DNA from: Escherichia phage T4
Sequence record: MZ375356.1
Strand: one strand, 5' to 3'
Length of the DNA: 64,000 nucleotides
Shown one piece after another: positions 1 through 64,000 of this stretch (the first letter of the stretch is position 1; the number at the start of each line of letters is the position of its first letter). The position numbers were made by a program, and so were the translations under genes. A model generated the notes under the pieces. It saw only the letters and a list, made by a program, of their open reading frames with translations. It had not been told where the DNA came from and made no database searches.

Positions 1-204
1 TTAATTCATATTACGCTTAATAACTTCAGCAACTTCTAGTAGTTCATCTTTAGTTGCGGTGTCGGATTGAATTTTATCTCTAATATCTTTAAAGCGGGTT
101 TTAAATTCTTCGGCTTCTCCCATATCGAAAAAGCGTTGAATGATTCTATATTCTCGATGAACTGCTTTATCAAAAAGTTCTAAATTTACTTTATATGATT
201 TCAT
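1..204 (-). CDS. small early protein, 67 aa (position of T4 rIIA.1)
   Basis: Complete ORF, stop at 1-3; GAGGA SD and early promoter upstream; identity by position only. Confidence 0.45.
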   Translation of the reverse strand: MKSYKVNLELFDKAVHREYRIIQRFFDMGEAEEFKTRFKDIRDKIQSDTATKDELLEVAEVIKRNMN

Positions 205-229
205 TTCAATATCCTCATTTGCCCAATTA

Positions 230-259
230 ATTATACCACATCCTTGTGGTAAAGTAAAC
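230..259 (-). promoter_or_regulatory. T4-type early promoter
   Basis: Minus strand reads GTTTAC-18 nt-TATAAT upstream of the ORF starting at 204. Confidence 0.6.
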
Positions 260-791
260 TACTGGCTCATCCATTCTTTACGAAGGTCAGCATTATCTCC
301 CATGAGCATTTCAAAAAGCTCTTTCCAGTTCTCAGGAAGTTTAACAACATCATATACTGGGTTTTGAATCATCTCACGATATTCAGATTTTTCCAAAGAG
401 CCAAGTCCCTTAATATAACGGATGCTATGTTTAGGTAGAGCATCTTTGGCACTCTCATATTCAGCGACTGTATAAAACCATTCTTGTTTTTTACCGACCT
501 GAGCGATGATTACAGGAGTTTTGACAAAGCGAATTCGTCCTTGCTCAAACAATTCTGGCCAATTACTAAAAAATCCGAGCAGAGAAGGATAAATAGAACC
601 TAATCCAATAATCTCTTAATTATGAGGTATTTCTATAGATAGCCCGAAGGCTATCCATCGTGATCTGCGTCTGTCATAATAGCGACATTCGCATAGTTCA
701 TTGAAGAGGATTTAATAGAACGACGAACATTGTTCTGCAATTTATATTTTTTCATATCAACGCTAGAAGAATCAATTTTTACAAATTTCAT
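259..791 (-). CDS. 60: DNA topoisomerase II small subunit gp60, two coding segments (654..791 and 259..606) joined across a coding gap
   Basis: N-segment MKFVKIDSS...IMTDADHDG (Toprim motif) ends at GGA followed by UAG; C-segment in same frame carries KGLGSLEKSEYREMI (GyrB C-terminal motif). Confidence 0.85.
604..656 (-). other. translational bypass (hop) element of gene 60
   Basis: Minus strand GAT GGA UAG CCUUCGGGCUAUC...AUUAUU GGA UUA: take-off GGA 654-656, stop 651-653, CUUCGG stem-loop, landing GGA 604-606. Confidence 0.8.
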
Positions 792-841
792 TATACACCT
801 CATAGAACTTTTCATCAGGAATCCAACCGCGTTTAAATTCA

Positions 842-1306
842 TTAAATGCTCGGCCGAATAATTTTGAAGCCTTTAATTCCAGGAAGCTTAACACCTTTAT
901 TAACACCGCACCATTCCTTTGGGTTAAATGATCCTTTAATTAATAAGGCGCATTTACCCGATTTAATACTTCTCATTAAAACTTTATCTTTCATAAAGTT
1001 TTTTGACCATTCAGATACTGCTCTTTGATGGTAAATTCTAGCAATTTCATATAATTTACTAGAACGTAAATATTTTTCAGTGTTTAACATTCTATTCATC
1101 GCATATGCCATTTCACGATTACGATGAATTTTATATAGTAGAAAATGTGCTAAAAAGTGTTCACGAAAAGTCAGTTTCACCAAATTTTCTTTATCATCAG
1201 AACCTCCCATTGATCTTGGAAGGATATGATGAATTTCACCCTTAAATTTAGAAACGCGGGTTTTACCCCGCACTATTAAGTCATTATAGATTTTTTCGTA
1301 ATTCAC
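842..1306 (-). CDS. mobA: HNH homing endonuclease-like protein between genes 39 and 60
   Basis: HHILPRSMGGSDDKENLVKL HNH motif; position matches T4 mobA. Confidence 0.6.
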   Translation of the reverse strand: MNYEKIYNDLIVRGKTRVSKFKGEIHHILPRSMGGSDDKENLVKLTFREHFLAHFLLYKIHRNREMAYAMNRMLNTEKYLRSSKLYEIARIYHQRAVSEWSKNFMKDKVLMRSIKSGKCALLIKGSFNPKEWCGVNKGVKLPGIKGFKIIRPSI

Positions 1307-2834
1307 CTACTGTTATCCATTTACCATTAATCTGTACTTCATCATTTTCATTTACGATAATTGTATCGCCATTTAGCTCGAAAGTAAACCACTCGCCATC
1401 TTCTTTTTCTTCAAACGCTTTTTCACCGAGAACTAGACCAGTGATTGCGCAAATATCAAATAGTTCTTTGTTTTTAAGCATATCTGCATAAGACATACCC
1501 CAACTGTTGAGAACTTTACCACGCAATGGATAACCACCGTGAAGTTCTTTATCACGAACATCAATAAGATATCCGATAGCCGAATCACCCTCAGTCAAGA
1601 AAAGAGTAGTATCAGCATCTTTACCGCAAAGATTCGCTTTGATATGTTTATGAACCTTAGCTTTAGAAGCCTTTTTAGCTGCTTTAGTTTCTGCTGCTTT
1701 TTCTGCCGCCAATTTACGAGCCAAAGCAGCTTCAATAATCGGCATTAGAATTGCTTCATTATTTAGAATAGCACGTGAAATCTTTTTAGCATCAAGTTGA
1801 ATATGACTACGAATTTCGCCAAATGGAGAAGTCAAACGCTCTTTAGTTTGAGAATCAAATCGCATGTTTTTCATATCACGAACAAACATAACGATAGTCA
1901 AACATTCTTTGACACGTGCTTTAGTCACATCAATTTTGAACTTACGTTTGATTTGTGGAATAAGGTCTTCACAAATATCATCCATAGCGCAGTCAATGTG
2001 ATGGCCACCATTCTTAGTATGAATGTTATTGACGTATGTTAATTGACGAAAACCATCCGGTGAACGACCAACCGCAATAGAACAATTTTCTTGCTCTTGA
2101 ACAATAGCATGTTCATCATACTGCCGTGCATATTTCTTAAAATTGCCCTGAACCTTTTTACCATTAAAGGTAAATTGAATATCAGGATAAACTACAGCAA
2201 GTGTCTGGAGACGATCCAGTGTAATGTCAAGATAAACTTGGGACAGCTCATTAGTTTCAAATGACATAAAATCAGGAATGAAAGTAACACGAGTTCCTTT
2301 CCATTTTCCAGGAATATCTTCCCATGATTTATTTTCCATGCCATTTGAACAACGAACTACAATATTATTTTGACCGTCGCCAGTTTCACCGACAAACATC
2401 ACAGAAAAAATGTTTGTCAAACTAGAACCAACACCGTTCATACCGCCGGTGACGCGTTCTTTATCATCACCAAAGTTACCACCTGCTTTTGGAATAGTCC
2501 ATGCGGCAACAGGACCAGGAATTTCTTCACCGGTAGGTGTTTTAACCATCGCTTGTGGAATACCGCGACCGTTATCTTCAACTGTTACTTGATTGTTTTT
2601 AATAGTAACATTAATTTTATTCGCGAATTTAAACTTAGTACGAATACCTTCATCTACTGAGTTATCGATAATTTCATCAATAAGCTTAACAAGACCAGGT
2701 ACATACTGAACACTTTCCCATTTACCAAACATAAAGCGCTCATGCGTTTCATTAGCAGAAGAGCCAATGTACATGCCACTACGCTTTTTGATATGTTCAA
2801 TATCGCTCAGAATTTTAATTTCATTCTTAATCAT
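1284..2834 (-). CDS. 39: DNA topoisomerase II large subunit (GyrB-like ATPase)
   Basis: 516 aa from ATG at 2834 (track ORF starts one GTG earlier); GHKL ATPase motifs VEDNGRGIP; SD GAGGA. Confidence 0.9.
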   Translation of the reverse strand: MIKNEIKILSDIEHIKKRSGMYIGSSANETHERFMFGKWESVQYVPGLVKLIDEIIDNSVDEGIRTKFKFANKINVTIKNNQVTVEDNGRGIPQAMVKTPTGEEIPGPVAAWTIPKAGGNFGDDKERVTGGMNGVGSSLTNIFSVMFVGETGDGQNNIVVRCSNGMENKSWEDIPGKWKGTRVTFIPDFMSFETNELSQVYLDITLDRLQTLAVVYPDIQFTFNGKKVQGNFKKYARQYDEHAIVQEQENCSIAVGRSPDGFRQLTYVNNIHTKNGGHHIDCAMDDICEDLIPQIKRKFKIDVTKARVKECLTIVMFVRDMKNMRFDSQTKERLTSPFGEIRSHIQLDAKKISRAILNNEAILMPIIEAALARKLAAEKAAETKAAKKASKAKVHKHIKANLCGKDADTTLFLTEGDSAIGYLIDVRDKELHGGYPLRGKVLNSWGMSYADMLKNKELFDICAITGLVLGEKAFEEKEDGEWFTFELNGDTIIVNENDEVQINGKWITVGELRKNL

Positions 2835-2886
2835 CACTTATCCTCGTTTGGTTTCGGGAATATTATACTCCGGTAATCATAAAGCT

Positions 2887-2905
2887 AAAGGCCCGAAGGC
2901 CTTTT
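2887..2905 (-). terminator. CUUCGG-type stable hairpin
   Basis: Transcript reads GGCCUUCGGGCC between upstream ORF and gene 39; possible MotA-box-like TTAGCTTTA plus TATAAT just downstream. Confidence 0.4.
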
Positions 2906-3122
2906 ATTTAAAACGAATAGTTGAATCCTTAAAGAACAGCCCAGAACATACTGTTCCTTCTACTTTCTGCCCGGTAGGTCCAATAGCACGAAATCCAGTA
3001 TGCTGGAAATCATTTTCAGAGCAACCGAACCAATTATATCCAGTGATTTCAATATTAGTAAAACCACTTGAAGACAAAACTTTGGTTGCATTATCAGCAT
3101 CAGTACATCCTATTAAAGACAC
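2904..3122 (-). CDS. hypothetical protein, 72 aa
   Basis: ORF track; no recognisable motif. Confidence 0.35.
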   Translation of the reverse strand: MSLIGCTDADNATKVLSSSGFTNIEITGYNWFGCSENDFQHTGFRAIGPTGQKVEGTVCSGLFFKDSTIRFK

Positions 3123-3164
3123 TGCTAATACTAATGCTGCAATAGAACGATTAATATTTCATAA

Positions 3165-3341
3165 TTACCCTTTAAGCAAGTCGTAAAATCCACCATTCAC
3201 ATGCTTAGGAGCGGAAACTAACCGAACAGCCAGCCGATGACAATCAGGACATACATCAGTATCTCTTTCAGAAATTTTCTTGATTTTTTCGTATTCTTTT
3301 GCACAGTCTTTGGATTGACATTTATAATCATAAAGCGGCAT
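3165..3341 (-). CDS. small zinc-ribbon protein, 58 aa
   Basis: MPLYDYKCQSKDC...DVCPDCHRL: C-x4-C ... C-x2-C; below ORF-track size cutoff; GGAG-like SD. Confidence 0.45.
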   Translation of the reverse strand: MPLYDYKCQSKDCAKEYEKIKKISERDTDVCPDCHRLAVRLVSAPKHVNGGFYDLLKG

Positions 3342-3343
3342 AA

Positions 3344-3769
3344 TTATTCCTTAAAGTAAGCTTTCAACATCTGATATAAAGACCACGCCTGATCATTATT
3401 TTCAATAGTAACTTTCATGACTGGGAATTCTGTGAAATCTTCTATTTGTTCTTGCTCTTTCTCTTCCTGCTCTTGCTCTTCAACCGCCTGATATGGATTT
3501 TCCACTTCATCAAAGAACCCAGCTTCGTTAGTAGAGAGCCAGATAAAGTTTTCGTCAAGGATATCACCGCCGGCACAACGTTTGAGTACACCTATGGATG
3601 TCATAATTTTAGTAGGACGCCCAAGATAATCAGCATCTAAAATTTTAAAAGGCTCCATACCTAAACGTCGTGCATAGATTCCGTTATCAGTATGGTCTTT
3701 AATAAAATTTTCTTGAGCTTGTTTATTTTTAAATTGATACCATTTATTAACTTCAAATTTAATAGCCAT
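3344..3769 (-). CDS. goF: goF-like protein, 141 aa
   Basis: Length and position downstream of 39 match T4 goF; acidic [12 protein letters not shown] tract. Confidence 0.45.
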
Positions 3770-3981
3770 TAATAAATTTCCTTCCAGTAAGTTGTGCCGT
3801 CTTCAGTAATTTCACGAAATACACCATAAATTGGCTGTTTATCACCGACTTTCTCATACACATAAACAGAAGTCAAGTGAGTAAACTTGCTAGTATGTTC
3901 CTTTTGAACTACTACCAAATTTGGATCAAATAATACATCTTCAAATTCATCAGTGCAATTCTGAACAATTTTACGTTTCAT
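3769..3981 (-). CDS. cef-like small protein, 70 aa
   Basis: Position and size only. Confidence 0.35.
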
Positions 3982-4147
3982 TACAATTTCCTCATTAATT
4001 GAACAGTGGAGCGATACGTTTCAGAAGAGTATCAACACCTTTAGCGAATTTTCCATTTTATTCTCCAAGTTGTTTTCTGTATCAGTAGTTGATATTGATA
4101 GTACCATAATCAACTACTGATGTATAGTTTTATGAAAAATTTAAACT

Positions 4148-4633
4148 TTATGCATAGAGAGCATTGCTATAGTGTTTAATCCAACTTTCAGGAATGACTT
4201 TGTATGTTCCTAAAAATACCACGTTGTACAACTTAACACCATCTTCTACCCATTGATCGGTAATGTATCCACACATAGCGCGAGTATAAACAACCCTTCC
4301 ATCATCTTTAATAAAGTTAAATTCACAAGGAGCAATGAACTTGATAGCCTGACCGAGTTTCCACTTAAAGTCTACACCTACATGCGAAGTATCAATCGTT
4401 TCAATTCCTTTAGCAGGAACAGCTTTTAAAAACGCAGACTCAAGAAATTTCGCACGAACATAGCCAAACTGGGGTTTAGACTTTCCATCTTTAGGAATGA
4501 TACGCACTTTTACTTCAGAATCTTCATCTTTAACACCATGCTTAAGCTGAATGCTTACAACTTCGACCAATTTTCCTGCTGCTTTAGAACGGGATTTATC
4601 AGATACACGAGCTAATTCACCAATAATAATCAT
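4148..4633 (-). CDS. hypothetical early protein, 161 aa (motB-region)
   Basis: ORF track; C-terminal region paralogous to the next ORF. Confidence 0.5.
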   Translation of the reverse strand: MIIIGELARVSDKSRSKAAGKLVEVVSIQLKHGVKDEDSEVKVRIIPKDGKSKPQFGYVRAKFLESAFLKAVPAKGIETIDTSHVGVDFKWKLGQAIKFIAPCEFNFIKDDGRVVYTRAMCGYITDQWVEDGVKLYNVVFLGTYKVIPESWIKHYSNALYA

Positions 4634-4709
4634 AGTTATCTCTCACTTGTTAAAAAGATTTTATACTCCACGGGACCATTATACTCTGGTCCCAAGAGTT
4701 TGTAAACTA

Positions 4710-5141
4710 TTAATTCAAAATAGCTACCACTGCACTACGAGGAACTACGGAGTACTCTCCAGCATGAACTACGTTCAGAAGTTCAACGCCATCTTCAATC
4801 CATTGGTCAGTTACCCAACCACCAATCGGATTCGCAAATGGACGACGAATGTAAACTGCCTTACACAACAAATCAGTCGGGTCTTCAGGTTTTTCAATTT
4901 CTGTCAATAGATTAAAATCTTCTTCATAGATGATGAATGATGATACCCTTCCATAATAGTTTCTAATTTCCATGTACACTGTACCAATGAGAATTCCACT
5001 ATTAACACTAATGACAGTAAAAGGATATCCGCCAGTTGTACCAAGAAGTTCCCAAAATTTGCTATCAGTCGTATTCGACATTGTCTGAAAATCAATTTCA
5101 GATGGTTTTTTCATTTGATACGCAGTATTAATTTTAATCAT
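4710..5141 (-). CDS. hypothetical early protein, 143 aa, paralog of 4148..4633
   Basis: Shared C-terminal motif G(G/C)(W/Y)(V/I)TDQW(I/V)EDGV(E/K)L.NVV. Confidence 0.5.
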   Translation of the reverse strand: MIKINTAYQMKKPSEIDFQTMSNTTDSKFWELLGTTGGYPFTVISVNSGILIGTVYMEIRNYYGRVSSFIIYEEDFNLLTEIEKPEDPTDLLCKAVYIRRPFANPIGGWVTDQWIEDGVELLNVVHAGEYSVVPRSAVVAILN

Positions 5142-5254
5142 AATTTTCTCTTTAGTTTAAGGTAATAAAGCCTTTTAGTTCGGCATAGGATTTTATTATC
5201 CTCAGTAGCTATGGTGTTATAGTACCACAACTAACCGAGGAAGTAAACAACTTT

Positions 5255-5938
5255 TTATCGTTTTGTTGGAAGAGATAGAGGATCGCATTCTTCCTCTGAT
5301 GGAGCATCTTCAAGACCCATAGCATATCGCAAAGCATACTTCATCATCAGGATGTCTTTCGCACAGTCATGAATAGAATCATGTGCAACGAATCCATCTA
5401 AAGTTCCCTTTGGAAGAGGACACGTTGTCATATCACGAACAAGCAGAAGTGCTTCAATTCTAGTACGAATATCACGCTGATTCCAAAATTTACAAGGTTC
5501 TAACTTAAATGTATCAAGCTCATTCTCGGAAACGCCGTTAAGACGTTGAATATCGCGAATAAGATCGACTAAAATTGGAAAATCAAACGACATTCCACGG
5601 CACCAGCCTTGAGATTTCCAAGGATCGATATTATGTGCATTGATGTAATCATTAAATTTTGCAATACCGTCGATAGTGCTTACATCTTCATCGGATGGTG
5701 CAATATTTTTTCGAGCTTCAGGAGATTGATTCTTCCACCATTCGATAGTACTTTTAGTAAAAAGACGGTGTCCTTTTTGGCTTTTTAAATCAAATTTGAT
5801 TTTAATGCCACGTGAAACTAATTCATCGAATGTTTCAACTACTTCTGGATTAGGGTCAAAAGCAATTACAGCCAAATCAATAACCGCTGCTTTTTCACCA
5901 CTTCCCATTGTTTCAAAATCTATAATAAAATCAAACAT
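5255..5938 (-). CDS. dexA: exonuclease A (DEDDh 3'-5' exonuclease)
   Basis: 227 aa; N-terminal DFETMG exonuclease motif; synteny. Confidence 0.85.
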   Translation of the reverse strand: MFDFIIDFETMGSGEKAAVIDLAVIAFDPNPEVVETFDELVSRGIKIKFDLKSQKGHRLFTKSTIEWWKNQSPEARKNIAPSDEDVSTIDGIAKFNDYINAHNIDPWKSQGWCRGMSFDFPILVDLIRDIQRLNGVSENELDTFKLEPCKFWNQRDIRTRIEALLLVRDMTTCPLPKGTLDGFVAHDSIHDCAKDILMMKYALRYAMGLEDAPSEEECDPLSLPTKR

Positions 5939-6135
5939 TAAATTTTCCTCGCTAAATCACGAATTTGACCTACAGTATAGTCTTGAATATAAACTTTATT
6001 AATAGGCTCATCAATAAATTTTGCCATAGATTCAATATCTTTTTGTATTTCTTCAAGACTGTATACTCTTTGAAGCTTTTTCGCGAATAGTGATATTTTC
6101 AGGACCCGGATTTTCTTGAATGACAACTTTAACAT
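5938..6135 (-). CDS. hypothetical protein, 65 aa
   Basis: ORF track; stop/start overlap with dexA. Confidence 0.4.
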   Translation of the reverse strand: MLKLSFKKIRVLKISLFAKKLQRVYSLEEIQKDIESMAKFIDEPINKVYIQDYTVGQIRDLARKI

Positions 6136-6189
6136 TTGTCATAAGAGATTTAAACTGGTACCAACTTAATTCAATCATTAATAATCGCC

Positions 6190-6429
6190 TCATAAAGAGC
6201 TAATTTCGCCTAAAACATAATCATTGATTGTAACAGTTTTAACTTCACCGCAAAAGAATTCTAACGCAATTAAATCTCGTTCAATTTCTTCTAATTGAAG
6301 CATCAACTTACTAGATTCAATTTTTACAGTTTCACGATTTTTGCTATAAGCTATTTCATAAATTTCGCTTACTTTATCTTGAAGAAGATAAAACTGATCT
6401 TTAGTTATTTCCACGAATAGCTTCCTCAA
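6190..6429 (-). CDS. hypothetical protein, 79 aa
   Basis: ORF track. Confidence 0.4.
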   Translation of the reverse strand: MRKLFVEITKDQFYLLQDKVSEIYEIAYSKNRETVKIESSKLMLQLEEIERDLIALEFFCGEVKTVTINDYVLGEISSL

Positions 6430-6435
6430 ATTTAA

Positions 6436-7764
6436 TCATACATAAAACACATCATAACGACCACGGGTGACACCAACATAAAGAAGTTGTTGAGCTAATT
6501 CAGCATCTGCATAATGAATACAAGGCGTATAAATGAAAGCACGGTCTACAGACATACCCTGCGCTTTATGGAATGTTGATGCAGGAAGTGCTTTCACTTT
6601 ACTAAACTGTGATTTAGCATCCCAAAAATCACTCCACGGAGCTTTTCCGCCTTTGTTCCAATTTTTATAAGTTTCTGCTGTTTTACCTAAAAATAGGTTA
6701 AACTTATACAATTCTTCGTCAGATGAAATTATTTTAATCTTTTCACGATAATATTCATCATCGCCATAAGTTTCTACTGTTAAATCCCAATGACGAATTA
6801 GATATTCTCCAGGAACACCACGGGCTTTAACAAACGTTGATGTATACTCTGCTTCTATAATACGAACTAATTGTCCGTTATTAAAAATAATTTCTGACAC
6901 AGGCTTTCCATCAATTTTATATGTTTTAATTAATGGTTCCTGCATTACAATAATTTCACCGACAATAAAATCTTTATCAGTTTCAAAAATCTTTTTACGA
7001 ATAATGCTATTTAACTTGTCAACAGATTTATTCGTAAATGCCATTACGCGATTTTCAAACAAATCATCTAGTGATTTGACGATTGAAAAATAATTTACCA
7101 TAAAATCGCGTAAAGCGGTATCACCAGTAAATCCACGTACTCCATGCCCGTCAACAACTTTATCATAAATCCACTTACCGTTGCGAACGTCAGTAGCTAC
7201 ATCAATAATAGGAGCATTACTGCGTTTAACTTCAGTGAGTTCACACTGATAAAAATCTTTATGTGTAAAGAATGGACTGATATAAGCAGTATTTTCTCCT
7301 GGGTCAACAGGTCTGATTTGCTTATTATCCCCTATTCCAATTATAGTACACCAAGGTGGAATAGTTGAAAGCAGAATTTTAAATAGCTTTCTATCATACA
7401 TTGACACTTCGTCGCAGATTAATACTCTGCATTTGGCTAAATCAGGTACTTCTTTTTGTTCAAAAAGAACATTTTCTTCATATGTTACTGGGTTAATTTT
7501 AAGAATACTATGAATAGTACTCGCTTCTTTCCCTGATAGTTTTGAAAGAATCTTTTTAGCTGCATGTGTAGGAGCTGCTAAAATAATACCAGTTTCACCC
7601 GTAGATATTGTAGATATTAAAGCTTCAATGATGAACTTAGTAAGAGTAGTCTTACCGGTACCAGCAGGTCCATTAATAGTTACATGATGTTTCTTTTCTT
7701 TAATAGCCTTCATAACAATGTTAAAGGCATTTTTCTGGCCTTCGGTCAAATCATCAAATGTCAT
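6436..7764 (-). CDS. dda: Dda DNA helicase (SF1)
   Basis: MTFDDLTEGQKNAF..., Walker A GPAGTGKTT, Walker B LICDEVSM. Confidence 0.9.
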   Translation of the reverse strand: MTFDDLTEGQKNAFNIVMKAIKEKKHHVTINGPAGTGKTTLTKFIIEALISTISTGETGIILAAPTHAAKKILSKLSGKEASTIHSILKINPVTYEENVLFEQKEVPDLAKCRVLICDEVSMYDRKLFKILLSTIPPWCTIIGIGDNKQIRPVDPGENTAYISPFFTHKDFYQCELTEVKRSNAPIIDVATDVRNGKWIYDKVVDGHGVRGFTGDTALRDFMVNYFSIVKSLDDLFENRVMAFTNKSVDKLNSIIRKKIFETDKDFIVGEIIVMQEPLIKTYKIDGKPVSEIIFNNGQLVRIIEAEYTSTFVKARGVPGEYLIRHWDLTVETYGDDEYYREKIKIISSDEELYKFNLFLGKTAETYKNWNKGGKAPWSDFWDAKSQFSKVKALPASTFHKAQGMSVDRAFIYTPCIHYADAELAQQLLYVGVTRGRYDVFYV

Positions 7765-8072
7765 CGTAAATTCCCTGCAATTGGTATACTAACAATACGC
7801 CCAGTATCTAAAATTCGCTGATATAATCTTTGCGTGTCTACGTCAGGCTTAACATGTTTAACTTCTATTTTATTAAACCAAAATTTACGTGGAGTCTCAA
7901 CTAATCTTGGAATTCCCTTACCTAAAGCTAATCGATACTGCTCTTTAAGAGTGGTAAATACTTTATCAGCAATCTTCCATTCAAAAAATACAGCAGGACG
8001 ATGTTCATCAAGCGGAACTGGCGCTGTAAATCCGTCTTTGTCTCGGTAAACTATCGCATATACATAAACCAT
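7761..8072 (-). CDS. hypothetical protein, 103 aa
   Basis: ORF track; ATGA overlap with dda. Confidence 0.45.
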   Translation of the reverse strand: MVYVYAIVYRDKDGFTAPVPLDEHRPAVFFEWKIADKVFTTLKEQYRLALGKGIPRLVETPRKFWFNKIEVKHVKPDVDTQRLYQRILDTGRIVSIPIAGNLR

Positions 8073-8183
8073 ATTATCCTCGGATAAGTTTAAAAATTGA
8101 ACAATTTAGCGGATATCCTCTTTTCAGTTTAAGTTTATCAATAAAAGACAAATTTTGATACCGCTACACCTTGAATAATTTTA

Positions 8184-8816
8184 TCACATATCATATTGCA
8201 TTTCTGCTTCTGACAACTTTTTCACAATTTTCCAATCCGAGCCTTTAAGAAGAACGTTCAATTTAACAACTTCAGCGCCTTCTGCTATGCGAGAACCATC
8301 AATACGTGCTTTAAGTGCTATAATTCTCAGCTTAATGTCAGAGGTCTGTTTTGATTTAGAAAGCTGAGAAATGTGTTCAATTCGATTTTCACGTTTTTTC
8401 TGTATAGCTTTAATTTGATTATAAGTCTTTTTGATTTTAGCCCATTTCTTTTCATCTAAATTTAGTTTATGAACTTTTTTCGCAGATGAACGACCAATTC
8501 GCAAAGCAAATAAATCACGCTTTTCAATCAACTCTTCTAAAGTATAATCAGAACGAAATGTATTATACTTTTTCTTTACTGCAATAACATTCCCTTTAAT
8601 GTATCCAACGTTATTATCAAAACGTTCTAATGATAATTTCTCTCCTTCAATACGATTATCAAAAGGTTCTCCCGAGTAAGCACAAACTTTTTGATCTAAA
8701 ATGTTCTTAATGTAATTGAAGTCTAAGTTAAAATCTTTAGAACGTCTTTTTGCAGATGCCTGAGTATGCTCTAAACGACGTTTAATTTTACGAATTTGGT
8801 TATTAGACAGCTTCAT
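8184..8816 (-). CDS. hypothetical basic protein, 210 aa
   Basis: ORF track; lysine/arginine rich; function unknown. Confidence 0.45.
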   Translation of the reverse strand: MKLSNNQIRKIKRRLEHTQASAKRRSKDFNLDFNYIKNILDQKVCAYSGEPFDNRIEGEKLSLERFDNNVGYIKGNVIAVKKKYNTFRSDYTLEELIEKRDLFALRIGRSSAKKVHKLNLDEKKWAKIKKTYNQIKAIQKKRENRIEHISQLSKSKQTSDIKLRIIALKARIDGSRIAEGAEVVKLNVLLKGSDWKIVKKLSEAEMQYDM

Positions 8817-8891
8817 ATTTTTCTCACATCTTACGGACGGTTAACTACTTATACTAACATTTTTACTTTAACTTGTAAACAACTTTTTGAA

Positions 8892-9546
8892 TTATTTTGC
8901 CCAGGGAGCCCAAGGCGGAGGGTCAAGATGGTATGAAGCTAGTTCTTCTAGAAGAGCATCTGGGGCTTCAATTCCATAATTCTGTAATACTATACGGTAC
9001 TCTTTCTTATAATCACTAGAATCATTCTGGTTATTCGTAGAATGATTATCTTCTAACATCTCAAATCCATATTTCCTAGCGATAAAAACCAAATTTACGA
9101 TTAGTTTCAATGATCTTTCTTTCTTCTTCGGACATTCTCCAGCGTAGTCCAACATCAAAATGAGCCCAGACCATCCTAACAAATGCATTTATATCTTTAA
9201 TATCTTCAATAATGAATGTTTTACTTTTAGAAGGTTGACTCGCTAATTTAACTTTATCGTCTTCAAACATGTCAAAAAGACCATATTCATGAGCTCTTTT
9301 ATAGCCTTTAATAGTTAAAGCTTCAGAAGAAGAAAATGGTGAATCTGTATTCTGCAAAATATCTTCAGTATGCTTTATAATTAGAATAATATTTTCTGGA
9401 TATTTTCTTTCTTTTATATCTTTAATTAAAAAATCCGGATTTTCTGCTAAAGGAATAATTAATGAGCAATTTTTATCAAGTGTATTTACTGATTTACCTT
9501 CTTTAGACATAAATTCTATTGAATATAATTTTGCTACTTCAATCAT
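8892..9546 (-). pseudogene. frame-disrupted early gene (156-aa and 98-aa ORFs overlapping in different frames)
   Basis: ORFs 9076..9546 and 8892..9188 overlap by 113 nt; together about 218 codons. Confidence 0.3.
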
Positions 9547-9697
9547 GTGATTTCCTTTTGCCTACTAATGGACCGTCAGGAATTTTATTTTCCTGGATAT
9601 TTCTCATTTTCTTCCATCATTTTACTGCCAATTTTAAGAAGCAAATCCATTGCTTCATTTGCTTTTGCTTTAGCTTCTTCTAACGTCATATCTTTGT

Positions 9698-9901
9698 TCA
9701 TGATTTATCACCATAGATGTCTCTCATCAATTTAAGCGCTGAGCGTTCTAGTTTCTTTTCTTTCTCAGCACTAATCATTGATTTCATCCATTCTTCTGAT
9801 TCATTCTGCATTTCTTTATTTGCTTGTTCAACCCAACCGTCATCAATATACATTGAGTTTGGTCTATTGAACCATTCAAGCATCTTCTTCAGAACTTTCA
9901 T
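9698..9901 (-). CDS. hypothetical protein, 67 aa
   Basis: ORF track. Confidence 0.35.
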
Positions 9902-9969
9902 TCGTTTTACCTAAAACAATAGTAGGAGCATCGTCAAATTTATGAATTTTTAGCAAATTTGGATTTAAA

Positions 9970-10170
9970 TTATTCCATAAAGAGGTAAAAATATGATAGC
10001 GCACTTTCGTCCGTAATTATAAATTTATTTCCTTTATCTATTTTCCAATCATATATTGAATCATATGAATAGAAGGATAACGGTTTATTATAATATGCTT
10101 CAGCAACATCAATAGTTAGATTTAGTAAATGCTTGAATTGCCATAAATGGAGAATTTTGTACAGTTTCAA
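9970..10170 (-). CDS. hypothetical protein, 66 aa
   Basis: ORF track. Confidence 0.35.
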
Positions 10171-10358
10171 TAATTCCGATCTTTTTAAGTTTTATTTCAA
10201 CATCTTCTGGAATTGGCATTGAAATAAAATCTTCTACTATACATATTATTGTCATATCTTTTATCAATCATTACTGCTACAGTAATTGGAACATCCTTGA
10301 CAAACGCCATACTAACTATTGATAGACATTTCAAACAAAATTGCTTCCATAATTTTCC

Positions 10359-10700
10359 TCAATCACAAGATGTAGATGAACAACTAGAATCACAAGAACT
10401 TCCACATGAATCACCTGCCCATACATGAACAGGAACATTAGTATCATATGAATCAGAACTAGACTGTGTATTCTGTGTGTTAGATGATGTAGTAGGTGTT
10501 GACCAGCGCCAAGGATTTTTATAATATTCTTGGGCTTCTTCATAAGTCATAGTAACTGCTTCTACTGTTCCATCTCCCATATAAACATATTCAACTACAG
10601 TTAAAGGAAGGTAGTCATTTGAAATAGGAACTACACCTTCCCCAGGAGTTGTAGAGAAAAAATCCGTAAAGAAACTTTTAAACCAATTAAAGATAAACAT
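10359..10700 (-). CDS. hypothetical protein, 113 aa, hydrophobic N-terminus and Cys/Ser-rich C-terminus
   Basis: C-terminal CGSSCDSSCSSTSCD. Confidence 0.4.
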   Translation of the reverse strand: MFIFNWFKSFFTDFFSTTPGEGVVPISNDYLPLTVVEYVYMGDGTVEAVTMTYEEAQEYYKNPWRWSTPTTSSNTQNTQSSSDSYDTNVPVHVWAGDSCGSSCDSSCSSTSCD

Positions 10701-10906
10701 TACAAAAAGCCTCTTTTGAATTCGACTTGCTTCTCACCATAATCATATCGAATCTCTGCATTAAATTCGACAGAACCATCTGCGTACATCATAAATGAAT
10801 GCACAACAACTTCTGTAGACCATGGTTGTAGTTCATATTTCTTCATTACATGTCGTGAAATGATAATATCTAAATCTTCATTTGGTTTAATCCAACGATT
10901 TAACAT
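10700..10906 (-). CDS. hypothetical protein, 68 aa
   Basis: ORF track; early promoter upstream. Confidence 0.4.
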   Translation of the reverse strand: MLNRWIKPNEDLDIIISRHVMKKYELQPWSTEVVVHSFMMYADGSVEFNAEIRYDYGEKQVEFKRGFL

Positions 10907-10933
10907 AGTACTCTCCTCTATAAGATAATTCTA

Positions 10934-10969
10934 TTATACCATACTCATTTTGGAAAGTAAACCATTTAA
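10934..10969 (-). promoter_or_regulatory. T4-type early promoter
   Basis: Minus strand GTTTAC...TGGTATAAT upstream of ORF 10700..10906. Confidence 0.5.
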
Positions 10970-10978
10970 ATGAAAAAA

Positions 10979-10996
10979 GGACTCCCGAAGGAGTCC
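10979..10996 (-). terminator. CUUCGG-type hairpin after soc
   Basis: Transcript GGACUCCUUCGGGAGUCC immediately after the soc stop. Confidence 0.5.
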
Positions 10997-11004
10997 TTGA
11001 GTTA

Positions 11005-11247
11005 TTAACCAGTTACTTTCCACAAATCTTCATTTGCAGCAATCCATTCAGTACGTTGATTTTCTTCATATACTGTAGAATATGCTGCTTTTTCTGAAGG
11101 GAATGTCTGGTAATGAGCGCCAGAAATTTTGTGAACGTCAGAATAAAGAGGGAAAGCTACAGAAATTTCCTTTCCTTCAATTTTCTTATTTCCATCTAAT
11201 TTCTGCTCAAATGTTTTGATATTAACATAACCGCGAGTACTAGCCAT
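11005..11247 (-). CDS. soc: small outer capsid protein Soc
   Basis: 80 aa MASTRGYVNIKTFEQKLDG...; late promoter upstream. Confidence 0.9.
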   Translation of the reverse strand: MASTRGYVNIKTFEQKLDGNKKIEGKEISVAFPLYSDVHKISGAHYQTFPSEKAAYSTVYEENQRTEWIAANEDLWKVTG

Positions 11248-11273
11248 AATTCTCCTTTATTTAAATTACATGA

Positions 11274-11281
11274 TTATTTAT
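11274..11281 (-). promoter_or_regulatory. late promoter TATAAATA for soc
   Basis: Minus strand TATAAATA about 35 nt upstream of soc ATG. Confidence 0.55.
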
Positions 11282-11948
11282 ACATCTTCTTTTCTGAATA
11301 AGTAAATTAAATTCTTAAGAGCCGAACTTGTTACATCATATTTTCCTTTAAGCGCCTTTACAACCGGGCCTGTTGCTGGTTTACCTAAAGAAACCCATAA
11401 CTCGTGTATTTCGCTTTTAAGTGGTTCATGCCAATGCGGTGCTTTTCTTTGCGCCCTTGAAGTTCCTTCTGAAATCTTTTTATTTCCGCCATTCGAATAA
11501 AACTTTTTCATTACTTCAGATTGCCGAGCTTTTCTTTCTGCCCTATTTTGGGCTATACGTTGTGAATTCTTCATCCGAGTTTTTGTTTCAGGATTGTTTA
11601 ATCTAAGTTTATGTTCTAATCGTTGTTGCTCAGTCCATTTTCTTCCTTCTCCACCCTGACCACCAGGAGAAATATTAATGCAAGTATCTGGGTGTTTACG
11701 TTTTAATGCAGATTAGCTCACGTTCAACTTCATATGATTTTTCTCTAGAACCATGGCATTTTGACCATCGTATTTTATAATTAAATCCATACTTACGATA
11801 TATGTTCCATAGTATTTTACCTGAACCCGGATATTTATCATTATATGGATTTACAATAAATGATTCATGTTTCCCAGCGTACCAAAAGACGCCTTTCGGC
11901 GTCCTAACTTTTACTATATGTTCTATAAAATTTTTGTTTAATATCCAT
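11278..11948 (-). pseudogene. segF: GIY-YIG homing endonuclease-like gene (segF position), frame-disrupted
   Basis: ATG at 11948 gives MDIKQKFYRTYSKS*; GIY-YIG-like segment in next frame; C-terminal ORF 11278..11574 in a third frame; two +1-type shifts at A-runs. Confidence 0.55.
11881..11903 (-). terminator. GNRA hairpin plus U-tract inside the 5' end of the segF-like gene
   Basis: Transcript GACGCCGAAAGGCGUC followed by UUUUGG, about 45 nt after the segF-like ATG. Confidence 0.35.
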
Positions 11949-12453
11949 TATCTTGACGTTCAAAATTATGTTTGTTCTTCAGATAATAAAGTTTAAAGAT
12001 TTCTTCCGCATTCATTCCAAGGCCAACAAACATATTTAATACGAAATGAAATATATCCACAAGCTCAAATTTAATTTCGAGCTGGTCTTCGGGGGACATT
12101 TCATCAATGCGTTTTTCTTGCGCTTCAATATAACGTGCTTTCCATTTTTTCCATACAGCAGAAGCTTCTTTTTCACCACGTGACATTTCACCAAGAGAAG
12201 TCAGAAGTTCGCGGAATTCATCATCAATACAGTCTTTTTGTTCACGCATCCAAGAAACAACATCACCGGCAGTTTCTAATTTATCTGGATGATAGCAGTA
12301 TTCGCGGACATTAGCCAAACGAATCTGTAAAGACCGCTGCATATCAAGCATAACTTGCAGCGGATCTTTTTCATCACCGAGAATATCCCAGTATTCATTT
12401 TGAGCTTTATCAACACCTTCGATCAAATGAGCACATTCATTAAAGTGAGCCAT
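11938..12453 (-). CDS. 56: dCTPase/dUTPase gp56
   Basis: 171 aa from MAHFNECAHLIEG; track ORF starts 5 codons earlier. Confidence 0.85.
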   Translation of the reverse strand: MAHFNECAHLIEGVDKAQNEYWDILGDEKDPLQVMLDMQRSLQIRLANVREYCYHPDKLETAGDVVSWMREQKDCIDDEFRELLTSLGEMSRGEKEASAVWKKWKARYIEAQEKRIDEMSPEDQLEIKFELVDIFHFVLNMFVGLGMNAEEIFKLYYLKNKHNFERQDNGY

Positions 12454-12480
12454 TAGTTTTCCTTTCAATTCATTAATAAG

Positions 12481-13279
<799 letters not shown>

Positions 13280-13579
13280 ATTCTCTCATTTATTGCAGCA
13301 AAAATGAATTATACAATTCTTCATCATATGTATTTGATAGTAATACTAACACGTTTTGCGATAAATATTAATTTAAAGGAGGATATGGTACAAAAATTAA
13401 TGGCACTTGTTAATGCCATAAAAGGTAATAAGAAACGTATAGCTTTTACTTTCTGCTATGGTAGGAATTTTACTCTGGAACTTTATTTTATCACCTGTTG
13501 CAATTGCACATGGTGTTAATATTCCAGTAGTTACTCTTGATACATTCGTAGATTTAGCATTTGCTTTAGTTGGGTTAAT

Positions 13580-14608
13580 TTAAATCTTAGCATATTTAGA
13601 TAGCCGCATTTTAGCCATTAACCCCTGGGCAATATTATTTTTCATATATTCCATAATTTGTTCAGGGGTTGCACCTTCCTTTCTAATCATATCATTAACA
13701 TCTTTTGATTTCCAGGGAGATTTATCCCAAAACATAACCCTTTCTCCTGCATCAACTAATTTAGTCATTCGTTTAATAGTGTCAGGGTGACGAGGTTCAT
13801 TATCTAAGACCCACACACGTCTATCTTTAAATGGAACAACTTCTAGGTCTAATTGACCGCCCGTAATAGCTATACCATTTTCAATAAAAAGTGAATCTAT
13901 AGGTCCTTCTAGAACATATACATCACCATCTTTAACTCGTTCGACTCCATAGATTTTTGTTGCCTCAGGATAAGCTTTGATGGTGATATATTTTTGAGGA
14001 GCATCTTTCTTTAATGCACGTCCTTGAAAAGACTCAGCTTTTCCATTAGCATTATAAATTGGAATAACAAGACGAGGCTCAGAAATTTCCTTTTTGTATG
14101 TTCCCGGTGCTATGCTATTAACTAATTTAGGCCATTCGGTTGTAAACCAAAGATATTTCCATTTATCCTTTGGAATACAACGAGCTTTTACGTATTTTAT
14201 AATTGGATGGTCTTCCGCCAGTTTATCTAATCTAACACATGACGGAAGAGATTTAATTATTTTCTTCTCGGGTTGTTTAGGAAGTTCTTTAGGTTTTTCT
14301 ATTGGACGACTTTTACCTTTTTCTTTTCTTATTTCAAAGATATACTCACGATATAAATCGGGTTCAAACTCCTTTAAATATATTCCGATTGGTGCATGAT
14401 AGTTACAGTTATAACAATGAATATTTCCTTCATTATTATCACCATAATACCATCCACGGGCTTTATTCTGGTCGGTTTTTGAATCTCCACAAACAGGGCA
14501 TCTAAACCGTAATTTAAAAGTTGAACTATTATTTACTTGTGTGAATTTAGGTAAATGAGCTAATGCACGGTATGCAAACTCATTATCAATCCAAGGTATT
14601 GATGACAT
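13580..14608 (-). CDS. 61: DNA primase gp61
   Basis: 342 aa; zinc-finger CPVCGDS...CYNCNYH; synteny next to 41. Confidence 0.9.
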   Translation of the reverse strand: MSSIPWIDNEFAYRALAHLPKFTQVNNSSTFKLRFRCPVCGDSKTDQNKARGWYYGDNNEGNIHCYNCNYHAPIGIYLKEFEPDLYREYIFEIRKEKGKSRPIEKPKELPKQPEKKIIKSLPSCVRLDKLAEDHPIIKYVKARCIPKDKWKYLWFTTEWPKLVNSIAPGTYKKEISEPRLVIPIYNANGKAESFQGRALKKDAPQKYITIKAYPEATKIYGVERVKDGDVYVLEGPIDSLFIENGIAITGGQLDLEVVPFKDRRVWVLDNEPRHPDTIKRMTKLVDAGERVMFWDKSPWKSKDVNDMIRKEGATPEQIMEYMKNNIAQGLMAKMRLSKYAKI

Positions 14609-14610
14609 TT

Positions 14611-14775
14611 TTACTCTTCTTTTTCTTTAGATTCCTCTTTTTTCTTTTTAGGAATCTGTTCAGGACCTTTATTTACTACAGCGCCTGATGTTGTTCCAGT
14701 AGAGATATTTTCAGGATTACCACCTGAATCTCCAGCGACCATATCTTCTTTGATAAATTCTTTAAATGTTTTCAT
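14611..14775 (-). CDS. hypothetical protein, 54 aa (61.1 position)
   Basis: MKTFKEFIKEDMVAG...; below track cutoff; translated by hand. Confidence 0.4.
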   Translation of the reverse strand: MKTFKEFIKEDMVAGDSGGNPENISTGTTSGAVVNKGPEQIPKKKKEESKEKEE

Positions 14776-14776
14776 A

Positions 14777-15403
14777 TTAACCTCTATTCATAAAAGCATT
14801 AAAAATTTGGTCATCAATAGAAACATTTACTTTAGGCTGTTTTTCAGATGGCAATTCATATCCACATATTACAATTTTATGATCAATATCAAAATACACA
14901 GAAGCAATATGATTAATGATATTTTCAGTAAAGTCTAAATCAACATCAATATCTTTTTGACCAAAGCCCAAAGGATAAATAATGCGAGTAATTCGATTAT
15001 CTTTAACAAAGATTCCACCGACATACTCTGTGCTGCGTTTAAAGTCTACACGCCGACGAAATGAAAAATATTCAGGCTCTTTATGAGCTCGGCTCATAGG
15101 ACACAACGAATAACTAGAATAAGAGATGTCAAATCCTACGCCTTCAATATGAACTAAATTGTCATGATTAAACCAATTATAATCATATGCCAAGTCCATT
15201 AGATTGTCATATGTGAAAGGCACCGGATTAACATCATTGGTCACAAGCATATAATTAGCAACTGCTATAATTTCATTATTTTTAACGAATACAAACCGTG
15301 ATTGATGCGAATGGCCTGGACCTGCGTTTTCACGATTAATGATATAACACTGGGCACCTTTATATTTGTACGTGTCTTTACACTTGTGCATTTGATAAAG
15401 CAT
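14777..15403 (-). CDS. hypothetical protein, 208 aa (61.2 position)
   Basis: ORF track. Confidence 0.5.
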   Translation of the reverse strand: MLYQMHKCKDTYKYKGAQCYIINRENAGPGHSHQSRFVFVKNNEIIAVANYMLVTNDVNPVPFTYDNLMDLAYDYNWFNHDNLVHIEGVGFDISYSSYSLCPMSRAHKEPEYFSFRRRVDFKRSTEYVGGIFVKDNRITRIIYPLGFGQKDIDVDLDFTENIINHIASVYFDIDHKIVICGYELPSEKQPKVNVSIDDQIFNAFMNRG

Positions 15404-15696
15404 TATTCACCTACCACTTCAGCGATGATATTTTTGTTATTAAAGTTTTTATCGCAATACAGAACATAATTATACTGCATTACACCACCAGACTTAAGCT
15501 GTTTTTGCACTTCAGCTTTCATTTCAGGACGATCACGCTTAACGATATTCATAATATCTGCTTCAATTTGAGTTTCAACCTCAGTCTGATCCGCAGTCAT
15601 AGACCATTCGCACAAATCTTTATCATAACCTGCCATAGCAGGCTGAGCAGCACAAGAAGCTAAAGCAAAAATTGTAGCAAAGATGAATTTTTTCAT
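15403..15696 (-). CDS. sp: periplasmic protein with signal peptide, spackle-like
   Basis: 97 aa; N-terminal signal/lipobox LASCAAQPAMA; position 61.3. Confidence 0.6.
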   Translation of the reverse strand: MKKFIFATIFALASCAAQPAMAGYDKDLCEWSMTADQTEVETQIEADIMNIVKRDRPEMKAEVQKQLKSGGVMQYNYVLYCDKNFNNKNIIAEVVGE

Positions 15697-15756
15697 GATA
15701 ATCTCCTCAGTAGTTTATGTTTATATAGTATCTCAATTTCCAACAAAAGTAAACAG

Positions 15757-16056
15757 TTATTTTAAAATTTCTGCGTAATCACATGTTACAAACTGTTTCT
15801 CTAACTTGACGATTTTACGAAAGTATCTTTTGCATTGGCGAATCTGCCTCTTCGTAGGGCGAACAGCAAACTTAATAAATTCCACTCGACCAAATGGAGG
15901 GCTTTCTTCTGCTGGAATATCTAACACCAATTCCCACGTATCTGCAATAAGTGCTTTGAATTGCGTATTTTTCCTGACGTTATACGGAGTAGGTTTAAAT
16001 AAAACAATATGCATATTATCCTCGGCAATCCACTTCACATACTTTCTTGTCATCAA
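15757..16056 (-). CDS. hypothetical protein, 99 aa
   Basis: ORF track. Confidence 0.4.
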   Translation of the reverse strand: MMTRKYVKWIAEDNMHIVLFKPTPYNVRKNTQFKALIADTWELVLDIPAEESPPFGRVEFIKFAVRPTKRQIRQCKRYFRKIVKLEKQFVTCDYAEILK

Positions 16057-16198
16057 TGAAAGCTTTAACTAATGCTTTATTAACTTCAGCATATTGAGTA
16101 GTAGCCCATTGAACGTCATCTTTCATCATTGTGATTTCTTTAGTAAACATGCTTTCATTCTTAAACCACCCCATAAAAACTACCTTTACCAATTCCAT
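16016..16198 (-). CDS. dmd: small protein, 60 aa, Dmd-like
   Basis: Size and position immediately downstream of gene 41. Confidence 0.5.
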   Translation of the reverse strand: MELVKVVFMGWFKNESMFTKEITMMKDDVQWATTQYAEVNKALVKAFIDDKKVCEVDCRG

Positions 16199-16256
16199 AA
16201 CAATCTCCTCATTTAACCGACAAGACTACTATACCATAGTCTTGTCAGCTTGTAAA

Positions 16257-17684
16257 CTAAAATTTTAATTCATTCGCCAAAGCATCTAACTGAGCTCGAG
16301 TCGATTCATTTCTTTGATAGCGATTCTGCTCAGCCTGAATCTGTTGTGAACCTGCTACTTCGTTCACTTCAGTTGGAGTAGAATCTTGTTCAATTTCTAC
16401 CCATTTTTGATTTCCTTTTTGAACACCCATCAAAAACTTATTCCACTTATTCTTATCACCATATCGTGATTTGATTTGCTTAATGAGTTGTTGTTCAGCA
16501 GCTGCTAGCTCCTCGGTTTCAATGACCGCAAGCATAAAATCGGCTGTTGCTGGAAGACCGGCAGATTCTGCAATATCGCTCATGTTAACATCGGAAGAGT
16601 CCCAAGCTTGTTTACCAACCTGTGCTGCAGTCCAAAGAACAGTTTCGGTTTCAACAGCCAGAGCACGTAATTCCTCTGCAATAGCTTTAACAGTTGTGTA
16701 ACTATTTTCTGAATAAACTCTAATGCGGCAAGATTTACAAATACCTAGATAGTCGACAATAATGATTGTTGGAACAAAATTCTTCTTGAGCTTCAATTCG
16801 TTTAAAAGTGATCGAAATGTATTAGCGTCTGCTCCACCAGTAGGATACTGTTTAACGATTAAACGACCAAGAGTAGATTTCTCACGCCATTTTTCCATTT
16901 TTCCTTTATACTCAGCGTAAGAAATATGCCCATCATCAATGTCATCAAGAGAAACATCAAGCATATTAGCGTCAATACGTTTAGCACAGACTTCTTCTGC
17001 CATTTCCATGGAAATGTAAAGAACATTATGTCCGAGCTGTAAATAATCTGCCGCTAATGAACACAATCCTAATGATTTACCAACGTTAACGCCAGCCATT
17101 AAAACGTTCAGTGTTCCAGTTTCAGCTCCGCCTTTCGTAATTTTGTTCAGAATTCTGAGTTTAAATGGAACCTTACGAGCTTTATTCATATAAGATAGCC
17201 AACGTGCTTCGTAGTCATCCATCCAATCATGACCAACGTAACTATCAAATGAAATTGATAATGCCTGGCGCATGATGTCAGGAATAGCACCAACATCCGG
17301 CATTTTCTTATTTCGTTTTTCCGGAGGAAGCTCAGCATTAGTTTGAATTTCGATTATTTTAGACGTAGCATTAAACATCGCCCTTTGCTGAACATATTTT
17401 TCTGTTTCTTTTACTAACCAGCTGTGGTCTTCCGGAGAATCAGCCAGTTTTGAAATAAGTGTTTTTACACCAGAATATTCTGTTTCAGTAAATGAACTAT
17501 TTTCTAATGCAACATTTAACGCATTAATAGATGGAACGCTATGGTACTCATTAACATGAGATTTAATTAATTTGAATGTATTTTTAGCTGGACCACTTTC
17601 AAAATATTCTGAATCCATATATGGCCAAACTTTTGAAAAATAAGCTTGATCAAATATGAGATGAGAAAGAATAATTTCTACCAC
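16257..17684 (-). CDS. 41: replicative DNA helicase gp41 (DnaB-like)
   Basis: 475 aa; Walker A GVNVGKS; RecA-like core. Confidence 0.9.
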   Translation of the reverse strand: MVEIILSHLIFDQAYFSKVWPYMDSEYFESGPAKNTFKLIKSHVNEYHSVPSINALNVALENSSFTETEYSGVKTLISKLADSPEDHSWLVKETEKYVQQRAMFNATSKIIEIQTNAELPPEKRNKKMPDVGAIPDIMRQALSISFDSYVGHDWMDDYEARWLSYMNKARKVPFKLRILNKITKGGAETGTLNVLMAGVNVGKSLGLCSLAADYLQLGHNVLYISMEMAEEVCAKRIDANMLDVSLDDIDDGHISYAEYKGKMEKWREKSTLGRLIVKQYPTGGADANTFRSLLNELKLKKNFVPTIIIVDYLGICKSCRIRVYSENSYTTVKAIAEELRALAVETETVLWTAAQVGKQAWDSSDVNMSDIAESAGLPATADFMLAVIETEELAAAEQQLIKQIKSRYGDKNKWNKFLMGVQKGNQKWVEIEQDSTPTEVNEVAGSQQIQAEQNRYQRNESTRAQLDALANELKF

Positions 17685-17693
17685 ACTTACTCC

Positions 17694-18056
17694 TTAAAAG
17701 AATTTAAATTTTTTCTTTGACCTTTTATTAAATGCATCTTGCAGTTGCATTGTAATACATTTTTCTACATGAGGAGCTAACTCAGCTTTTCTTTCTTGGT
17801 CAAGAACAGCAAAGTCCATTACAACCTTTCCATCAACCCAATCCAGTTTAGTTACATACACTATATGCGTAGAACCATCTTCTAGTTTAATGACAATCTC
17901 CTGGATAACATTTTCCATAGCAGATTTAATTATCTTAAGAGACTCATTAAAAAGACGTTCTTTTCTTTCTTCTTCCCCCTCCGAAGAGGGGGATTCATCG
18001 ATAATTTCTAGATCTAAATCTAAATCATCTTTATTCATTAAATTCTTCCATATCAC
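17694..18056 (-). CDS. 40: gp40-position protein, 120 aa
   Basis: Located between uvsX and 41; acidic N-terminus. Confidence 0.5.
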   Translation of the reverse strand: MIWKNLMNKDDLDLDLEIIDESPSSEGEEERKERLFNESLKIIKSAMENVIQEIVIKLEDGSTHIVYVTKLDWVDGKVVMDFAVLDQERKAELAPHVEKCITMQLQDAFNKRSKKKFKFF

Positions 18057-19206
18057 TTAGCTGTTCGAGGTCAGTTTCTAAATCAGCAGCTGATTTACTT
18101 TTACTTTCTGGAGATTTAAATTTTTCAACCTTTGAGTTAATCAATTCATCAACTTCAGCTTCAACAATTTCATTACTATCAATAGCACCTAACTGATAAG
18201 CACGTTTAATAGCATCTCGGAATGGTTGATGCTTAAATAAAGGACCCCAGAATGTAGTGCAGTTGGTATCTTTTGCACGCCAAGATTTTTCTTCGCGAAT
18301 CATCTCGCCAGTTTCTTCGTCAAGAAATTCACGAGCATACCAGCCATTTTTAGGTTTTACCACGAATCCTAATTCTAGAGCCATATCTAACAATCCAGAA
18401 TAAGGATCGATACCACCGTCAAATTTAACATCAATAAAGAATTTACTTTTTTCTTTAACGGTACGAGATTTTTCTACATTTAGAACAAATTGATACCCCT
18501 GAAGATCAGAACCATCTTTAATCTGGCGTTTACCGATAATGAATACGGTATCAGCCGAATACATCGGTCCAGTACCACCTCCCATAACTGTTTTACTAAA
18601 CATTTCTTGTGTTTCGTATGTATGGTTAATAGCAATACATGGAATATTTTTAGTACTAAAATAGGGAGTTACGATACGAAATAAGCTTTTCATTGTTTTA
18701 GCTCTAGTCATATCACTAACAACTTTTTCATTTAAAGCATCTTCAGTTTCTTTCTTAGAAGCTAAGTTACCAAGTGAATCGATAAAAACGACTACCTTTT
18801 CGCCGCGTTCAATTGCATCCAATTGATTAACCATGTCAATACGTAATTGCTCAAGTGATTGAACCGGAGTATGAATTACTCGTTCTGGATCGACTCCCAT
18901 AGACCGCAAATAAGCAGGAGTAATACCAAATTCACTATCATAAAACAAACATACTGCATCAGGATATTGACGCATGTAAGATGACACCATTGTTAATCCA
19001 AAGTTTGATTTAAATGATTTTGATGGACCTGCCAAAATTAACAGACCAGATTGCATACCACCAGTAATTTCACCAGAAAGTGCAATATTCATCATAGGAA
19101 TTTTTGTTCGAACTACATCTTTTTCATTAAAGAATTTAGATGCTGTTAATTCTGCAGTCAATTTAGAAGTAGAAGCTTTAATCAAACGAGATTTTAAATC
19201 AGACAT
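18031..19206 (-). CDS. uvsX: UvsX recombinase (RecA-like)
   Basis: 391 aa from MSDLKSRLIKAS...; the open frame continues 68 codons upstream with no stop (track ORF 18031..19410). Confidence 0.85.
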   Translation of the reverse strand: MSDLKSRLIKASTSKLTAELTASKFFNEKDVVRTKIPMMNIALSGEITGGMQSGLLILAGPSKSFKSNFGLTMVSSYMRQYPDAVCLFYDSEFGITPAYLRSMGVDPERVIHTPVQSLEQLRIDMVNQLDAIERGEKVVVFIDSLGNLASKKETEDALNEKVVSDMTRAKTMKSLFRIVTPYFSTKNIPCIAINHTYETQEMFSKTVMGGGTGPMYSADTVFIIGKRQIKDGSDLQGYQFVLNVEKSRTVKEKSKFFIDVKFDGGIDPYSGLLDMALELGFVVKPKNGWYAREFLDEETGEMIREEKSWRAKDTNCTTFWGPLFKHQPFRDAIKRAYQLGAIDSNEIVEAEVDELINSKVEKFKSPESKSKSAADLETDLEQLSDMEEFNE

Positions 19207-19874
19207 ATAATACCTTAGTAGTGTTCTTGTTCCACGAAATACTTCGAGCATTCTTGCATAAGATTTATTTGGAAATCCAGCTTCAATTGCTAATTTTTTA
19301 AGCTTAATAGCACCGGGTTTTCCAGAGTTTTCCCATATTTCTTTAATCTTTTCAATGTTATCCCACATTATTGGGTCACGTTTATGTGATGGTTTATTTC
19401 TATTAACCATATGGATTATTAAGCAAAGCTTCTTTTCGTTTTGCTTTAGTTTCTTCTGACTGCTTTTTGCCTAGCTGGGCTTTCCGGCAAACATCACTAA
19501 ATCCAAGATGTTTTGGTTTTCCTTTTTGAGCTTTTGAAATTTTTTCTTTGGTTTCTGATGAAACTCTATAACCAATTCTTCTACCACCCTCTCCACCAAT
19601 TTTTAAATTATAAGTCATAGGATCATTTACCACATCTATTGTTACTAATTCTCTTTCAGCATCACGGGCTGATTTAAAATCTTTATAAAACCCAAGAATG
19701 CTTAAATTAAAATTTTTCTTACCATACTTTTTCTTGGCTTGTGCTAATAAAGTTCCTGATCCCATATAACCATCATTTAAATCATCGGTTGAATGAGTTC
19801 CATAGTAAATTTTATTATTAACTAAATTAGTTATAACATAAGTATAATTATTTCTTTTCTTTATGTCTTTTCAT
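19207..19874 (-). pseudogene. segA: GIY-YIG homing endonuclease-like gene (segA position), frame-disrupted
   Basis: ATG at 19874 gives MKRHKEKK*; next frame YVITNLVNNKIYYGTHSTDDLNDGYMGSG plus NUMOD-like SEETK repeats; C-terminal HTH-like segment lies in the uvsX frame. Confidence 0.55.
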
Positions 19875-20038
19875 GTCATTAATCAACTGCTATTCGATGA
19901 ACTTCTCTCTTTTCTAATCAATATAACAAAAGAAGTCCCAAAAAGCAAACAGACCTAAACCGATAATAAGCAATAAAGGTCCTAACATTTATTCCACCGG
20001 TTAAAGATAAATAACTTTCTAATAATAGTTCATAATTT

Positions 20039-21094
20039 TTATAAATCAATAGCTTTTTTGAACGCATCTTGCCATTCGGCTTTCTTTGCACGGGTTTTAT
20101 TTAAAATATCATGTTGAATAGAAAGCATCTCTTTACGCAAAACATCACTGTGTTTTAACTCATTGACTCTATCAATGAGTTCAGCACGATTATTTACATA
20201 AAAACGAGCATCATTAATAATTCGATGTTTGGTATCAAATTCTTCGTCAATTAGCATCACTGCATCAGATGCCATTGTTTCCCAGACGCGTAAGGTAATA
20301 AAGTTGTCATTATAATTCTTGTCACCAATAATTAATGCAGCAATAGCTTGACTATTCTTTTCAGATACCATGTTCATAGGAATTTTTCCAGTGAACACCG
20401 GAGCTTTGGTCCAAGGATATTTAGGATTTTTAAACTGTTTTTCTCGTGCATTGCCAAAAAACTCAATATTTAAACCGGTGTCAAATAAGAATTCTACCAT
20501 CTTGGATTCGCGTTGACCGGACCGAAATGAACCGCCATAAATAACATCCAAAGTTTTCTTGGTAGGCTTAGATAATTGAAAATCGTTCATATGAATTTTA
20601 TATTGTTCAATAGGAAAATATTCAAATTCAATAACATTATCAACTTTCTTATGCGCAGCCTTAGCAATGTCTAAATTTATACCTTGGGAAATCACTTTAA
20701 TTGGTGATTTAATTAATAGCTCTTCTTCAGTGTACAAATATGCCCATGGTCTATTTTTAACATTTGGCCAAGACTGCGAAAACGGCAAACGTATATCTGT
20801 AAATAAATAATAAATTTTACTTTTGTATTTTGCCATAAATTTTTGCGCAGATAAAATTGCTAAATTAGGTTTACCGCCAAAAAAGTTAATAGAAGAATTA
20901 ACAACTATCAAACGGTCATAATCATTAACATCTACTTCATCAAAAGATTTAGTGTAAACACCATTTTTAAGAGAAATAATGTCGACATTAAGACCCATTT
21001 CAGAAATAACTTTAAAAAGATAAATAGTTTCAGAAGATGGAACAGTTTTAAAATTAATAACATTATTACCCATATTAATTATAGCAATTTTCAT
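20039..21094 (-). CDS. bgt: DNA beta-glucosyltransferase
   Basis: 351 aa MKIAIINMGNNVINFK...; synteny between uvsX and 42. Confidence 0.85.
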   Translation of the reverse strand: MKIAIINMGNNVINFKTVPSSETIYLFKVISEMGLNVDIISLKNGVYTKSFDEVDVNDYDRLIVVNSSINFFGGKPNLAILSAQKFMAKYKSKIYYLFTDIRLPFSQSWPNVKNRPWAYLYTEEELLIKSPIKVISQGINLDIAKAAHKKVDNVIEFEYFPIEQYKIHMNDFQLSKPTKKTLDVIYGGSFRSGQRESKMVEFLFDTGLNIEFFGNAREKQFKNPKYPWTKAPVFTGKIPMNMVSEKNSQAIAALIIGDKNYNDNFITLRVWETMASDAVMLIDEEFDTKHRIINDARFYVNNRAELIDRVNELKHSDVLRKEMLSIQHDILNKTRAKKAEWQDAFKKAIDL

Positions 21095-21117
21095 ATTATT
21101 CCTTTTATGTTAAACGA

Positions 21118-21858
21118 TTAAGCGTATTTTCCTACATAATCTTTTTTCGAAATATGTGTTTCGCCAGTTTTCCACCAATGATCAACCAAATAAAAATGAC
21201 GAGAATACACATGTAGGCTTCCAACATTCCATATAATGGAACCTGCTTTATACTGGCGAGTTGAATCACCTGCATTCAAATCAGATACTAATTTATCTAA
21301 TACGTATTTTTGCCATGCATAATCATTACGGAATCCGAAGACCACGTCATTTGAGCGCATGTTAACAACCGCATTGATTTTCTTGTCACGAATCAGGTAT
21401 TGTACTGTATTCGTGCACATGAAATCTGACATACCATCTTTATTATAGTCAAACTGCATAGATGGACGAGTATAAATCATGATACCACGTCGAGAATCAG
21501 GATTTTGACCAAGTTCAGCTAAACACATGTCATACTGAGCATAGTTATCTTCTGACCAGATAGCCCAACCATAATTCGAGTTAATTTCACCTTTAGAAGA
21601 TGCTACTTGTTGCCAAATCTTCGGTGTTTCACCCGGAATATCTTTAACGAACAAGCTTTTAGATTTATACCATTCAAGTTCACGCTGAATGTATTCATCA
21701 TTAAGAGCGCCAAAAATAAACGGTTCATCTGCTACAAATGATGCGCCAATAATTTCAATAGTTTTAACACCTGTTTTATCAACTACGAAATCTTTTTCTT
21801 TTAATGCAAGCCCCAAATGAAGACGGATTTCTTCAACTGTCATAGAGTCACTAATCAT
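21118..21858 (-). CDS. 42: dCMP hydroxymethylase
   Basis: 246 aa; thymidylate-synthase-like fold motifs; synteny. Confidence 0.85.
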   Translation of the reverse strand: MISDSMTVEEIRLHLGLALKEKDFVVDKTGVKTIEIIGASFVADEPFIFGALNDEYIQRELEWYKSKSLFVKDIPGETPKIWQQVASSKGEINSNYGWAIWSEDNYAQYDMCLAELGQNPDSRRGIMIYTRPSMQFDYNKDGMSDFMCTNTVQYLIRDKKINAVVNMRSNDVVFGFRNDYAWQKYVLDKLVSDLNAGDSTRQYKAGSIIWNVGSLHVYSRHFYLVDHWWKTGETHISKKDYVGKYA

Positions 21859-21865
21859 TTAAACC

Positions 21866-22015
21866 TCAATTGATACATTCATATTTAACTTGTAACAGTA
21901 ATAAACTCCAACCTAAAATAATAGTTGGAATCATAAGAGGAACCGTTACACTATAGTATATACTTATTATAATCATCAAGATTAAAAGCAATGCTGCTAT
22001 AATTTTGCTTTTCAT
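21866..22015 (-). CDS. small membrane protein, 49 aa
   Basis: MKSKIIAALLLILMIIISIYY...; ATGA overlap with imm stop; below track cutoff. Confidence 0.35.
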   Translation of the reverse strand: MKSKIIAALLLILMIIISIYYSVTVPLMIPTIILGWSLLLLQVKYECIN

Positions 22016-22263
22016 TCCTTCTCTCTGATGATAATTACCTGATTTGGCTGCGCAGACTTTTTAGTTTCACCTGCAATTGACCAAATAAATGTAATAAACC
22101 AACCAATAATTGACCAGTTAAACAGTAAAGATGCGAAAAAGATTCCTACTGTCGATTTTGACCCACGCATCAAGGCGATAAACCATGGAAGCATGTATAT
22201 AATAATAGCCAACACGCCTGAAACTAAAACCATAAAAATTGAACCTGCTACTAAAGTTTCCAT
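22012..22263 (-). CDS. imm: immunity to superinfection membrane protein
   Basis: 83 aa with two hydrophobic helices. Confidence 0.8.
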   Translation of the reverse strand: METLVAGSIFMVLVSGVLAIIIYMLPWFIALMRGSKSTVGIFFASLLFNWSIIGWFITFIWSIAGETKKSAQPNQVIIIREKE

Positions 22264-22270
22264 GTTTTCC

Positions 22271-22651
22271 TCACTTAGTCAAATTTTTTACACATGAATT
22301 ATAAGAATTCACTACATACTCCATCGGAGCGTTTTTACCTGTACGCCACTGGTAATTATTAGCCCAATTTGCCCAAAGCTCAGCGCAGTAGTTTTCAATT
22401 TTTTCTTCGCGTGTAATTACATCTGAATTACGATATGCTTGAGCAGATTCATCTGGACGAATAGCTTCGTCAAAATTCGCCTGCATTTGTTCTACTGTCT
22501 GTTTTGGAGCTTCTTTATAACACTTGACATTAGGATTATAAAATTTGCTTGAACAGTTTACAATTTTTCCTACATCAGACTGATTTACTACCGGTCCTTG
22601 AGCTACACAACCAGCAAGACCTAATGCAATAACCAAAATAGCGATTTTCAT
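22271..22651 (-). CDS. putative lipoprotein, about 126 aa
   Basis: ATG MKIAILVIALGLAGC (lipobox) preceded by GGAG SD and early promoter; track ORF starts at an upstream TTG. Confidence 0.5.
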   Translation of the reverse strand: MKIAILVIALGLAGCVAQGPVVNQSDVGKIVNCSSKFYNPNVKCYKEAPKQTVEQMQANFDEAIRPDESAQAYRNSDVITREEKIENYCAELWANWANNYQWRTGKNAPMEYVVNSYNSCVKNLTK

Positions 22652-22688
22652 TTCATTCTCCAAATCCGTATCAGTAGTTGATAGTTGT

Positions 22689-22718
22689 ATAGTACCATGG
22701 AAGAACAGTCTTGTAAAC
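22689..22718 (-). promoter_or_regulatory. T4-type early promoter
   Basis: GTTTAC-18 nt-TACTAT followed by conserved ACAACTATCAACTACTGATAC leader. Confidence 0.6.
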
Positions 22719-22806
22719 AGTTTTGTGAAAAAATTTTTAGGGAATCCAAAGGGTCCAGAATCATCTCTTTTTCATAAGTATAGATTTATATTACTTGTAT
22801 GAAAAA

Positions 22807-22822
22807 GGGACCTGGAGGTCCC
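22807..22822 (-). terminator. stable hairpin after gene 43
   Basis: GGGACCUCCAGGUCCC immediately after the gene 43 stop. Confidence 0.45.
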
Positions 22823-22835
22823 TAGATTTATTCTA

Positions 22836-25532
22836 TCAGCCAAACAGGAAGTCTAACGAAGCTTTTTCTTCATAGTCCATGCCAGCCGATTCACACATAC
22901 CCGCAAGCGGTTTAACAAACGATTTTTGGAACAAAGTTGAGTGGTCAATCCAAGATAGCACATCAGAACGAATTTCTTTTGGAAGTTCTGTACCCGATGG
23001 CCAAGCAATGCACTTGTCACCAAATGGATTTCCTTCACGTAATGGAAGAACCATTACTTTATTTCCATCCAAAATTGGAGCTACACCTAAACCGCTAACA
23101 GCTCGACGATAAGTTAGCACACCACGAATATGGAACGGGCATTTAAATCCTGGCCAACCTTTATCATCATATTTCGCTATATCGTTCGCAGTTTTTACTT
23201 CAGCAATAACTTTATAGTCAAGTTGACGATATTCTTTCTCGAAGTTCTTGTAGTATTCTTGGACAGACTCTTCACCTTCCTGAAGAATACGACGAATACT
23301 TTCTTCGAGAGCTTCTTGCACTGCTTTTGGTGTTGAACTCTGCTGAGTTTCCATACCCATGATTTTTAGATGCGGTTCAGCAAATCGCTTATCTTCCATA
23401 TCATAAACGTTCAGAGCATAACGCTTTTTCGCTTTCCAAAATCCACCAACGCCCTTTGAACCAAGCGGAGGGCAAGAAATAGCTTCACGGTCCATATGCA
23501 TCAGATGCTCGCGGTTATTCATATAATCACATAACTCACGATATGCAACATCAATCATAGGTTCCATCTTTTTCTTACCGAACTGATTCATGAATTCAAC
23601 CAAATCGTTCTGCTCTTTGAATCGGTCAAGACCAACTTTTTCAATAACTTTATCTACGCAAACATATACCGAATCAGTATCACCTGCTGCAATGAAATCT
23701 TCATCATTAGTTCCGCATACTTTATTCAGATATTCATTAATTTTACGAGCAATCCACTGAATACCGACTTGGCCGAAAATTGTGATAGCAGTAGCATTTC
23801 GCAAATCATAGTAACGGAAATGAATATTACCAAGAGCACCATAAAGACTGTTAATGAGAATTTTACGGTTCAGCTGATTTGTATTAGCAAGTGTAGCTGC
23901 TTTTTCACATTCTTCAATCAGACTATTGAGAACAGATTCGGTGTAATTCGATAGTTCATTTAAGAAATCATCACTGAACTTAACATATCGTTCAACTTCT
24001 GGTTTAGTTGAACAAGACCCTGCGCCTTTCATAATAATCTTTTTAATAGCTTCGGCATTCATTTCTTCAGCGAACATTTTCTTTTTCCAGTCTTTACGCT
24101 GGAAAAATACTTTAGCGATTTCCTTTGGAATGATACCTTCTTGATGTTTATCATACATCCATCCATTCGGAGAACAAGAATATTCATCACTCGGTTTAGG
24201 AGCTGTTCCTGCGATATATTCATGAATTGGATGAACTTTAAACTGACCACGAATAGTTTCAGGACTAATGTTAACCTGGCGAATAATGCTCGGATACAGA
24301 GACGTCAAGTCAAAACTCATAATGTATCGACGTGCAATTGGTTTAGGTTCAAACACAAATGCACCCGGAAAACTCTGTTTAACGTGCGAACCTTGTTGAG
24401 GAATAACCTTATGTTCACCTTTCAATGAGTTAAAAATAATAGCATCCCAAGTTTTAATAGGACTCATTACACCAGAAAAAGGCATTTTAGCGTAATAAGA
24501 CATACTTAAAACTAGATCGATAAACCCACGAATTTTATCGATTGCTTGAACTGATTCTACGTCAATGATGTTATAACTAATGTATCGTTGATGATTAGTC
24601 TCACGAAGTTTATTAATAGGACCGTCGTATGGTAATTTACCTTTTTTGGTTTCATGTTGAGCAACTGATTCCAAAGAGAATGACGGCAAATTAGTAAAAG
24701 CGAATTTCTTGTACAAATCTAAATAATCAAGAATAGATACGCCATCAATAGAATAAATTTCTTTGCTACCGTACATATTTTGAATTAGTTTAGATTTTAC
24801 CCGACCGATTGGAGAGAAACGTTTCATACTACGTTCACCCAGAATCATTTTAACACGATTCATGATATACGGAACGTCAAACCCCTCAATATTCCAACCA
24901 GTAAAAATAGCAGGTCGTTTCTGTTCCCAAAGATTGATATATTCCATGAGCATATCACGCTCATTATCGAATGGCATATAAATTACTCGGTCAAGAATTT
25001 CTTGAGGAACTTCATCACCACCTTCACAGTCAAGCTTAGCAGCTAACTTTGCATCCCATTTTGATACTGAACCGTACATTGAATTCAAAAGGTCGAAAAC
25101 ATAAAAACGATCGTCAATTGAATCGTAATGAGTGATAGCATCAATTTCATATTCTGCTTTCATTGGGTCAGGAAATTTATCACCAGTAACCTCAATGTCA
25201 CAGTTAGCTACACGAACAAATTTTCGGTCATAAACAATTTCTGAACCATATGTATCACTTATATAAGCGAGTTTAAAATCGTTCATACCGAGAGCTTCGA
25301 GACCGATGTCTTCCATTCGCTTCATCCAATCTCGAGCATCTTTCATTGATGGAAATTTTTGAGGAGCGCAGTTTTTACCATAGATGTCTTTGTATTTTGA
25401 CTCTTCCTTACAATGCCTAAACATAGTTGGAAGATATTCTACTTCACGGGTACGTTCCTTTCCATTTTCATCAATATAACGTTCAACAATGTTATTTCCG
25501 ACTGTTTCAATAGAGATATAAAATTCTTTCAT
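22836..25532 (-). CDS. 43: DNA polymerase gp43 (family B)
   Basis: 898 aa; exonuclease and polymerase motifs incl. YGDTDS. Confidence 0.95.
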   Translation of the reverse strand: MKEFYISIETVGNNIVERYIDENGKERTREVEYLPTMFRHCKEESKYKDIYGKNCAPQKFPSMKDARDWMKRMEDIGLEALGMNDFKLAYISDTYGSEIVYDRKFVRVANCDIEVTGDKFPDPMKAEYEIDAITHYDSIDDRFYVFDLLNSMYGSVSKWDAKLAAKLDCEGGDEVPQEILDRVIYMPFDNERDMLMEYINLWEQKRPAIFTGWNIEGFDVPYIMNRVKMILGERSMKRFSPIGRVKSKLIQNMYGSKEIYSIDGVSILDYLDLYKKFAFTNLPSFSLESVAQHETKKGKLPYDGPINKLRETNHQRYISYNIIDVESVQAIDKIRGFIDLVLSMSYYAKMPFSGVMSPIKTWDAIIFNSLKGEHKVIPQQGSHVKQSFPGAFVFEPKPIARRYIMSFDLTSLYPSIIRQVNISPETIRGQFKVHPIHEYIAGTAPKPSDEYSCSPNGWMYDKHQEGIIPKEIAKVFFQRKDWKKKMFAEEMNAEAIKKIIMKGAGSCSTKPEVERYVKFSDDFLNELSNYTESVLNSLIEECEKAATLANTNQLNRKILINSLYGALGNIHFRYYDLRNATAITIFGQVGIQWIARKINEYLNKVCGTNDEDFIAAGDTDSVYVCVDKVIEKVGLDRFKEQNDLVEFMNQFGKKKMEPMIDVAYRELCDYMNNREHLMHMDREAISCPPLGSKGVGGFWKAKKRYALNVYDMEDKRFAEPHLKIMGMETQQSSTPKAVQEALEESIRRILQEGEESVQEYYKNFEKEYRQLDYKVIAEVKTANDIAKYDDKGWPGFKCPFHIRGVLTYRRAVSGLGVAPILDGNKVMVLPLREGNPFGDKCIAWPSGTELPKEIRSDVLSWIDHSTLFQKSFVKPLAGMCESAGMDYEEKASLDFLFG

Positions 25533-25590
25533 AGATATTCCTTAGTTTATAGCCCGAGTTATTAGGCTCTTGATATATTATACTCCAAAT

Positions 25591-25608
25591 AAGGGGCCGA
25601 AGCCCCTT
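25591..25608 (-). terminator. CUUCGG-type hairpin after regA
   Basis: Transcript AAGGGGCUUCGGCCCCUU. Confidence 0.45.
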
Positions 25609-25610
25609 GC

Positions 25611-25979
25611 TTAATTACCAATCGTATATTTAGGAACGAGCTTCCATTCATGTTTTTGTTTAAAAGAAATAACTCGGAAGTTATTAGTTAAATCTTTCAT
25701 AAAAGTTCTTTGACCAGGAACGATTTCAATTAGTCCCCAATCTTCTAATAGCCATGCAATCGAATCACGACGAACTTCATCTTCTTCTGTCATTTCAACT
25801 TGACGACCATCCATACGAAGCATTTCTTTAAAATGAACGATATAGTATAGTCCTTTTTTCTGAAGAATATGACAGGACTGATATAGAACTTTATCTTTAT
25901 TATTAGCAATTCCCATACGAGTCAAAGTTTCTTTTACTTTCAGAAAATCTTCAGGTTTTTTAAGAGTAATTTCAATCAT
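25611..25979 (-). CDS. regA: translational repressor RegA
   Basis: 122 aa MIEITLKKPEDFLKVKETLTRMGIANN... Confidence 0.85.
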   Translation of the reverse strand: MIEITLKKPEDFLKVKETLTRMGIANNKDKVLYQSCHILQKKGLYYIVHFKEMLRMDGRQVEMTEEDEVRRDSIAWLLEDWGLIEIVPGQRTFMKDLTNNFRVISFKQKHEWKLVPKYTIGN

Positions 25980-25980
25980 T

Positions 25981-26544
25981 TTACCATTCCAATGCTAGTT
26001 TTTTGAGTTGTTTCTGTTCTTTTACGTTCTTAGTCACTTCTTTCAAAAAATCATCCGTGACTAAACCTTTTAGTTCTTTTAATACTAAAGGAAGTTTTCC
26101 ATTTTTAGTAAGAATTGATTTATAGTTAATTGCATCATTTGTATTAACTTGATACCGCTTAGCAAGTAACTTAATAATCAATACTTCGGTGGAATCTTCA
26201 ACCAGTTTTGCCCATTTACCATATCTTTTACCACGAGGAACTGCAGCCATTAGATAATTAAAATGAGCTTCATCACTTAAGCCTGATCCAATTAAATTCA
26301 TAGCATATACAGCTGGCATACACTCTGGAAATTGTGATAATGCATTTTCAACCATGAATTTTGAATAATCTTTTTGAGCAATAGAGCATTTAGTTTTATT
26401 ATTAATAGCTCCAATTATTTCAAAAAATTCATTTTCTGCTTTTTCTTTAAAAGAATCAGCAGCGGATTGGACAGCTGTCCAATCTTTTGAATACCAAGCA
26501 ACTTGATGCTCGTTTAATTGAATATCATCTTTAAATAAGCTCAT
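25981..26544 (-). CDS. 62: clamp loader small subunit gp62
   Basis: 187 aa; synteny 45-44-62-regA. Confidence 0.85.
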
Positions 26545-26545
26545 A

Positions 26546-27505
26546 TCACTTCCACTGCATTTCGCATGCTAATTGAATGAAAAGATAAGCTAAATGCAAT
26601 TCAGTATTAGCTGCAATACCATGATACTGATTATTTTCGCCGACAATTTCGTACATACGAATAATACTTTGTGGAGTTACACGTGAATAGATTTCTTCGG
26701 CAAGTTTACCCACGAACCACGAATAATCAGCCGCATATTTTGGTGCTAAAGCTCTGAGTTGTTTAACATCTTTATTTTTGAGAGACTCAAGAACATCATC
26801 AATAGCACCACGATCGTTAGTAACCAGTGATAAAATACCAGCATCCAAAACACCTTTAGACGAATAACTATCGAGCTCGCCAATAGTTTTACGAAAATCA
26901 GGAAAATTCTTTTTAACCAAAGCTGCTACAACTTTCATATCAGCTATAGCAATTCCTTCATGCTTGCAGATTTCAGTCAATCGACGAATCATCTGCTTCA
27001 TCATTTCAATTTTATCTTCATCAGTTGGTTGACCGAATGTAATAACTCGGCAGCGTGACTGAAGCGGTTTAATAATACCATCAATATTATTAGCAGTAAT
27101 AATAATACTACAGTTTGAACTATAAGCTTCCATAAAGGAACGAAGATGTCGCTGAGACTCTGCTAACCCTGAACGGTCAAATTCATCAATAACGATTACT
27201 TTTTGACGACCATCAAATGAAGCGGCGCTGGCAAAATTAGTCAAAGGACCACGAACGAAATCAATTTTACAATCTGACCCATTCACAAACATCATATCAG
27301 CATTTACATCATGACATAATGCTTTTGCTACAGTTGTTTTACCTGTTCCTGGAGAAGGAGAATGAAGAATAATATGTGGAATCTTACCTTTACTTGTAAT
27401 AGATTTAAAGGTTTCTTTATCAAAGGCGGGAAGAATACATTCATCGATAGTAGATGGACGATATTTCTGTTCAAGAATGTGTTCTTTTTCATTTACAGTA
27501 ATCAT
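26546..27505 (-). CDS. 44: clamp loader ATPase subunit gp44 (AAA+)
   Basis: 319 aa from MITVNEKEH; Walker [11 protein letters not shown], Walker [12 protein letters not shown] motif. Confidence 0.9.
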
Positions 27506-27537
27506 AATTTCCTCATTCAAGTTTTAGTGTAAATTAT

Positions 27538-27553
27538 AAAGGGCCGAAGCCCT
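27538..27553 (-). terminator. CUUCGG-type hairpin after gene 45
   Basis: Transcript GGGCUUCGGCCC. Confidence 0.45.
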
Positions 27554-27556
27554 CTA

Positions 27557-28243
27557 TTAAAAATCGTGGGTAGAATCAGCTTCAAGAGCTACCACATAAT
27601 TCGCGTGTTCACCTTCAAATTTAGCAGCACCTTGTTTACCTTTTGCCCAAAGCAGAAGTTTATAATTTCCTGGTTGCATTTTCATATTTGCCATATTGAT
27701 AATGAAATTAAATGTATTTTCACCATCATAATCACCAAGAGTCAAAGAATATTTAACACGGGTCAGAGCAGAATCTTCTACTTTATTAAAACCGTTAATT
27801 ACGATTTTACCTTCTTTTACCGTGATAGCAATTGTATCAATTTGCAGACCACGAGATACACGCAACAGCTGTTGAAGGTCTTCAGCTTTAATTTCAGTAA
27901 CAGCAGATGCTACCGGGAATGGAATTGGTTTATTAGGAGCAACTACTGTACTCGGATCGGCTGCTGGCCAAAAAATTGTTGAGCGGGCATCAGCAATTTT
28001 AATATTTCCATCTTCTGACTGGGAAATTTCTGCATCATCATTAACTAAAGACAGAATACCGAGAAAACCGTTCAAATCGTAAATTGCTACATCAAAATCA
28101 ATAACGTCAGAAATATTTGCTTCCGCATAAGTTGTACCATTAACTGCGCGAGTCATAATAAATTGACCGGATTTAAGCATAATACCAGAGTTAATAGTAG
28201 CGAAATTTTTAAGCAGAGCAGTAGTATCTTTAGACAGTTTCAT
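27557..28243 (-). CDS. 45: sliding clamp gp45
   Basis: 228 aa MKLSKDTTALLKNFATINSGIMLKSG... Confidence 0.9.
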   Translation of the reverse strand: MKLSKDTTALLKNFATINSGIMLKSGQFIMTRAVNGTTYAEANISDVIDFDVAIYDLNGFLGILSLVNDDAEISQSEDGNIKIADARSTIFWPAADPSTVVAPNKPIPFPVASAVTEIKAEDLQQLLRVSRGLQIDTIAITVKEGKIVINGFNKVEDSALTRVKYSLTLGDYDGENTFNFIINMANMKMQPGNYKLLLWAKGKQGAAKFEGEHANYVVALEADSTHDF

Positions 28244-28298
28244 GTAATTTCCTTCAATTCAAATGAGATTTAATTTTATAACTAATTTAATAAAGCAA

Positions 28299-28688
28299 TT
28301 AACGATTAAAATCAGCCGCAATTGTTTCCGCAACAATTTGAGCAGCAACAATTAGACGTTCATCTGCATTACCGCAATAATCATCTTCAAGGCGTTCACC
28401 ACATGAAGTCATAATAAATTTAGCACCGGCGTTTAGGGATTCTGTAGTATGTTTGCGCATTAGTTCAATCCATTTATTACTTACTTCACGATCGATAGCT
28501 TCATAATACGCATGACGAGCAGGTGCAGATTTAATTTTGTTCTGAATAACTTCCATTGCGTTATCAGAAAGAGACAAAACCCATGCTCGACGAATTTTAT
28601 TTTGGTTTTGTGGATTTGATTCAGAACGCACGTGTTTTGGCTGAATATCTTTTACATCAACAGTATAATTCACAGTAATTTTAGTCAT
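28299..28688 (-). CDS. rpbA: RNA polymerase-binding protein RpbA
   Basis: 129 aa; position between 45 and 46. Confidence 0.7.
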
Positions 28689-28697
28689 AATACACCT

Positions 28698-28886
28698 TTA
28701 GTCATAATAATCAGTAACAGTCCAAGCTTCATTTCTATTGGACATTATTTTTGTATATTCTGCTTTAAATGCATTCCTAAGCATAGATTCAGTAACTATA
28801 TGCTCTTCATTAGAAAAATTATTTCTCAGAATATATCGTTTTATTTCAGGAATAGTTAATAGATGCTGTCCAGTTGAATATTCCAT
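28698..28886 (-). CDS. hypothetical protein, 62 aa
   Basis: ORF track. Confidence 0.4.
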   Translation of the reverse strand: MEYSTGQHLLTIPEIKRYILRNNFSNEEHIVTESMLRNAFKAEYTKIMSNRNEAWTVTDYYD

Positions 28887-28941
28887 GTTTTTCCTCCATA
28901 GAGATTATACTCTAATAAATTAAAGCATAATCTCTTATAAA

Positions 28942-30624
28942 TTAAACCATTACAGTAAATCGACCAACTTTCTTCATTTGAAGATGCTGACCATATTCTT
29001 GCGGGTCATGGTCTTTATGCGAAATTATAAAAACGTTAGTGTTTTTCATTGAATTTATAATATTAGCTACACCTTTAATACCTTCGGCATCAAATGACCC
29101 ATCAAACACTTCATCAAGAATTAATGTACTAATACTAACACCAGATACGATAGAAGCAATATCACGCCAAGTAAATAAAAGAGCAATATCGATTCGTGCC
29201 TTTTCACCTTCACTAAATGAAGCATAACTAAAATCTTCACGACCACGGGATTTAATTGTCTCATTAAATTCTTCATCTAATGTAAACACATAATCCGCTT
29301 CCATTATTTTAAGATAATGGTTAATCTGCTTATTAAATAATGGAATGTACTTTTTAATAATAGCACCTTTAATACCAGAATCTTTGAGCATATCAGTCAA
29401 AATTCCTCGGTGGTATTTTTCCATTACTAAATTAGTTTTTGTCTTAACAATTTTATCAAGTTCTTCTTGAAGCAGTGCTATTTCATCAGCATGGTCAATA
29501 AACTCAGAAGATGCTTTTTCTATAGCCGCTTTAACTTTTTTAGCTTTATCTACTGCTGCGATCAGAGATTGCTTTTTATTGCGAATATCATTTGCCAACG
29601 ACTGCTGGGTTTTAATATTATCTCGGTATTCATCAACAAGAACTTTTAAATTATCACGATGTGTTGAAAGCTGTTCAAACGAATGTGTGCATTCAGAAAC
29701 TTTATCTTTAATTTTAGAAACAACTTTATCACCGGAACTCAATTGTGACAAACAGGTTGGACATAATCCACCTTCGTGATACATATTAATGACTTTATTA
29801 TACGAGTCAATTTTTGATTTAATTAAAAATGCTTCTTGACCGATTTTATTAAATGCATCAGTCGGGTCTTCGTCCAAAACAATATTAACTAATCTTTCGT
29901 TAGCTTCTTCTATTTCCGATTTTAGCGTTCTAGCTTCTTTTGCCAAATCATCATACATATTTTGTAGACGAGTAAGGTTGTCACCCGTTAATTTTTTCTG
30001 GCGTTCAACATTATCATTATATATTTTAATTTGTTGGATAATACTATCTTTTTTAACATCAAGCACTTGGTTCTGCGAATTTAATTCACGTATTAGTGCT
30101 TTATTAAGCTTATCCATTTCAGCTAATGTTCCTACCTCAAGCAGGTCTTCCACAAGCTTTCTTCGCGCAGGGGTCGACAAACCCATGAAAGGGGTATACC
30201 CTGCTGTACCAAGGACAACAATCTGCTTGAAACTGGCATATGACATTCCGATAAGCTGTTCAAATTCTGCTTGGAAATCTTTACTGCTGGCAGATTCATT
30301 AAGACGTGTACCGTTAACGGTGATTTCGAAAACGTTTGGTTTTTGTCCTCTTTTGATATAGTACTTTTTCTCATCATATTCCATCCACAGTTCAACTAAA
30401 AGTTCTTTCTTATTTGTGCTGTTTATTAATTGACCTTTCTTTACATCGCGAAATGGCTTACCAAAAAGCCCAAATGTGATGGCTTCTAGCATAGTAGACT
30501 TACCACCGCCATTTCGTCCAGTAATAAGAGTTTTTTGAACCTTATCTAATTGAATGTCAATCCCATTTTGACCAACTGACATTATATTTTTATATTTTAC
30601 TCTATTAAGTTTAAAATTCTTCAC
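28942..30624 (-). CDS. 46: recombination nuclease ATPase subunit gp46 (Rad50/SbcC-like)
   Basis: 560 aa; Walker A GRNGGGKST; coiled-coil middle; signature/Walker B at C-terminus. Confidence 0.9.
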   Translation of the reverse strand: MKNFKLNRVKYKNIMSVGQNGIDIQLDKVQKTLITGRNGGGKSTMLEAITFGLFGKPFRDVKKGQLINSTNKKELLVELWMEYDEKKYYIKRGQKPNVFEITVNGTRLNESASSKDFQAEFEQLIGMSYASFKQIVVLGTAGYTPFMGLSTPARRKLVEDLLEVGTLAEMDKLNKALIRELNSQNQVLDVKKDSIIQQIKIYNDNVERQKKLTGDNLTRLQNMYDDLAKEARTLKSEIEEANERLVNIVLDEDPTDAFNKIGQEAFLIKSKIDSYNKVINMYHEGGLCPTCLSQLSSGDKVVSKIKDKVSECTHSFEQLSTHRDNLKVLVDEYRDNIKTQQSLANDIRNKKQSLIAAVDKAKKVKAAIEKASSEFIDHADEIALLQEELDKIVKTKTNLVMEKYHRGILTDMLKDSGIKGAIIKKYIPLFNKQINHYLKIMEADYVFTLDEEFNETIKSRGREDFSYASFSEGEKARIDIALLFTWRDIASIVSGVSISTLILDEVFDGSFDAEGIKGVANIINSMKNTNVFIISHKDHDPQEYGQHLQMKKVGRFTVMV

Positions 30625-30696
30625 AAAAGATTCCTTTTAATGTATCTTTTAGACCATTCTATCATATCATCATAATCTAAAAAGTATTCATCAAAT

Positions 30697-30882
30697 TCAG
30701 CCATGCAAACAACGCCTTGTGCTGTTTTTGATGTGATAAATTATTCCAACATATCTAGAATCTTCTTCGGTATAATCAATATTTGCTATGAATTCATCAT
30801 TAATGTCAAATGTCGAAAACTTCACAGTATGCATCCTTAATACAAGATACAGCCATATCTCGTAATGATTTAGGTGTGTCAT
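30697..30882 (-). CDS. hypothetical protein, 61 aa (overlaps next ORF)
   Basis: ORF track; 5' end overlaps 30806..31069 in another frame. Confidence 0.3.
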   Translation of the reverse strand: MTHLNHYEIWLYLVLRMHTVKFSTFDINDEFIANIDYTEEDSRYVGIIYHIKNSTRRCLHG

Positions 30883-31069
30883 TATCTAAAATGTTGAAGT
30901 TAAAAGATACAGCCCAGTCAGTGCAGACAGTAACCTTTTTAATACAATTATCTTCAACCTCTAACGGTTCAAACCAGTATTCAATAATTTCTTTATGACC
31001 AATATCATCTTTTACTTCACATTTAAAATGCTGACTCATCATAACATTTTTAAATTCATCAAAAGTCAT
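30806..31069 (-). CDS. hypothetical protein, 87 aa
   Basis: ORF track; ends inside a 7-bp tandem repeat. Confidence 0.45.
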   Translation of the reverse strand: MTFDEFKNVMMSQHFKCEVKDDIGHKEIIEYWFEPLEVEDNCIKKVTVCTDWAVSFNFNILDNDTPKSLRDMAVSCIKDAYCEVFDI

Positions 31070-32085
31070 TGTGTTGCCTCTACATATAGCTGATTTGCAT
31101 ATTGAATAAGTGCTTCACGGTCAGAATCAGTGATGTCTGGAATTGCATTAATATACTCTTCCATTAATGTCTGAAGCGATTGAACTTCAACTTCTTCACT
31201 GTCATCTGACTCGACAGAGTTATCAATCTTTGACACAACTCGTAATGAATGCACAACTTTTTCTAGTTCAGATTCGAACTTCGTCAGATTTTTGTCTACT
31301 TCAGTTACTATAACACGTACTGATAGATTTGTAAAATCTTTATAGTCAATTTTTCCTTTAAATGGATAATGAATTCTACGATGCCAGGTAGTATTGTTTG
31401 GAATAAATTCCGTTCGTTCTGTTTCTGTATCAAACATCCAGAACCCACGAGGGTCATTCTCGTCACCTGCGGTTAGTGTCCATGGTGTCCCAATATATCT
31501 GACGTTTGCAGCCTCAGAAATAGTATGGAAGTGACCAGACCACACTTCTTTATAAGTCTTAAGGAAATCGGGTTCAAGACCATGAGATTTCATTCCTTTA
31601 TAAAAATAAAATCCATTCAGTTCCCAGTGACCAACACAAAAAGAAGCAGATGAAGTTTTGATATGCTCAAGAATTTCACCAGTATTTTCTTCGCACATCC
31701 AAGGAATCAAATCAATCAAACACCCGTCAAAATCTACTGTAGTAGGCTTATCATACACTTTAACATTAGGATATTTAGCCAAAAGCTCAGTAGAAGCATT
31801 TGGATGCATTACATTTTTATAGTGGAGATCGTGATTTCCTACAATAGTGTGTAATGTAATTCCAGCATCATCAAGCGTTTGAACTATTTCACGGGCAAAC
31901 TCCATAGTTTTATGTGTGATCGCTTTTCGCACATCAAAAATATCACCGTATTGAATCCAGGTAGTAATTCCATTTTTCTTAGAATATTCTATCGCTTGCT
32001 TAATTCCATCAATTTGAATACCGCGAATCCACTCATCATCAGCTTTAACGCCTAAATGCCAATCACCTAAATTTAAAATTTTCAT
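31066..32085 (-). CDS. 47: recombination nuclease subunit gp47 (Mre11/SbcD-like)
   Basis: 339 aa; calcineurin-like phosphoesterase motifs DWH, GNHD. Confidence 0.9.
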   Translation of the reverse strand: MKILNLGDWHLGVKADDEWIRGIQIDGIKQAIEYSKKNGITTWIQYGDIFDVRKAITHKTMEFAREIVQTLDDAGITLHTIVGNHDLHYKNVMHPNASTELLAKYPNVKVYDKPTTVDFDGCLIDLIPWMCEENTGEILEHIKTSSASFCVGHWELNGFYFYKGMKSHGLEPDFLKTYKEVWSGHFHTISEAANVRYIGTPWTLTAGDENDPRGFWMFDTETERTEFIPNNTTWHRRIHYPFKGKIDYKDFTNLSVRVIVTEVDKNLTKFESELEKVVHSLRVVSKIDNSVESDDSEEVEVQSLQTLMEEYINAIPDITDSDREALIQYANQLYVEATQ

Positions 32086-32245
32086 ATATCAAGAACCGTC
32101 ATTGAAATGCAAAATAAAATTATTGAAATAAATCCATCTGGAGTGCTAAAGAACCCAATCCAACATGCTCTAGTGAATAGATAAAATGCAAGAAAAAGTA
32201 TCACATATCCAAGAAATATCATTATATCAAACTCCGTATAAAGCT

Positions 32246-32263
32246 AAAGGGCCGAAGCCCTTT
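32246..32263 (-). terminator. CUUCGG-type hairpin after alpha-gt
   Basis: Transcript AAAGGGCUUCGGCCCUUU. Confidence 0.45.
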
Positions 32264-33461
32264 ATTTTGTAATAATGTCAAACTGTTCTTTAAAGCAGAA
32301 GCTTGAATCTTGATGCTGATACAAAAATTCATATGCTTTTTCTCGCTCACGGTCATAAAGAGCTCGGTCAGATGACAGTTCTTTAATACGTTCAAATGTT
32401 GATTCCATATCATTTTCATCAAACCAAATGATACCGCTATCATGCGAGGTCAAAGGAGTATTATCAACACGGAATTTTAAATTTTCGCCAGTAGATTTCC
32501 AAAATACCGGAATTGTTCCACATGCACCAAGCTCGAGATGAGTATATTCGAGTGAGCGTTGTAAGTATTTCTGGTTAAGTTTACTCAACTGATATCCAAA
32601 GCCAGATTTACTCATTCGTTCAAGCATTTCACTATTAATATAACAATCTAGGATTTGTGCCGGTTGATTCGGCGCGAGATTCATTTTATCAATCTCACGA
32701 TTACCGTAATATTCATACGGAATACCTTTTTCCTTAATTGCAATAAAAGCAGGGGAACGTTCCAGACCTTCCATTACAGTGGATTTACCAGCAGGTTTTA
32801 AGAATTTTTCATGAAAATCAAACATCTGGTAAAAACCTTTCCATGTAGTCGTACGACCAATCCAACGGTTGATATTCATGTTAATTTCAGAAACATCTTT
32901 CCAATAAGTTGACCGAACCTTCACAATATCCATAGGAGGCTGAAAATTATATACTGTCGGTGCTTCTTCAATATCATCAAACAGAGAAACAGTTTCTGGA
33001 TACCATTCTTTCATCAGAACTTTATTAAAATCACCATTATCAGAATGGCTAAAAATAACATCAGCTCGACGAACAGTTTCTTCTAATCCCAAATTTCGAC
33101 GCAAAGAAAGAACAGAATGATCATGCTGATAAACTACAACACGAATAGAAGGTTTAATATTATCTAAAAGTTTTTTATAGTTAATCGTAGCTTCTTGAAC
33201 GGAAGTAGCAGGAACAGAATTAATAATTAGAATATCACAATCATTTACTAGCTTAAGTGCTTTATCGTATTCTTTAGCTAAAATAACTGGAATTGAAAAT
33301 GATTTGTGGTCATGAGAACTTGTACGAGTAAATGATTTATCTTTAGCATAAACCAAAGTTACTTCATGACCATTTTTAATAAACCAATCACGTTGCTCGA
33401 GTGAGAATTTTGTTACACCACAACCTTCAAGACCTCGAGCCATAAAAATGCAAATACGCAT
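32262..33461 (-). CDS. agt: DNA alpha-glucosyltransferase
   Basis: 399 aa MRICIFMARGLEGCGVTKF...; position between 47 and 55. Confidence 0.85.
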   Translation of the reverse strand: MRICIFMARGLEGCGVTKFSLEQRDWFIKNGHEVTLVYAKDKSFTRTSSHDHKSFSIPVILAKEYDKALKLVNDCDILIINSVPATSVQEATINYKKLLDNIKPSIRVVVYQHDHSVLSLRRNLGLEETVRRADVIFSHSDNGDFNKVLMKEWYPETVSLFDDIEEAPTVYNFQPPMDIVKVRSTYWKDVSEINMNINRWIGRTTTWKGFYQMFDFHEKFLKPAGKSTVMEGLERSPAFIAIKEKGIPYEYYGNREIDKMNLAPNQPAQILDCYINSEMLERMSKSGFGYQLSKLNQKYLQRSLEYTHLELGACGTIPVFWKSTGENLKFRVDNTPLTSHDSGIIWFDENDMESTFERIKELSSDRALYDREREKAYEFLYQHQDSSFCFKEQFDIITK

Positions 33462-33509
33462 AGTTTTCCTCTTTTCATTTAATAAATCATGTAAATAATA
33501 TTTTATTTT

Positions 33510-34292
33510 CTATAAAACGCTACGAATAGGCCCAAACATATCCATAAGCAATTTTGCTTTTTCCAGATTGCACTTTTTAATATTAGACATGCATCCTTTA
33601 ACGGATACAGCTGCGTCTTTAATTCTAGGAAATACTCGTAATAATTTTCCAGTAGTATCATATTGAAATACTGGCACATTTCTTTTCTGAGTTATCCCAC
33701 GTAGATTTAGACATTTTTTGTTTAGTTGCATTAGACATCCTAGAGGGCTTTCCTATGTTATCAGAATAATATTTCCATTGAAATCCTCCAGCGGTTTTCC
33801 TTTTACCATCTACACATTGTTTAATTGAAGTTGAACAGCTATGACATATCTTCTGCAGCATCTGTAATACATCTATTTGCGAATAAAATTTCCATTTAAA
33901 TCATATTGATAAATTGGTTTTCCAGCATTTCGTCTAGCGTTAGACATGTATTTTTTATTATCATCTTTCCAGAACTCTTTCATGCTTTCCGATATTGAAG
34001 AAGATACAGCTGTTTTAATCCATCCATACATTATTATTTAGTCTTGTTCCGTCAGAACTATAACATCATACGAATAGCTAAAGCCAATTTAGGAAGTCTA
34101 TAAATTTTAAATAATAAATGCGCGGTAAAATGTTCTTCTGGTGTCAAAAGAACTAAATTAGTTTTATCATCTGTACCACCCATACATCTAGGAATTATAT
34201 GATGTGTTTCAGTATAGTATGTCAAAAGACTTTTATCATTGCCTCTGTTTAGTCCTTTTTCGATCAGTAAATTATATGTTTAAATAATTCAT
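33510..34292 (-). pseudogene. HNH homing endonuclease-like gene (mobB-like), fragmented
   Basis: ATG at 34292 gives MNYLNI*; next frame holds HNH motif THHIIPRCMGGTDDKTNLVLLTPEEHFTAH; downstream pieces incl. ORFs 33658..33861 and 33510..33731 in other frames. Confidence 0.5.
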
Positions 34293-34325
34293 TTTAGTTT
34301 ATTTTACCAAAAAATTTATAAAGCA

Positions 34326-34345
34326 ATAGGAGCCGAAGCTCCTAT
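34326..34345 (-). terminator. CUUCGG-type hairpin
   Basis: Transcript AUAGGAGCUUCGGCUCCUAU. Confidence 0.4.
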
Positions 34346-34533
34346 CCACATAATACGCCATACAGAGGCTCGTTAGAACTTTTAAATTTTATGCGCTTAT
34401 ATGTTATAGTTCCTTCTGCTTTAGCTTTATCATGAGCCTCTTTAAAGCGTCTCATCATTTCCTCTCTAGAGGAACGAATTTTATTATAATCTATTTCAGA
34501 AGTCGGATGTTCATCTTTCACAGTTGCCACCAT
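34342..34533 (-). CDS. hypothetical protein, 63 aa
   Basis: ORF track. Confidence 0.35.
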   Translation of the reverse strand: MVATVKDEHPTSEIDYNKIRSSREEMMRRFKEAHDKAKAEGTITYKRIKFKSSNEPLYGVLCG

Positions 34534-34724
34534 TTTTTGACTTGATAAGAATCAACCCACACTTTCATATTAGGGTCTGCTCTTACAATAGGAGGATTAA
34601 CTTCTTTGATTGAACTATCACGGTATTCTTTTTCAGAAATTTTCACGCAAAGATGACCATTCAAAGATTCAGTAAATCCTGCATTAATTTTAAGACGCTT
34701 GAATTTTACGTGTGTAAGCATCAA
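34518..34724 (-). CDS. hypothetical protein, 68 aa
   Basis: ORF track. Confidence 0.35.
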   Translation of the reverse strand: MMLTHVKFKRLKINAGFTESLNGHLCVKISEKEYRDSSIKEVNPPIVRADPNMKVWVDSYQVKKWWQL

Positions 34725-35007
34725 TCATATCCTCAATCTGCGATCTAGTAGTCTTCCAAAGAATACTGATGAGTTCATCGTTATATGGCTGTTTTAGAAT
34801 ATCCCGACTTTTCTTGATAGCATATTCGTATTGAGCAAAATTATTATTTTCAGCTGCGATCTGAGCGTGCTTATAAAGACGATTCAGTTCGCGTTTGTTT
34901 TTAGACAATAACTTATTTGCTTTTCTTTCTGCTTCAAGACGGTTCTTTTCTTCAATAGAAGAAATAAGCTTTTCCACTTCATCATTAATTTCGGGTTTAT
35001 CAGTCAT
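34690..35007 (-). CDS. hypothetical protein, 105 aa
   Basis: ORF track. Confidence 0.4.
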   Translation of the reverse strand: MTDKPEINDEVEKLISSIEEKNRLEAERKANKLLSKNKRELNRLYKHAQIAAENNNFAQYEYAIKKSRDILKQPYNDELISILWKTTRSQIEDMIDAYTRKIQAS

Positions 35008-35008
35008 A

Positions 35009-35254
35009 TTATTTCTCTAATATAAAATAAAAATCATCATCTGTTAAATGATACCGATAGTTTAATTCTACACCATTAGATTTAAAAGCGGTATCATACG
35101 GATTTTCTGGATCAATATCAATGTCAAGAGCTAAAACTTCCCTGAGATACATTTTAAGTAAATAGGGAATAGCTTCAACTTCAGGTATTTCTTCCAAGAA
35201 TCCGGAGAGGTTAATCGTTAGCCTCATATAAAAAATCCAAACTAGGAGAATCAT
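35009..35254 (-). CDS. hypothetical protein, 81 aa
   Basis: ORF track. Confidence 0.4.
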
Positions 35255-35768
35255 CTACAACACTTTTCTTTTCAGCCCCCGGTGTTCTATAGGTTGATTC
35301 TTCGTAATGCGTCATTTTATCATAGATGTCTTGAATAAAAGTTTCATCTACTAACGCAACCATATCGTCGTCACGGCTGTCATAGACATTGTGAACGAAG
35401 TAACTATATTTCTTTGCAACTTCCTTACGTTCTTTTTTAATACGTTGGACGAATGCATTAAAACAAGCTTGAGTTATATACGCATGTGGGTTTTTATATT
35501 TCGTTTCATCAAAATTGTGAAGCCCCTTAATAGAAGCTTCTATACCATCTGCAATCATTTCTTGTTTCCAAGACTGGGTGTATCCTGAAAAGTTGAAACG
35601 TTTAGATAAGCCTTCTGCAATAAGCATAATGGCTAATCCGATAGTATCATTCTGACGAACTACTTTATTTGGGTCTTTATTATTTGCTAATTCTGTTTTC
35701 CAATCAATAATAGCTTGTAAAAGCTCTTTATTGTTTACGTAATTATATTTAGGCTTAGTTTCTGACAT
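35211..35768 (-). CDS. 55: late-transcription sigma factor gp55
   Basis: 185 aa from [23 protein letters not shown]. Confidence 0.85.
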
Positions 35769-35850
35769 TTTCACCTCTTAGCTCAATTCATAGATCTATT
35801 ATATCATAATATTTGAAGACCTATCTTAAAGCATAGAGGATGAATCAATT

Positions 35851-36066
35851 TCAAGCATTCATCAGATTAGCCGCTCCAAGAGCTGCATCTAGTGAATCAA
35901 ATTGGTCAACATATTCAATTAATTCGCCGTAATTAGCGTATAACCACCATTGGCTAAATTCATACTCAAGGATGAATCCATTTCCTTCAATTTGAGTTAA
36001 ACCAATGCCATTTGTATTTACTTCATACCCAGCGAGACGTAAATCGTTAATAAGAGCTTCGTTCAT
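35851..36066 (-). CDS. hypothetical protein, 71 aa
   Basis: ORF track. Confidence 0.35.
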   Translation of the reverse strand: MNEALINDLRLAGYEVNTNGIGLTQIEGNGFILEYEFSQWWLYANYGELIEYVDQFDSLDAALGAANLMNA

Positions 36067-36068
36067 AA

Positions 36069-36395
36069 TTATACCTTAGTAATTTTCAGGTCTGCAAATT
36101 TTTTCTTGCGTTGATTTTTCATGCGACGAATAGTTTTATCGGAAATTTCATGCTTTTGATAAGCTTTAGATTCTACACCAAAAGCTTTAACATCAAATTC
36201 TGACAAGATATATTGAACCAACAATTCACGGACAGTATTGCGTCCAATCTTCTGATCATTCTGTTTCATCGTTTGATGAAGCTCTTTTTCCCATTTATCC
36301 AAAATTTGAGGAGTTACAATATCGCCTTTTTCTAGCAAAGAAACTACTTTATCATATGCGTAAGAATTGATGGCGTTTTTAATTTGAATAGTCAT
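36069..36395 (-). CDS. hypothetical protein, 108 aa
   Basis: ORF track. Confidence 0.4.
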   Translation of the reverse strand: MTIQIKNAINSYAYDKVVSLLEKGDIVTPQILDKWEKELHQTMKQNDQKIGRNTVRELLVQYILSEFDVKAFGVESKAYQKHEISDKTIRRMKNQRKKKFADLKITKV

Positions 36396-36447
36396 ACATT
36401 ATCCTCAATTACGTTAAAATTTTATTATCCAAAAAGGGCCGAAGCCC

Positions 36448-36648
36448 TTAGCTAAACTTTTTGGCACCCTTCCAGCCTTCGTACATCATTGCGACTGACA
36501 ATGACAAAGCTCCTTCACATGCTGCATACTTATTATTCCAGAACCAATTTAGAAAAACTTCATCCTCAATACCGTTGTGTTTCATGTTCTGGAAAAATTT
36601 GGCGCGTTCTTCAGCAATTCGCTGCGATAATTTAGATTCAGGATTCAT
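36448..36648 (-). CDS. hypothetical protein, 66 aa
   Basis: ORF track; hairpin downstream. Confidence 0.35.
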   Translation of the reverse strand: MNPESKLSQRIAEERAKFFQNMKHNGIEDEVFLNWFWNNKYAACEGALSLSVAMMYEGWKGAKKFS

Positions 36649-36787
36649 TTAAATTTCCCAATTGCCATTTTCATCAATAAATTTAATCCAGTCATTTACT
36701 GACCACTTGGTCGTATCGCCTTTTGGAGTAACATTTAAAGTGTATAGCCCTTGCTTAAAAAGCATGCGTTTGATATTCATATTTTCC

Positions 36788-37126
36788 TCAGCTGTAACGA
36801 TAACACTCGTTTGATTTACGTTTAGCAACTCGTTGAGAAGTATTATAATCAAAATCATCATCAATGTAAACTGATTTTTTCAACTTTCTTACTTCACCGC
36901 GTAATTGACGATTTAACTCATCTTTAACTTCTGAATCAATACCTTTCATTCTACGCCATTTATCTGAGCGAAAAATGTTTTCAACCATATCTTTATGACT
37001 TACCCCATCAGGAGCTTTACGCTTTCCGAAATAGTCATAATCACGCACTTTTAAGTCTTTACGACGATACGTTTTACCCATGGAGTTTAATTTCCTTAGC
37101 AACTGAACTAAATACAGCACGATCAC
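36788..37126 (-). CDS. hypothetical protein, 112 aa
   Basis: ORF track; overlaps ORF 36649..36864 in another frame. Confidence 0.35.
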   Translation of the reverse strand: MIVLYLVQLLRKLNSMGKTYRRKDLKVRDYDYFGKRKAPDGVSHKDMVENIFRSDKWRRMKGIDSEVKDELNRQLRGEVRKLKKSVYIDDDFDYNTSQRVAKRKSNECYRYS

Positions 37127-37256
37127 AAATCATACGTTTATGTAACTTGAGTATAAGATAGTAAACATCAAAACCATTTACATAAGTAACACGAACAACA
37201 TTACCATTCACGAGATAATACTGTCCCTTTTTAATCTCTTTATCAACCACAACCAT
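37074..37256 (-). CDS. hypothetical protein, 60 aa
   Basis: ORF track; early promoter upstream. Confidence 0.4.
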   Translation of the reverse strand: MVVVDKEIKKGQYYLVNGNVVRVTYVNGFDVYYLILKLHKRMICDRAVFSSVAKEIKLHG

Positions 37257-37286
37257 ATCAATTCCTCAAAGGTAATTCATATGTTA

Positions 37287-37316
37287 ATAATACCACGGTT
37301 TGAACTTGTTGTAAAC
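37287..37316 (-). promoter_or_regulatory. T4-type early promoter
   Basis: GTTTAC-18 nt-TATTAT. Confidence 0.5.
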
Positions 37317-37397
37317 AACTTTGTGAAAAATATTTTAGGGAATGATAAGAAAGGAACGATAGCTTAGAATGGTAATATACAGAATGTGAGAAAGAAA

Positions 37398-37410
37398 GGC
37401 CCAGAGGGCC
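37398..37410 (-). terminator. GC hairpin after nrdH
   Basis: GGCCCUCUGGGCC just after the nrdH stop. Confidence 0.4.
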
Positions 37411-37414
37411 CGTC

Positions 37415-37723
37415 TTAATCTTCTATGATATCTCTATCATATCCAAGTGAAATGAGAGTTTCTTTGAAGTGTTTAATGTTCTTTTGTCTAGAATCATTAA
37501 TGAAAATGACTGGATAACGAATGTTAAGAGATGTGAATCCAGCGCGTTTAGCAAGAGATACAATCAGCGGACGATCATACTCAATCTTACCATTATTTGT
37601 AAGAACTTTATAGAAAGTAAAAGGAGCATTGAGCTCCTTTAGAAGTTTTGTAACTGATTGACATCCAGGACAACGACCTACTTCATCTGGAATTCCATAG
37701 ACTTCAATCTTATTTTGTTTCAC
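37415..37723 (-). CDS. nrdH: glutaredoxin-like protein NrdH
   Basis: 102 aa; CPGC active-site motif. Confidence 0.7.
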   Translation of the reverse strand: MKQNKIEVYGIPDEVGRCPGCQSVTKLLKELNAPFTFYKVLTNNGKIEYDRPLIVSLAKRAGFTSLNIRYPVIFINDSRQKNIKHFKETLISLGYDRDIIED

Positions 37724-37725
37724 AA

Positions 37726-37938
37726 CTATTCCTTACTAAGAGCAGCATTCAGCTTGTTAGTAATTTTATCCAGACGCTCATTGAATTCACTAGAAGATAA
37801 GCCCTTTTCTGGAGAAATCAAACTAATCACGAAAAATATAGCAATAAAAGGAATAAGGAAAATAGCTCCAACTGCCATAAACAGAAAGAATGTTACAGTT
37901 GTAAGAAAATCAGCTAAACCTTTACGAAATTTATACAT
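37726..37938 (-). CDS. small membrane protein, 70 aa
   Basis: Long hydrophobic segment. Confidence 0.4.
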   Translation of the reverse strand: MYKFRKGLADFLTTVTFFLFMAVGAIFLIPFIAIFFVISLISPEKGLSSSEFNERLDKITNKLNAALSKE

Positions 37939-38055
37939 TTACATTTACCTTTAATTGATTAACCAAGCATTGATAAGCACTAAACTTACTGCGAATAAAA
38001 TTCTGGACCAAAATGAAAAATCATATCATTTATAGTATCCATAATGTAATTCAAT

Positions 38056-38433
38056 TTAATCATGTTTCCACACCCCATCGGTATTTGACCAAAGTCGCTG
38101 ATTATCTGATCCTCGCCACAGCTTTTTGGTCGGAAGATTTTTCTCATACTTCCCATCAATAATAACATCAACATATTTAAGCATTTCTAGTTGTTTAATA
38201 TCTTCAAACTTATATCCTGTCCACAACCAGATATCTTTCTCCGGAAATCTTGCTTTAACCCAAGAAACTAAATTTGAAATCTCTTCTCGGTTCTGTGGAT
38301 AAAGTGGGTCACCGCCGGTTAAGGTAAGGCCTTGGATATACGATTTGCTTAAATGGGACGCAAGTTCTTTAACGGTATTCATAGTGAATAACTGTCCGTT
38401 ACGAGCATTCCTTTTAAATATACTAAACAGCAA
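38056..38433 (-). pseudogene. nrdG: anaerobic RNR activase NrdG, 5'-truncated (no ATG, no radical-SAM Cys cluster)
   Basis: TLTGGDPLYPQN, WLWTGYKFEDI, RGSDNQRLW match NrdG C-terminal two-thirds; frame opens at TTG directly after the nrdD fragment. Confidence 0.65.
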
Positions 38434-38666
38434 TTAGTAAATGGAAGAGCAGGGGAATAATCAATATCATGCACGTGAATAATTCCGCTTTCATGCGCTT
38501 TCATAATAAAAGACGGGACCATATTTTTGGCAATGTGTTTAGACACAATACCAGCCATAAGGTCCCGTTGAGTTGGAAAAACACGAGAATCTTTATTAGC
38601 ATTCTCGTTTAAAAGGTCTTTATTAGTTTTATGAATTAATCCTTCAATTTCTTTTTCAATTGTCAT
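38379..38666 (-). pseudogene. nrdD: anaerobic RNR NrdD, N-terminal 95-codon fragment only
   Basis: LLNENANKDSRVFPTQRDL...HVHDIDYSPALPFTNCCLVYLKGML matches NrdD N-terminal region; glycyl-radical domain absent. Confidence 0.65.
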
Positions 38667-39136
38667 TTTAAACTCTTTCTAAGCTGCTTCTTGAATGAAG
38701 CTATTAATTGTGTTTTGGTGTCAGATTCATTATATTCAAATCCTCTTTGAAGCATCTCGGCCATCATTTCCTCTTTTCCTAAACGAGAAAATTCCTTTGA
38801 TTTATCTCCAACAAAGTTAGGGTGAATATTATTTTGGGTGTAATCGGATTTTAAATAAGTAAGTAAATTTTCTAACCATTCAAGATAATCAACACCTTGT
38901 CCCTTTAAGCCAGAACGATTAAATTTATGCTTCATTTGACCTTCTGCAGCATTGCATAGATTACAAAGCAATCCACGCACCTTTCCTGCTTTTGGTCCAT
39001 TTAATTCATGGTCATGGTCGAGGTGATTAGCTTGAACATCAGGATTTAGTTCTCGTTGGCAAATTAAGCATTTACCGTTTTGTGCATCATAAAATTTCTG
39101 TTTTTCTTCTTTGTATAATTTGCCAGTCAATAACAT
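38663..39136 (-). CDS. 49: endonuclease VII (Holliday junction resolvase) gp49
   Basis: 157 aa; zinc motif CLICQ...CNLCN. Confidence 0.9.
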   Translation of the reverse strand: MLLTGKLYKEEKQKFYDAQNGKCLICQRELNPDVQANHLDHDHELNGPKAGKVRGLLCNLCNAAEGQMKHKFNRSGLKGQGVDYLEWLENLLTYLKSDYTQNNIHPNFVGDKSKEFSRLGKEEMMAEMLQRGFEYNESDTKTQLIASFKKQLRKSLK

Positions 39137-39177
39137 AATAAACCCTTACCTTAAATAGATAAGGGTATTTATTATTT

Positions 39178-39679
39178 TCAAGTATTGTAAAACATTTGAT
39201 GCAATCGCTTATATTGCTGAATCATTCGGTCAGAAAAAGAAATTTGAGTTTCAAGCCATTCAATGTACTCTGCGGCAGCTTGCATTAAATTTCCTTCATA
39301 GCCATCGTTATTTTCTTGTGCAGCTAATAGCTAATGCGTATGAAATACGTTCACCTTGAAAATCGGCTTTAGGCTTCTGAACAACTTGATTAGTTCGCTC
39401 TACAACTTCTTCAATTTCGCCATTTTCTACTGATTCAGTATTCCACAAACACCAATACGTAATTGGCTTATCGTAGATGTTAATAATCTTTCCATCAGAA
39501 AGTTCAATTTCAATAATTCCAGTGTCAGGCTCTATATCATCTTCACATTCTTTTACAAGTTCACGAACTTTAAAGACAGTACCTGCACTAAGTTCCGGCC
39601 AGTAATTACACAGCCCTGTATCAGCACGATTAATTCTAAACCATTTATCTACTGTAATCATGTCCCATCTCCATATCAA
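39178..39679 (-). pseudogene. pin-like gene with one frame change
   Basis: ORF 39308..39679 (123 aa) followed in the next frame by 38 protein-like codons; total matches the recalled T4 Pin size (161 aa); name from position and size only. Confidence 0.45.
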
Positions 39680-39784
39680 TTAAGTCATTTATCGTTGGTT
39701 CATTATACACCGTTTCTTCATCAGTGTAAACCGGTTCTTCCGGCTCTGGCTCTACAGTTTCCCATCTAGCCGCCCACCAAGGTT

Positions 39785-40105
39785 TTATAGCGTAATCCAT
39801 TCTCGTACTGTCTGAGTTACTACACGTTCTCGAAGCTCAACCAGTTCAACAGTAGGAACTGCATAATACCAGTCAGAATGGTAAGAACCTGAGCGAGATT
39901 CATTTACAGCCACATGTACATTATGTTTTGGACTAAAATAAACACACTGACGATATTGGCATTTACCATCTTGCACCCAGTCTTCTATTTCGATAGGTTT
40001 AAGATAGTCGGAAAAATCGAAATCATAGTTTTCCGAAAATGCATCATGGTCTTCAATGATTTCGCTCAGAACTGCATCAACATCTAATTTATTTTCAATA
40101 TTCAT
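39785..40105 (-). CDS. hypothetical protein, 106 aa
   Basis: ORF track. Confidence 0.45.
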   Translation of the reverse strand: MNIENKLDVDAVLSEIIEDHDAFSENYDFDFSDYLKPIEIEDWVQDGKCQYRQCVYFSPKHNVHVAVNESRSGSYHSDWYYAVPTVELVELRERVVTQTVREWITL

Positions 40106-40410
40106 TTTTCACACCACCAACTGCTTACTTCAAAATCGGGTTCGCCATGTTCCCAGAACCAGGGGCCGATAGGAATCCACTTACCTTCATCGGTGACGTC
40201 ATATTCTTCGGATTTAAGCCCAACGTATCGCCATTCGACTTCATAAGCGGTACCACCGATTACAACTGTGTTCTCGCCATACGGGTTAGACACAACAAAG
40301 TCTATACCTTCTGCTTTAGCTAACCAAATCATGTATTCATAGAGTTTATATTCCAGGTCGCCTTCTGTTCCATCGCCTAGAAAAATAATTTGTTCATTTA
40401 ATTCTATCAT
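40102..40410 (-). CDS. hypothetical protein, 102 aa
   Basis: ORF track; ATGA overlaps. Confidence 0.45.
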   Translation of the reverse strand: MIELNEQIIFLGDGTEGDLEYKLYEYMIWLAKAEGIDFVVSNPYGENTVVIGGTAYEVEWRYVGLKSEEYDVTDEGKWIPIGPWFWEHGEPDFEVSSWWCEK

Positions 40411-40670
40411 TTAAAGTATTCCCGCAATTGGTCAAATCCACCAATATGACTTCCATCAGGAGCAAATACCTGAGGCATTGTTAAGCCGATTTGAGTATCA
40501 CGACCTAGTTTAGTCAGAAGCTCAGCAATTTTCTCATCATCAAAAACACCTTTTTCCGGCATAATGTTGATAAATTCAAACGGCTGTTTCTTCACAGTCA
40601 AAAGACGTTTTGCATTATCGCAATACACACATTTATGAATGTTGCTATCATAACCATATACTTTAAACAT
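40407..40670 (-). CDS. nrdC: thioredoxin/glutaredoxin NrdC
   Basis: 87 aa; CVYC active site. Confidence 0.8.
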   Translation of the reverse strand: MFKVYGYDSNIHKCVYCDNAKRLLTVKKQPFEFINIMPEKGVFDDEKIAELLTKLGRDTQIGLTMPQVFAPDGSHIGGFDQLREYFK

Positions 40671-40841
40671 ATTATTCCTTAATTCCTAGTACTTGTTTAA
40701 AAGTCTCGTCGTAATCAAGACTTTGGCCCGTTTGTTCTTTATGCTTGTATATAATCACTTACTTCTGATAGCATATTTTTATATGAACGAGTTAAAGCAG
40801 ATTTAAGCACGCTGTATCTATCAGGAAATTTACCGTGTTCA

Positions 40842-41207
40842 TTATAATAAGCTTGCTAATTCACGGACTGCCTTTTCAGCAGTCTCCATATATTTACGCT
40901 TTGTCATTTTCTTCTCGGTCAAATCGGTGTTTACAATGGCGACATTTATAACGAAGATATTAGTCTGCCAATGGACCAATTGCACCTGTTCAGTTCCACA
41001 TTCAGGGCAATTAGGAACGTTTTTAGAAGCCCTTTCGCGACGTTCAACCATGACCATTACAGAATCCCAATTAACAGGAGGGCTATAATCATCACAACCA
41101 TAAATCTTTCCACGCATTTCCAGATCGTCTTCTTCACCAGCCATAATAATTTTAATTAGACTAGAATTACTTGAAGCTGCAATGTCTTCTAATAGACGCT
41201 TTTTCAT
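40842..41207 (-). CDS. hypothetical protein, 121 aa with CPEC pair
   Basis: ORF track. Confidence 0.4.
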
Positions 41208-41313
41208 TTCAATACCTCAATAGCAGTTCTTCTCACTTGGTTAATGATTTATACTCCGAGCCATCCTTGGCTTTAAATTTTACTTAATTAACTGCAAAGC
41301 TTGTTCTAGACGA

Positions 41314-41781
41314 TCAAGACGAAACGGATTCTTCCCAAATCTTTTTAGCCTGCTCATATTCTTTCTGCGCTTTATTAGAAATTTCTAGAACTTCTTTATA
41401 AGCTTTTTCTAGTGCAATAACTTCTGGACGAATTTCTATCGGTTCAGGTGAATCATCAAGACATTCCATTAGTTCCTCAAGGGTAGTTTCTTCTTTAGGA
41501 GTATTCACAATTTCATCACATTTTTGTTGGTAAATTTCTTTACTAGTAGGTGAATAAGCACATTTCACTTCACGAAGGCTAATTACGAGTTTATATCCTT
41601 CCCAACCGCATATTCTTAAAAGGATGTATGAATTTCTACTGTTTCCATACAAAGTAATGCGGTCTCTAATTGACGAGTTAGTGCTAGCAATTGAGAAAAA
41701 TTTATTAATATTCTTTTGGTTAGTTTCTGGTGTAAAAAATCCATAATTCACAAAAAGATACTTTATTTTTATCAAGTTCAT
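41314..41781 (-). CDS. hypothetical protein, 155 aa
   Basis: ORF track. Confidence 0.4.
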   Translation of the reverse strand: MNLIKIKYLFVNYGFFTPETNQKNINKFFSIASTNSSIRDRITLYGNSRNSYILLRICGWEGYKLVISLREVKCAYSPTSKEIYQQKCDEIVNTPKEETTLEELMECLDDSPEPIEIRPEVIALEKAYKEVLEISNKAQKEYEQAKKIWEESVSS

Positions 41782-41967
41782 ATTCTTTTATGATAATCAT
41801 ATCAGAAGCCAAAGGATGAATTTGACGATAATCGCCAACATAATTTAGAAGCTGATTTTAGAATTTGCTTCTTGAAAAGTCTGAAATTACTAATCCAACG
41901 ACGAGTAAAAATATTCTCAGGGTCTTCTTTATTATTGAGATGATAAGAATTAACATCACCGAACCAA

Positions 41968-42219
41968 TTATCCTACTACATCTTTAGTTCGTTTAATTTC
42001 TTTCCCAAAATTACCAAGAATATCCCGATTAACCAAATATGAAAGAAGACGAGACTCTTTAAAGGTTTTCTTGATAACATCTTTATCTACACGGCTAGAA
42101 ATTTTACGAATTTCATGAATAAATTTAGTAGAAGAAACAATACTTGCATCAACACTATTGAGCCACTGATTGATAATAGAAAGAACGCTATTTTGGCCAA
42201 ACATCGGTATAGCTATCAT
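41968..42219 (-). CDS. hypothetical protein, 83 aa
   Basis: ATG at 42219; early promoter and a 10-codon leader ORF upstream. Confidence 0.4.
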   Translation of the reverse strand: MIAIPMFGQNSVLSIINQWLNSVDASIVSSTKFIHEIRKISSRVDKDVIKKTFKESRLLSYLVNRDILGNFGKEIKRTKDVVG

Positions 42220-42288
42220 CAATAACGCTATTGAATGATTTGATATTCGTTACGAGTCATATTAATCTCCTCAGTAGAAAGTAAGAAC

Positions 42289-42318
42289 ATTATACCACAT
42301 CCTTGTGGCAAAGTAAAC
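42289..42318 (-). promoter_or_regulatory. T4-type early promoter
   Basis: GTTTAC-18 nt-TATAAT. Confidence 0.55.
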
Positions 42319-42348
42319 TAGTTCAGTGCATTTAGTGCATTGTTCAGT

Positions 42349-42576
42349 TTAGAACGTTGTTGTCAGATTTTGAACCCTTGACTGAGCTTGTTCTAACGCC
42401 TTTTCAGCTTCTAGCACTTCATTGGTCGCTTTAACTAATTCAGCATCTACTGCCTTAAGAGACTTCTCAATCGCATCCGCGTGCCATTTTTCAACAGGTT
42501 TAAGACTTGGATTTTCAACAGGAAGAAAATTCACTTTATTGAATTTCCATGCATCTTTATTACCTGAGCTATACAT
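42349..42576 (-). CDS. hypothetical protein, 75 aa
   Basis: ORF track. Confidence 0.35.
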   Translation of the reverse strand: MYSSGNKDAWKFNKVNFLPVENPSLKPVEKWHADAIEKSLKAVDAELVKATNEVLEAEKALEQAQSRVQNLTTTF

Positions 42577-42604
42577 CCAAAATTTAGGATCGTTTGATAA
42601 GTAA

Positions 42605-43336
42605 TTAGATATTTAAGTTATCTTGCACTTCTTGCTTTTTCTCTTGTGTGACTTCGTCCTTTCTCAAAAATTCATATTTAAATGAAACGATCATATCAAG
42701 TTCATATGATGTTGTATCTAACTTAAATCGTTCAAAACGAGGTAAAATCTTAGATTGAACAGCAGCAACAACATCCATATACTTAAATGCTTCTGTCAAC
42801 TGCGATTTAAGGCATTCGCAAATTGAAAGAGAATTTTTTGTATTAGGTTTAAAGCTAATTCGTGCAGTTCTATTATTTTCTTTTAACGGTCTTACTTCCA
42901 TCTGAAGAGTATAACCATCAAATTTCAGATTCTTTAAGTTAATGTCAGAGCCTTTTAATCGACTAGCAGTAGACAAAATTTGCTTTAATTGTCTACGGAA
43001 CAGAGCAATAAATCTCCATTCAATACGATAATGATTTGGATTGAAAAATCCAGATGATAAATCGACCTTACTTTGACCAACGCCTTGAACAAATAGAGGA
43101 TTTTTATAATCAATAGTTTTACAGAAATCGGTGAGCTGTTCACGAGCAGTCATTTGAGTAATATACCCTGCTTTACTAAAATTACGCACCCATTCACTGC
43201 TATTCGTATACTTAAAGTGATGAATAACACGATTAACTTTATCAGGGTCTAAATTATTTTCACACAAAAATGTCATAACATCACGAGTATAGCTGGCATT
43301 ACGAACCATATCTTCAATTTGAGAACGAGTTTTCAT
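42605..43336 (-). CDS. hypothetical protein, 243 aa
   Basis: ORF track. Confidence 0.5.
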   Translation of the reverse strand: MKTRSQIEDMVRNASYTRDVMTFLCENNLDPDKVNRVIHHFKYTNSSEWVRNFSKAGYITQMTAREQLTDFCKTIDYKNPLFVQGVGQSKVDLSSGFFNPNHYRIEWRFIALFRRQLKQILSTASRLKGSDINLKNLKFDGYTLQMEVRPLKENNRTARISFKPNTKNSLSICECLKSQLTEAFKYMDVVAAVQSKILPRFERFKLDTTSYELDMIVSFKYEFLRKDEVTQEKKQEVQDNLNI

Positions 43337-43344
43337 GGTGTTCC

Positions 43345-44175
43345 TTAAGATTTAAGTAAATCAACAATTTTAATTAACTTTTCACGCTCAGATTTAGCTT
43401 TACTACTCAATCCAGATAGTCTGAAAATTTCATCATATTGTTGAATAGAAATATTCAGCTCTTCAATTTGCTTATTAAAATAATCAATTTGTTCAGAATG
43501 TTTTTCGTTACTACGAACTGGTACAGGTTTTGTAGGCAATTTAGTTGAACTGGATTCATTCGGGCGATAAATTAAAATGCAATTTGAACCAATCGGGCAT
43601 TTAGCACCAGATGAATATTCTAACGTTCCAGCTTCTTTTAAAACTTCAAAAGCTAAACAGAGATGATGCCCCATATTAACATAATCAGTAGAGCGAGCTC
43701 TGATGTAATAATCATCTCCACGAGTGCTAAATTTAAAGCATTTAAGGTCTTCTGTATTATTAGTTTTAAAAATCATTTGTTTATCTAGACCTTTAGCCAA
43801 TCGAGCACCTAATGCTAATAATCGTCGTTGATTTTCCCACAAATCTGCGATCATTTGGTCAAATGATAATTTCGGCATTAGCCGACCATAAAGGTCATAT
43901 CCTTTATTATAATTGCGAAGGATTTCACTCGCATTAATACGAGACAACGCTCCAATTTTATTAAGGGCTTTCATAATACGATTAGATAAACTCATTCCAG
44001 ACCCGTTTGTTCGCTGTAAATGTTTTTCTAATCCAAATCCAATATCAACTTTAAATTTATCTAAAATTTCAGCATGAACATCTCTGTCAATAACATTCAA
44101 ATCCAAAGTTGGGTTAAATCTATGAAAAAATTTATCTGGCTCTCCACGACGTAAAACAGTCCATTCATTCATCAT
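43345..44175 (-). CDS. hypothetical protein, 276 aa
   Basis: ORF track. Confidence 0.5.
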   Translation of the reverse strand: MMNEWTVLRRGEPDKFFHRFNPTLDLNVIDRDVHAEILDKFKVDIGFGLEKHLQRTNGSGMSLSNRIMKALNKIGALSRINASEILRNYNKGYDLYGRLMPKLSFDQMIADLWENQRRLLALGARLAKGLDKQMIFKTNNTEDLKCFKFSTRGDDYYIRARSTDYVNMGHHLCLAFEVLKEAGTLEYSSGAKCPIGSNCILIYRPNESSSTKLPTKPVPVRSNEKHSEQIDYFNKQIEELNISIQQYDEIFRLSGLSSKAKSEREKLIKIVDLLKS

Positions 44176-44238
44176 TTTTTATTAACTAAAGATTTAATTA
44201 CTGCGTTGACATTATTAATTACTACTGACATATTTTCC

Positions 44239-44641
44239 TCACTCAATTTTACCAATTACGCGGAATAAGATTGAACAGACTATATAAGTACCACATATAG
44301 ATTGAACTAATGCCATTCCAAAGAACCAAACAATATTATCAAACCATGTCTGTTTTACGTCGAAAGGACGTAAACTTACAGTAATATTATCACCTTTTTC
44401 TATTGAAGAATACATCTCTGGGGGAAATATATTCACTAAATCTATAACCGTCTTTGAGTTCATATACAGCAATAAACGATAAACTAGACCCCTTTCCTTG
44501 AGTTCCTGTAAGGGTATTAACTACAGTAACATCATAATCTTTATAATGCATATAATCATTAATTGCGTAATAACCATATGCAATTACTATACATAAACAA
44601 CATATCAATAAATTCAATCTTTTAATTATCAACTGTTTCAT
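44239..44641 (-). CDS. membrane protein region read as two overlapping ORFs (83 aa and 77 aa)
   Basis: ORFs 44390..44641 and 44239..44472, each with a hydrophobic helix; possibly one gene with a frame change. Confidence 0.3.
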
Positions 44642-44696
44642 AATAATCTCAATTAAAAGGGCTTAGAACCATTATACCATCCTTAGTATAAAGCGG

Positions 44697-45224
44697 TTAT
44701 GCGAGTACCGTATTTAACCGTTCTTCAAACTTCCGAAGAGTGTTCTGGCGTTCAGCTCTTTGCTTTTTGTAAGTTTCAATACGCTCTGAAATGAGAGTGT
44801 ATCGTTCATTTACTGATTCTTTCATAAAATCAGGAATTTCACGAGAAGCTTTAATCTCGTCAAATTTATCAATAACAGCTTGCTCTTCAGCAATTAAGTT
44901 ATCATACATCAAAATATCTTTCTTGATGAACTCAATATCTTCTTGAGTTACACGAGATAATTTAGATGCTTTATCCTTTTTGTACTGTTCGTTAGTATCA
45001 CGAGACCAGTGTAATGTACGATTTTTATTCGTATTCTTGTAAATTTCTACAATACCAATCTCATCGATAATAACGATCCAATTCCAACGGGATTTGTAAA
45101 TTTGTCCTCCATTAACAGTGATTTCACCTCCGATTGAGATGTCATTAAAGAACTTGCTTTGTGCTTCTGATTTAAATTTACCATCGTTGTAATTTACCAG
45201 GTTGAAAATATCTTTAGCGTTCAT
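44697..45224 (-). CDS. hypothetical protein, about 175 aa
   Basis: ATG MNAKDIF after GGAGG SD and early promoter; track ORF starts at an upstream start codon. Confidence 0.5.
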   Translation of the reverse strand: MNAKDIFNLVNYNDGKFKSEAQSKFFNDISIGGEITVNGGQIYKSRWNWIVIIDEIGIVEIYKNTNKNRTLHWSRDTNEQYKKDKASKLSRVTQEDIEFIKKDILMYDNLIAEEQAVIDKFDEIKASREIPDFMKESVNERYTLISERIETYKKQRAERQNTLRKFEERLNTVLA

Positions 45225-45252
45225 TTTGTGTTCCTCCGTAGTTGATAGTTGT

Positions 45253-45282
45253 ATAGTACCACAGAGGAACGGTCTTGTAAAC
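45253..45282 (-). promoter_or_regulatory. T4-type early promoter
   Basis: GTTTAC-18 nt-TACTAT plus conserved leader. Confidence 0.6.
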
Positions 45283-45284
45283 AA

Positions 45285-45599
45285 CTAAAAGAAACTTCTT
45301 TCACAATTTTTTCCACTGAACCAAGCGCTCACTGCTTTCTTAGTTTCAGGAGCAGTGTTATCCATAAACCATTCAAAGGCAGCCTTTTTATGATTCTGGA
45401 GGGCTTCTCGGGCTTTAATCTGCTCACGGTCTATTAACACTAACATATGAGCCTTTCTTGTCACCAGGGGCTTCTTATGATTTTTTGAATACTCCCAATC
45501 ATTTGTCCATCGCATCGTTGTTGCGAATTGAAATACAGCTTCTTTAATCTTAGTTTCGTAAATTTCACGAGCCTTTGAGTATAACATCATTACCTCCAT
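45285..45599 (-). CDS. hypothetical protein, 104 aa
   Basis: ORF track. Confidence 0.4.
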   Translation of the reverse strand: MEVMMLYSKAREIYETKIKEAVFQFATTMRWTNDWEYSKNHKKPLVTRKAHMLVLIDREQIKAREALQNHKKAAFEWFMDNTAPETKKAVSAWFSGKNCERSFF

Positions 45600-45689
45600 T
45601 TACCAGTTTAATTCTAGTCATCTTTTTGATGGCAGTCCATATAATCTATTTCTGAACTGCCTTTTTGTCTTAGAAGGCCTCTTATGAAT

Positions 45690-46658
45690 TTATTTCAGAA
45701 GAGTAACCGTAGCGATTTCTTCCCAACCGTTTTTGTCGGTCATAATAAAGTCAGCAAGATAAAGTGCAGTACGCAGTGAAACATTACGTAAACGGTTAAC
45801 ATTGACTTTCATCCATGATAATGCTTTATAAGTTTCTTCATCAGAAAGACCACGCTTTTGCATCATGTCGGTTGAAAGAATAACATCTTCAACCCTGACC
45901 ATAATTTCTTCATTAGTGTGAACACCCAAATCCAAATAAACTGAGCGGGACACTAATGCTTGTAAATGTGGAGCAAGTTTAGTACCACGGTCTAATTCGC
46001 GGTCAATGTCAACGTTTGTGATAAAAACAATTGTTCCTTTAAATTCAAACTCACGCTCAATGCCTTTTTCTTCTAAGTAAGAAGATGCAGTGCTCCAGCA
46101 GACTTTACGGGTCTCTCCAGTGTCCAGAGCAGCTTTCAGAAGATTAAGAATGTCCATATCAGAGAAAACATCCACATCATCAATCAAAAGGACAGAATTC
46201 TCTTCACGATTATTCCAAAGCTGTTCATAAAGACCGATACCAGAGATTTTACCGTTAATGCTTTTATACTCAATGTATCCAATATCATTTGCTTTATTCA
46301 AAGCTTTATCTAAAGAATATGTTTTACCAATACCCGCCGCACCAGAGATAATTAATGAACGAATATTTCCGTTAATAATACCATTCGTCATCATTCCCAT
46401 AACATTAAATCTTTTATTAATGCGGGTTTTCATATCTTCATATGATTCTTTAACTTCTTCAACTTTTACACCATCATATGAAATGTCTGATTTGTAAACC
46501 CAAACACCGCGACGTTTACCGTCAATTTCAACAAAAACTTTACCATCTCCTTGTGCATCTACCGGAGCATTATCAGGGAACCATTCACCTAAGAGCTCAA
46601 AAGTTCCAGAGATTTCTTTACCGAAGTAGATACCCTTATTGATAGTTACAGTTTTCAT
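45690..46658 (-). CDS. P-loop NTPase-like protein, about 322 aa
   Basis: Walker A SGAAGIGKTY, Walker B-like LLIDDVD; ATG MKTVTINKG after early promoter. Confidence 0.5.
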   Translation of the reverse strand: MKTVTINKGIYFGKEISGTFELLGEWFPDNAPVDAQGDGKVFVEIDGKRRGVWVYKSDISYDGVKVEEVKESYEDMKTRINKRFNVMGMMTNGIINGNIRSLIISGAAGIGKTYSLDKALNKANDIGYIEYKSINGKISGIGLYEQLWNNREENSVLLIDDVDVFSDMDILNLLKAALDTGETRKVCWSTASSYLEEKGIEREFEFKGTIVFITNVDIDRELDRGTKLAPHLQALVSRSVYLDLGVHTNEEIMVRVEDVILSTDMMQKRGLSDEETYKALSWMKVNVNRLRNVSLRTALYLADFIMTDKNGWEEIATVTLLK

Positions 46659-46692
46659 TTTATTCTCCAAATCCGTATCAGTTGATAGTTGT

Positions 46693-46722
46693 ATAGTACC
46701 ATAAAGCTTTATGCTTGTAAAC
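46693..46722 (-). promoter_or_regulatory. T4-type early promoter
   Basis: GTTTAC-18 nt-TACTAT plus conserved leader. Confidence 0.6.
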
Positions 46723-46752
46723 CGTTTTGTGAAAAAATTTTGAAATAAAAAA

Positions 46753-46770
46753 GGGAGCCCGAAGGCTCCC
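46753..46770 (-). terminator. CUUCGG-type hairpin
   Basis: Transcript GGGAGCCUUCGGGCUCCC. Confidence 0.45.
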
Positions 46771-46772
46771 TA

Positions 46773-47000
46773 TCATTTATAATAACTTCGATGGTTTTCA
46801 AGATAAACCCTCTCAAGGAAGTCATCCCAGAAACTCATGTCTACTTTTTGCTGCATACCGTTCTTAGAAGCTTCAGTAGATGCTGCTTCTATACCGTCGT
46901 ATGAATATCCTTCACAATGCTCAACTGCTAATTGATATGAATCTATTTCAATATCATGCGCTAATTTAATGATTTTTTCAAACTGTTCGCGTGTTAGCAT
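46773..47000 (-). CDS. hypothetical protein, 75 aa
   Basis: ORF track. Confidence 0.4.
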   Translation of the reverse strand: MLTREQFEKIIKLAHDIEIDSYQLAVEHCEGYSYDGIEAASTEASKNGMQQKVDMSFWDDFLERVYLENHRSYYK

Positions 47001-47002
47001 AC

Positions 47003-47248
47003 TTAAACTCTCGTATTATGATCGATAATTTCATCAAGAAACATATCTAACGCTTCTACAGCATTATTAACTTTAGCTTCAAATTCTTCAATACCTGATA
47101 AGGCAAAGTTAATGCGTTCCTCATCTGCTTTACGAATTAAAGCTACCAATTCCTTAATTTTATCCGCTTGTTCGATACTAATCATTATTCCACCACATGA
47201 AAGAGAGAATATTGCACACGCCATGTGAGTTGCAACTTCATCACACAT
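47003..47248 (-). CDS. hypothetical protein, 81 aa
   Basis: ORF track. Confidence 0.4.
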
Positions 47249-47397
47249 TATAACGTTTCTTAAGAAGTTCTACAAGTTCTTCACTAGTAACTTCATCCAT
47301 GTCGACGAAAAAATCACCATTAATGATGACGTAGATATTTCCTTCTTGATTGAGTGCTTCAATTTTCATGATGTTCTCCTCTTTATCCGATGGTTGT

Positions 47398-47427
47398 ATA
47401 GTACCACAGCTCAAACGGAAAGTAAAC
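47398..47427 (-). promoter_or_regulatory. T4-type early promoter
   Basis: GTTTAC-18 nt-TACTAT. Confidence 0.55.
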
Positions 47428-47444
47428 CGGTAAAATGAAAAAAA

Positions 47445-47460
47445 GTCTCCCGAAGGAGAC
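47445..47460 (-). terminator. CUUCGG-type hairpin
   Basis: Transcript GUCUCCUUCGGGAGAC. Confidence 0.45.
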
Positions 47461-47465
47461 TAATG

Positions 47466-47852
47466 TTATTCGAGGGAAAGAAGATACTTACTCTGGTAAA
47501 ACATTCCAGTAATATCATCTATCGTGCTTTGGATGGCTGGAGGCATTTCTTTATAAATGCTGTTAGATTGGTCTAGTATGCGATCAATCATTTTAATTGT
47601 GTCGGTAGGAAGTTTACTGGCATCTGGAATTGAAGGCGTGTATTTTCGACCAGAATACCCCAAATATTGCTCACCAAATTTATCAATCAAATCTGGCAAC
47701 TCGGAAAAAATAAAATCGTATGCTTTGTGTCTAGCATAACTTTTAGTTTCAAAATGTGCAGAATGAAAATAAGCTTGTGCAGCCATTAATAAACCTAAGT
47801 ATTCATCTGCCTTTGAAGGTTTTCCACTTTGTGAAAAGTCGCTGAATTTCAT
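47466..47852 (-). CDS. hypothetical protein, 128 aa
   Basis: ORF track; overlaps rI stop. Confidence 0.45.
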   Translation of the reverse strand: MKFSDFSQSGKPSKADEYLGLLMAAQAYFHSAHFETKSYARHKAYDFIFSELPDLIDKFGEQYLGYSGRKYTPSIPDASKLPTDTIKMIDRILDQSNSIYKEMPPAIQSTIDDITGMFYQSKYLLSLE

Positions 47853-48142
47853 TCAGTCTCCAATTTAATGTTCATAATTCTAGCGTATGATTGTGCCATC
47901 TCCGCGCCTCGCTCTATACATTCAAAATCAGAAGAGCACGGGTCATTTTTATAGGTCGTTCTCATAAAACTATAGAATTGTTCAGACGATTCTACGCTTT
48001 TATTTTCAAAAAGCATATAAACGTGCCTAATACCAGATTCCATAAATTTATCAAAATGAGGATCGACATTCGCTTCAATCGATGGAGATAAAACAAATGA
48101 CAATCCTAGCATGGCAAAAAGTGCTGTTGCTTTTAAGGCCAT
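47849..48142 (-). CDS. rI: lysis-inhibition regulator RI
   Basis: 97 aa MALKATALFAMLGLSFVLSPSIEA... with N-terminal signal-anchor. Confidence 0.8.
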   Translation of the reverse strand: MALKATALFAMLGLSFVLSPSIEANVDPHFDKFMESGIRHVYMLFENKSVESSEQFYSFMRTTYKNDPCSSDFECIERGAEMAQSYARIMNIKLETE

Positions 48143-48398
48143 AAAGGCCTCCTATCATTTTTGTCCTGTATTTACTTTGTGCCGATGCACGGCCTTAACA
48201 TCAAGGTATTTTTCAAAATTTCGCAATAGTATAGTCTGCCGGAGATTGGTTGAGTGATACTTCTCGACGCAAAGCTGAAATGATATTTCCAACTTCCCTA
48301 CGAATTTCATCTAATTGAAGAACAGTAAGATTGCGAAGTTGCTTTTCAGTTAATTAGCATATACCCCTTTAGTTAGATACCTATTTATAACTTTTGCA

Positions 48399-48980
48399 CT
48401 AACCGAGCTTTTTAGTTAATTCATTCCAATGTTTTCTACACAAAGAAACATAAATTTCATCACCAATACAAATTTGATTACCTTCTTTAACTGGTGTTCC
48501 ATCTTCCATTAATCGAGCTGTCATAATCGCTTTTTTACCACAATGACAAACTGCTTTTAGTTCAATAAGTTTATCTGCAATCGCTAAAAGTTCTTTAGAA
48601 CCTTCAAATAATTTTCCAGCGAAATCAGTCCTTAGCCCATAAGCCATAACAGGAACATTATATGTATCAACAATTCGGCTCAATTGATGCACCTGTTCAG
48701 TTTTTAAAAACTGAGCTTCATCTACAAATACGCAATGAATATCTTTTTGTGCTTCAGCCCATTTATAGAACTCGAAAATATCCATATCATCTGTAATAAT
48801 ATTCGCTTCCTGCTTAATTCCAATGCGAGAAACGACTTCACAGACAGAATCGCGAGTATCAATAGCAGGCTTAAGAACTAATACACTCATTCCACGTTCT
48901 TTATAATTATGTGCAGCAGTCAAAAGAGAAGCAGATTTTCCAGCATTCATTGCTGCATAAGTAAAAATTAAACTCGCCAT
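48399..48980 (-). CDS. tk: thymidine kinase
   Basis: 193 aa; P-loop NAGKSASL; zinc-ribbon CHCGKK...C..C. Confidence 0.9.
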   Translation of the reverse strand: MASLIFTYAAMNAGKSASLLTAAHNYKERGMSVLVLKPAIDTRDSVCEVVSRIGIKQEANIITDDMDIFEFYKWAEAQKDIHCVFVDEAQFLKTEQVHQLSRIVDTYNVPVMAYGLRTDFAGKLFEGSKELLAIADKLIELKAVCHCGKKAIMTARLMEDGTPVKEGNQICIGDEIYVSLCRKHWNELTKKLG

Positions 48981-48981
48981 C

Positions 48982-49170
48982 TTAGTCCTTAGTTAAATTT
49001 TCTAAATATGTTTCTAAATCATTTTCAGCTTTATCGATAGATTTTACTAATTCGTAATATGTTTCGGCATCTCCATATTCAGAAGATATTTCAAAAGACA
49101 AATCCTTTTCTAAACTAATAATTTCACCAACTAAAAATAATATTTCGTTCTTTTGTTCGCGAGTAATCAT
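48982..49170 (-). CDS. hypothetical protein, 62 aa
   Basis: ORF track. Confidence 0.4.
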   Translation of the reverse strand: MITREQKNEILFLVGEIISLEKDLSFEISSEYGDAETYYELVKSIDKAENDLETYLENLTKD

Positions 49171-49404
49171 AAGGAATTTATATAATCAATGAGTTCTTGT
49201 TCTTTATTATCGAATTCTTTAGAAAGTTCTTCGTACTCGTTTGCGCTAAAAGGACCGCATTCATTACAAACTTTTTCCAATTCACTATTTTTATCCATAA
49301 CTTCGTGGATAAGAGAAAAGAGTGTCTTTTTGTTCTTTGCTTAAACTCATAACCATGTCACCTTTAAGCAGTATTCTTCTACATGCTGTTTACGACCTTT
49401 CTTA

Positions 49405-49981
49405 TCAATAGGTATATTCAACGAATGTTCCAATGTAGTCATCTACATCATGTGGACTATTAATTGGACATTTAGTGCGACAAATGCGTTCCCATTGACG
49501 AATAATTACTGCCTTATTCTTTGGGTCATATGGATGTGGATAATGTATATTCAATAATGGTTCCCAATCAACAATCACAATTTCTAATTTAGAGGAATAT
49601 GTATCTAAAATCCCCTCAAATATCCCAGTTCCCTTTACCTATGCCTGCACCAATCCTAGGCATATAGATTGTAGGTTTAATCAGTTTATTTTCACCAAAC
49701 TCATTTAATTCTAACATACAATTCATTAAAGCGGATACTCAATTTGGCCCTGGTTGAAATTGAGTATAAAGATTGAAGCAGTAAGCTTTATGAGTCCTAA
49801 AGTATTTTTCATAGACTGAGTAAGAACCGAGTTTAGTTACATCACCCCATTCAGTCTGTAATTTATCAGCTTCCAAAATTTTAGGGAAAGCTTTGGTTAA
49901 TTGACCCGCTACGCCTGAACCCATAGTATGAAAACAATTATCCATGTGCAATATTTTTACCTTCAGCGAAAAGGGCGACAA
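49405..49981 (-). pseudogene. macro-domain-like gene interrupted by an in-frame TGA and one frame change
   Basis: ORF 49739..49981 (MDNCFHTMGSGVAGQ) stops at TGA, frame continues ...YMPRIGAGIGKGNW, then shifts to a third protein-like segment. Confidence 0.4.
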
Positions 49982-50003
49982 TATCGCCCTTGATATTTTA
50001 CAA

Positions 50004-50351
50004 TCATCTAGTACTCAATCCTCGATTATAAGAATCTACCAAACGGTCAACCATTGAATGACAAGCGGCTTTATCTTTCTCCTCCGCAACTGAACATTCT
50101 AAGGTATTCCACTTTTTAGCATATCGTTTTAACAATGTATCGTTTTTGTATCTGCTTGATTTATCTCTTTCTCCGTCTTTATATGCATATATTAATTTCT
50201 GTGCAAATTCAGCTTGGCATGCCTTATTTTTCCCACAATAATCTGCCGCAGTGCGGTTTACATATTCTCTAATTTCAGTATATGATGTATCTGCTGACGC
50301 AGAAGCAGAAAATGAAATTAATCCTATACATAAAACCAAAATTTTAGTCAT
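50004..50351 (-). CDS. secreted small protein, 115 aa
   Basis: N-terminal signal peptide ILVLCIGLISFSASASA; four Cys. Confidence 0.45.
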   Translation of the reverse strand: MTKILVLCIGLISFSASASADTSYTEIREYVNRTAADYCGKNKACQAEFAQKLIYAYKDGERDKSSRYKNDTLLKRYAKKWNTLECSVAEEKDKAACHSMVDRLVDSYNRGLSTR

Positions 50352-50889
50352 TTACTATTTCCAAAAGTTTATTATTTTTAAGGTAATTAGCCTTTTCTAG
50401 GACTTCAGAAGCATATTTAGAACCTGCTTTAACATTCCATCCCGAATTATAAGAGGATATTGCTTTTCTTATATCGCCCTTATGTATATTTAACCAATAA
50501 GAAAGTTCAATGTACGCCCAGGAAGCTGAATTGGATCGTTTATTCAACATTCTTTTTATTTCAGCATCGGTCATATTATAACCAAGTTCCTTAACTCTTG
50601 CTCGCATAGTAGGCAAATAATTTTGGAACATTCCGTAGGCGTGATGCTTTGGTTTAGATTTTAAATTAACTCCGCCAGAGCTTTCTTGCCATAAAATGGC
50701 AGCCATTATATGACCTAATCCGCTCTTGTGGATATTTTTGTGTGTTTTATATTTTCCATCCTTAGAAAATTGTTCCCCGAATTGATACGCGTAACGCATG
50801 TTATCGAGTTGGACATTACTGAAATTATGCTCGGAGCTATGTGCCATCATTGAAATGGCCAATAGACCAGCGAGTAGTGCTTTTCTCAT
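50344..50889 (-). CDS. lytic transglycosylase-like protein with signal peptide
   Basis: 181 aa; ILWQESSG, GMFQ and SYNSG motifs typical of SLT-family enzymes. Confidence 0.55.
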   Translation of the reverse strand: MRKALLAGLLAISMMAHSSEHNFSNVQLDNMRYAYQFGEQFSKDGKYKTHKNIHKSGLGHIMAAILWQESSGGVNLKSKPKHHAYGMFQNYLPTMRARVKELGYNMTDAEIKRMLNKRSNSASWAYIELSYWLNIHKGDIRKAISSYNSGWNVKAGSKYASEVLEKANYLKNNKLLEIVND

Positions 50890-50896
50890 GCTTACC

Positions 50897-51358
50897 TCAT
50901 TGAGTTTTAATTACTGCTTTAGAAGCCTTTCCTGGTAAACGACGACTGTTGATAATTGCCATCCTACATTGAAGTGACGGGTCTTTGAACTTCTCGTTAG
51001 GTTTACAAACTGTAAATCCAAGCCAAAGATTTCCATCTGTGATTTCTAAACGTCCAGGACGATATTCAACCCCATCAATAAAATCCTCGTCAATGTCAGG
51101 ACGCGGAGGCATACTCAGGAATTCATTAACTTCTAAAACATGGTCTTTTATTTTATGGAATAATTCAAAAACGTATGTCTCATCAATCTCCCGTTGAATT
51201 GCGCGATCAAGAAGATGTTGAGAATATTTTAGATGAAACGATGAGACTCCTGCTGCTTTTGATGCCTCACGAATCTCATTGTTAATTTGACGAAACTCCG
51301 ACTCAAAGTGACGACGAAGCTTATTTCGACGGATAAAAACTTCTGTATTGATAGTCAT
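50897..51358 (-). CDS. regB: endoribonuclease RegB
   Basis: 153 aa; early promoter directly upstream; synteny. Confidence 0.75.
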   Translation of the reverse strand: MTINTEVFIRRNKLRRHFESEFRQINNEIREASKAAGVSSFHLKYSQHLLDRAIQREIDETYVFELFHKIKDHVLEVNEFLSMPPRPDIDEDFIDGVEYRPGRLEITDGNLWLGFTVCKPNEKFKDPSLQCRMAIINSRRLPGKASKAVIKTQ

Positions 51359-51385
51359 GTTATTCTCCTCTTAACTGATAGAAAA

Positions 51386-51415
51386 ATTATACCACAGTCA
51401 AGAGGAGATGTAAAC
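51386..51415 (-). promoter_or_regulatory. T4-type early promoter
   Basis: GTTTAC-18 nt-TATAAT then GAGGAG SD. Confidence 0.6.
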
Positions 51416-51427
51416 TGTTATTTATCT

Positions 51428-51718
51428 TTAATTGCTAGCTGCTTCGATAGCCGCTTGCTGAAGGTCATCCATAGACATGCCGAACTTAGAAGCAAAGTTA
51501 TCAATTTTCTTTTCGACGGCATTCAAAGGCTTGGCCTGTTTACCTTCATTAGCGCCAGGAAGAGCGAGAATACGCTCTCTGTCAATATAAAGGCTTACAA
51601 GTTTCTTACGGTCTTTATCGGGCAAATCATGAAATGAATGGGCCTTTTTATTTACAGCGGCTTCTAATTTACCTGCGCCCACTCGCGCTTCGGCAATAAA
51701 TTCTTGATATGTTTTCAT
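51428..51718 (-). CDS. internal protein (IP family) with capsid-targeting N-terminus
   Basis: 96 aa starting MKTYQEFIAEA, the conserved IP targeting sequence. Confidence 0.65.
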   Translation of the reverse strand: MKTYQEFIAEARVGAGKLEAAVNKKAHSFHDLPDKDRKKLVSLYIDRERILALPGANEGKQAKPLNAVEKKIDNFASKFGMSMDDLQQAAIEAASN

Positions 51719-51805
51719 ATGTTTCCTTTAAATATTTTAATTAGTAATTGTCTATTCAAGTAATTGTGAATATACTATCACAATTCCAAGAGAAAGTAAA
51801 CAGCT

Positions 51806-52770
<965 letters not shown>

Positions 52771-52943
52771 TTTAATTTCCTGCATTCAGTGATAAAGTTA
52801 TTTAAATTTTGAGCATATTTCTTTTCATCAAAAATCTTTTGCTGTCTGCGTAACCGCCATGGCATTTCAATGAACATACGCCATATTCCTGATAATACTG
52901 CTGCTGTAAAAATATTAACAAGTAGTTAAAAGAATCCAATCGC

Positions 52944-53159
52944 CTATTCTGTCCATTGGATTTTTATAAAAAAGTAAAATACGAATGATGATATAGGAAG
53001 ACTAATGATATACCACTGACCGTCTTCATTACCCATTACTGCGTAAGTTTCAAACATCGGATGGTCAGGACCGATAACTTTAATATCATTCACCGTACGA
53101 CCGAAATCTTCTGAAACACATTTCATAAAGAAGTTGAAAAGTTCACCGTAATTATCCAT
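52944..53159 (-). CDS. hypothetical protein, 71 aa
   Basis: ATG MDNYGELF after GGAG SD; track ORF starts at an upstream start codon. Confidence 0.4.
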   Translation of the reverse strand: MDNYGELFNFFMKCVSEDFGRTVNDIKVIGPDHPMFETYAVMGNEDGQWYIISLPISSFVFYFFIKIQWTE

Positions 53160-53200
53160 TTTATTCTCCAAGTTATTTTCTGTATCAGTAGTTGATAGTT

Positions 53201-53230
53201 GTAGTACCATGGAAGAACAAGGATGTAAAC
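53201..53230 (-). promoter_or_regulatory. T4-type early promoter with atypical -10 (TACTAC)
   Basis: GTTTAC-18 nt-TACTAC; other copies read TACTATACAACTATC, this one lacks one TA. Confidence 0.45.
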
Positions 53231-53361
53231 AGTTTTGTGAAAAAATTTTTAAAAAGTTTTAGGGAATTCTAGGGCGGAGAGGGGCAATTAAAAGATAGGA
53301 TAATATATTATAAAGGGTATAAACTAAATGATGCCTAGAGAGGTCTGGAAAGGCTTAGATA

Positions 53362-53390
53362 CCAAAAAGCCCCAACCTTTCGGTCGGGGC
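53362..53390 (-). terminator. intrinsic terminator at end of tRNA/stable-RNA unit
   Basis: Transcript GCCCCGACCGAAAGGUUGGGGC followed by UUUUU. Confidence 0.55.
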
Positions 53391-53439
53391 TAAGCCTTGC
53401 GGCAACCTTGTCGGGGTTCCACCTGCCAAGGCAAGTGTT

Positions 53440-53585
53440 TGTACGAAACGCCGGGATTCGAACCCGGTTATTAAGTAGTTGACGCTACTCAATATTTTTA
53501 AAAGGCCATATCTCAACCATATCCGAACGTTCCGTCAAAAACGCTACTCGGCTTACGGCAAAGATATTTCCTCGAATCGATAATT
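53440..53585 (-). ncRNA. stable RNA-like locus with tRNA-like T-arm (position of T4 stable RNA species)
   Basis: No ORF; contains CCGGGUUCGAAUCCCGG; boundaries approximate. Confidence 0.35.
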
Positions 53586-53703
53586 TGGTGCGCCGTTTCT
53601 GCTGTGATGTAAGAGGGCATCAATAAACGCAAAGATTATTAACGCAATTCCTTACTCAGGGAACATCAGTCCGACGACTTACCGGTAGCGACCCGGTTTC
53701 TCA
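53586..53703 (-). ncRNA. stable RNA-like locus ending in ...GCGCACCA (position of T4 stable RNA species)
   Basis: No ORF; tRNA-like 3' end; boundaries approximate. Confidence 0.35.
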
Positions 53704-53705
53704 TT

Positions 53706-53780
53706 TGGTATCCCGCCCTGGGATCGAACCAGGACCGCAAACTTAGAAGGATCGTATGCTATCCATTACACCAGCGGGAC
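53706..53780 (-). tRNA. tRNA-Arg (UCU)
   Basis: GTCCCGCTGGTGTAATGG...CCTTCTAAG...GGTTCGATCCCAGGGCGGGATACCA; CCA encoded. Confidence 0.85.
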
Positions 53781-53785
53781 GTAAT

Positions 53786-54445
53786 TTAAAATTTCATTTT
53801 TCGACCTTTAAACCATCCTTCTGGAATTGGGTCAGTTTTCTTAATACGTTTAGAAACTTTTTCATCTAATGAATGAATCCACATCATACCGAATTGGGAA
53901 TTCTTTTCACCTTTCTGGTGATTATTTTTGGCGTGAGATTCTTTCATTTTATTAATAGTTTCAGGAGTATGATGCTTATTTAGATCTGCTATTATTTAAA
54001 AATTTTTCCCTGTATTCAGGAGTTGACCACAAACGTTTAAATACATTTGAACCAATTTTACGATATTTTTCTTGAAGTAAAATATCATTTTCAAAACGTG
54101 ACTTAAACGATAGCTCCTTTTAAGCTAGCATCTTTCTTCTGGTTTAGCATTCCAGGAATATTTACATGATCCCATCCACCTTCACCGCCAAGTTTTAAAT
54201 TATACACATCTGGTCTATTTAAAAACTCTTCTGTGACAATATTTTTCTCGGCTTCAAGCATAGATTCTTTATCGTCAAAATACTCTAATATTTCTTTAGA
54301 AAAATTTTCTATACCATATTTATCTTGGGCTCTTTTTAATAATTTACCAGAACCCATATCCATCATCTAAATTTTCGGTAGAATGCACACCAATATAAAT
54401 TTTATTATTAATTTTATTTGTTATTTTATAAGTGTAATAGAACAT
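53786..54445 (-). pseudogene. segB: GIY-YIG homing endonuclease-like gene inside the tRNA cluster (segB position), frame-disrupted
   Basis: MFYYTYKITNKINNKIYIGVHSTENLDDGY then shift; MGSGKLLKRAQDKYG...LGGEGG; two further C-terminal frame pieces with NUMOD-like motif. Confidence 0.55.
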
Positions 54446-54484
54446 AAATCTCCTATTTCTAAGAGTATTTATGTTCTCAAAATA

Positions 54485-54558
54485 TGACCCAGACCAGATT
54501 TGAACTGGTAACCTTTCCCTTATGAGGGGACTGCTGCTAACCATTGAGCTACAGGGCC
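54485..54558 (-). tRNA. tRNA-Ile (anticodon CAU, presumably lysidine-modified)
   Basis: Acceptor GGCCCTG/CTGGGTC, anticodon loop CTCATAA, T-loop GTTCAAATC. Confidence 0.7.
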
Positions 54559-54559
54559 T

Positions 54560-54635
54560 TGGTGCTGATTGACGGAATCGAACCGCCGACATCCTCATTA
54601 CAAGTGAGGTGCTCTACCTACTGAGCTAAATCAGC
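54560..54635 (-). tRNA. tRNA-Thr (UGU)
   Basis: GCTGATTTAGCTCAGTAGG...CTTGTAA...GGTTCGATTCCGTCAATCAGCACCA. Confidence 0.85.
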
Positions 54636-54642
54636 AAAATTA

Positions 54643-54729
54643 CGGAGGCGATAGGATTTGAACCTATGAGTCGCCGGAGCGACTGCCGGTTTTCAAGACC
54701 GGTGCATTAAACCACTCTGCCACGCCTCC
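54643..54729 (-). tRNA. tRNA-Ser (UGA), long variable arm
   Basis: GGAGGCGTGGCAGAGTGG...CTTGAAA...long extra arm...GGTTCAAATCCTATCGCCTCCG. Confidence 0.8.
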
Positions 54730-54731
54730 AG

Positions 54732-54805
54732 TCTCCATACAAGGATTTGAACCTTGGACCTCCTGATCCCAAATCAGGCGCTCTACCAAACTGAGCTACA
54801 CGGAG
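54732..54805 (-). tRNA. tRNA-Pro (UGG)
   Basis: CTCCGTGTAGCTCAGTTTGG...TTTGGGA...GGTTCAAATCC. Confidence 0.8.
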
Positions 54806-54815
54806 TAAATTAAAT

Positions 54816-54889
<74 letters not shown>

Positions 54890-54894
54890 AAATT

Positions 54895-54980
54895 TGGTGC
54901 GAGAAGTGGGACTCGAACCCACAAGGAAATCATTCCGCAGCATTTTAAGTGCTGTGCCTTTACCAATTTGACCATTCTCG
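54895..54980 (-). tRNA. tRNA-Leu (UAA), long variable arm
   Basis: GCGAGAATGGTCAAATTGG...CTTAAAA...GGGTTCGAGTCCCACTTCTCGCACCA. Confidence 0.85.
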
Positions 54981-54982
54981 CG

Positions 54983-55055
54983 CTGGGAATAAAGGACTCG
55001 AACCTTTGCATCTAGCAGTCAAAGTGCTATGCCTTACCAACTTGGCTAATTCCCA
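54983..55055 (-). tRNA. tRNA-Gln (UUG)
   Basis: TGGGAATTAGCCAAGTTGG...CTTTGAC...GGTTCGAGTCCTTTATTCCCAG. Confidence 0.8.
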
Positions 55056-55149
55056 ATTATTAACAAAGGCTCTCTAACAAGAACCCTTGATGATAGAGGG
55101 TATTAATCAGTGCGGTATGAGTTAATAACAAATAATTCTTAAAGCATAT

Positions 55150-55425
55150 TTACCATTTATGATGATACGTATTTACGATACATTCAAGACCCAAAGGATT
55201 CTTGAAAATATCATATTCAAGAGGACCTTTTTCTGTTTCAATAAAGAAATCAAAATTTACTGTATTAAATTTACGGTCTTCCTTTACTAATTTAACTTGA
55301 GAAGATGAACGATCAATGTAAACCTTTTCAACTTCAAAACACGTTAAAATGCCATAATCATCAATCAAGGCTTTAGCTGCTTCTTGATCATATTTATCCA
55401 TTTTCAACGGATGATACTTTCGCAT
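55150..55425 (-). CDS. hypothetical protein, 91 aa
   Basis: ORF track; preceded by three consecutive in-frame TGA codons. Confidence 0.45.
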   Translation of the reverse strand: MRKYHPLKMDKYDQEAAKALIDDYGILTCFEVEKVYIDRSSSQVKLVKEDRKFNTVNFDFFIETEKGPLEYDIFKNPLGLECIVNTYHHKW

Positions 55426-55663
55426 AAAGAATCATCATCAACCTCTATCAACAATAGCATGAGTATGGGCATTTACGATTTGCCACCAGTCGAAACGATT
55501 GGAACCATAATCTGGTTTATTTTCATTTTCTTTAATGATATCACGCAGTTTATCTTCTGTTTCAGCATACGCAATTAAATCATCATATCCACCACAAGGA
55601 TAATAATTATCACCTGCGAATAAAAGAAAATTTACCTTAGATGGATTTACGTAATAATGGTCT

Positions 55664-55846
55664 TTAGGATATAGTTCCTCTCCAATCAGTTACTTCAACA
55701 TAACGGTAAGAAAATCCATTTTTACTTTCAATCCAACTCCACGCTTCAAAAGGAGTATTAAAAACTTTATCAGGTATTAAATTACCTTCAAAATGAGAAG
55801 GATTTGCATAATCCCCGGCATAAACATAATATTCGTTAATACTCAT
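55664..55846 (-). CDS. hypothetical protein, 60 aa, possibly 5' part of a frame-shifted larger gene
   Basis: ORF track; next frame continues about 80 protein-like codons to 55426. Confidence 0.35.
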   Translation of the reverse strand: MSINEYYVYAGDYANPSHFEGNLIPDKVFNTPFEAWSWIESKNGFSYRYVEVTDWRGTIS

Positions 55847-56057
55847 TTATTCACCTTTAGAAATTTTATCCATAACGATAGCAATTAAACCAATTAAATG
55901 CTACTACAAGTGAAAACACATTTTCTGCTGTAGTTAATAATCCGCATATAATCCAACAAACATTGAAAAACTAAAAGCAGAAGCAGAAATTGCAATAGCA
56001 ACATTTCGAATTAATTCACAGCGTTTCATTTTATTCTCCTCAGTAGTTGATAGGGTA

Positions 56058-56088
56058 ATAGTATCACAGCTAAAACCCTATGTAAACA
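56058..56088 (-). promoter_or_regulatory. T4-type early promoter
   Basis: GTTTAC-18 nt-TACTAT, then GAGGAG SD and a small membrane ORF. Confidence 0.55.
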
Positions 56089-56105
56089 ACTTTGTGAAAT
56101 ATTTA

Positions 56106-56393
56106 TTACAAAAGATTTTTAGCAATAATCTTGAGATGTGCCGCAGAAATGTGTTTAGCTTTAAACAACGCAGTTTCTTCAGCAGGAGAGATAACGATTG
56201 TAGCACCATCCTTTTTAGCAGACCACCCATCACCTAGGTAAACAGTACCTTTGATTTCTTCGCCATCAACCAGACTAATCATTGGTTTACCTTCTCGTCC
56301 TTTATTTGCTTTAATAACTTCAGAAGTAAGAGTAGCTTCGGTAATGGTAGAAACCGGGGTAGTTGTAGAAGTAAATTCTTTAAATGTTTTCAT
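56106..56393 (-). CDS. ipI: internal protein I-like
   Basis: 95 aa; N-terminus MKTFKEF...TITE consistent with a cleavable targeting peptide; position upstream of 57B. Confidence 0.55.
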   Translation of the reverse strand: MKTFKEFTSTTTPVSTITEATLTSEVIKANKGREGKPMISLVDGEEIKGTVYLGDGWSAKKDGATIVISPAEETALFKAKHISAAHLKIIAKNLL

Positions 56394-56424
56394 TTTTATT
56401 TTCCTAATTAATTTTGATGAGGTA

Positions 56425-56454
56425 ATAGTATCACTACCTCATCAGTATGTAAAC
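56425..56454 (-). promoter_or_regulatory. T4-type early promoter
   Basis: GTTTAC-18 nt-TACTAT; -10 flanked by inverted repeat GATGAGGTA/TACCTCATC. Confidence 0.55.
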
Positions 56455-56466
56455 AACTTTGTGAAA

Positions 56467-57163
<697 letters not shown>

Positions 57164-57164
<1 letters not shown>

Positions 57165-57889
57165 TATAGTACCTTTAGTGTATTTTTAATTTTAGAAAAA
57201 AGTTCTTCAAGAGAACCATCGTTTGTAATTACTAAATCGCCATCACGAATTGGCAATCCAGCTTCTGTAATATGTGTATCATTGGATTTTTGACCAGGAC
57301 GAACTACATGAATTACTGTAGCACCCATCGCCCTAGCCGCATCCATTTCATGATCTTGACGGGTATCAGGAACGATATAATAATCATAACCTGAGTTAAA
57401 TTTATCAAGATAATCTAAAGCAAATAATTTTACCCAGTACATGCGGTCGAAGTTATTAACAATCAAATCCGTACCTAGGGCTTGCATCAGACGACGGACT
57501 GACCATTGATCTTCAATATTATTTATAACGTCAGTAATCTTATTAAATGCTACGAAATTAACTGATTCTTTTCCTTCGTCATCAAAAACAAACACACCTT
57601 TAATTGGGCTTTTACCATTAAGATAACAAAATGCTTGTTCCATAATCGTGATTACTTCTAATTTAGTCAGATTTAAATTAGTCTCACGATCATAGTCAAT
57701 TCCTTCAAACTCTTTACGAGTTAAGCAAGGATAGTCAGTGTTTGCTGCAAATACTCCCCATGCATAAGCCAATGCATCCTTAATAGGACCAGCAAGTTGG
57801 TATTTAACTGCAGAATAATTGCTCATGATAAAATCAGCAGTAGTATCTTTTCCACTACGCTTTACACCGCTTAAAAAGATTAGTTTCAT
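57164..57889 (-). CDS. 1: dNMP kinase gp1
   Basis: 241 aa from MKLIFLSGVKRSGKDT (P-loop); track ORF starts 13 codons earlier. Confidence 0.85.
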
Positions 57890-57938
57890 GTGTTTCTCCT
57901 CAAATTTAATTAAGATTATAACACACAAAACTGAAGCA

Positions 57939-58469
57939 TTAAACTTCTGCTATAATTTTACCATCTTTTTCTACTTGAAAATAGGTGTAAGGAATTGTTG
58001 CAGTACATACTAAAGCCGGGTCTGAATCTTCCGTGTAGCTAAATTCTACTTCAGATAGGTCAGAAACCCAAGGCTTATAAAAATTTATTGACATCACGAT
58101 TTCAGTTTTGCTATTATCTAAGATGTAAAGCGTAATGTACTCAGGACCTGTTTTTTGGGCAGTATTTTCACCTGTAAGATAGTTGCTAGTTCCTAGCATC
58201 CATTCATACATTCCTATCCACGACTTAAGTTCTTCATCAACTATAAATCTCACAATGAGTGGATCATACTCAAATGTAACACCTGGACGTTGTGCTCGGC
58301 CCAGTCCAAACGGCCCAGTCACGGTATCAGTAACAGGTATTCTAATTCCTGGAATAGGAACTGACTGAGCATTTAAAGTAAAAGCAGATGTAGTATTACT
58401 ATGTGGTATTGATACTACAAAGTTAGTTGTATTTGCTTGGTTAAAAATTTGTTGCAGAGCTTGCGACAT
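57939..58469 (-). CDS. 3: tail sheath stabiliser/tail completion gp3
   Basis: 176 aa from MSQALQQIF; track ORF starts 27 codons earlier. Confidence 0.8.
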   Translation of the reverse strand: MSQALQQIFNQANTTNFVVSIPHSNTTSAFTLNAQSVPIPGIRIPVTDTVTGPFGLGRAQRPGVTFEYDPLIVRFIVDEELKSWIGMYEWMLGTSNYLTGENTAQKTGPEYITLYILDNSKTEIVMSINFYKPWVSDLSEVEFSYTEDSDPALVCTATIPYTYFQVEKDGKIIAEV

Positions 58470-58575
58470 ATATTCCTCATAATGCTTTATAACTGTTGGT
58501 GGTATAATGGGTCTAAGTCCCTTCCATTCAATTCCATTTAGAACAAACAACAGAAAAGAATGGAAGATAATAGAA

Positions 58576-59400
58576 TTAGATATTTGACCAGACTTTGTTT
58601 GCAGAGAAACGTTTTCCTTTTGAAACGAACTGCTGAAGTGGCATCAACACAACGTTCGCCCAGTCTTTCGGGGCGATTTCAACAAGGCTACCCATAATAT
58701 TACCAGGTATATATGCCTTAATCATTTGGTCTGCACCCCTAAATCCTTTCACTTGACTCCAATCAATTTTTAATTTCGTTTTATTAGTAATAGTAGGTGT
58801 ATTTGCATATTGCTTTAAAAGCTCTTCTAGGAATTGCTGACGAGCTTTAGGTGGAATATAGTGCAAGTTTAATCCGTACATTAAATTATGCTTACCTAAA
58901 CCAAGGTAAATTATCAAAGGAAATTTATCCCAGTAAGGAAGAGTTTCCTTGTGTTTAGCATCATAAGCAAAAGCATATATTCGTCCCGGCTGCGGGCGAA
59001 CAACTTTATGTCCTTTTACTTGCTTAATAGTTTCAGCAAACCACTTTCTGGTTTTATTATTAATTGCTGCGCCTTCATTACGAATTTTATCACGCAATGT
59101 TTGTCTGAATGAATTTATCATAAGCAGTTGTCTTTCTTGCTTATTGAGTTTATTCATTGGTTTTGATTCAAGTTTTTGAATCTTTTCAGCCGTTTTAATT
59201 CCTGAAGCATATTTTGACATTGCTGAAGTAAACGTAGAGTATTTGATTCCTCTTTCTTCAGCAAATTGCTTTCCTGTCATTCCTTTTGCTTTGGCCTTTT
59301 TATATTCAAGACCTATCTGAATCCATTTCTTTTCGTTTAATGATTGCTTAACCTTTGGAACTTGGGGAGTGCTTTCATTAATTATTTGAAAAATAGCCAT
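58576..59400 (-). CDS. 2: DNA end-protector protein gp2
   Basis: 274 aa; synteny 4-2-3-1. Confidence 0.85.
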
Positions 59401-59852
59401 TATGCCCCCTTAAAGCCAAGAGCTCGTAATCCATCTTCTGTTAGAATTCTAAATTTTATTCCACGCTTTTCAGCTAAAGATTGTGCTGCTTTCCATTTGT
59501 CAGTGTTCACAGACCAGGTATAAATTTCATTCATAAATCTTTTCTTCGCTGCGGTCGTTAGATGTGCTGGTTTAACTGGTGGTTGTGTTTCTTTTTTAGG
59601 TTTTATTTCAATAAAAAATTCTTGTCCAGAAGAATCTTTCATCCAAATATCCATAAAGTATCTACGTTTTTTCCCTTCTGCATTACAAAAATAAGGAATT
59701 ACTGCTGTTTCACTACCCCATGCAATAATTTCTGGATTTTTATCTAACCATTCAAAAAAGAATTTTTCCCAATTTGATCTATACGTAATTTTTTTAGGGT
59801 CACCTCTATACTTTGATATATTTTTAGGAACCCATTTTCCAGAATATGCCAT
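59400..59852 (-). CDS. 4: head completion protein gp4
   Basis: 150 aa; ATGA overlap with gene 2. Confidence 0.85.
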
Positions 59853-59863
59853 TGGATTCTCCT

Positions 59864-59871
59864 TATAAATA
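59864..59871 (+). promoter_or_regulatory. late promoter TATAAATA for gene 53
   Basis: TATAAATA about 30 nt upstream of the gene 53 ATG. Confidence 0.5.
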
Positions 59872-59878
59872 GATAATA

Positions 59879-59886
59879 TATTTATA
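59879..59886 (-). promoter_or_regulatory. late promoter TATAAATA for gene 4 (divergent)
   Basis: Minus strand TATAAATA upstream of gene 4. Confidence 0.45.
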
Positions 59887-59899
59887 AACAGGAGGGCCC

Positions 59900-60490
59900 A
59901 TGCTCTTTACATTTTTTGATCCGATTGAATATGCGGCCAAAACGGTGAATAAAAACGCGCCGACTATTCCTATGACAGATATTTTTAGAAACTATAAAGA
60001 CTATTTTAAACGCGCTCTTGCGGGATACCGCTTACGTACTTATTATATTAAAGGTTCACCACGCCCGGAAGAATTAGCAAATGCTATATATGGAAATCCA
60101 CAGCTGTATTGGGTTTTATTGATGTGTAATGATAATTATGACCCGTATTATGGATGGATTACTTCGCAAGAAGCTGCTTATCAAGCATCTATACAAAAAT
60201 ACAAAAACGTAGGTGGAGACCAAATAGTATATCATGTGAATGAGAACGGTGAAAAATTTTATAATTTAATATCATACGATGATAATCCATATGTTTGGTA
60301 TGATAAAGGCGATAAAGCTAGAAAATATCCTCAATATGAAGGAGCGCTTGCTGCGGTCGATACGTATGAAGCTGCTGTTCTTGAAAATGAAAAACTTCGT
60401 CAAATAAAAATAATAGCAAAATCAGACATCAATTCATTTATGAACGACCTTATACGTATAATGGAGAAATCTTATGGAAATGATAAGTAA
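59900..60490 (+). CDS. 53: baseplate wedge protein gp53
   Basis: 196 aa; GGAGGG SD; synteny with gene 5. Confidence 0.85.
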   Translation: MLFTFFDPIEYAAKTVNKNAPTIPMTDIFRNYKDYFKRALAGYRLRTYYIKGSPRPEELANAIYGNPQLYWVLLMCNDNYDPYYGWITSQEAAYQASIQKYKNVGGDQIVYHVNENGEKFYNLISYDDNPYVWYDKGDKARKYPQYEGALAAVDTYEAAVLENEKLRQIKIIAKSDINSFMNDLIRIMEKSYGNDK

Positions 60491-62201
60491 TAACCTTAAT
60501 TGGTTTGTCGGTGTTGTTGAAGATAGAATGGACCCATTAAAATTAGGTCGTGTTCGTGTTCGTGTGGTTGGTCTGCATCCACCTCAAAGAGCACAAGGTG
60601 ATGTAATGGGTATTCCAACTGAAAAATTACCATGGATGTCAGTTATTCAACCTATAACTTCTGCAGCAATGTCTGGAATTGGAGGTTCTGTTACTGGACC
60701 AGTAGAAGGAACTAGAGTTTATGGTCATTTTTTAGACAAATGGAAAACTAATGGAATTGTCCTTGGCACGTATGGTGGAATAGTTCGCGAAAAACCGAAT
60801 AGACTTGAAGGATTTTCTGACCCAACTGGGCAGTATCCTAGACGTTTAGGAAATGATACTAACGTACTAAACCAAGGTGGAGAAGTAGGATATGATTCGT
60901 CTTCTAACGTTATCCAAGATAGTAACTTAGACACCGCAATAAATCCCGATGATAGACCGCTATCAGAGATTCCAACCGATGATAATCCAAATATGTCAAT
61001 GGCTGAAATGCTTCGCCGTGATGAAGGATTAAGATTAAAAGTTTATTGGGATACCGAAGGATATCCGACAATTGGTATTGGTCATCTTATCATGAAGCAG
61101 CCAGTTCGTGATATGGCTCAAATTAATAAAGTTTTATCAAAACAAGTTGGTCGTGAAATTACAGGAAATCCAGGTTCTATTACAATGGAAGAGGCGACGA
61201 CTTTATTTGAGCGTGATTTGGCTGATATGCAACGGGACATTAAATCACATTCTAAAGTAGGACCAGTCTGGCAAGCTGTCAACCGTTCTCGTCAAATGGC
61301 GTTAGAAAATATGGCATTTCAGATGGGTGTTGGTGGTGTAGCTAAATTTAACACAATGTTAACTGCTATGTTAGCAGGAGATTGGGAAAAAGCGTATAAA
61401 GCCGGTCGTGATTCATTGTGGTATCAACAAACAAAAGGCCGTGCATCCCGTGTTACCATGATTATTCTTACGGGGAATTTGGAATCATATGGTGTTGAAG
61501 TGAAAACCCCAGCTAGGTCTCTATCAGCAATGGCTGCTACTGTAGCTAAATCTTCTGACCCTGCTGACCCTCCTATTCCAAATGACTCGAGAATTTTATT
61601 CAAAGAACCAGTTTCTTCATATAAAGGTGAATATCCTTATGTGCATACAATGGAAACTGAAAGCGGACATATTCAGGAATTTGATGATACCCCTGGGCAA
61701 GAACGATATAGATTAGTTCATCCAACTGGAACTTATGAAGAAGTATCACCATCAGGAAGAAGAACAAGAAAAACTGTTGATAATTTGTATGATATAACCA
61801 ATGCTGATGGTAATTTTTTGGTAGCCGGTGATAAAAAGACTAACGTCGGTGGTTCAGAAATTTATTATAACATGGATAATCGTTTACATCAAATCGATGG
61901 AAGCAATACAATATTTGTACGTGGAGACGAAACGAAAACTGTTGAAGGTAATGGAACTATCCTAGTTAAAGGTAATGTTACTATTATAGTTGAAGGTAAT
62001 GCTGACATTACAGTTAAAGGAGATGCTACCACTTTAGTTGAAGGAAATCAAACTAACACAGTAAATGGAAATCTTTCTTGGAAAGTTGCCGGGACAGTTG
62101 ATTGGGATGTCGGTGGTGATTGGACAGAAAAAATGGCATCTATGAGTTCTATTTCATCTGGTCAATACACAATTGATGGATCGAGGATTGACATTGGCTA
62201 A
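60474..62201 (+). CDS. 5: baseplate hub and tail lysozyme gp5
   Basis: 575 aa; central lysozyme domain MAEMLRRDEGLRLKVYWDTEGYPTIGIGHL (paralog of e); C-terminal VxGxxxxx beta-helix repeats. Confidence 0.95.
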   Translation: MEMISNNLNWFVGVVEDRMDPLKLGRVRVRVVGLHPPQRAQGDVMGIPTEKLPWMSVIQPITSAAMSGIGGSVTGPVEGTRVYGHFLDKWKTNGIVLGTYGGIVREKPNRLEGFSDPTGQYPRRLGNDTNVLNQGGEVGYDSSSNVIQDSNLDTAINPDDRPLSEIPTDDNPNMSMAEMLRRDEGLRLKVYWDTEGYPTIGIGHLIMKQPVRDMAQINKVLSKQVGREITGNPGSITMEEATTLFERDLADMQRDIKSHSKVGPVWQAVNRSRQMALENMAFQMGVGGVAKFNTMLTAMLAGDWEKAYKAGRDSLWYQQTKGRASRVTMIILTGNLESYGVEVKTPARSLSAMAATVAKSSDPADPPIPNDSRILFKEPVSSYKGEYPYVHTMETESGHIQEFDDTPGQERYRLVHPTGTYEEVSPSGRRTRKTVDNLYDITNADGNFLVAGDKKTNVGGSEIYYNMDNRLHQIDGSNTIFVRGDETKTVEGNGTILVKGNVTIIVEGNADITVKGDATTLVEGNQTNTVNGNLSWKVAGTVDWDVGGDWTEKMASMSSISSGQYTIDGSRIDIG

Positions 62202-62730
62202 TATACTTCCAATGAGCGCTGATTTAGGAGAATCCATGGAAGGTTCTTCTATCGACGTCACCTTTACCGCTCAATTAGAAACAGGTGAAACGTTAGTATC
62301 TATAAATATAACTAGTTACGAAGAAACTCCTGGGGTTTTAGTAGAAGAAAATCGCTTATATGGAACATATGAATCTGTATTTGGTTTCGGAAATGACGCG
62401 TTGAAATATCGTTTAGGCGATGAATTTAAAACTGCTGCTTCATGGGAAGAACTTCCTACTGATTCTGATACTCAGTTGTATTTGTGGAAAGCTCCTCAAA
62501 ACCTCCAGAAGACATTCACTTACGAAGTAACATTAATATATGACTACCAAGAACAAAGTGAATCTGGGGGTTCTGGCAGTAATTCTAGGTCATCTTCTGA
62601 TACTACTGAACCGACAGATCCTCCTGCTCCAGTAAGAAAAACTCTAGTTAAAAATTATACTAAAACTATAGTTGGAAATTGGAGTCGTTGGGCTAATAAA
62701 CTGAGAAAATATGCCTATGCAAGACCATAA
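62173..62730 (+). CDS. gp5.1-position protein, 185 aa
   Basis: ORF track; overlaps gene 5 end. Confidence 0.55.
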   Translation: MMDRGLTLANILPMSADLGESMEGSSIDVTFTAQLETGETLVSINITSYEETPGVLVEENRLYGTYESVFGFGNDALKYRLGDEFKTAASWEELPTDSDTQLYLWKAPQNLQKTFTYEVTLIYDYQEQSESGGSGSNSRSSSDTTEPTDPPAPVRKTLVKNYTKTIVGNWSRWANKLRKYAYARP

Positions 62731-63298
62731 ATATTTTTATTTGTATTCAATAACTAATAAAACAACAGAAAAAATTTATGTAGGCGTCCACAAAACTTCA
62801 AATTTGGATGATGGGTATGGGTTCTGGCGTTGCCATTAAAAATGCCATTAAAATATGGCATAGATAATTTTTATAAGCATATTATAAAATTCTTTGAATC
62901 TGAAAAAGCTATATGACGCAGAGGCAGAAATAGTCACAGAGGAATTTGTTAAATCTAAGAAAACTTATAATATGAAACTAGGCGGTATCGGTGGCTTCCC
63001 AAAACATAACACAGCGGGTGCTAAAAATGGATTTTACGGTAAATCTCATTCGCGTGAAACTAGATTGAAAATTAGCATTAAATCGTCTAGAAAAAGAGGG
63101 CCTAGAGGGCCTAGAGGTAAAACTCTGAAGATGTGTGGCGCCAATAACCCAAGGTATGGCAAAATAGCCCCTAATGCTAAATCTGTTATCAACGGCGTTT
63201 TATATAAAAGTATTAAAATCGCAGCTAAAGCTCTTAATATAAATTATAGTACCTTAAAGGGGCGAGTTAAAGCGGGGTATTATAAATGCCAGGATTAA
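62717..63298 (+). pseudogene. segC: GIY-YIG homing endonuclease-like gene (segC position), frame-disrupted
   Basis: MQDHKYFYLYSITNKTTEKIYVGVHKTSNLDDGY then shift; KYGIDNFYKHIIKFFESEKAI in another frame; C-terminal ORF 62894..63298 with NMKLGGIGG and NUMOD-like GKSHSRETRLKIS. Confidence 0.55.
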
Positions 63299-63579
63299 GT
63301 TATGATAAGTGTGTTACTGCTGGCCATGAAGCGTGGCCTCCAACAGTTGTGAATGCTACACAAAGTAAAGTATTCACTGGAGGAATTGCTGTTCTCGTAG
63401 CAGGCGATCCAATTACAGAACATACAGAAATTAAAAAGCCGTATGAAACACATGGCGGAGTGACACAACCTAGAACTTCTAAGGTATATGTCACTGGAAA
63501 GAAAGCTGTTCAAATGGCTGATCCAATATCATGCGGTGATACTGTGGCTCAGGCATCATCTAAAGTATTCATTAAATAG
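63286..63579 (+). CDS. 5.4: PAAR-repeat spike tip protein gp5.4
   Basis: 97 aa; PAAR-like repeats; position after gene 5. Confidence 0.8.
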
Positions 63580-63587
63580 GATTTAAA

Positions 63588-64000
63588 ATGGCAAATACCC
63601 CTGTAAATTATCAATTAACAAGAACAGCAAATGCTATTCCCGAGATATTCGTCGGGGGTACATTTGCTGAAATAAAACAAAACCTCATTGAATGGCTTAA
63701 TGGCCAAAATGAATTTTTGGATTATGATTTTGAAGGCTCAAGATTAAACGTTCTGTGTGACCTTTTAGCTTATAATACATTATACATTCAGCAGTTTGGT
63801 AATGCTGCTGTGTATGAAAGCTTTATGCGTACTGCTAACTTACGAAGTTCAGTTGTTCAAGCTGCACAAGATAACGGATATTTACCTACTTCAAAATCCG
63901 CTGCGCAGACCGAAATTATGTTAACATGCACTGACGCATTGAATAGGAATTACATTACTATTCCTCGCGGAACTCGCTTTTTAGCATATGCAAAAGATAC
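63588..64000 (+). CDS. 6: baseplate wedge protein gp6, 5' part (continues beyond window)
   Basis: MANTPVNYQLTRTANAIPEIFVGG...; ORF open to window end. Confidence 0.8.
   Translation, partial: MANTPVNYQLTRTANAIPEIFVGGTFAEIKQNLIEWLNGQNEFLDYDFEGSRLNVLCDLLAYNTLYIQQFGNAAVYESFMRTANLRSSVVQAAQDNGYLPTSKSAAQTEIMLTCTDALNRNYITIPRGTRFLAYAKD

Follow-up and report, generated by a model that had tools for sequence, protein, structure and literature searches.

The window, the whole 64,000-nt stretch of Escherichia phage T4 DNA analysed here (sequence record MZ375356.1), carries, with near certainty, the translational hop cassette of T4 gene 60 within a MobA insert, in an arrangement where mobA has been truncated by a deletion and genes 39 and 60 and the hop itself are intact. 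Judged by its sequence, the element is the known programmed translational bypass cassette of T4 gene 60, and is neither a variant of it nor a new member. When compared with the T4 gene 60 bypass it is the same, base for base, across gene 60 and the sequence on either side (codons, UAG, stem-loops, GAG and nascent peptide), so that the bypass element is without any difference and only the adjoining mobA differs. Among cases of programmed translational bypassing, the gene 60 hop is the founding example; it has been studied genetically, kinetically and by cryo-EM.

Gene 60 and its bypass element

All parts of the gene 60 bypass can be read on the minus strand of the window, and their coordinates are given in Table 1. 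The take-off codon, GGA, encodes Gly46 and is codon 46 of the ORF that begins at ATG 791; it is directly followed by a TAG that is in frame with the same ATG. The landing codon is a matching GGA, read by the same tRNA, and is the sole GGA from the take-off site down to position 576. Decoding restarts at UUA 603-601, and after the landing codon the frame stays open for 114 codons, as far as the stop at 261-259. A preliminary description, made from the sequence, had listed a take-off GGA, an in-frame UAG, a CUUCGG stem-loop and a landing GGA, and all of these were found at 604-656. It had also given the untranslated gap as 47 nt, and the spacing between the take-off and landing codons is indeed exactly 47 nt (653-607), while a count from the UAG through the landing GGA returns the canonical coding gap of 50 nt, so the two figures (47 nt and the 50 nt of the literature) refer to the same gap. 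Stop codons are found in all three frames of the gap, including TAA 618-616 in the landing frame, which means that a single frameshift cannot yield gp60 and that a long hop is needed. The 19-nt core, GGATAGCCTTCGGGCTATC, has one occurrence in the 64-kb window with up to three mismatches allowed (none expected by chance). The stretch that holds the GAG mini-Shine-Dalgarno motif (633-607) is 78% A+U.

Table 1. Coordinates of gene 60, its bypass element and the adjoining genes in the window.
Feature	Position	Strand	Basis or remarks
Gene 60 segment 2, codons 47-160 and stop (LGSIYPSLLGFF...KEWMSQ*)	259..603	-	Toprim C-terminal region; Pfam TOPRIM_C
MobA mobile-element insert, relative to unsplit topoisomerase gene	595..1416	-	822 nt; alignment with T2 Topo2L
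50-nt coding gap, UAG through landing GGA	604..653	-	T4T annotation at identical position
Landing codon GGA	604..606	-	Sequence reading
Shine-Dalgarno-like GAG	613..615	-	6 nt (AUUAUU) 5' of landing codon
Take-off stem-loop, 10-bp stem and UUCG tetraloop	635..658	-	Predicted fold; take-off GGA and UAG in 5' arm
In-frame TAG	651..653	-	Sequence reading
Take-off codon GGA	654..656	-	Sequence reading
Gene 60 segment 1, codons 1-46 (MKFVKIDSSSVDMKKYKLQNNVRRSIKSSSMNYANVAIMTDADHDG)	654..791	-	Nascent-peptide signal ending at take-off codon
HomR, insert-encoded copy of the topoisomerase segment deleted on insertion	655..700	-	76% identity, T2 nt 1427-1472
Predicted 5' stem-loop (UGCG..UGUCG......UGACA..CGCA)	666..693	-	MFE and centroid of 146-nt context; local fold
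Shine-Dalgarno GAGG of gene 60	801..804	-	9 nt ahead of ATG; spared by mobA deletion
Truncated mobA ORF, GTG start, 154 codons	842..1306	-	Overlaps 3' end of gene 39 by 23 nt
284-bp deletion junction	868..869	.	T4T 3068-3351; mobA nt 439-722, codons 147-241
Gene 39, topoisomerase II large subunit N-terminal part, 516 codons and stop	1284..2834	-	Pfam HATPase_c, DNA_gyraseB; 100% identical to T4T gene 39

The tip of the predicted take-off hairpin is CCUUCGGG (CC-UUCG-GG), and the bases that follow the TAG, CCTTCGGGCTATC, pair with GGATAG. The 21-nt core folds as an 8-bp UUCG hairpin of -12.2 kcal/mol (z = -4.9), with none of 200 shuffled sequences folding as well, and the stem reaches 10 bp (658-635) when folded in a longer context. 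The T4 literature describes a 5' stem-loop for gene 60, and a 5' stem-loop is also predicted here (Table 1). Downstream of the landing codon, local folds gave two hairpins, one at 606-587 that is weak and, within a fold of -13.6 kcal/mol, a stronger one at about 581-542. These two hairpins were considered as a barrier against forward slippage, but neither could be matched to the published structure and neither is counted here as part of the element. Rfam has no family for bypass RNA, and a scan of positions 1-3000 (E ≤ 1) returned two chance-level matches only, with no intron or other family.

In the nascent peptide, the residues listed in the literature as implicated in bypassing (Y16, Q19, V22, R24, S25, K27, S28, Y33, M39, T40 and H44) are all at their expected positions, and the 46-aa peptide is identical to chain C of PDB 5np6. 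The hop-joined product of 160 aa is identical to residues 517-676 of chain C of PDB 8yo3, one of several T4 topoisomerase II structures that contain it; 8yo3 is a recombinant gp39-gp60 fusion and so represents the sequence that researchers take as gp60, not an independent proof of hopping. The T4 tRNA cluster is also intact in the window (53706-55055, minus strand, 8 genes), and includes a tRNA-Gly(UCC) at 54816-54889 that reads the GGA codons of take-off and landing, and a tRNA-Leu(UAA) at 54895-54981 that reads the UUA codon at which decoding resumes.

Alignment to T4 gene 60, proposed in the preliminary description as a check, gave 100% identity, with no divergence in the take-off codon, landing codon or stem-loop. 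Window positions 1-868 and 869-3153 are 100% identical to T4T, without differences, and to other T4 records, and for positions 230-1330 the records of T4, T4T, RB55 and RB59, and other T4 records, all match at 100% identity. The T4T record labels the same 50 nt as the 'non-coding translational bypass region' of gene 60, and the neighbors at its locus are rIIA.1, 60, mobA and 39. The cassette was detected in 53 of 50,697 phage records, which include about 41 T4-like phages and also Proteus, Salmonella S16-like and Shewanella phages, where the copies are 75-81% identical. Its presence in phages beyond the T4-like group has already been described (Manning & Atkins preprint). The cassette had been taken as a T4 hallmark that places the phage very close to T4; the closeness is borne out by the 100% identity of the flanks, but the cassette by itself does not identify T4, while the identity of its flanks does.

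The MobA insert and the split topoisomerase gene

In phage T2, the topoisomerase large subunit (Topo2L) is encoded by a single gene of 606 codons, and this was used as the alignment partner for the window. The two sequences share 96% identity up to window position 1417 (T2 nt 1418), where the match ends. It returns at T2 nt 1483 (window 594), and segment 2 of gene 60 is 99% identical to T2 nt 1483-1818. The last 43 codons of gene 39 (1416-1287, FEEKEDGEW...LRKNL) fall within the insert, which thus encodes a C-terminal extension of gp39. The insert also carries HomR, for which identities of 67-81% have been reported, and which holds the nick site of MobA (Manning & Atkins preprint). The insert measures 822 nt, or 1106 nt when the 284 bases deleted from mobA (see later) are added back, and the restored length agrees with the published size range of the MobA element, 1097-1106 nt (Manning & Atkins preprint).

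Within Topo2L, the cassette is sited at the D/G of the Toprim motif DADHDG. Across the junction, gp60 as joined by the hop reads ...NYANVAIMTDADHDG/LGSIYPSLLGFF... and the uninterrupted T2 protein reads ...NYHNIAIMTDADHDGLGSIYPSLLGFF..., and the join of G46 to L47 recreates the sequence IMTDADHDG-LGSIYPSLL, which is continuous in the unsplit T2 gene. This comparison repeats, for the window, the classic case for the two segments being parts of one protein. Two further points of the preliminary description are upheld by the T2 alignment: the gp60 segments are in frame across the hop, as the restored topoisomerase motif indicates, and the endonuclease gene lies in an insert between the gene 39 and gene 60 parts, in the arrangement thought to have split the topoisomerase subunit. 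From the sequence, then, the bypass cassette is placed inside a MobA mobile insert that splits the gene for the topoisomerase large subunit into 39 and 60.

The unsplit form of the gene is the common one, with about 490 T4-like phages matching the topoisomerase parts only, over a span of about 1821 bp and as one gene, while the version containing mobA was present in only 41 records. Clade 1 of the MobA elements (T4-like Tequatrovirus) is a grouping of Bonocora et al. 2011 and Manning & Atkins 2022. Compared to the clade 1 elements of T4T, RB55, RB59 and HY01, that of the window is inserted at the same site in Topo2L, gives gp39 the same 43-aa C-terminal extension and gp60 the same N-terminal extension, has the same HomR and bypass and, with the deletion restored, measures the same 1106 nt. 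It differs from them in the endonuclease ORF, which retains 146 native codons instead of 272, by way of a 284-bp frame-shifting deletion.

The mobA deletion and the lesions of the window genome

The HNH mobA-like gene that had been noted between 39 and 60 is present as an HNH-motif ORF (842-1306), but it is a truncated remnant of 154 codons, compared to 272 for the intact gene. It consists of 146 native codons, which include the HNH motif (aa 24-43), followed by 8 out-of-frame codons (FKIIRPSI) and a stop. The MobA protein of T4T has 272 aa, and the remnant, at 154 aa with 146 native, falls short of the full-length MobA size of 269-279 aa. The indexed protein collections contain no copy of the 154-aa form. 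PHROG 655 ('homing endonuclease') matches the truncated ORF with E = 1.4e-49 over aa 1-124 only, and T4T MobA over aa 1-265. The Pfam HNH domain scored 21.1 bits on the remnant (E = 3.4e-4), just below the cutoff of 21.4; a Pfam Gp6_C-III match of MobA was further below its own cutoff (21.1 vs 27 bits), and was disregarded. The C-terminal 126 residues are either removed or garbled and the HNH motif is kept, and the predicted protein has probably lost the homing function of MobA.

The two pieces of T4 sequence that match this region span 1385 bp for a query of 1101 bp, and direct alignment confirmed that 284 bp are missing in the window. The ends of the deletion share zero microhomology. It begins at base 1 of the '60.1' start codon (ATG), as that ORF is annotated in the reference T4 record, and its other end falls 77 nt short of the ATG of gene 60; it touches nothing that the translation or bypassing of gene 60 needs. 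The 868/869 junction occurs in none of the 41 phage records that contain the region. In the reference T4 record (AF158101.6, 2150-5450), mobA is annotated as a pseudogene along with a separate '60.1' ORF (2971-3351) that is the 3' part of mobA, and the locus is 11 bp longer than that of T4T (1396 vs 1385 bp), with 98.7% identity. What the window keeps of mobA matches the intact T4T type, so the parent phage carried a complete mobA ORF prior to the deletion. AF158101, KARL1 and Aes012 have a degraded or lost endonuclease and, like the window, all keep the bypass without an intact MobA; however, the defect in AF158101 consists of small insertions relative to T4T, whereas the window has a single clean deletion inside the gene, which no deposited record shares.

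The window corresponds to T4 from coordinate 2200 onward and carries many lesions relative to T4T. Junctions of large deletions or rearrangements lie near 868/869, 5190, 8880, 38400, 41225/41226, 46885, 51405 and 53016, and the large deletions affect mobA (284 bp), motB.2, modA/modB, nrdG-mobC-nrdD (including the I-TevII intron), nrdC.3, nrdC.11-mobD and vs.3-denV, with a further loss after T4T 67703. The ipII/ipIII area is rearranged: positions 51403-51832 are 92.6% identical to the upstream region of T4T ipII, and overlap a perfect match to the ipIII upstream region, which is consistent with the loss of ipIII by recombination between similar leader/upstream sequences of internal-protein genes. 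At position 7601 there is a 9-bp tandem duplication (GTAGATATT) relative to T4T 10561, which is in frame and lies within dda (helicase).

The nearest record to the window is OL964745.1 ('Mutant Escherichia phage T4 clone T4_7t1', 159,752 bp), which has the same starting base. Fifty lesions are common to both, 52 are found in the window only and 17 in T4_7t1 only, a distribution that indicates sibling clones. The common lesions include the large-deletion junctions in motB.2 and nrdC.3 but, unlike the window, T4_7t1 has intact mobA and modA/modB. Iterative, Cas9-based reduction of the T4 genome (CiPGr) was described by Yuan et al. 2022, who used templates with 2 x 50-bp homology to delete whole annotated genes, followed the 168,903-bp T4 reference annotation, and also saw undesigned large deletions and accumulated mutations. 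The lesion pattern of the window (T4 backbone, gene deletions, large deletions, accumulated mutations) fits that of CiPGr mutants. The window is not wild T4 but a laboratory mutant, engineered or evolved, with a reduced genome, and it probably stems from a Cas9-based genome-reduction experiment.

From its position, the loss of 284 bp from mobA was most likely designed, as a template-directed deletion of ORF '60.1'. It begins on the ATG base of that ORF without microhomology, and the nrdC.3 deletion is alike in both respects, starting exactly at an annotated start codon. Could the 284 bp instead have been lost spontaneously, as a natural loss of the endonuclease and not by engineering? Pseudogenised or partly deleted MobA with the bypass kept is known in nature, from the laboratory T4 reference, KARL1 and Aes012 (Manning & Atkins preprint), and the other large deletions in the window have 4-17 bp of microhomology, as is typical of spontaneous events. 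A spontaneous origin is nevertheless quite unlikely for mobA, where microhomology is zero and the deletion, as in nrdC.3, meets the first base of the start codon; moreover, its flanks are 100% T4, its junction is in 0 of 41 records, and the nearest relative is labelled a mutant clone.

Besides the large lesions, there are about 90 deletions of 1-4 bp (window 3154-52923), 65 of which are exactly 2 bp and mostly AT or TA, with few substitutions. Examples are seen at 33569-34326 in mobB and at 41323-42611 in nrdC.4/5, and some of these small deletions destroy start codons (soc, dam and modA.2). They are nearly always found in an A/T tetranucleotide, and 55 of the 90 drop one unit of a short tandem repeat. 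None occur in T4T 17789-23557 and 24419-35083, which hold replication genes (about 16 kb), or in the 39-mobA-60 block. A simple explanation of the small deletions as scars of SpCas9 cutting was rejected, with 28% found within 1 nt of a cut site compared to 23% of random positions (a test with little power for PAM-distal protospacer positions), and 35 of the 90 having no cut site within 12 nt. They could be either a real mutational signature or a consensus artefact, and it is rather doubtful that they are real products of an undescribed T4 mutational process acting during long Cas9/recombineering passage.

Predicted translation across the gap and its implications

We infer that bypassing operates in the window genome, from its identity with T4 and from the lesion-free state of genes 39 and 60 and the gap in a genome that has about 100 lesions. 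The mechanism has been established in the literature for this exact sequence, and is applied to the window by sequence identity. Ribosomes would translate codons 1-46 of gene 60, at which point the nascent peptide in the exit tunnel, the slowly decoded UAG in the A site and the UUCG hairpin at the take-off site would together cause the peptidyl-tRNA-Gly to detach from GGA 656-654 but remain bound to the ribosome, which would then slide 50 nt without decoding, aided by the 5' stem-loop refolding behind it, and about half of the ribosomes would finish the hop to give gp60 at full length. For the DNA itself, the 50-nt insert would shield the carrier genome from nicking by MobA, an enzyme that nicks unsplit topoisomerase genes in the region equivalent to HomR, with the cassette being copied in (Manning & Atkins preprint).

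A very different outcome would be that gene 60 is broken, with the UAG ending a 46-aa peptide and the downstream part being unmade or made by re-initiation. The automatic annotation of OL964745 has separate CDS at 259-552 and 651-791, the ORF list includes a TTG-started ORF of 97 aa at 259-552, and about half of the ribosomes are described in the literature as terminating at the UAG, all of which would be in line with a broken gene. The sequence is, however, identical to that of T4, for which the only bypass product found by mass spectrometry in vivo lands at the landing GGA; segment 2 is open from the exact landing codon, and its start has no AUG or start preceded by a Shine-Dalgarno; the join recreates the DADHDG-LGS of the Toprim motif; and none of the roughly 100 lesions of the genome falls in the region. 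Taken with these points, a broken gene 60 is highly improbable. Removal of the 50 nt from the RNA by splicing is the least probable of all and can practically be discounted, for while T4 has self-splicing group I introns elsewhere (the nrdD intron region being deleted in the window), the Rfam scan described above gave no intron and 50 nt is far below the size of a group I or II intron. The 50 nt are reportedly retained in the mRNA, which also counts against splicing.

Bypassing by ribosomes also occurs in the mitochondria of Magnusiomyces capitatus, where the inserts ('byp', 27-55 nt) share with the gene 60 hop the use of matched codons and of a poorly decoded codon after take-off. They differ from it in being unrelated in sequence, in belonging to another translation system, in being present in many copies per genome, and in having no link to an HNH homing endonuclease.

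The practical use of the analysis is for annotation. A single CDS that joins 791-654 to 603-259 is the proper entry for gene 60, in place of two ORFs, and the ORF between 39 and 60 should be entered as a truncated mobA; the annotation of gene 60 as two CDS in OL964745 misses the hop. Other odd features of the window are best judged with the origin of the sequence in mind, as that of an engineered, genome-reduced T4.

The element itself is already known, and its rediscovery in a T4-derived sequence adds nothing new; the retention of bypassing alongside a degraded endonuclease is likewise already known from nature. The sole unique item is the 868/869 junction, which is most likely man-made. If the small deletions were real, the lesion-free state of genes 39 and 60 and of the hop, together with the loss of mobA, would be direct evidence that selection keeps the hop independently of the endonuclease. 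A small point of natural history is that most of mobA can be lost from a viable reduced T4 with the bypass left untouched.
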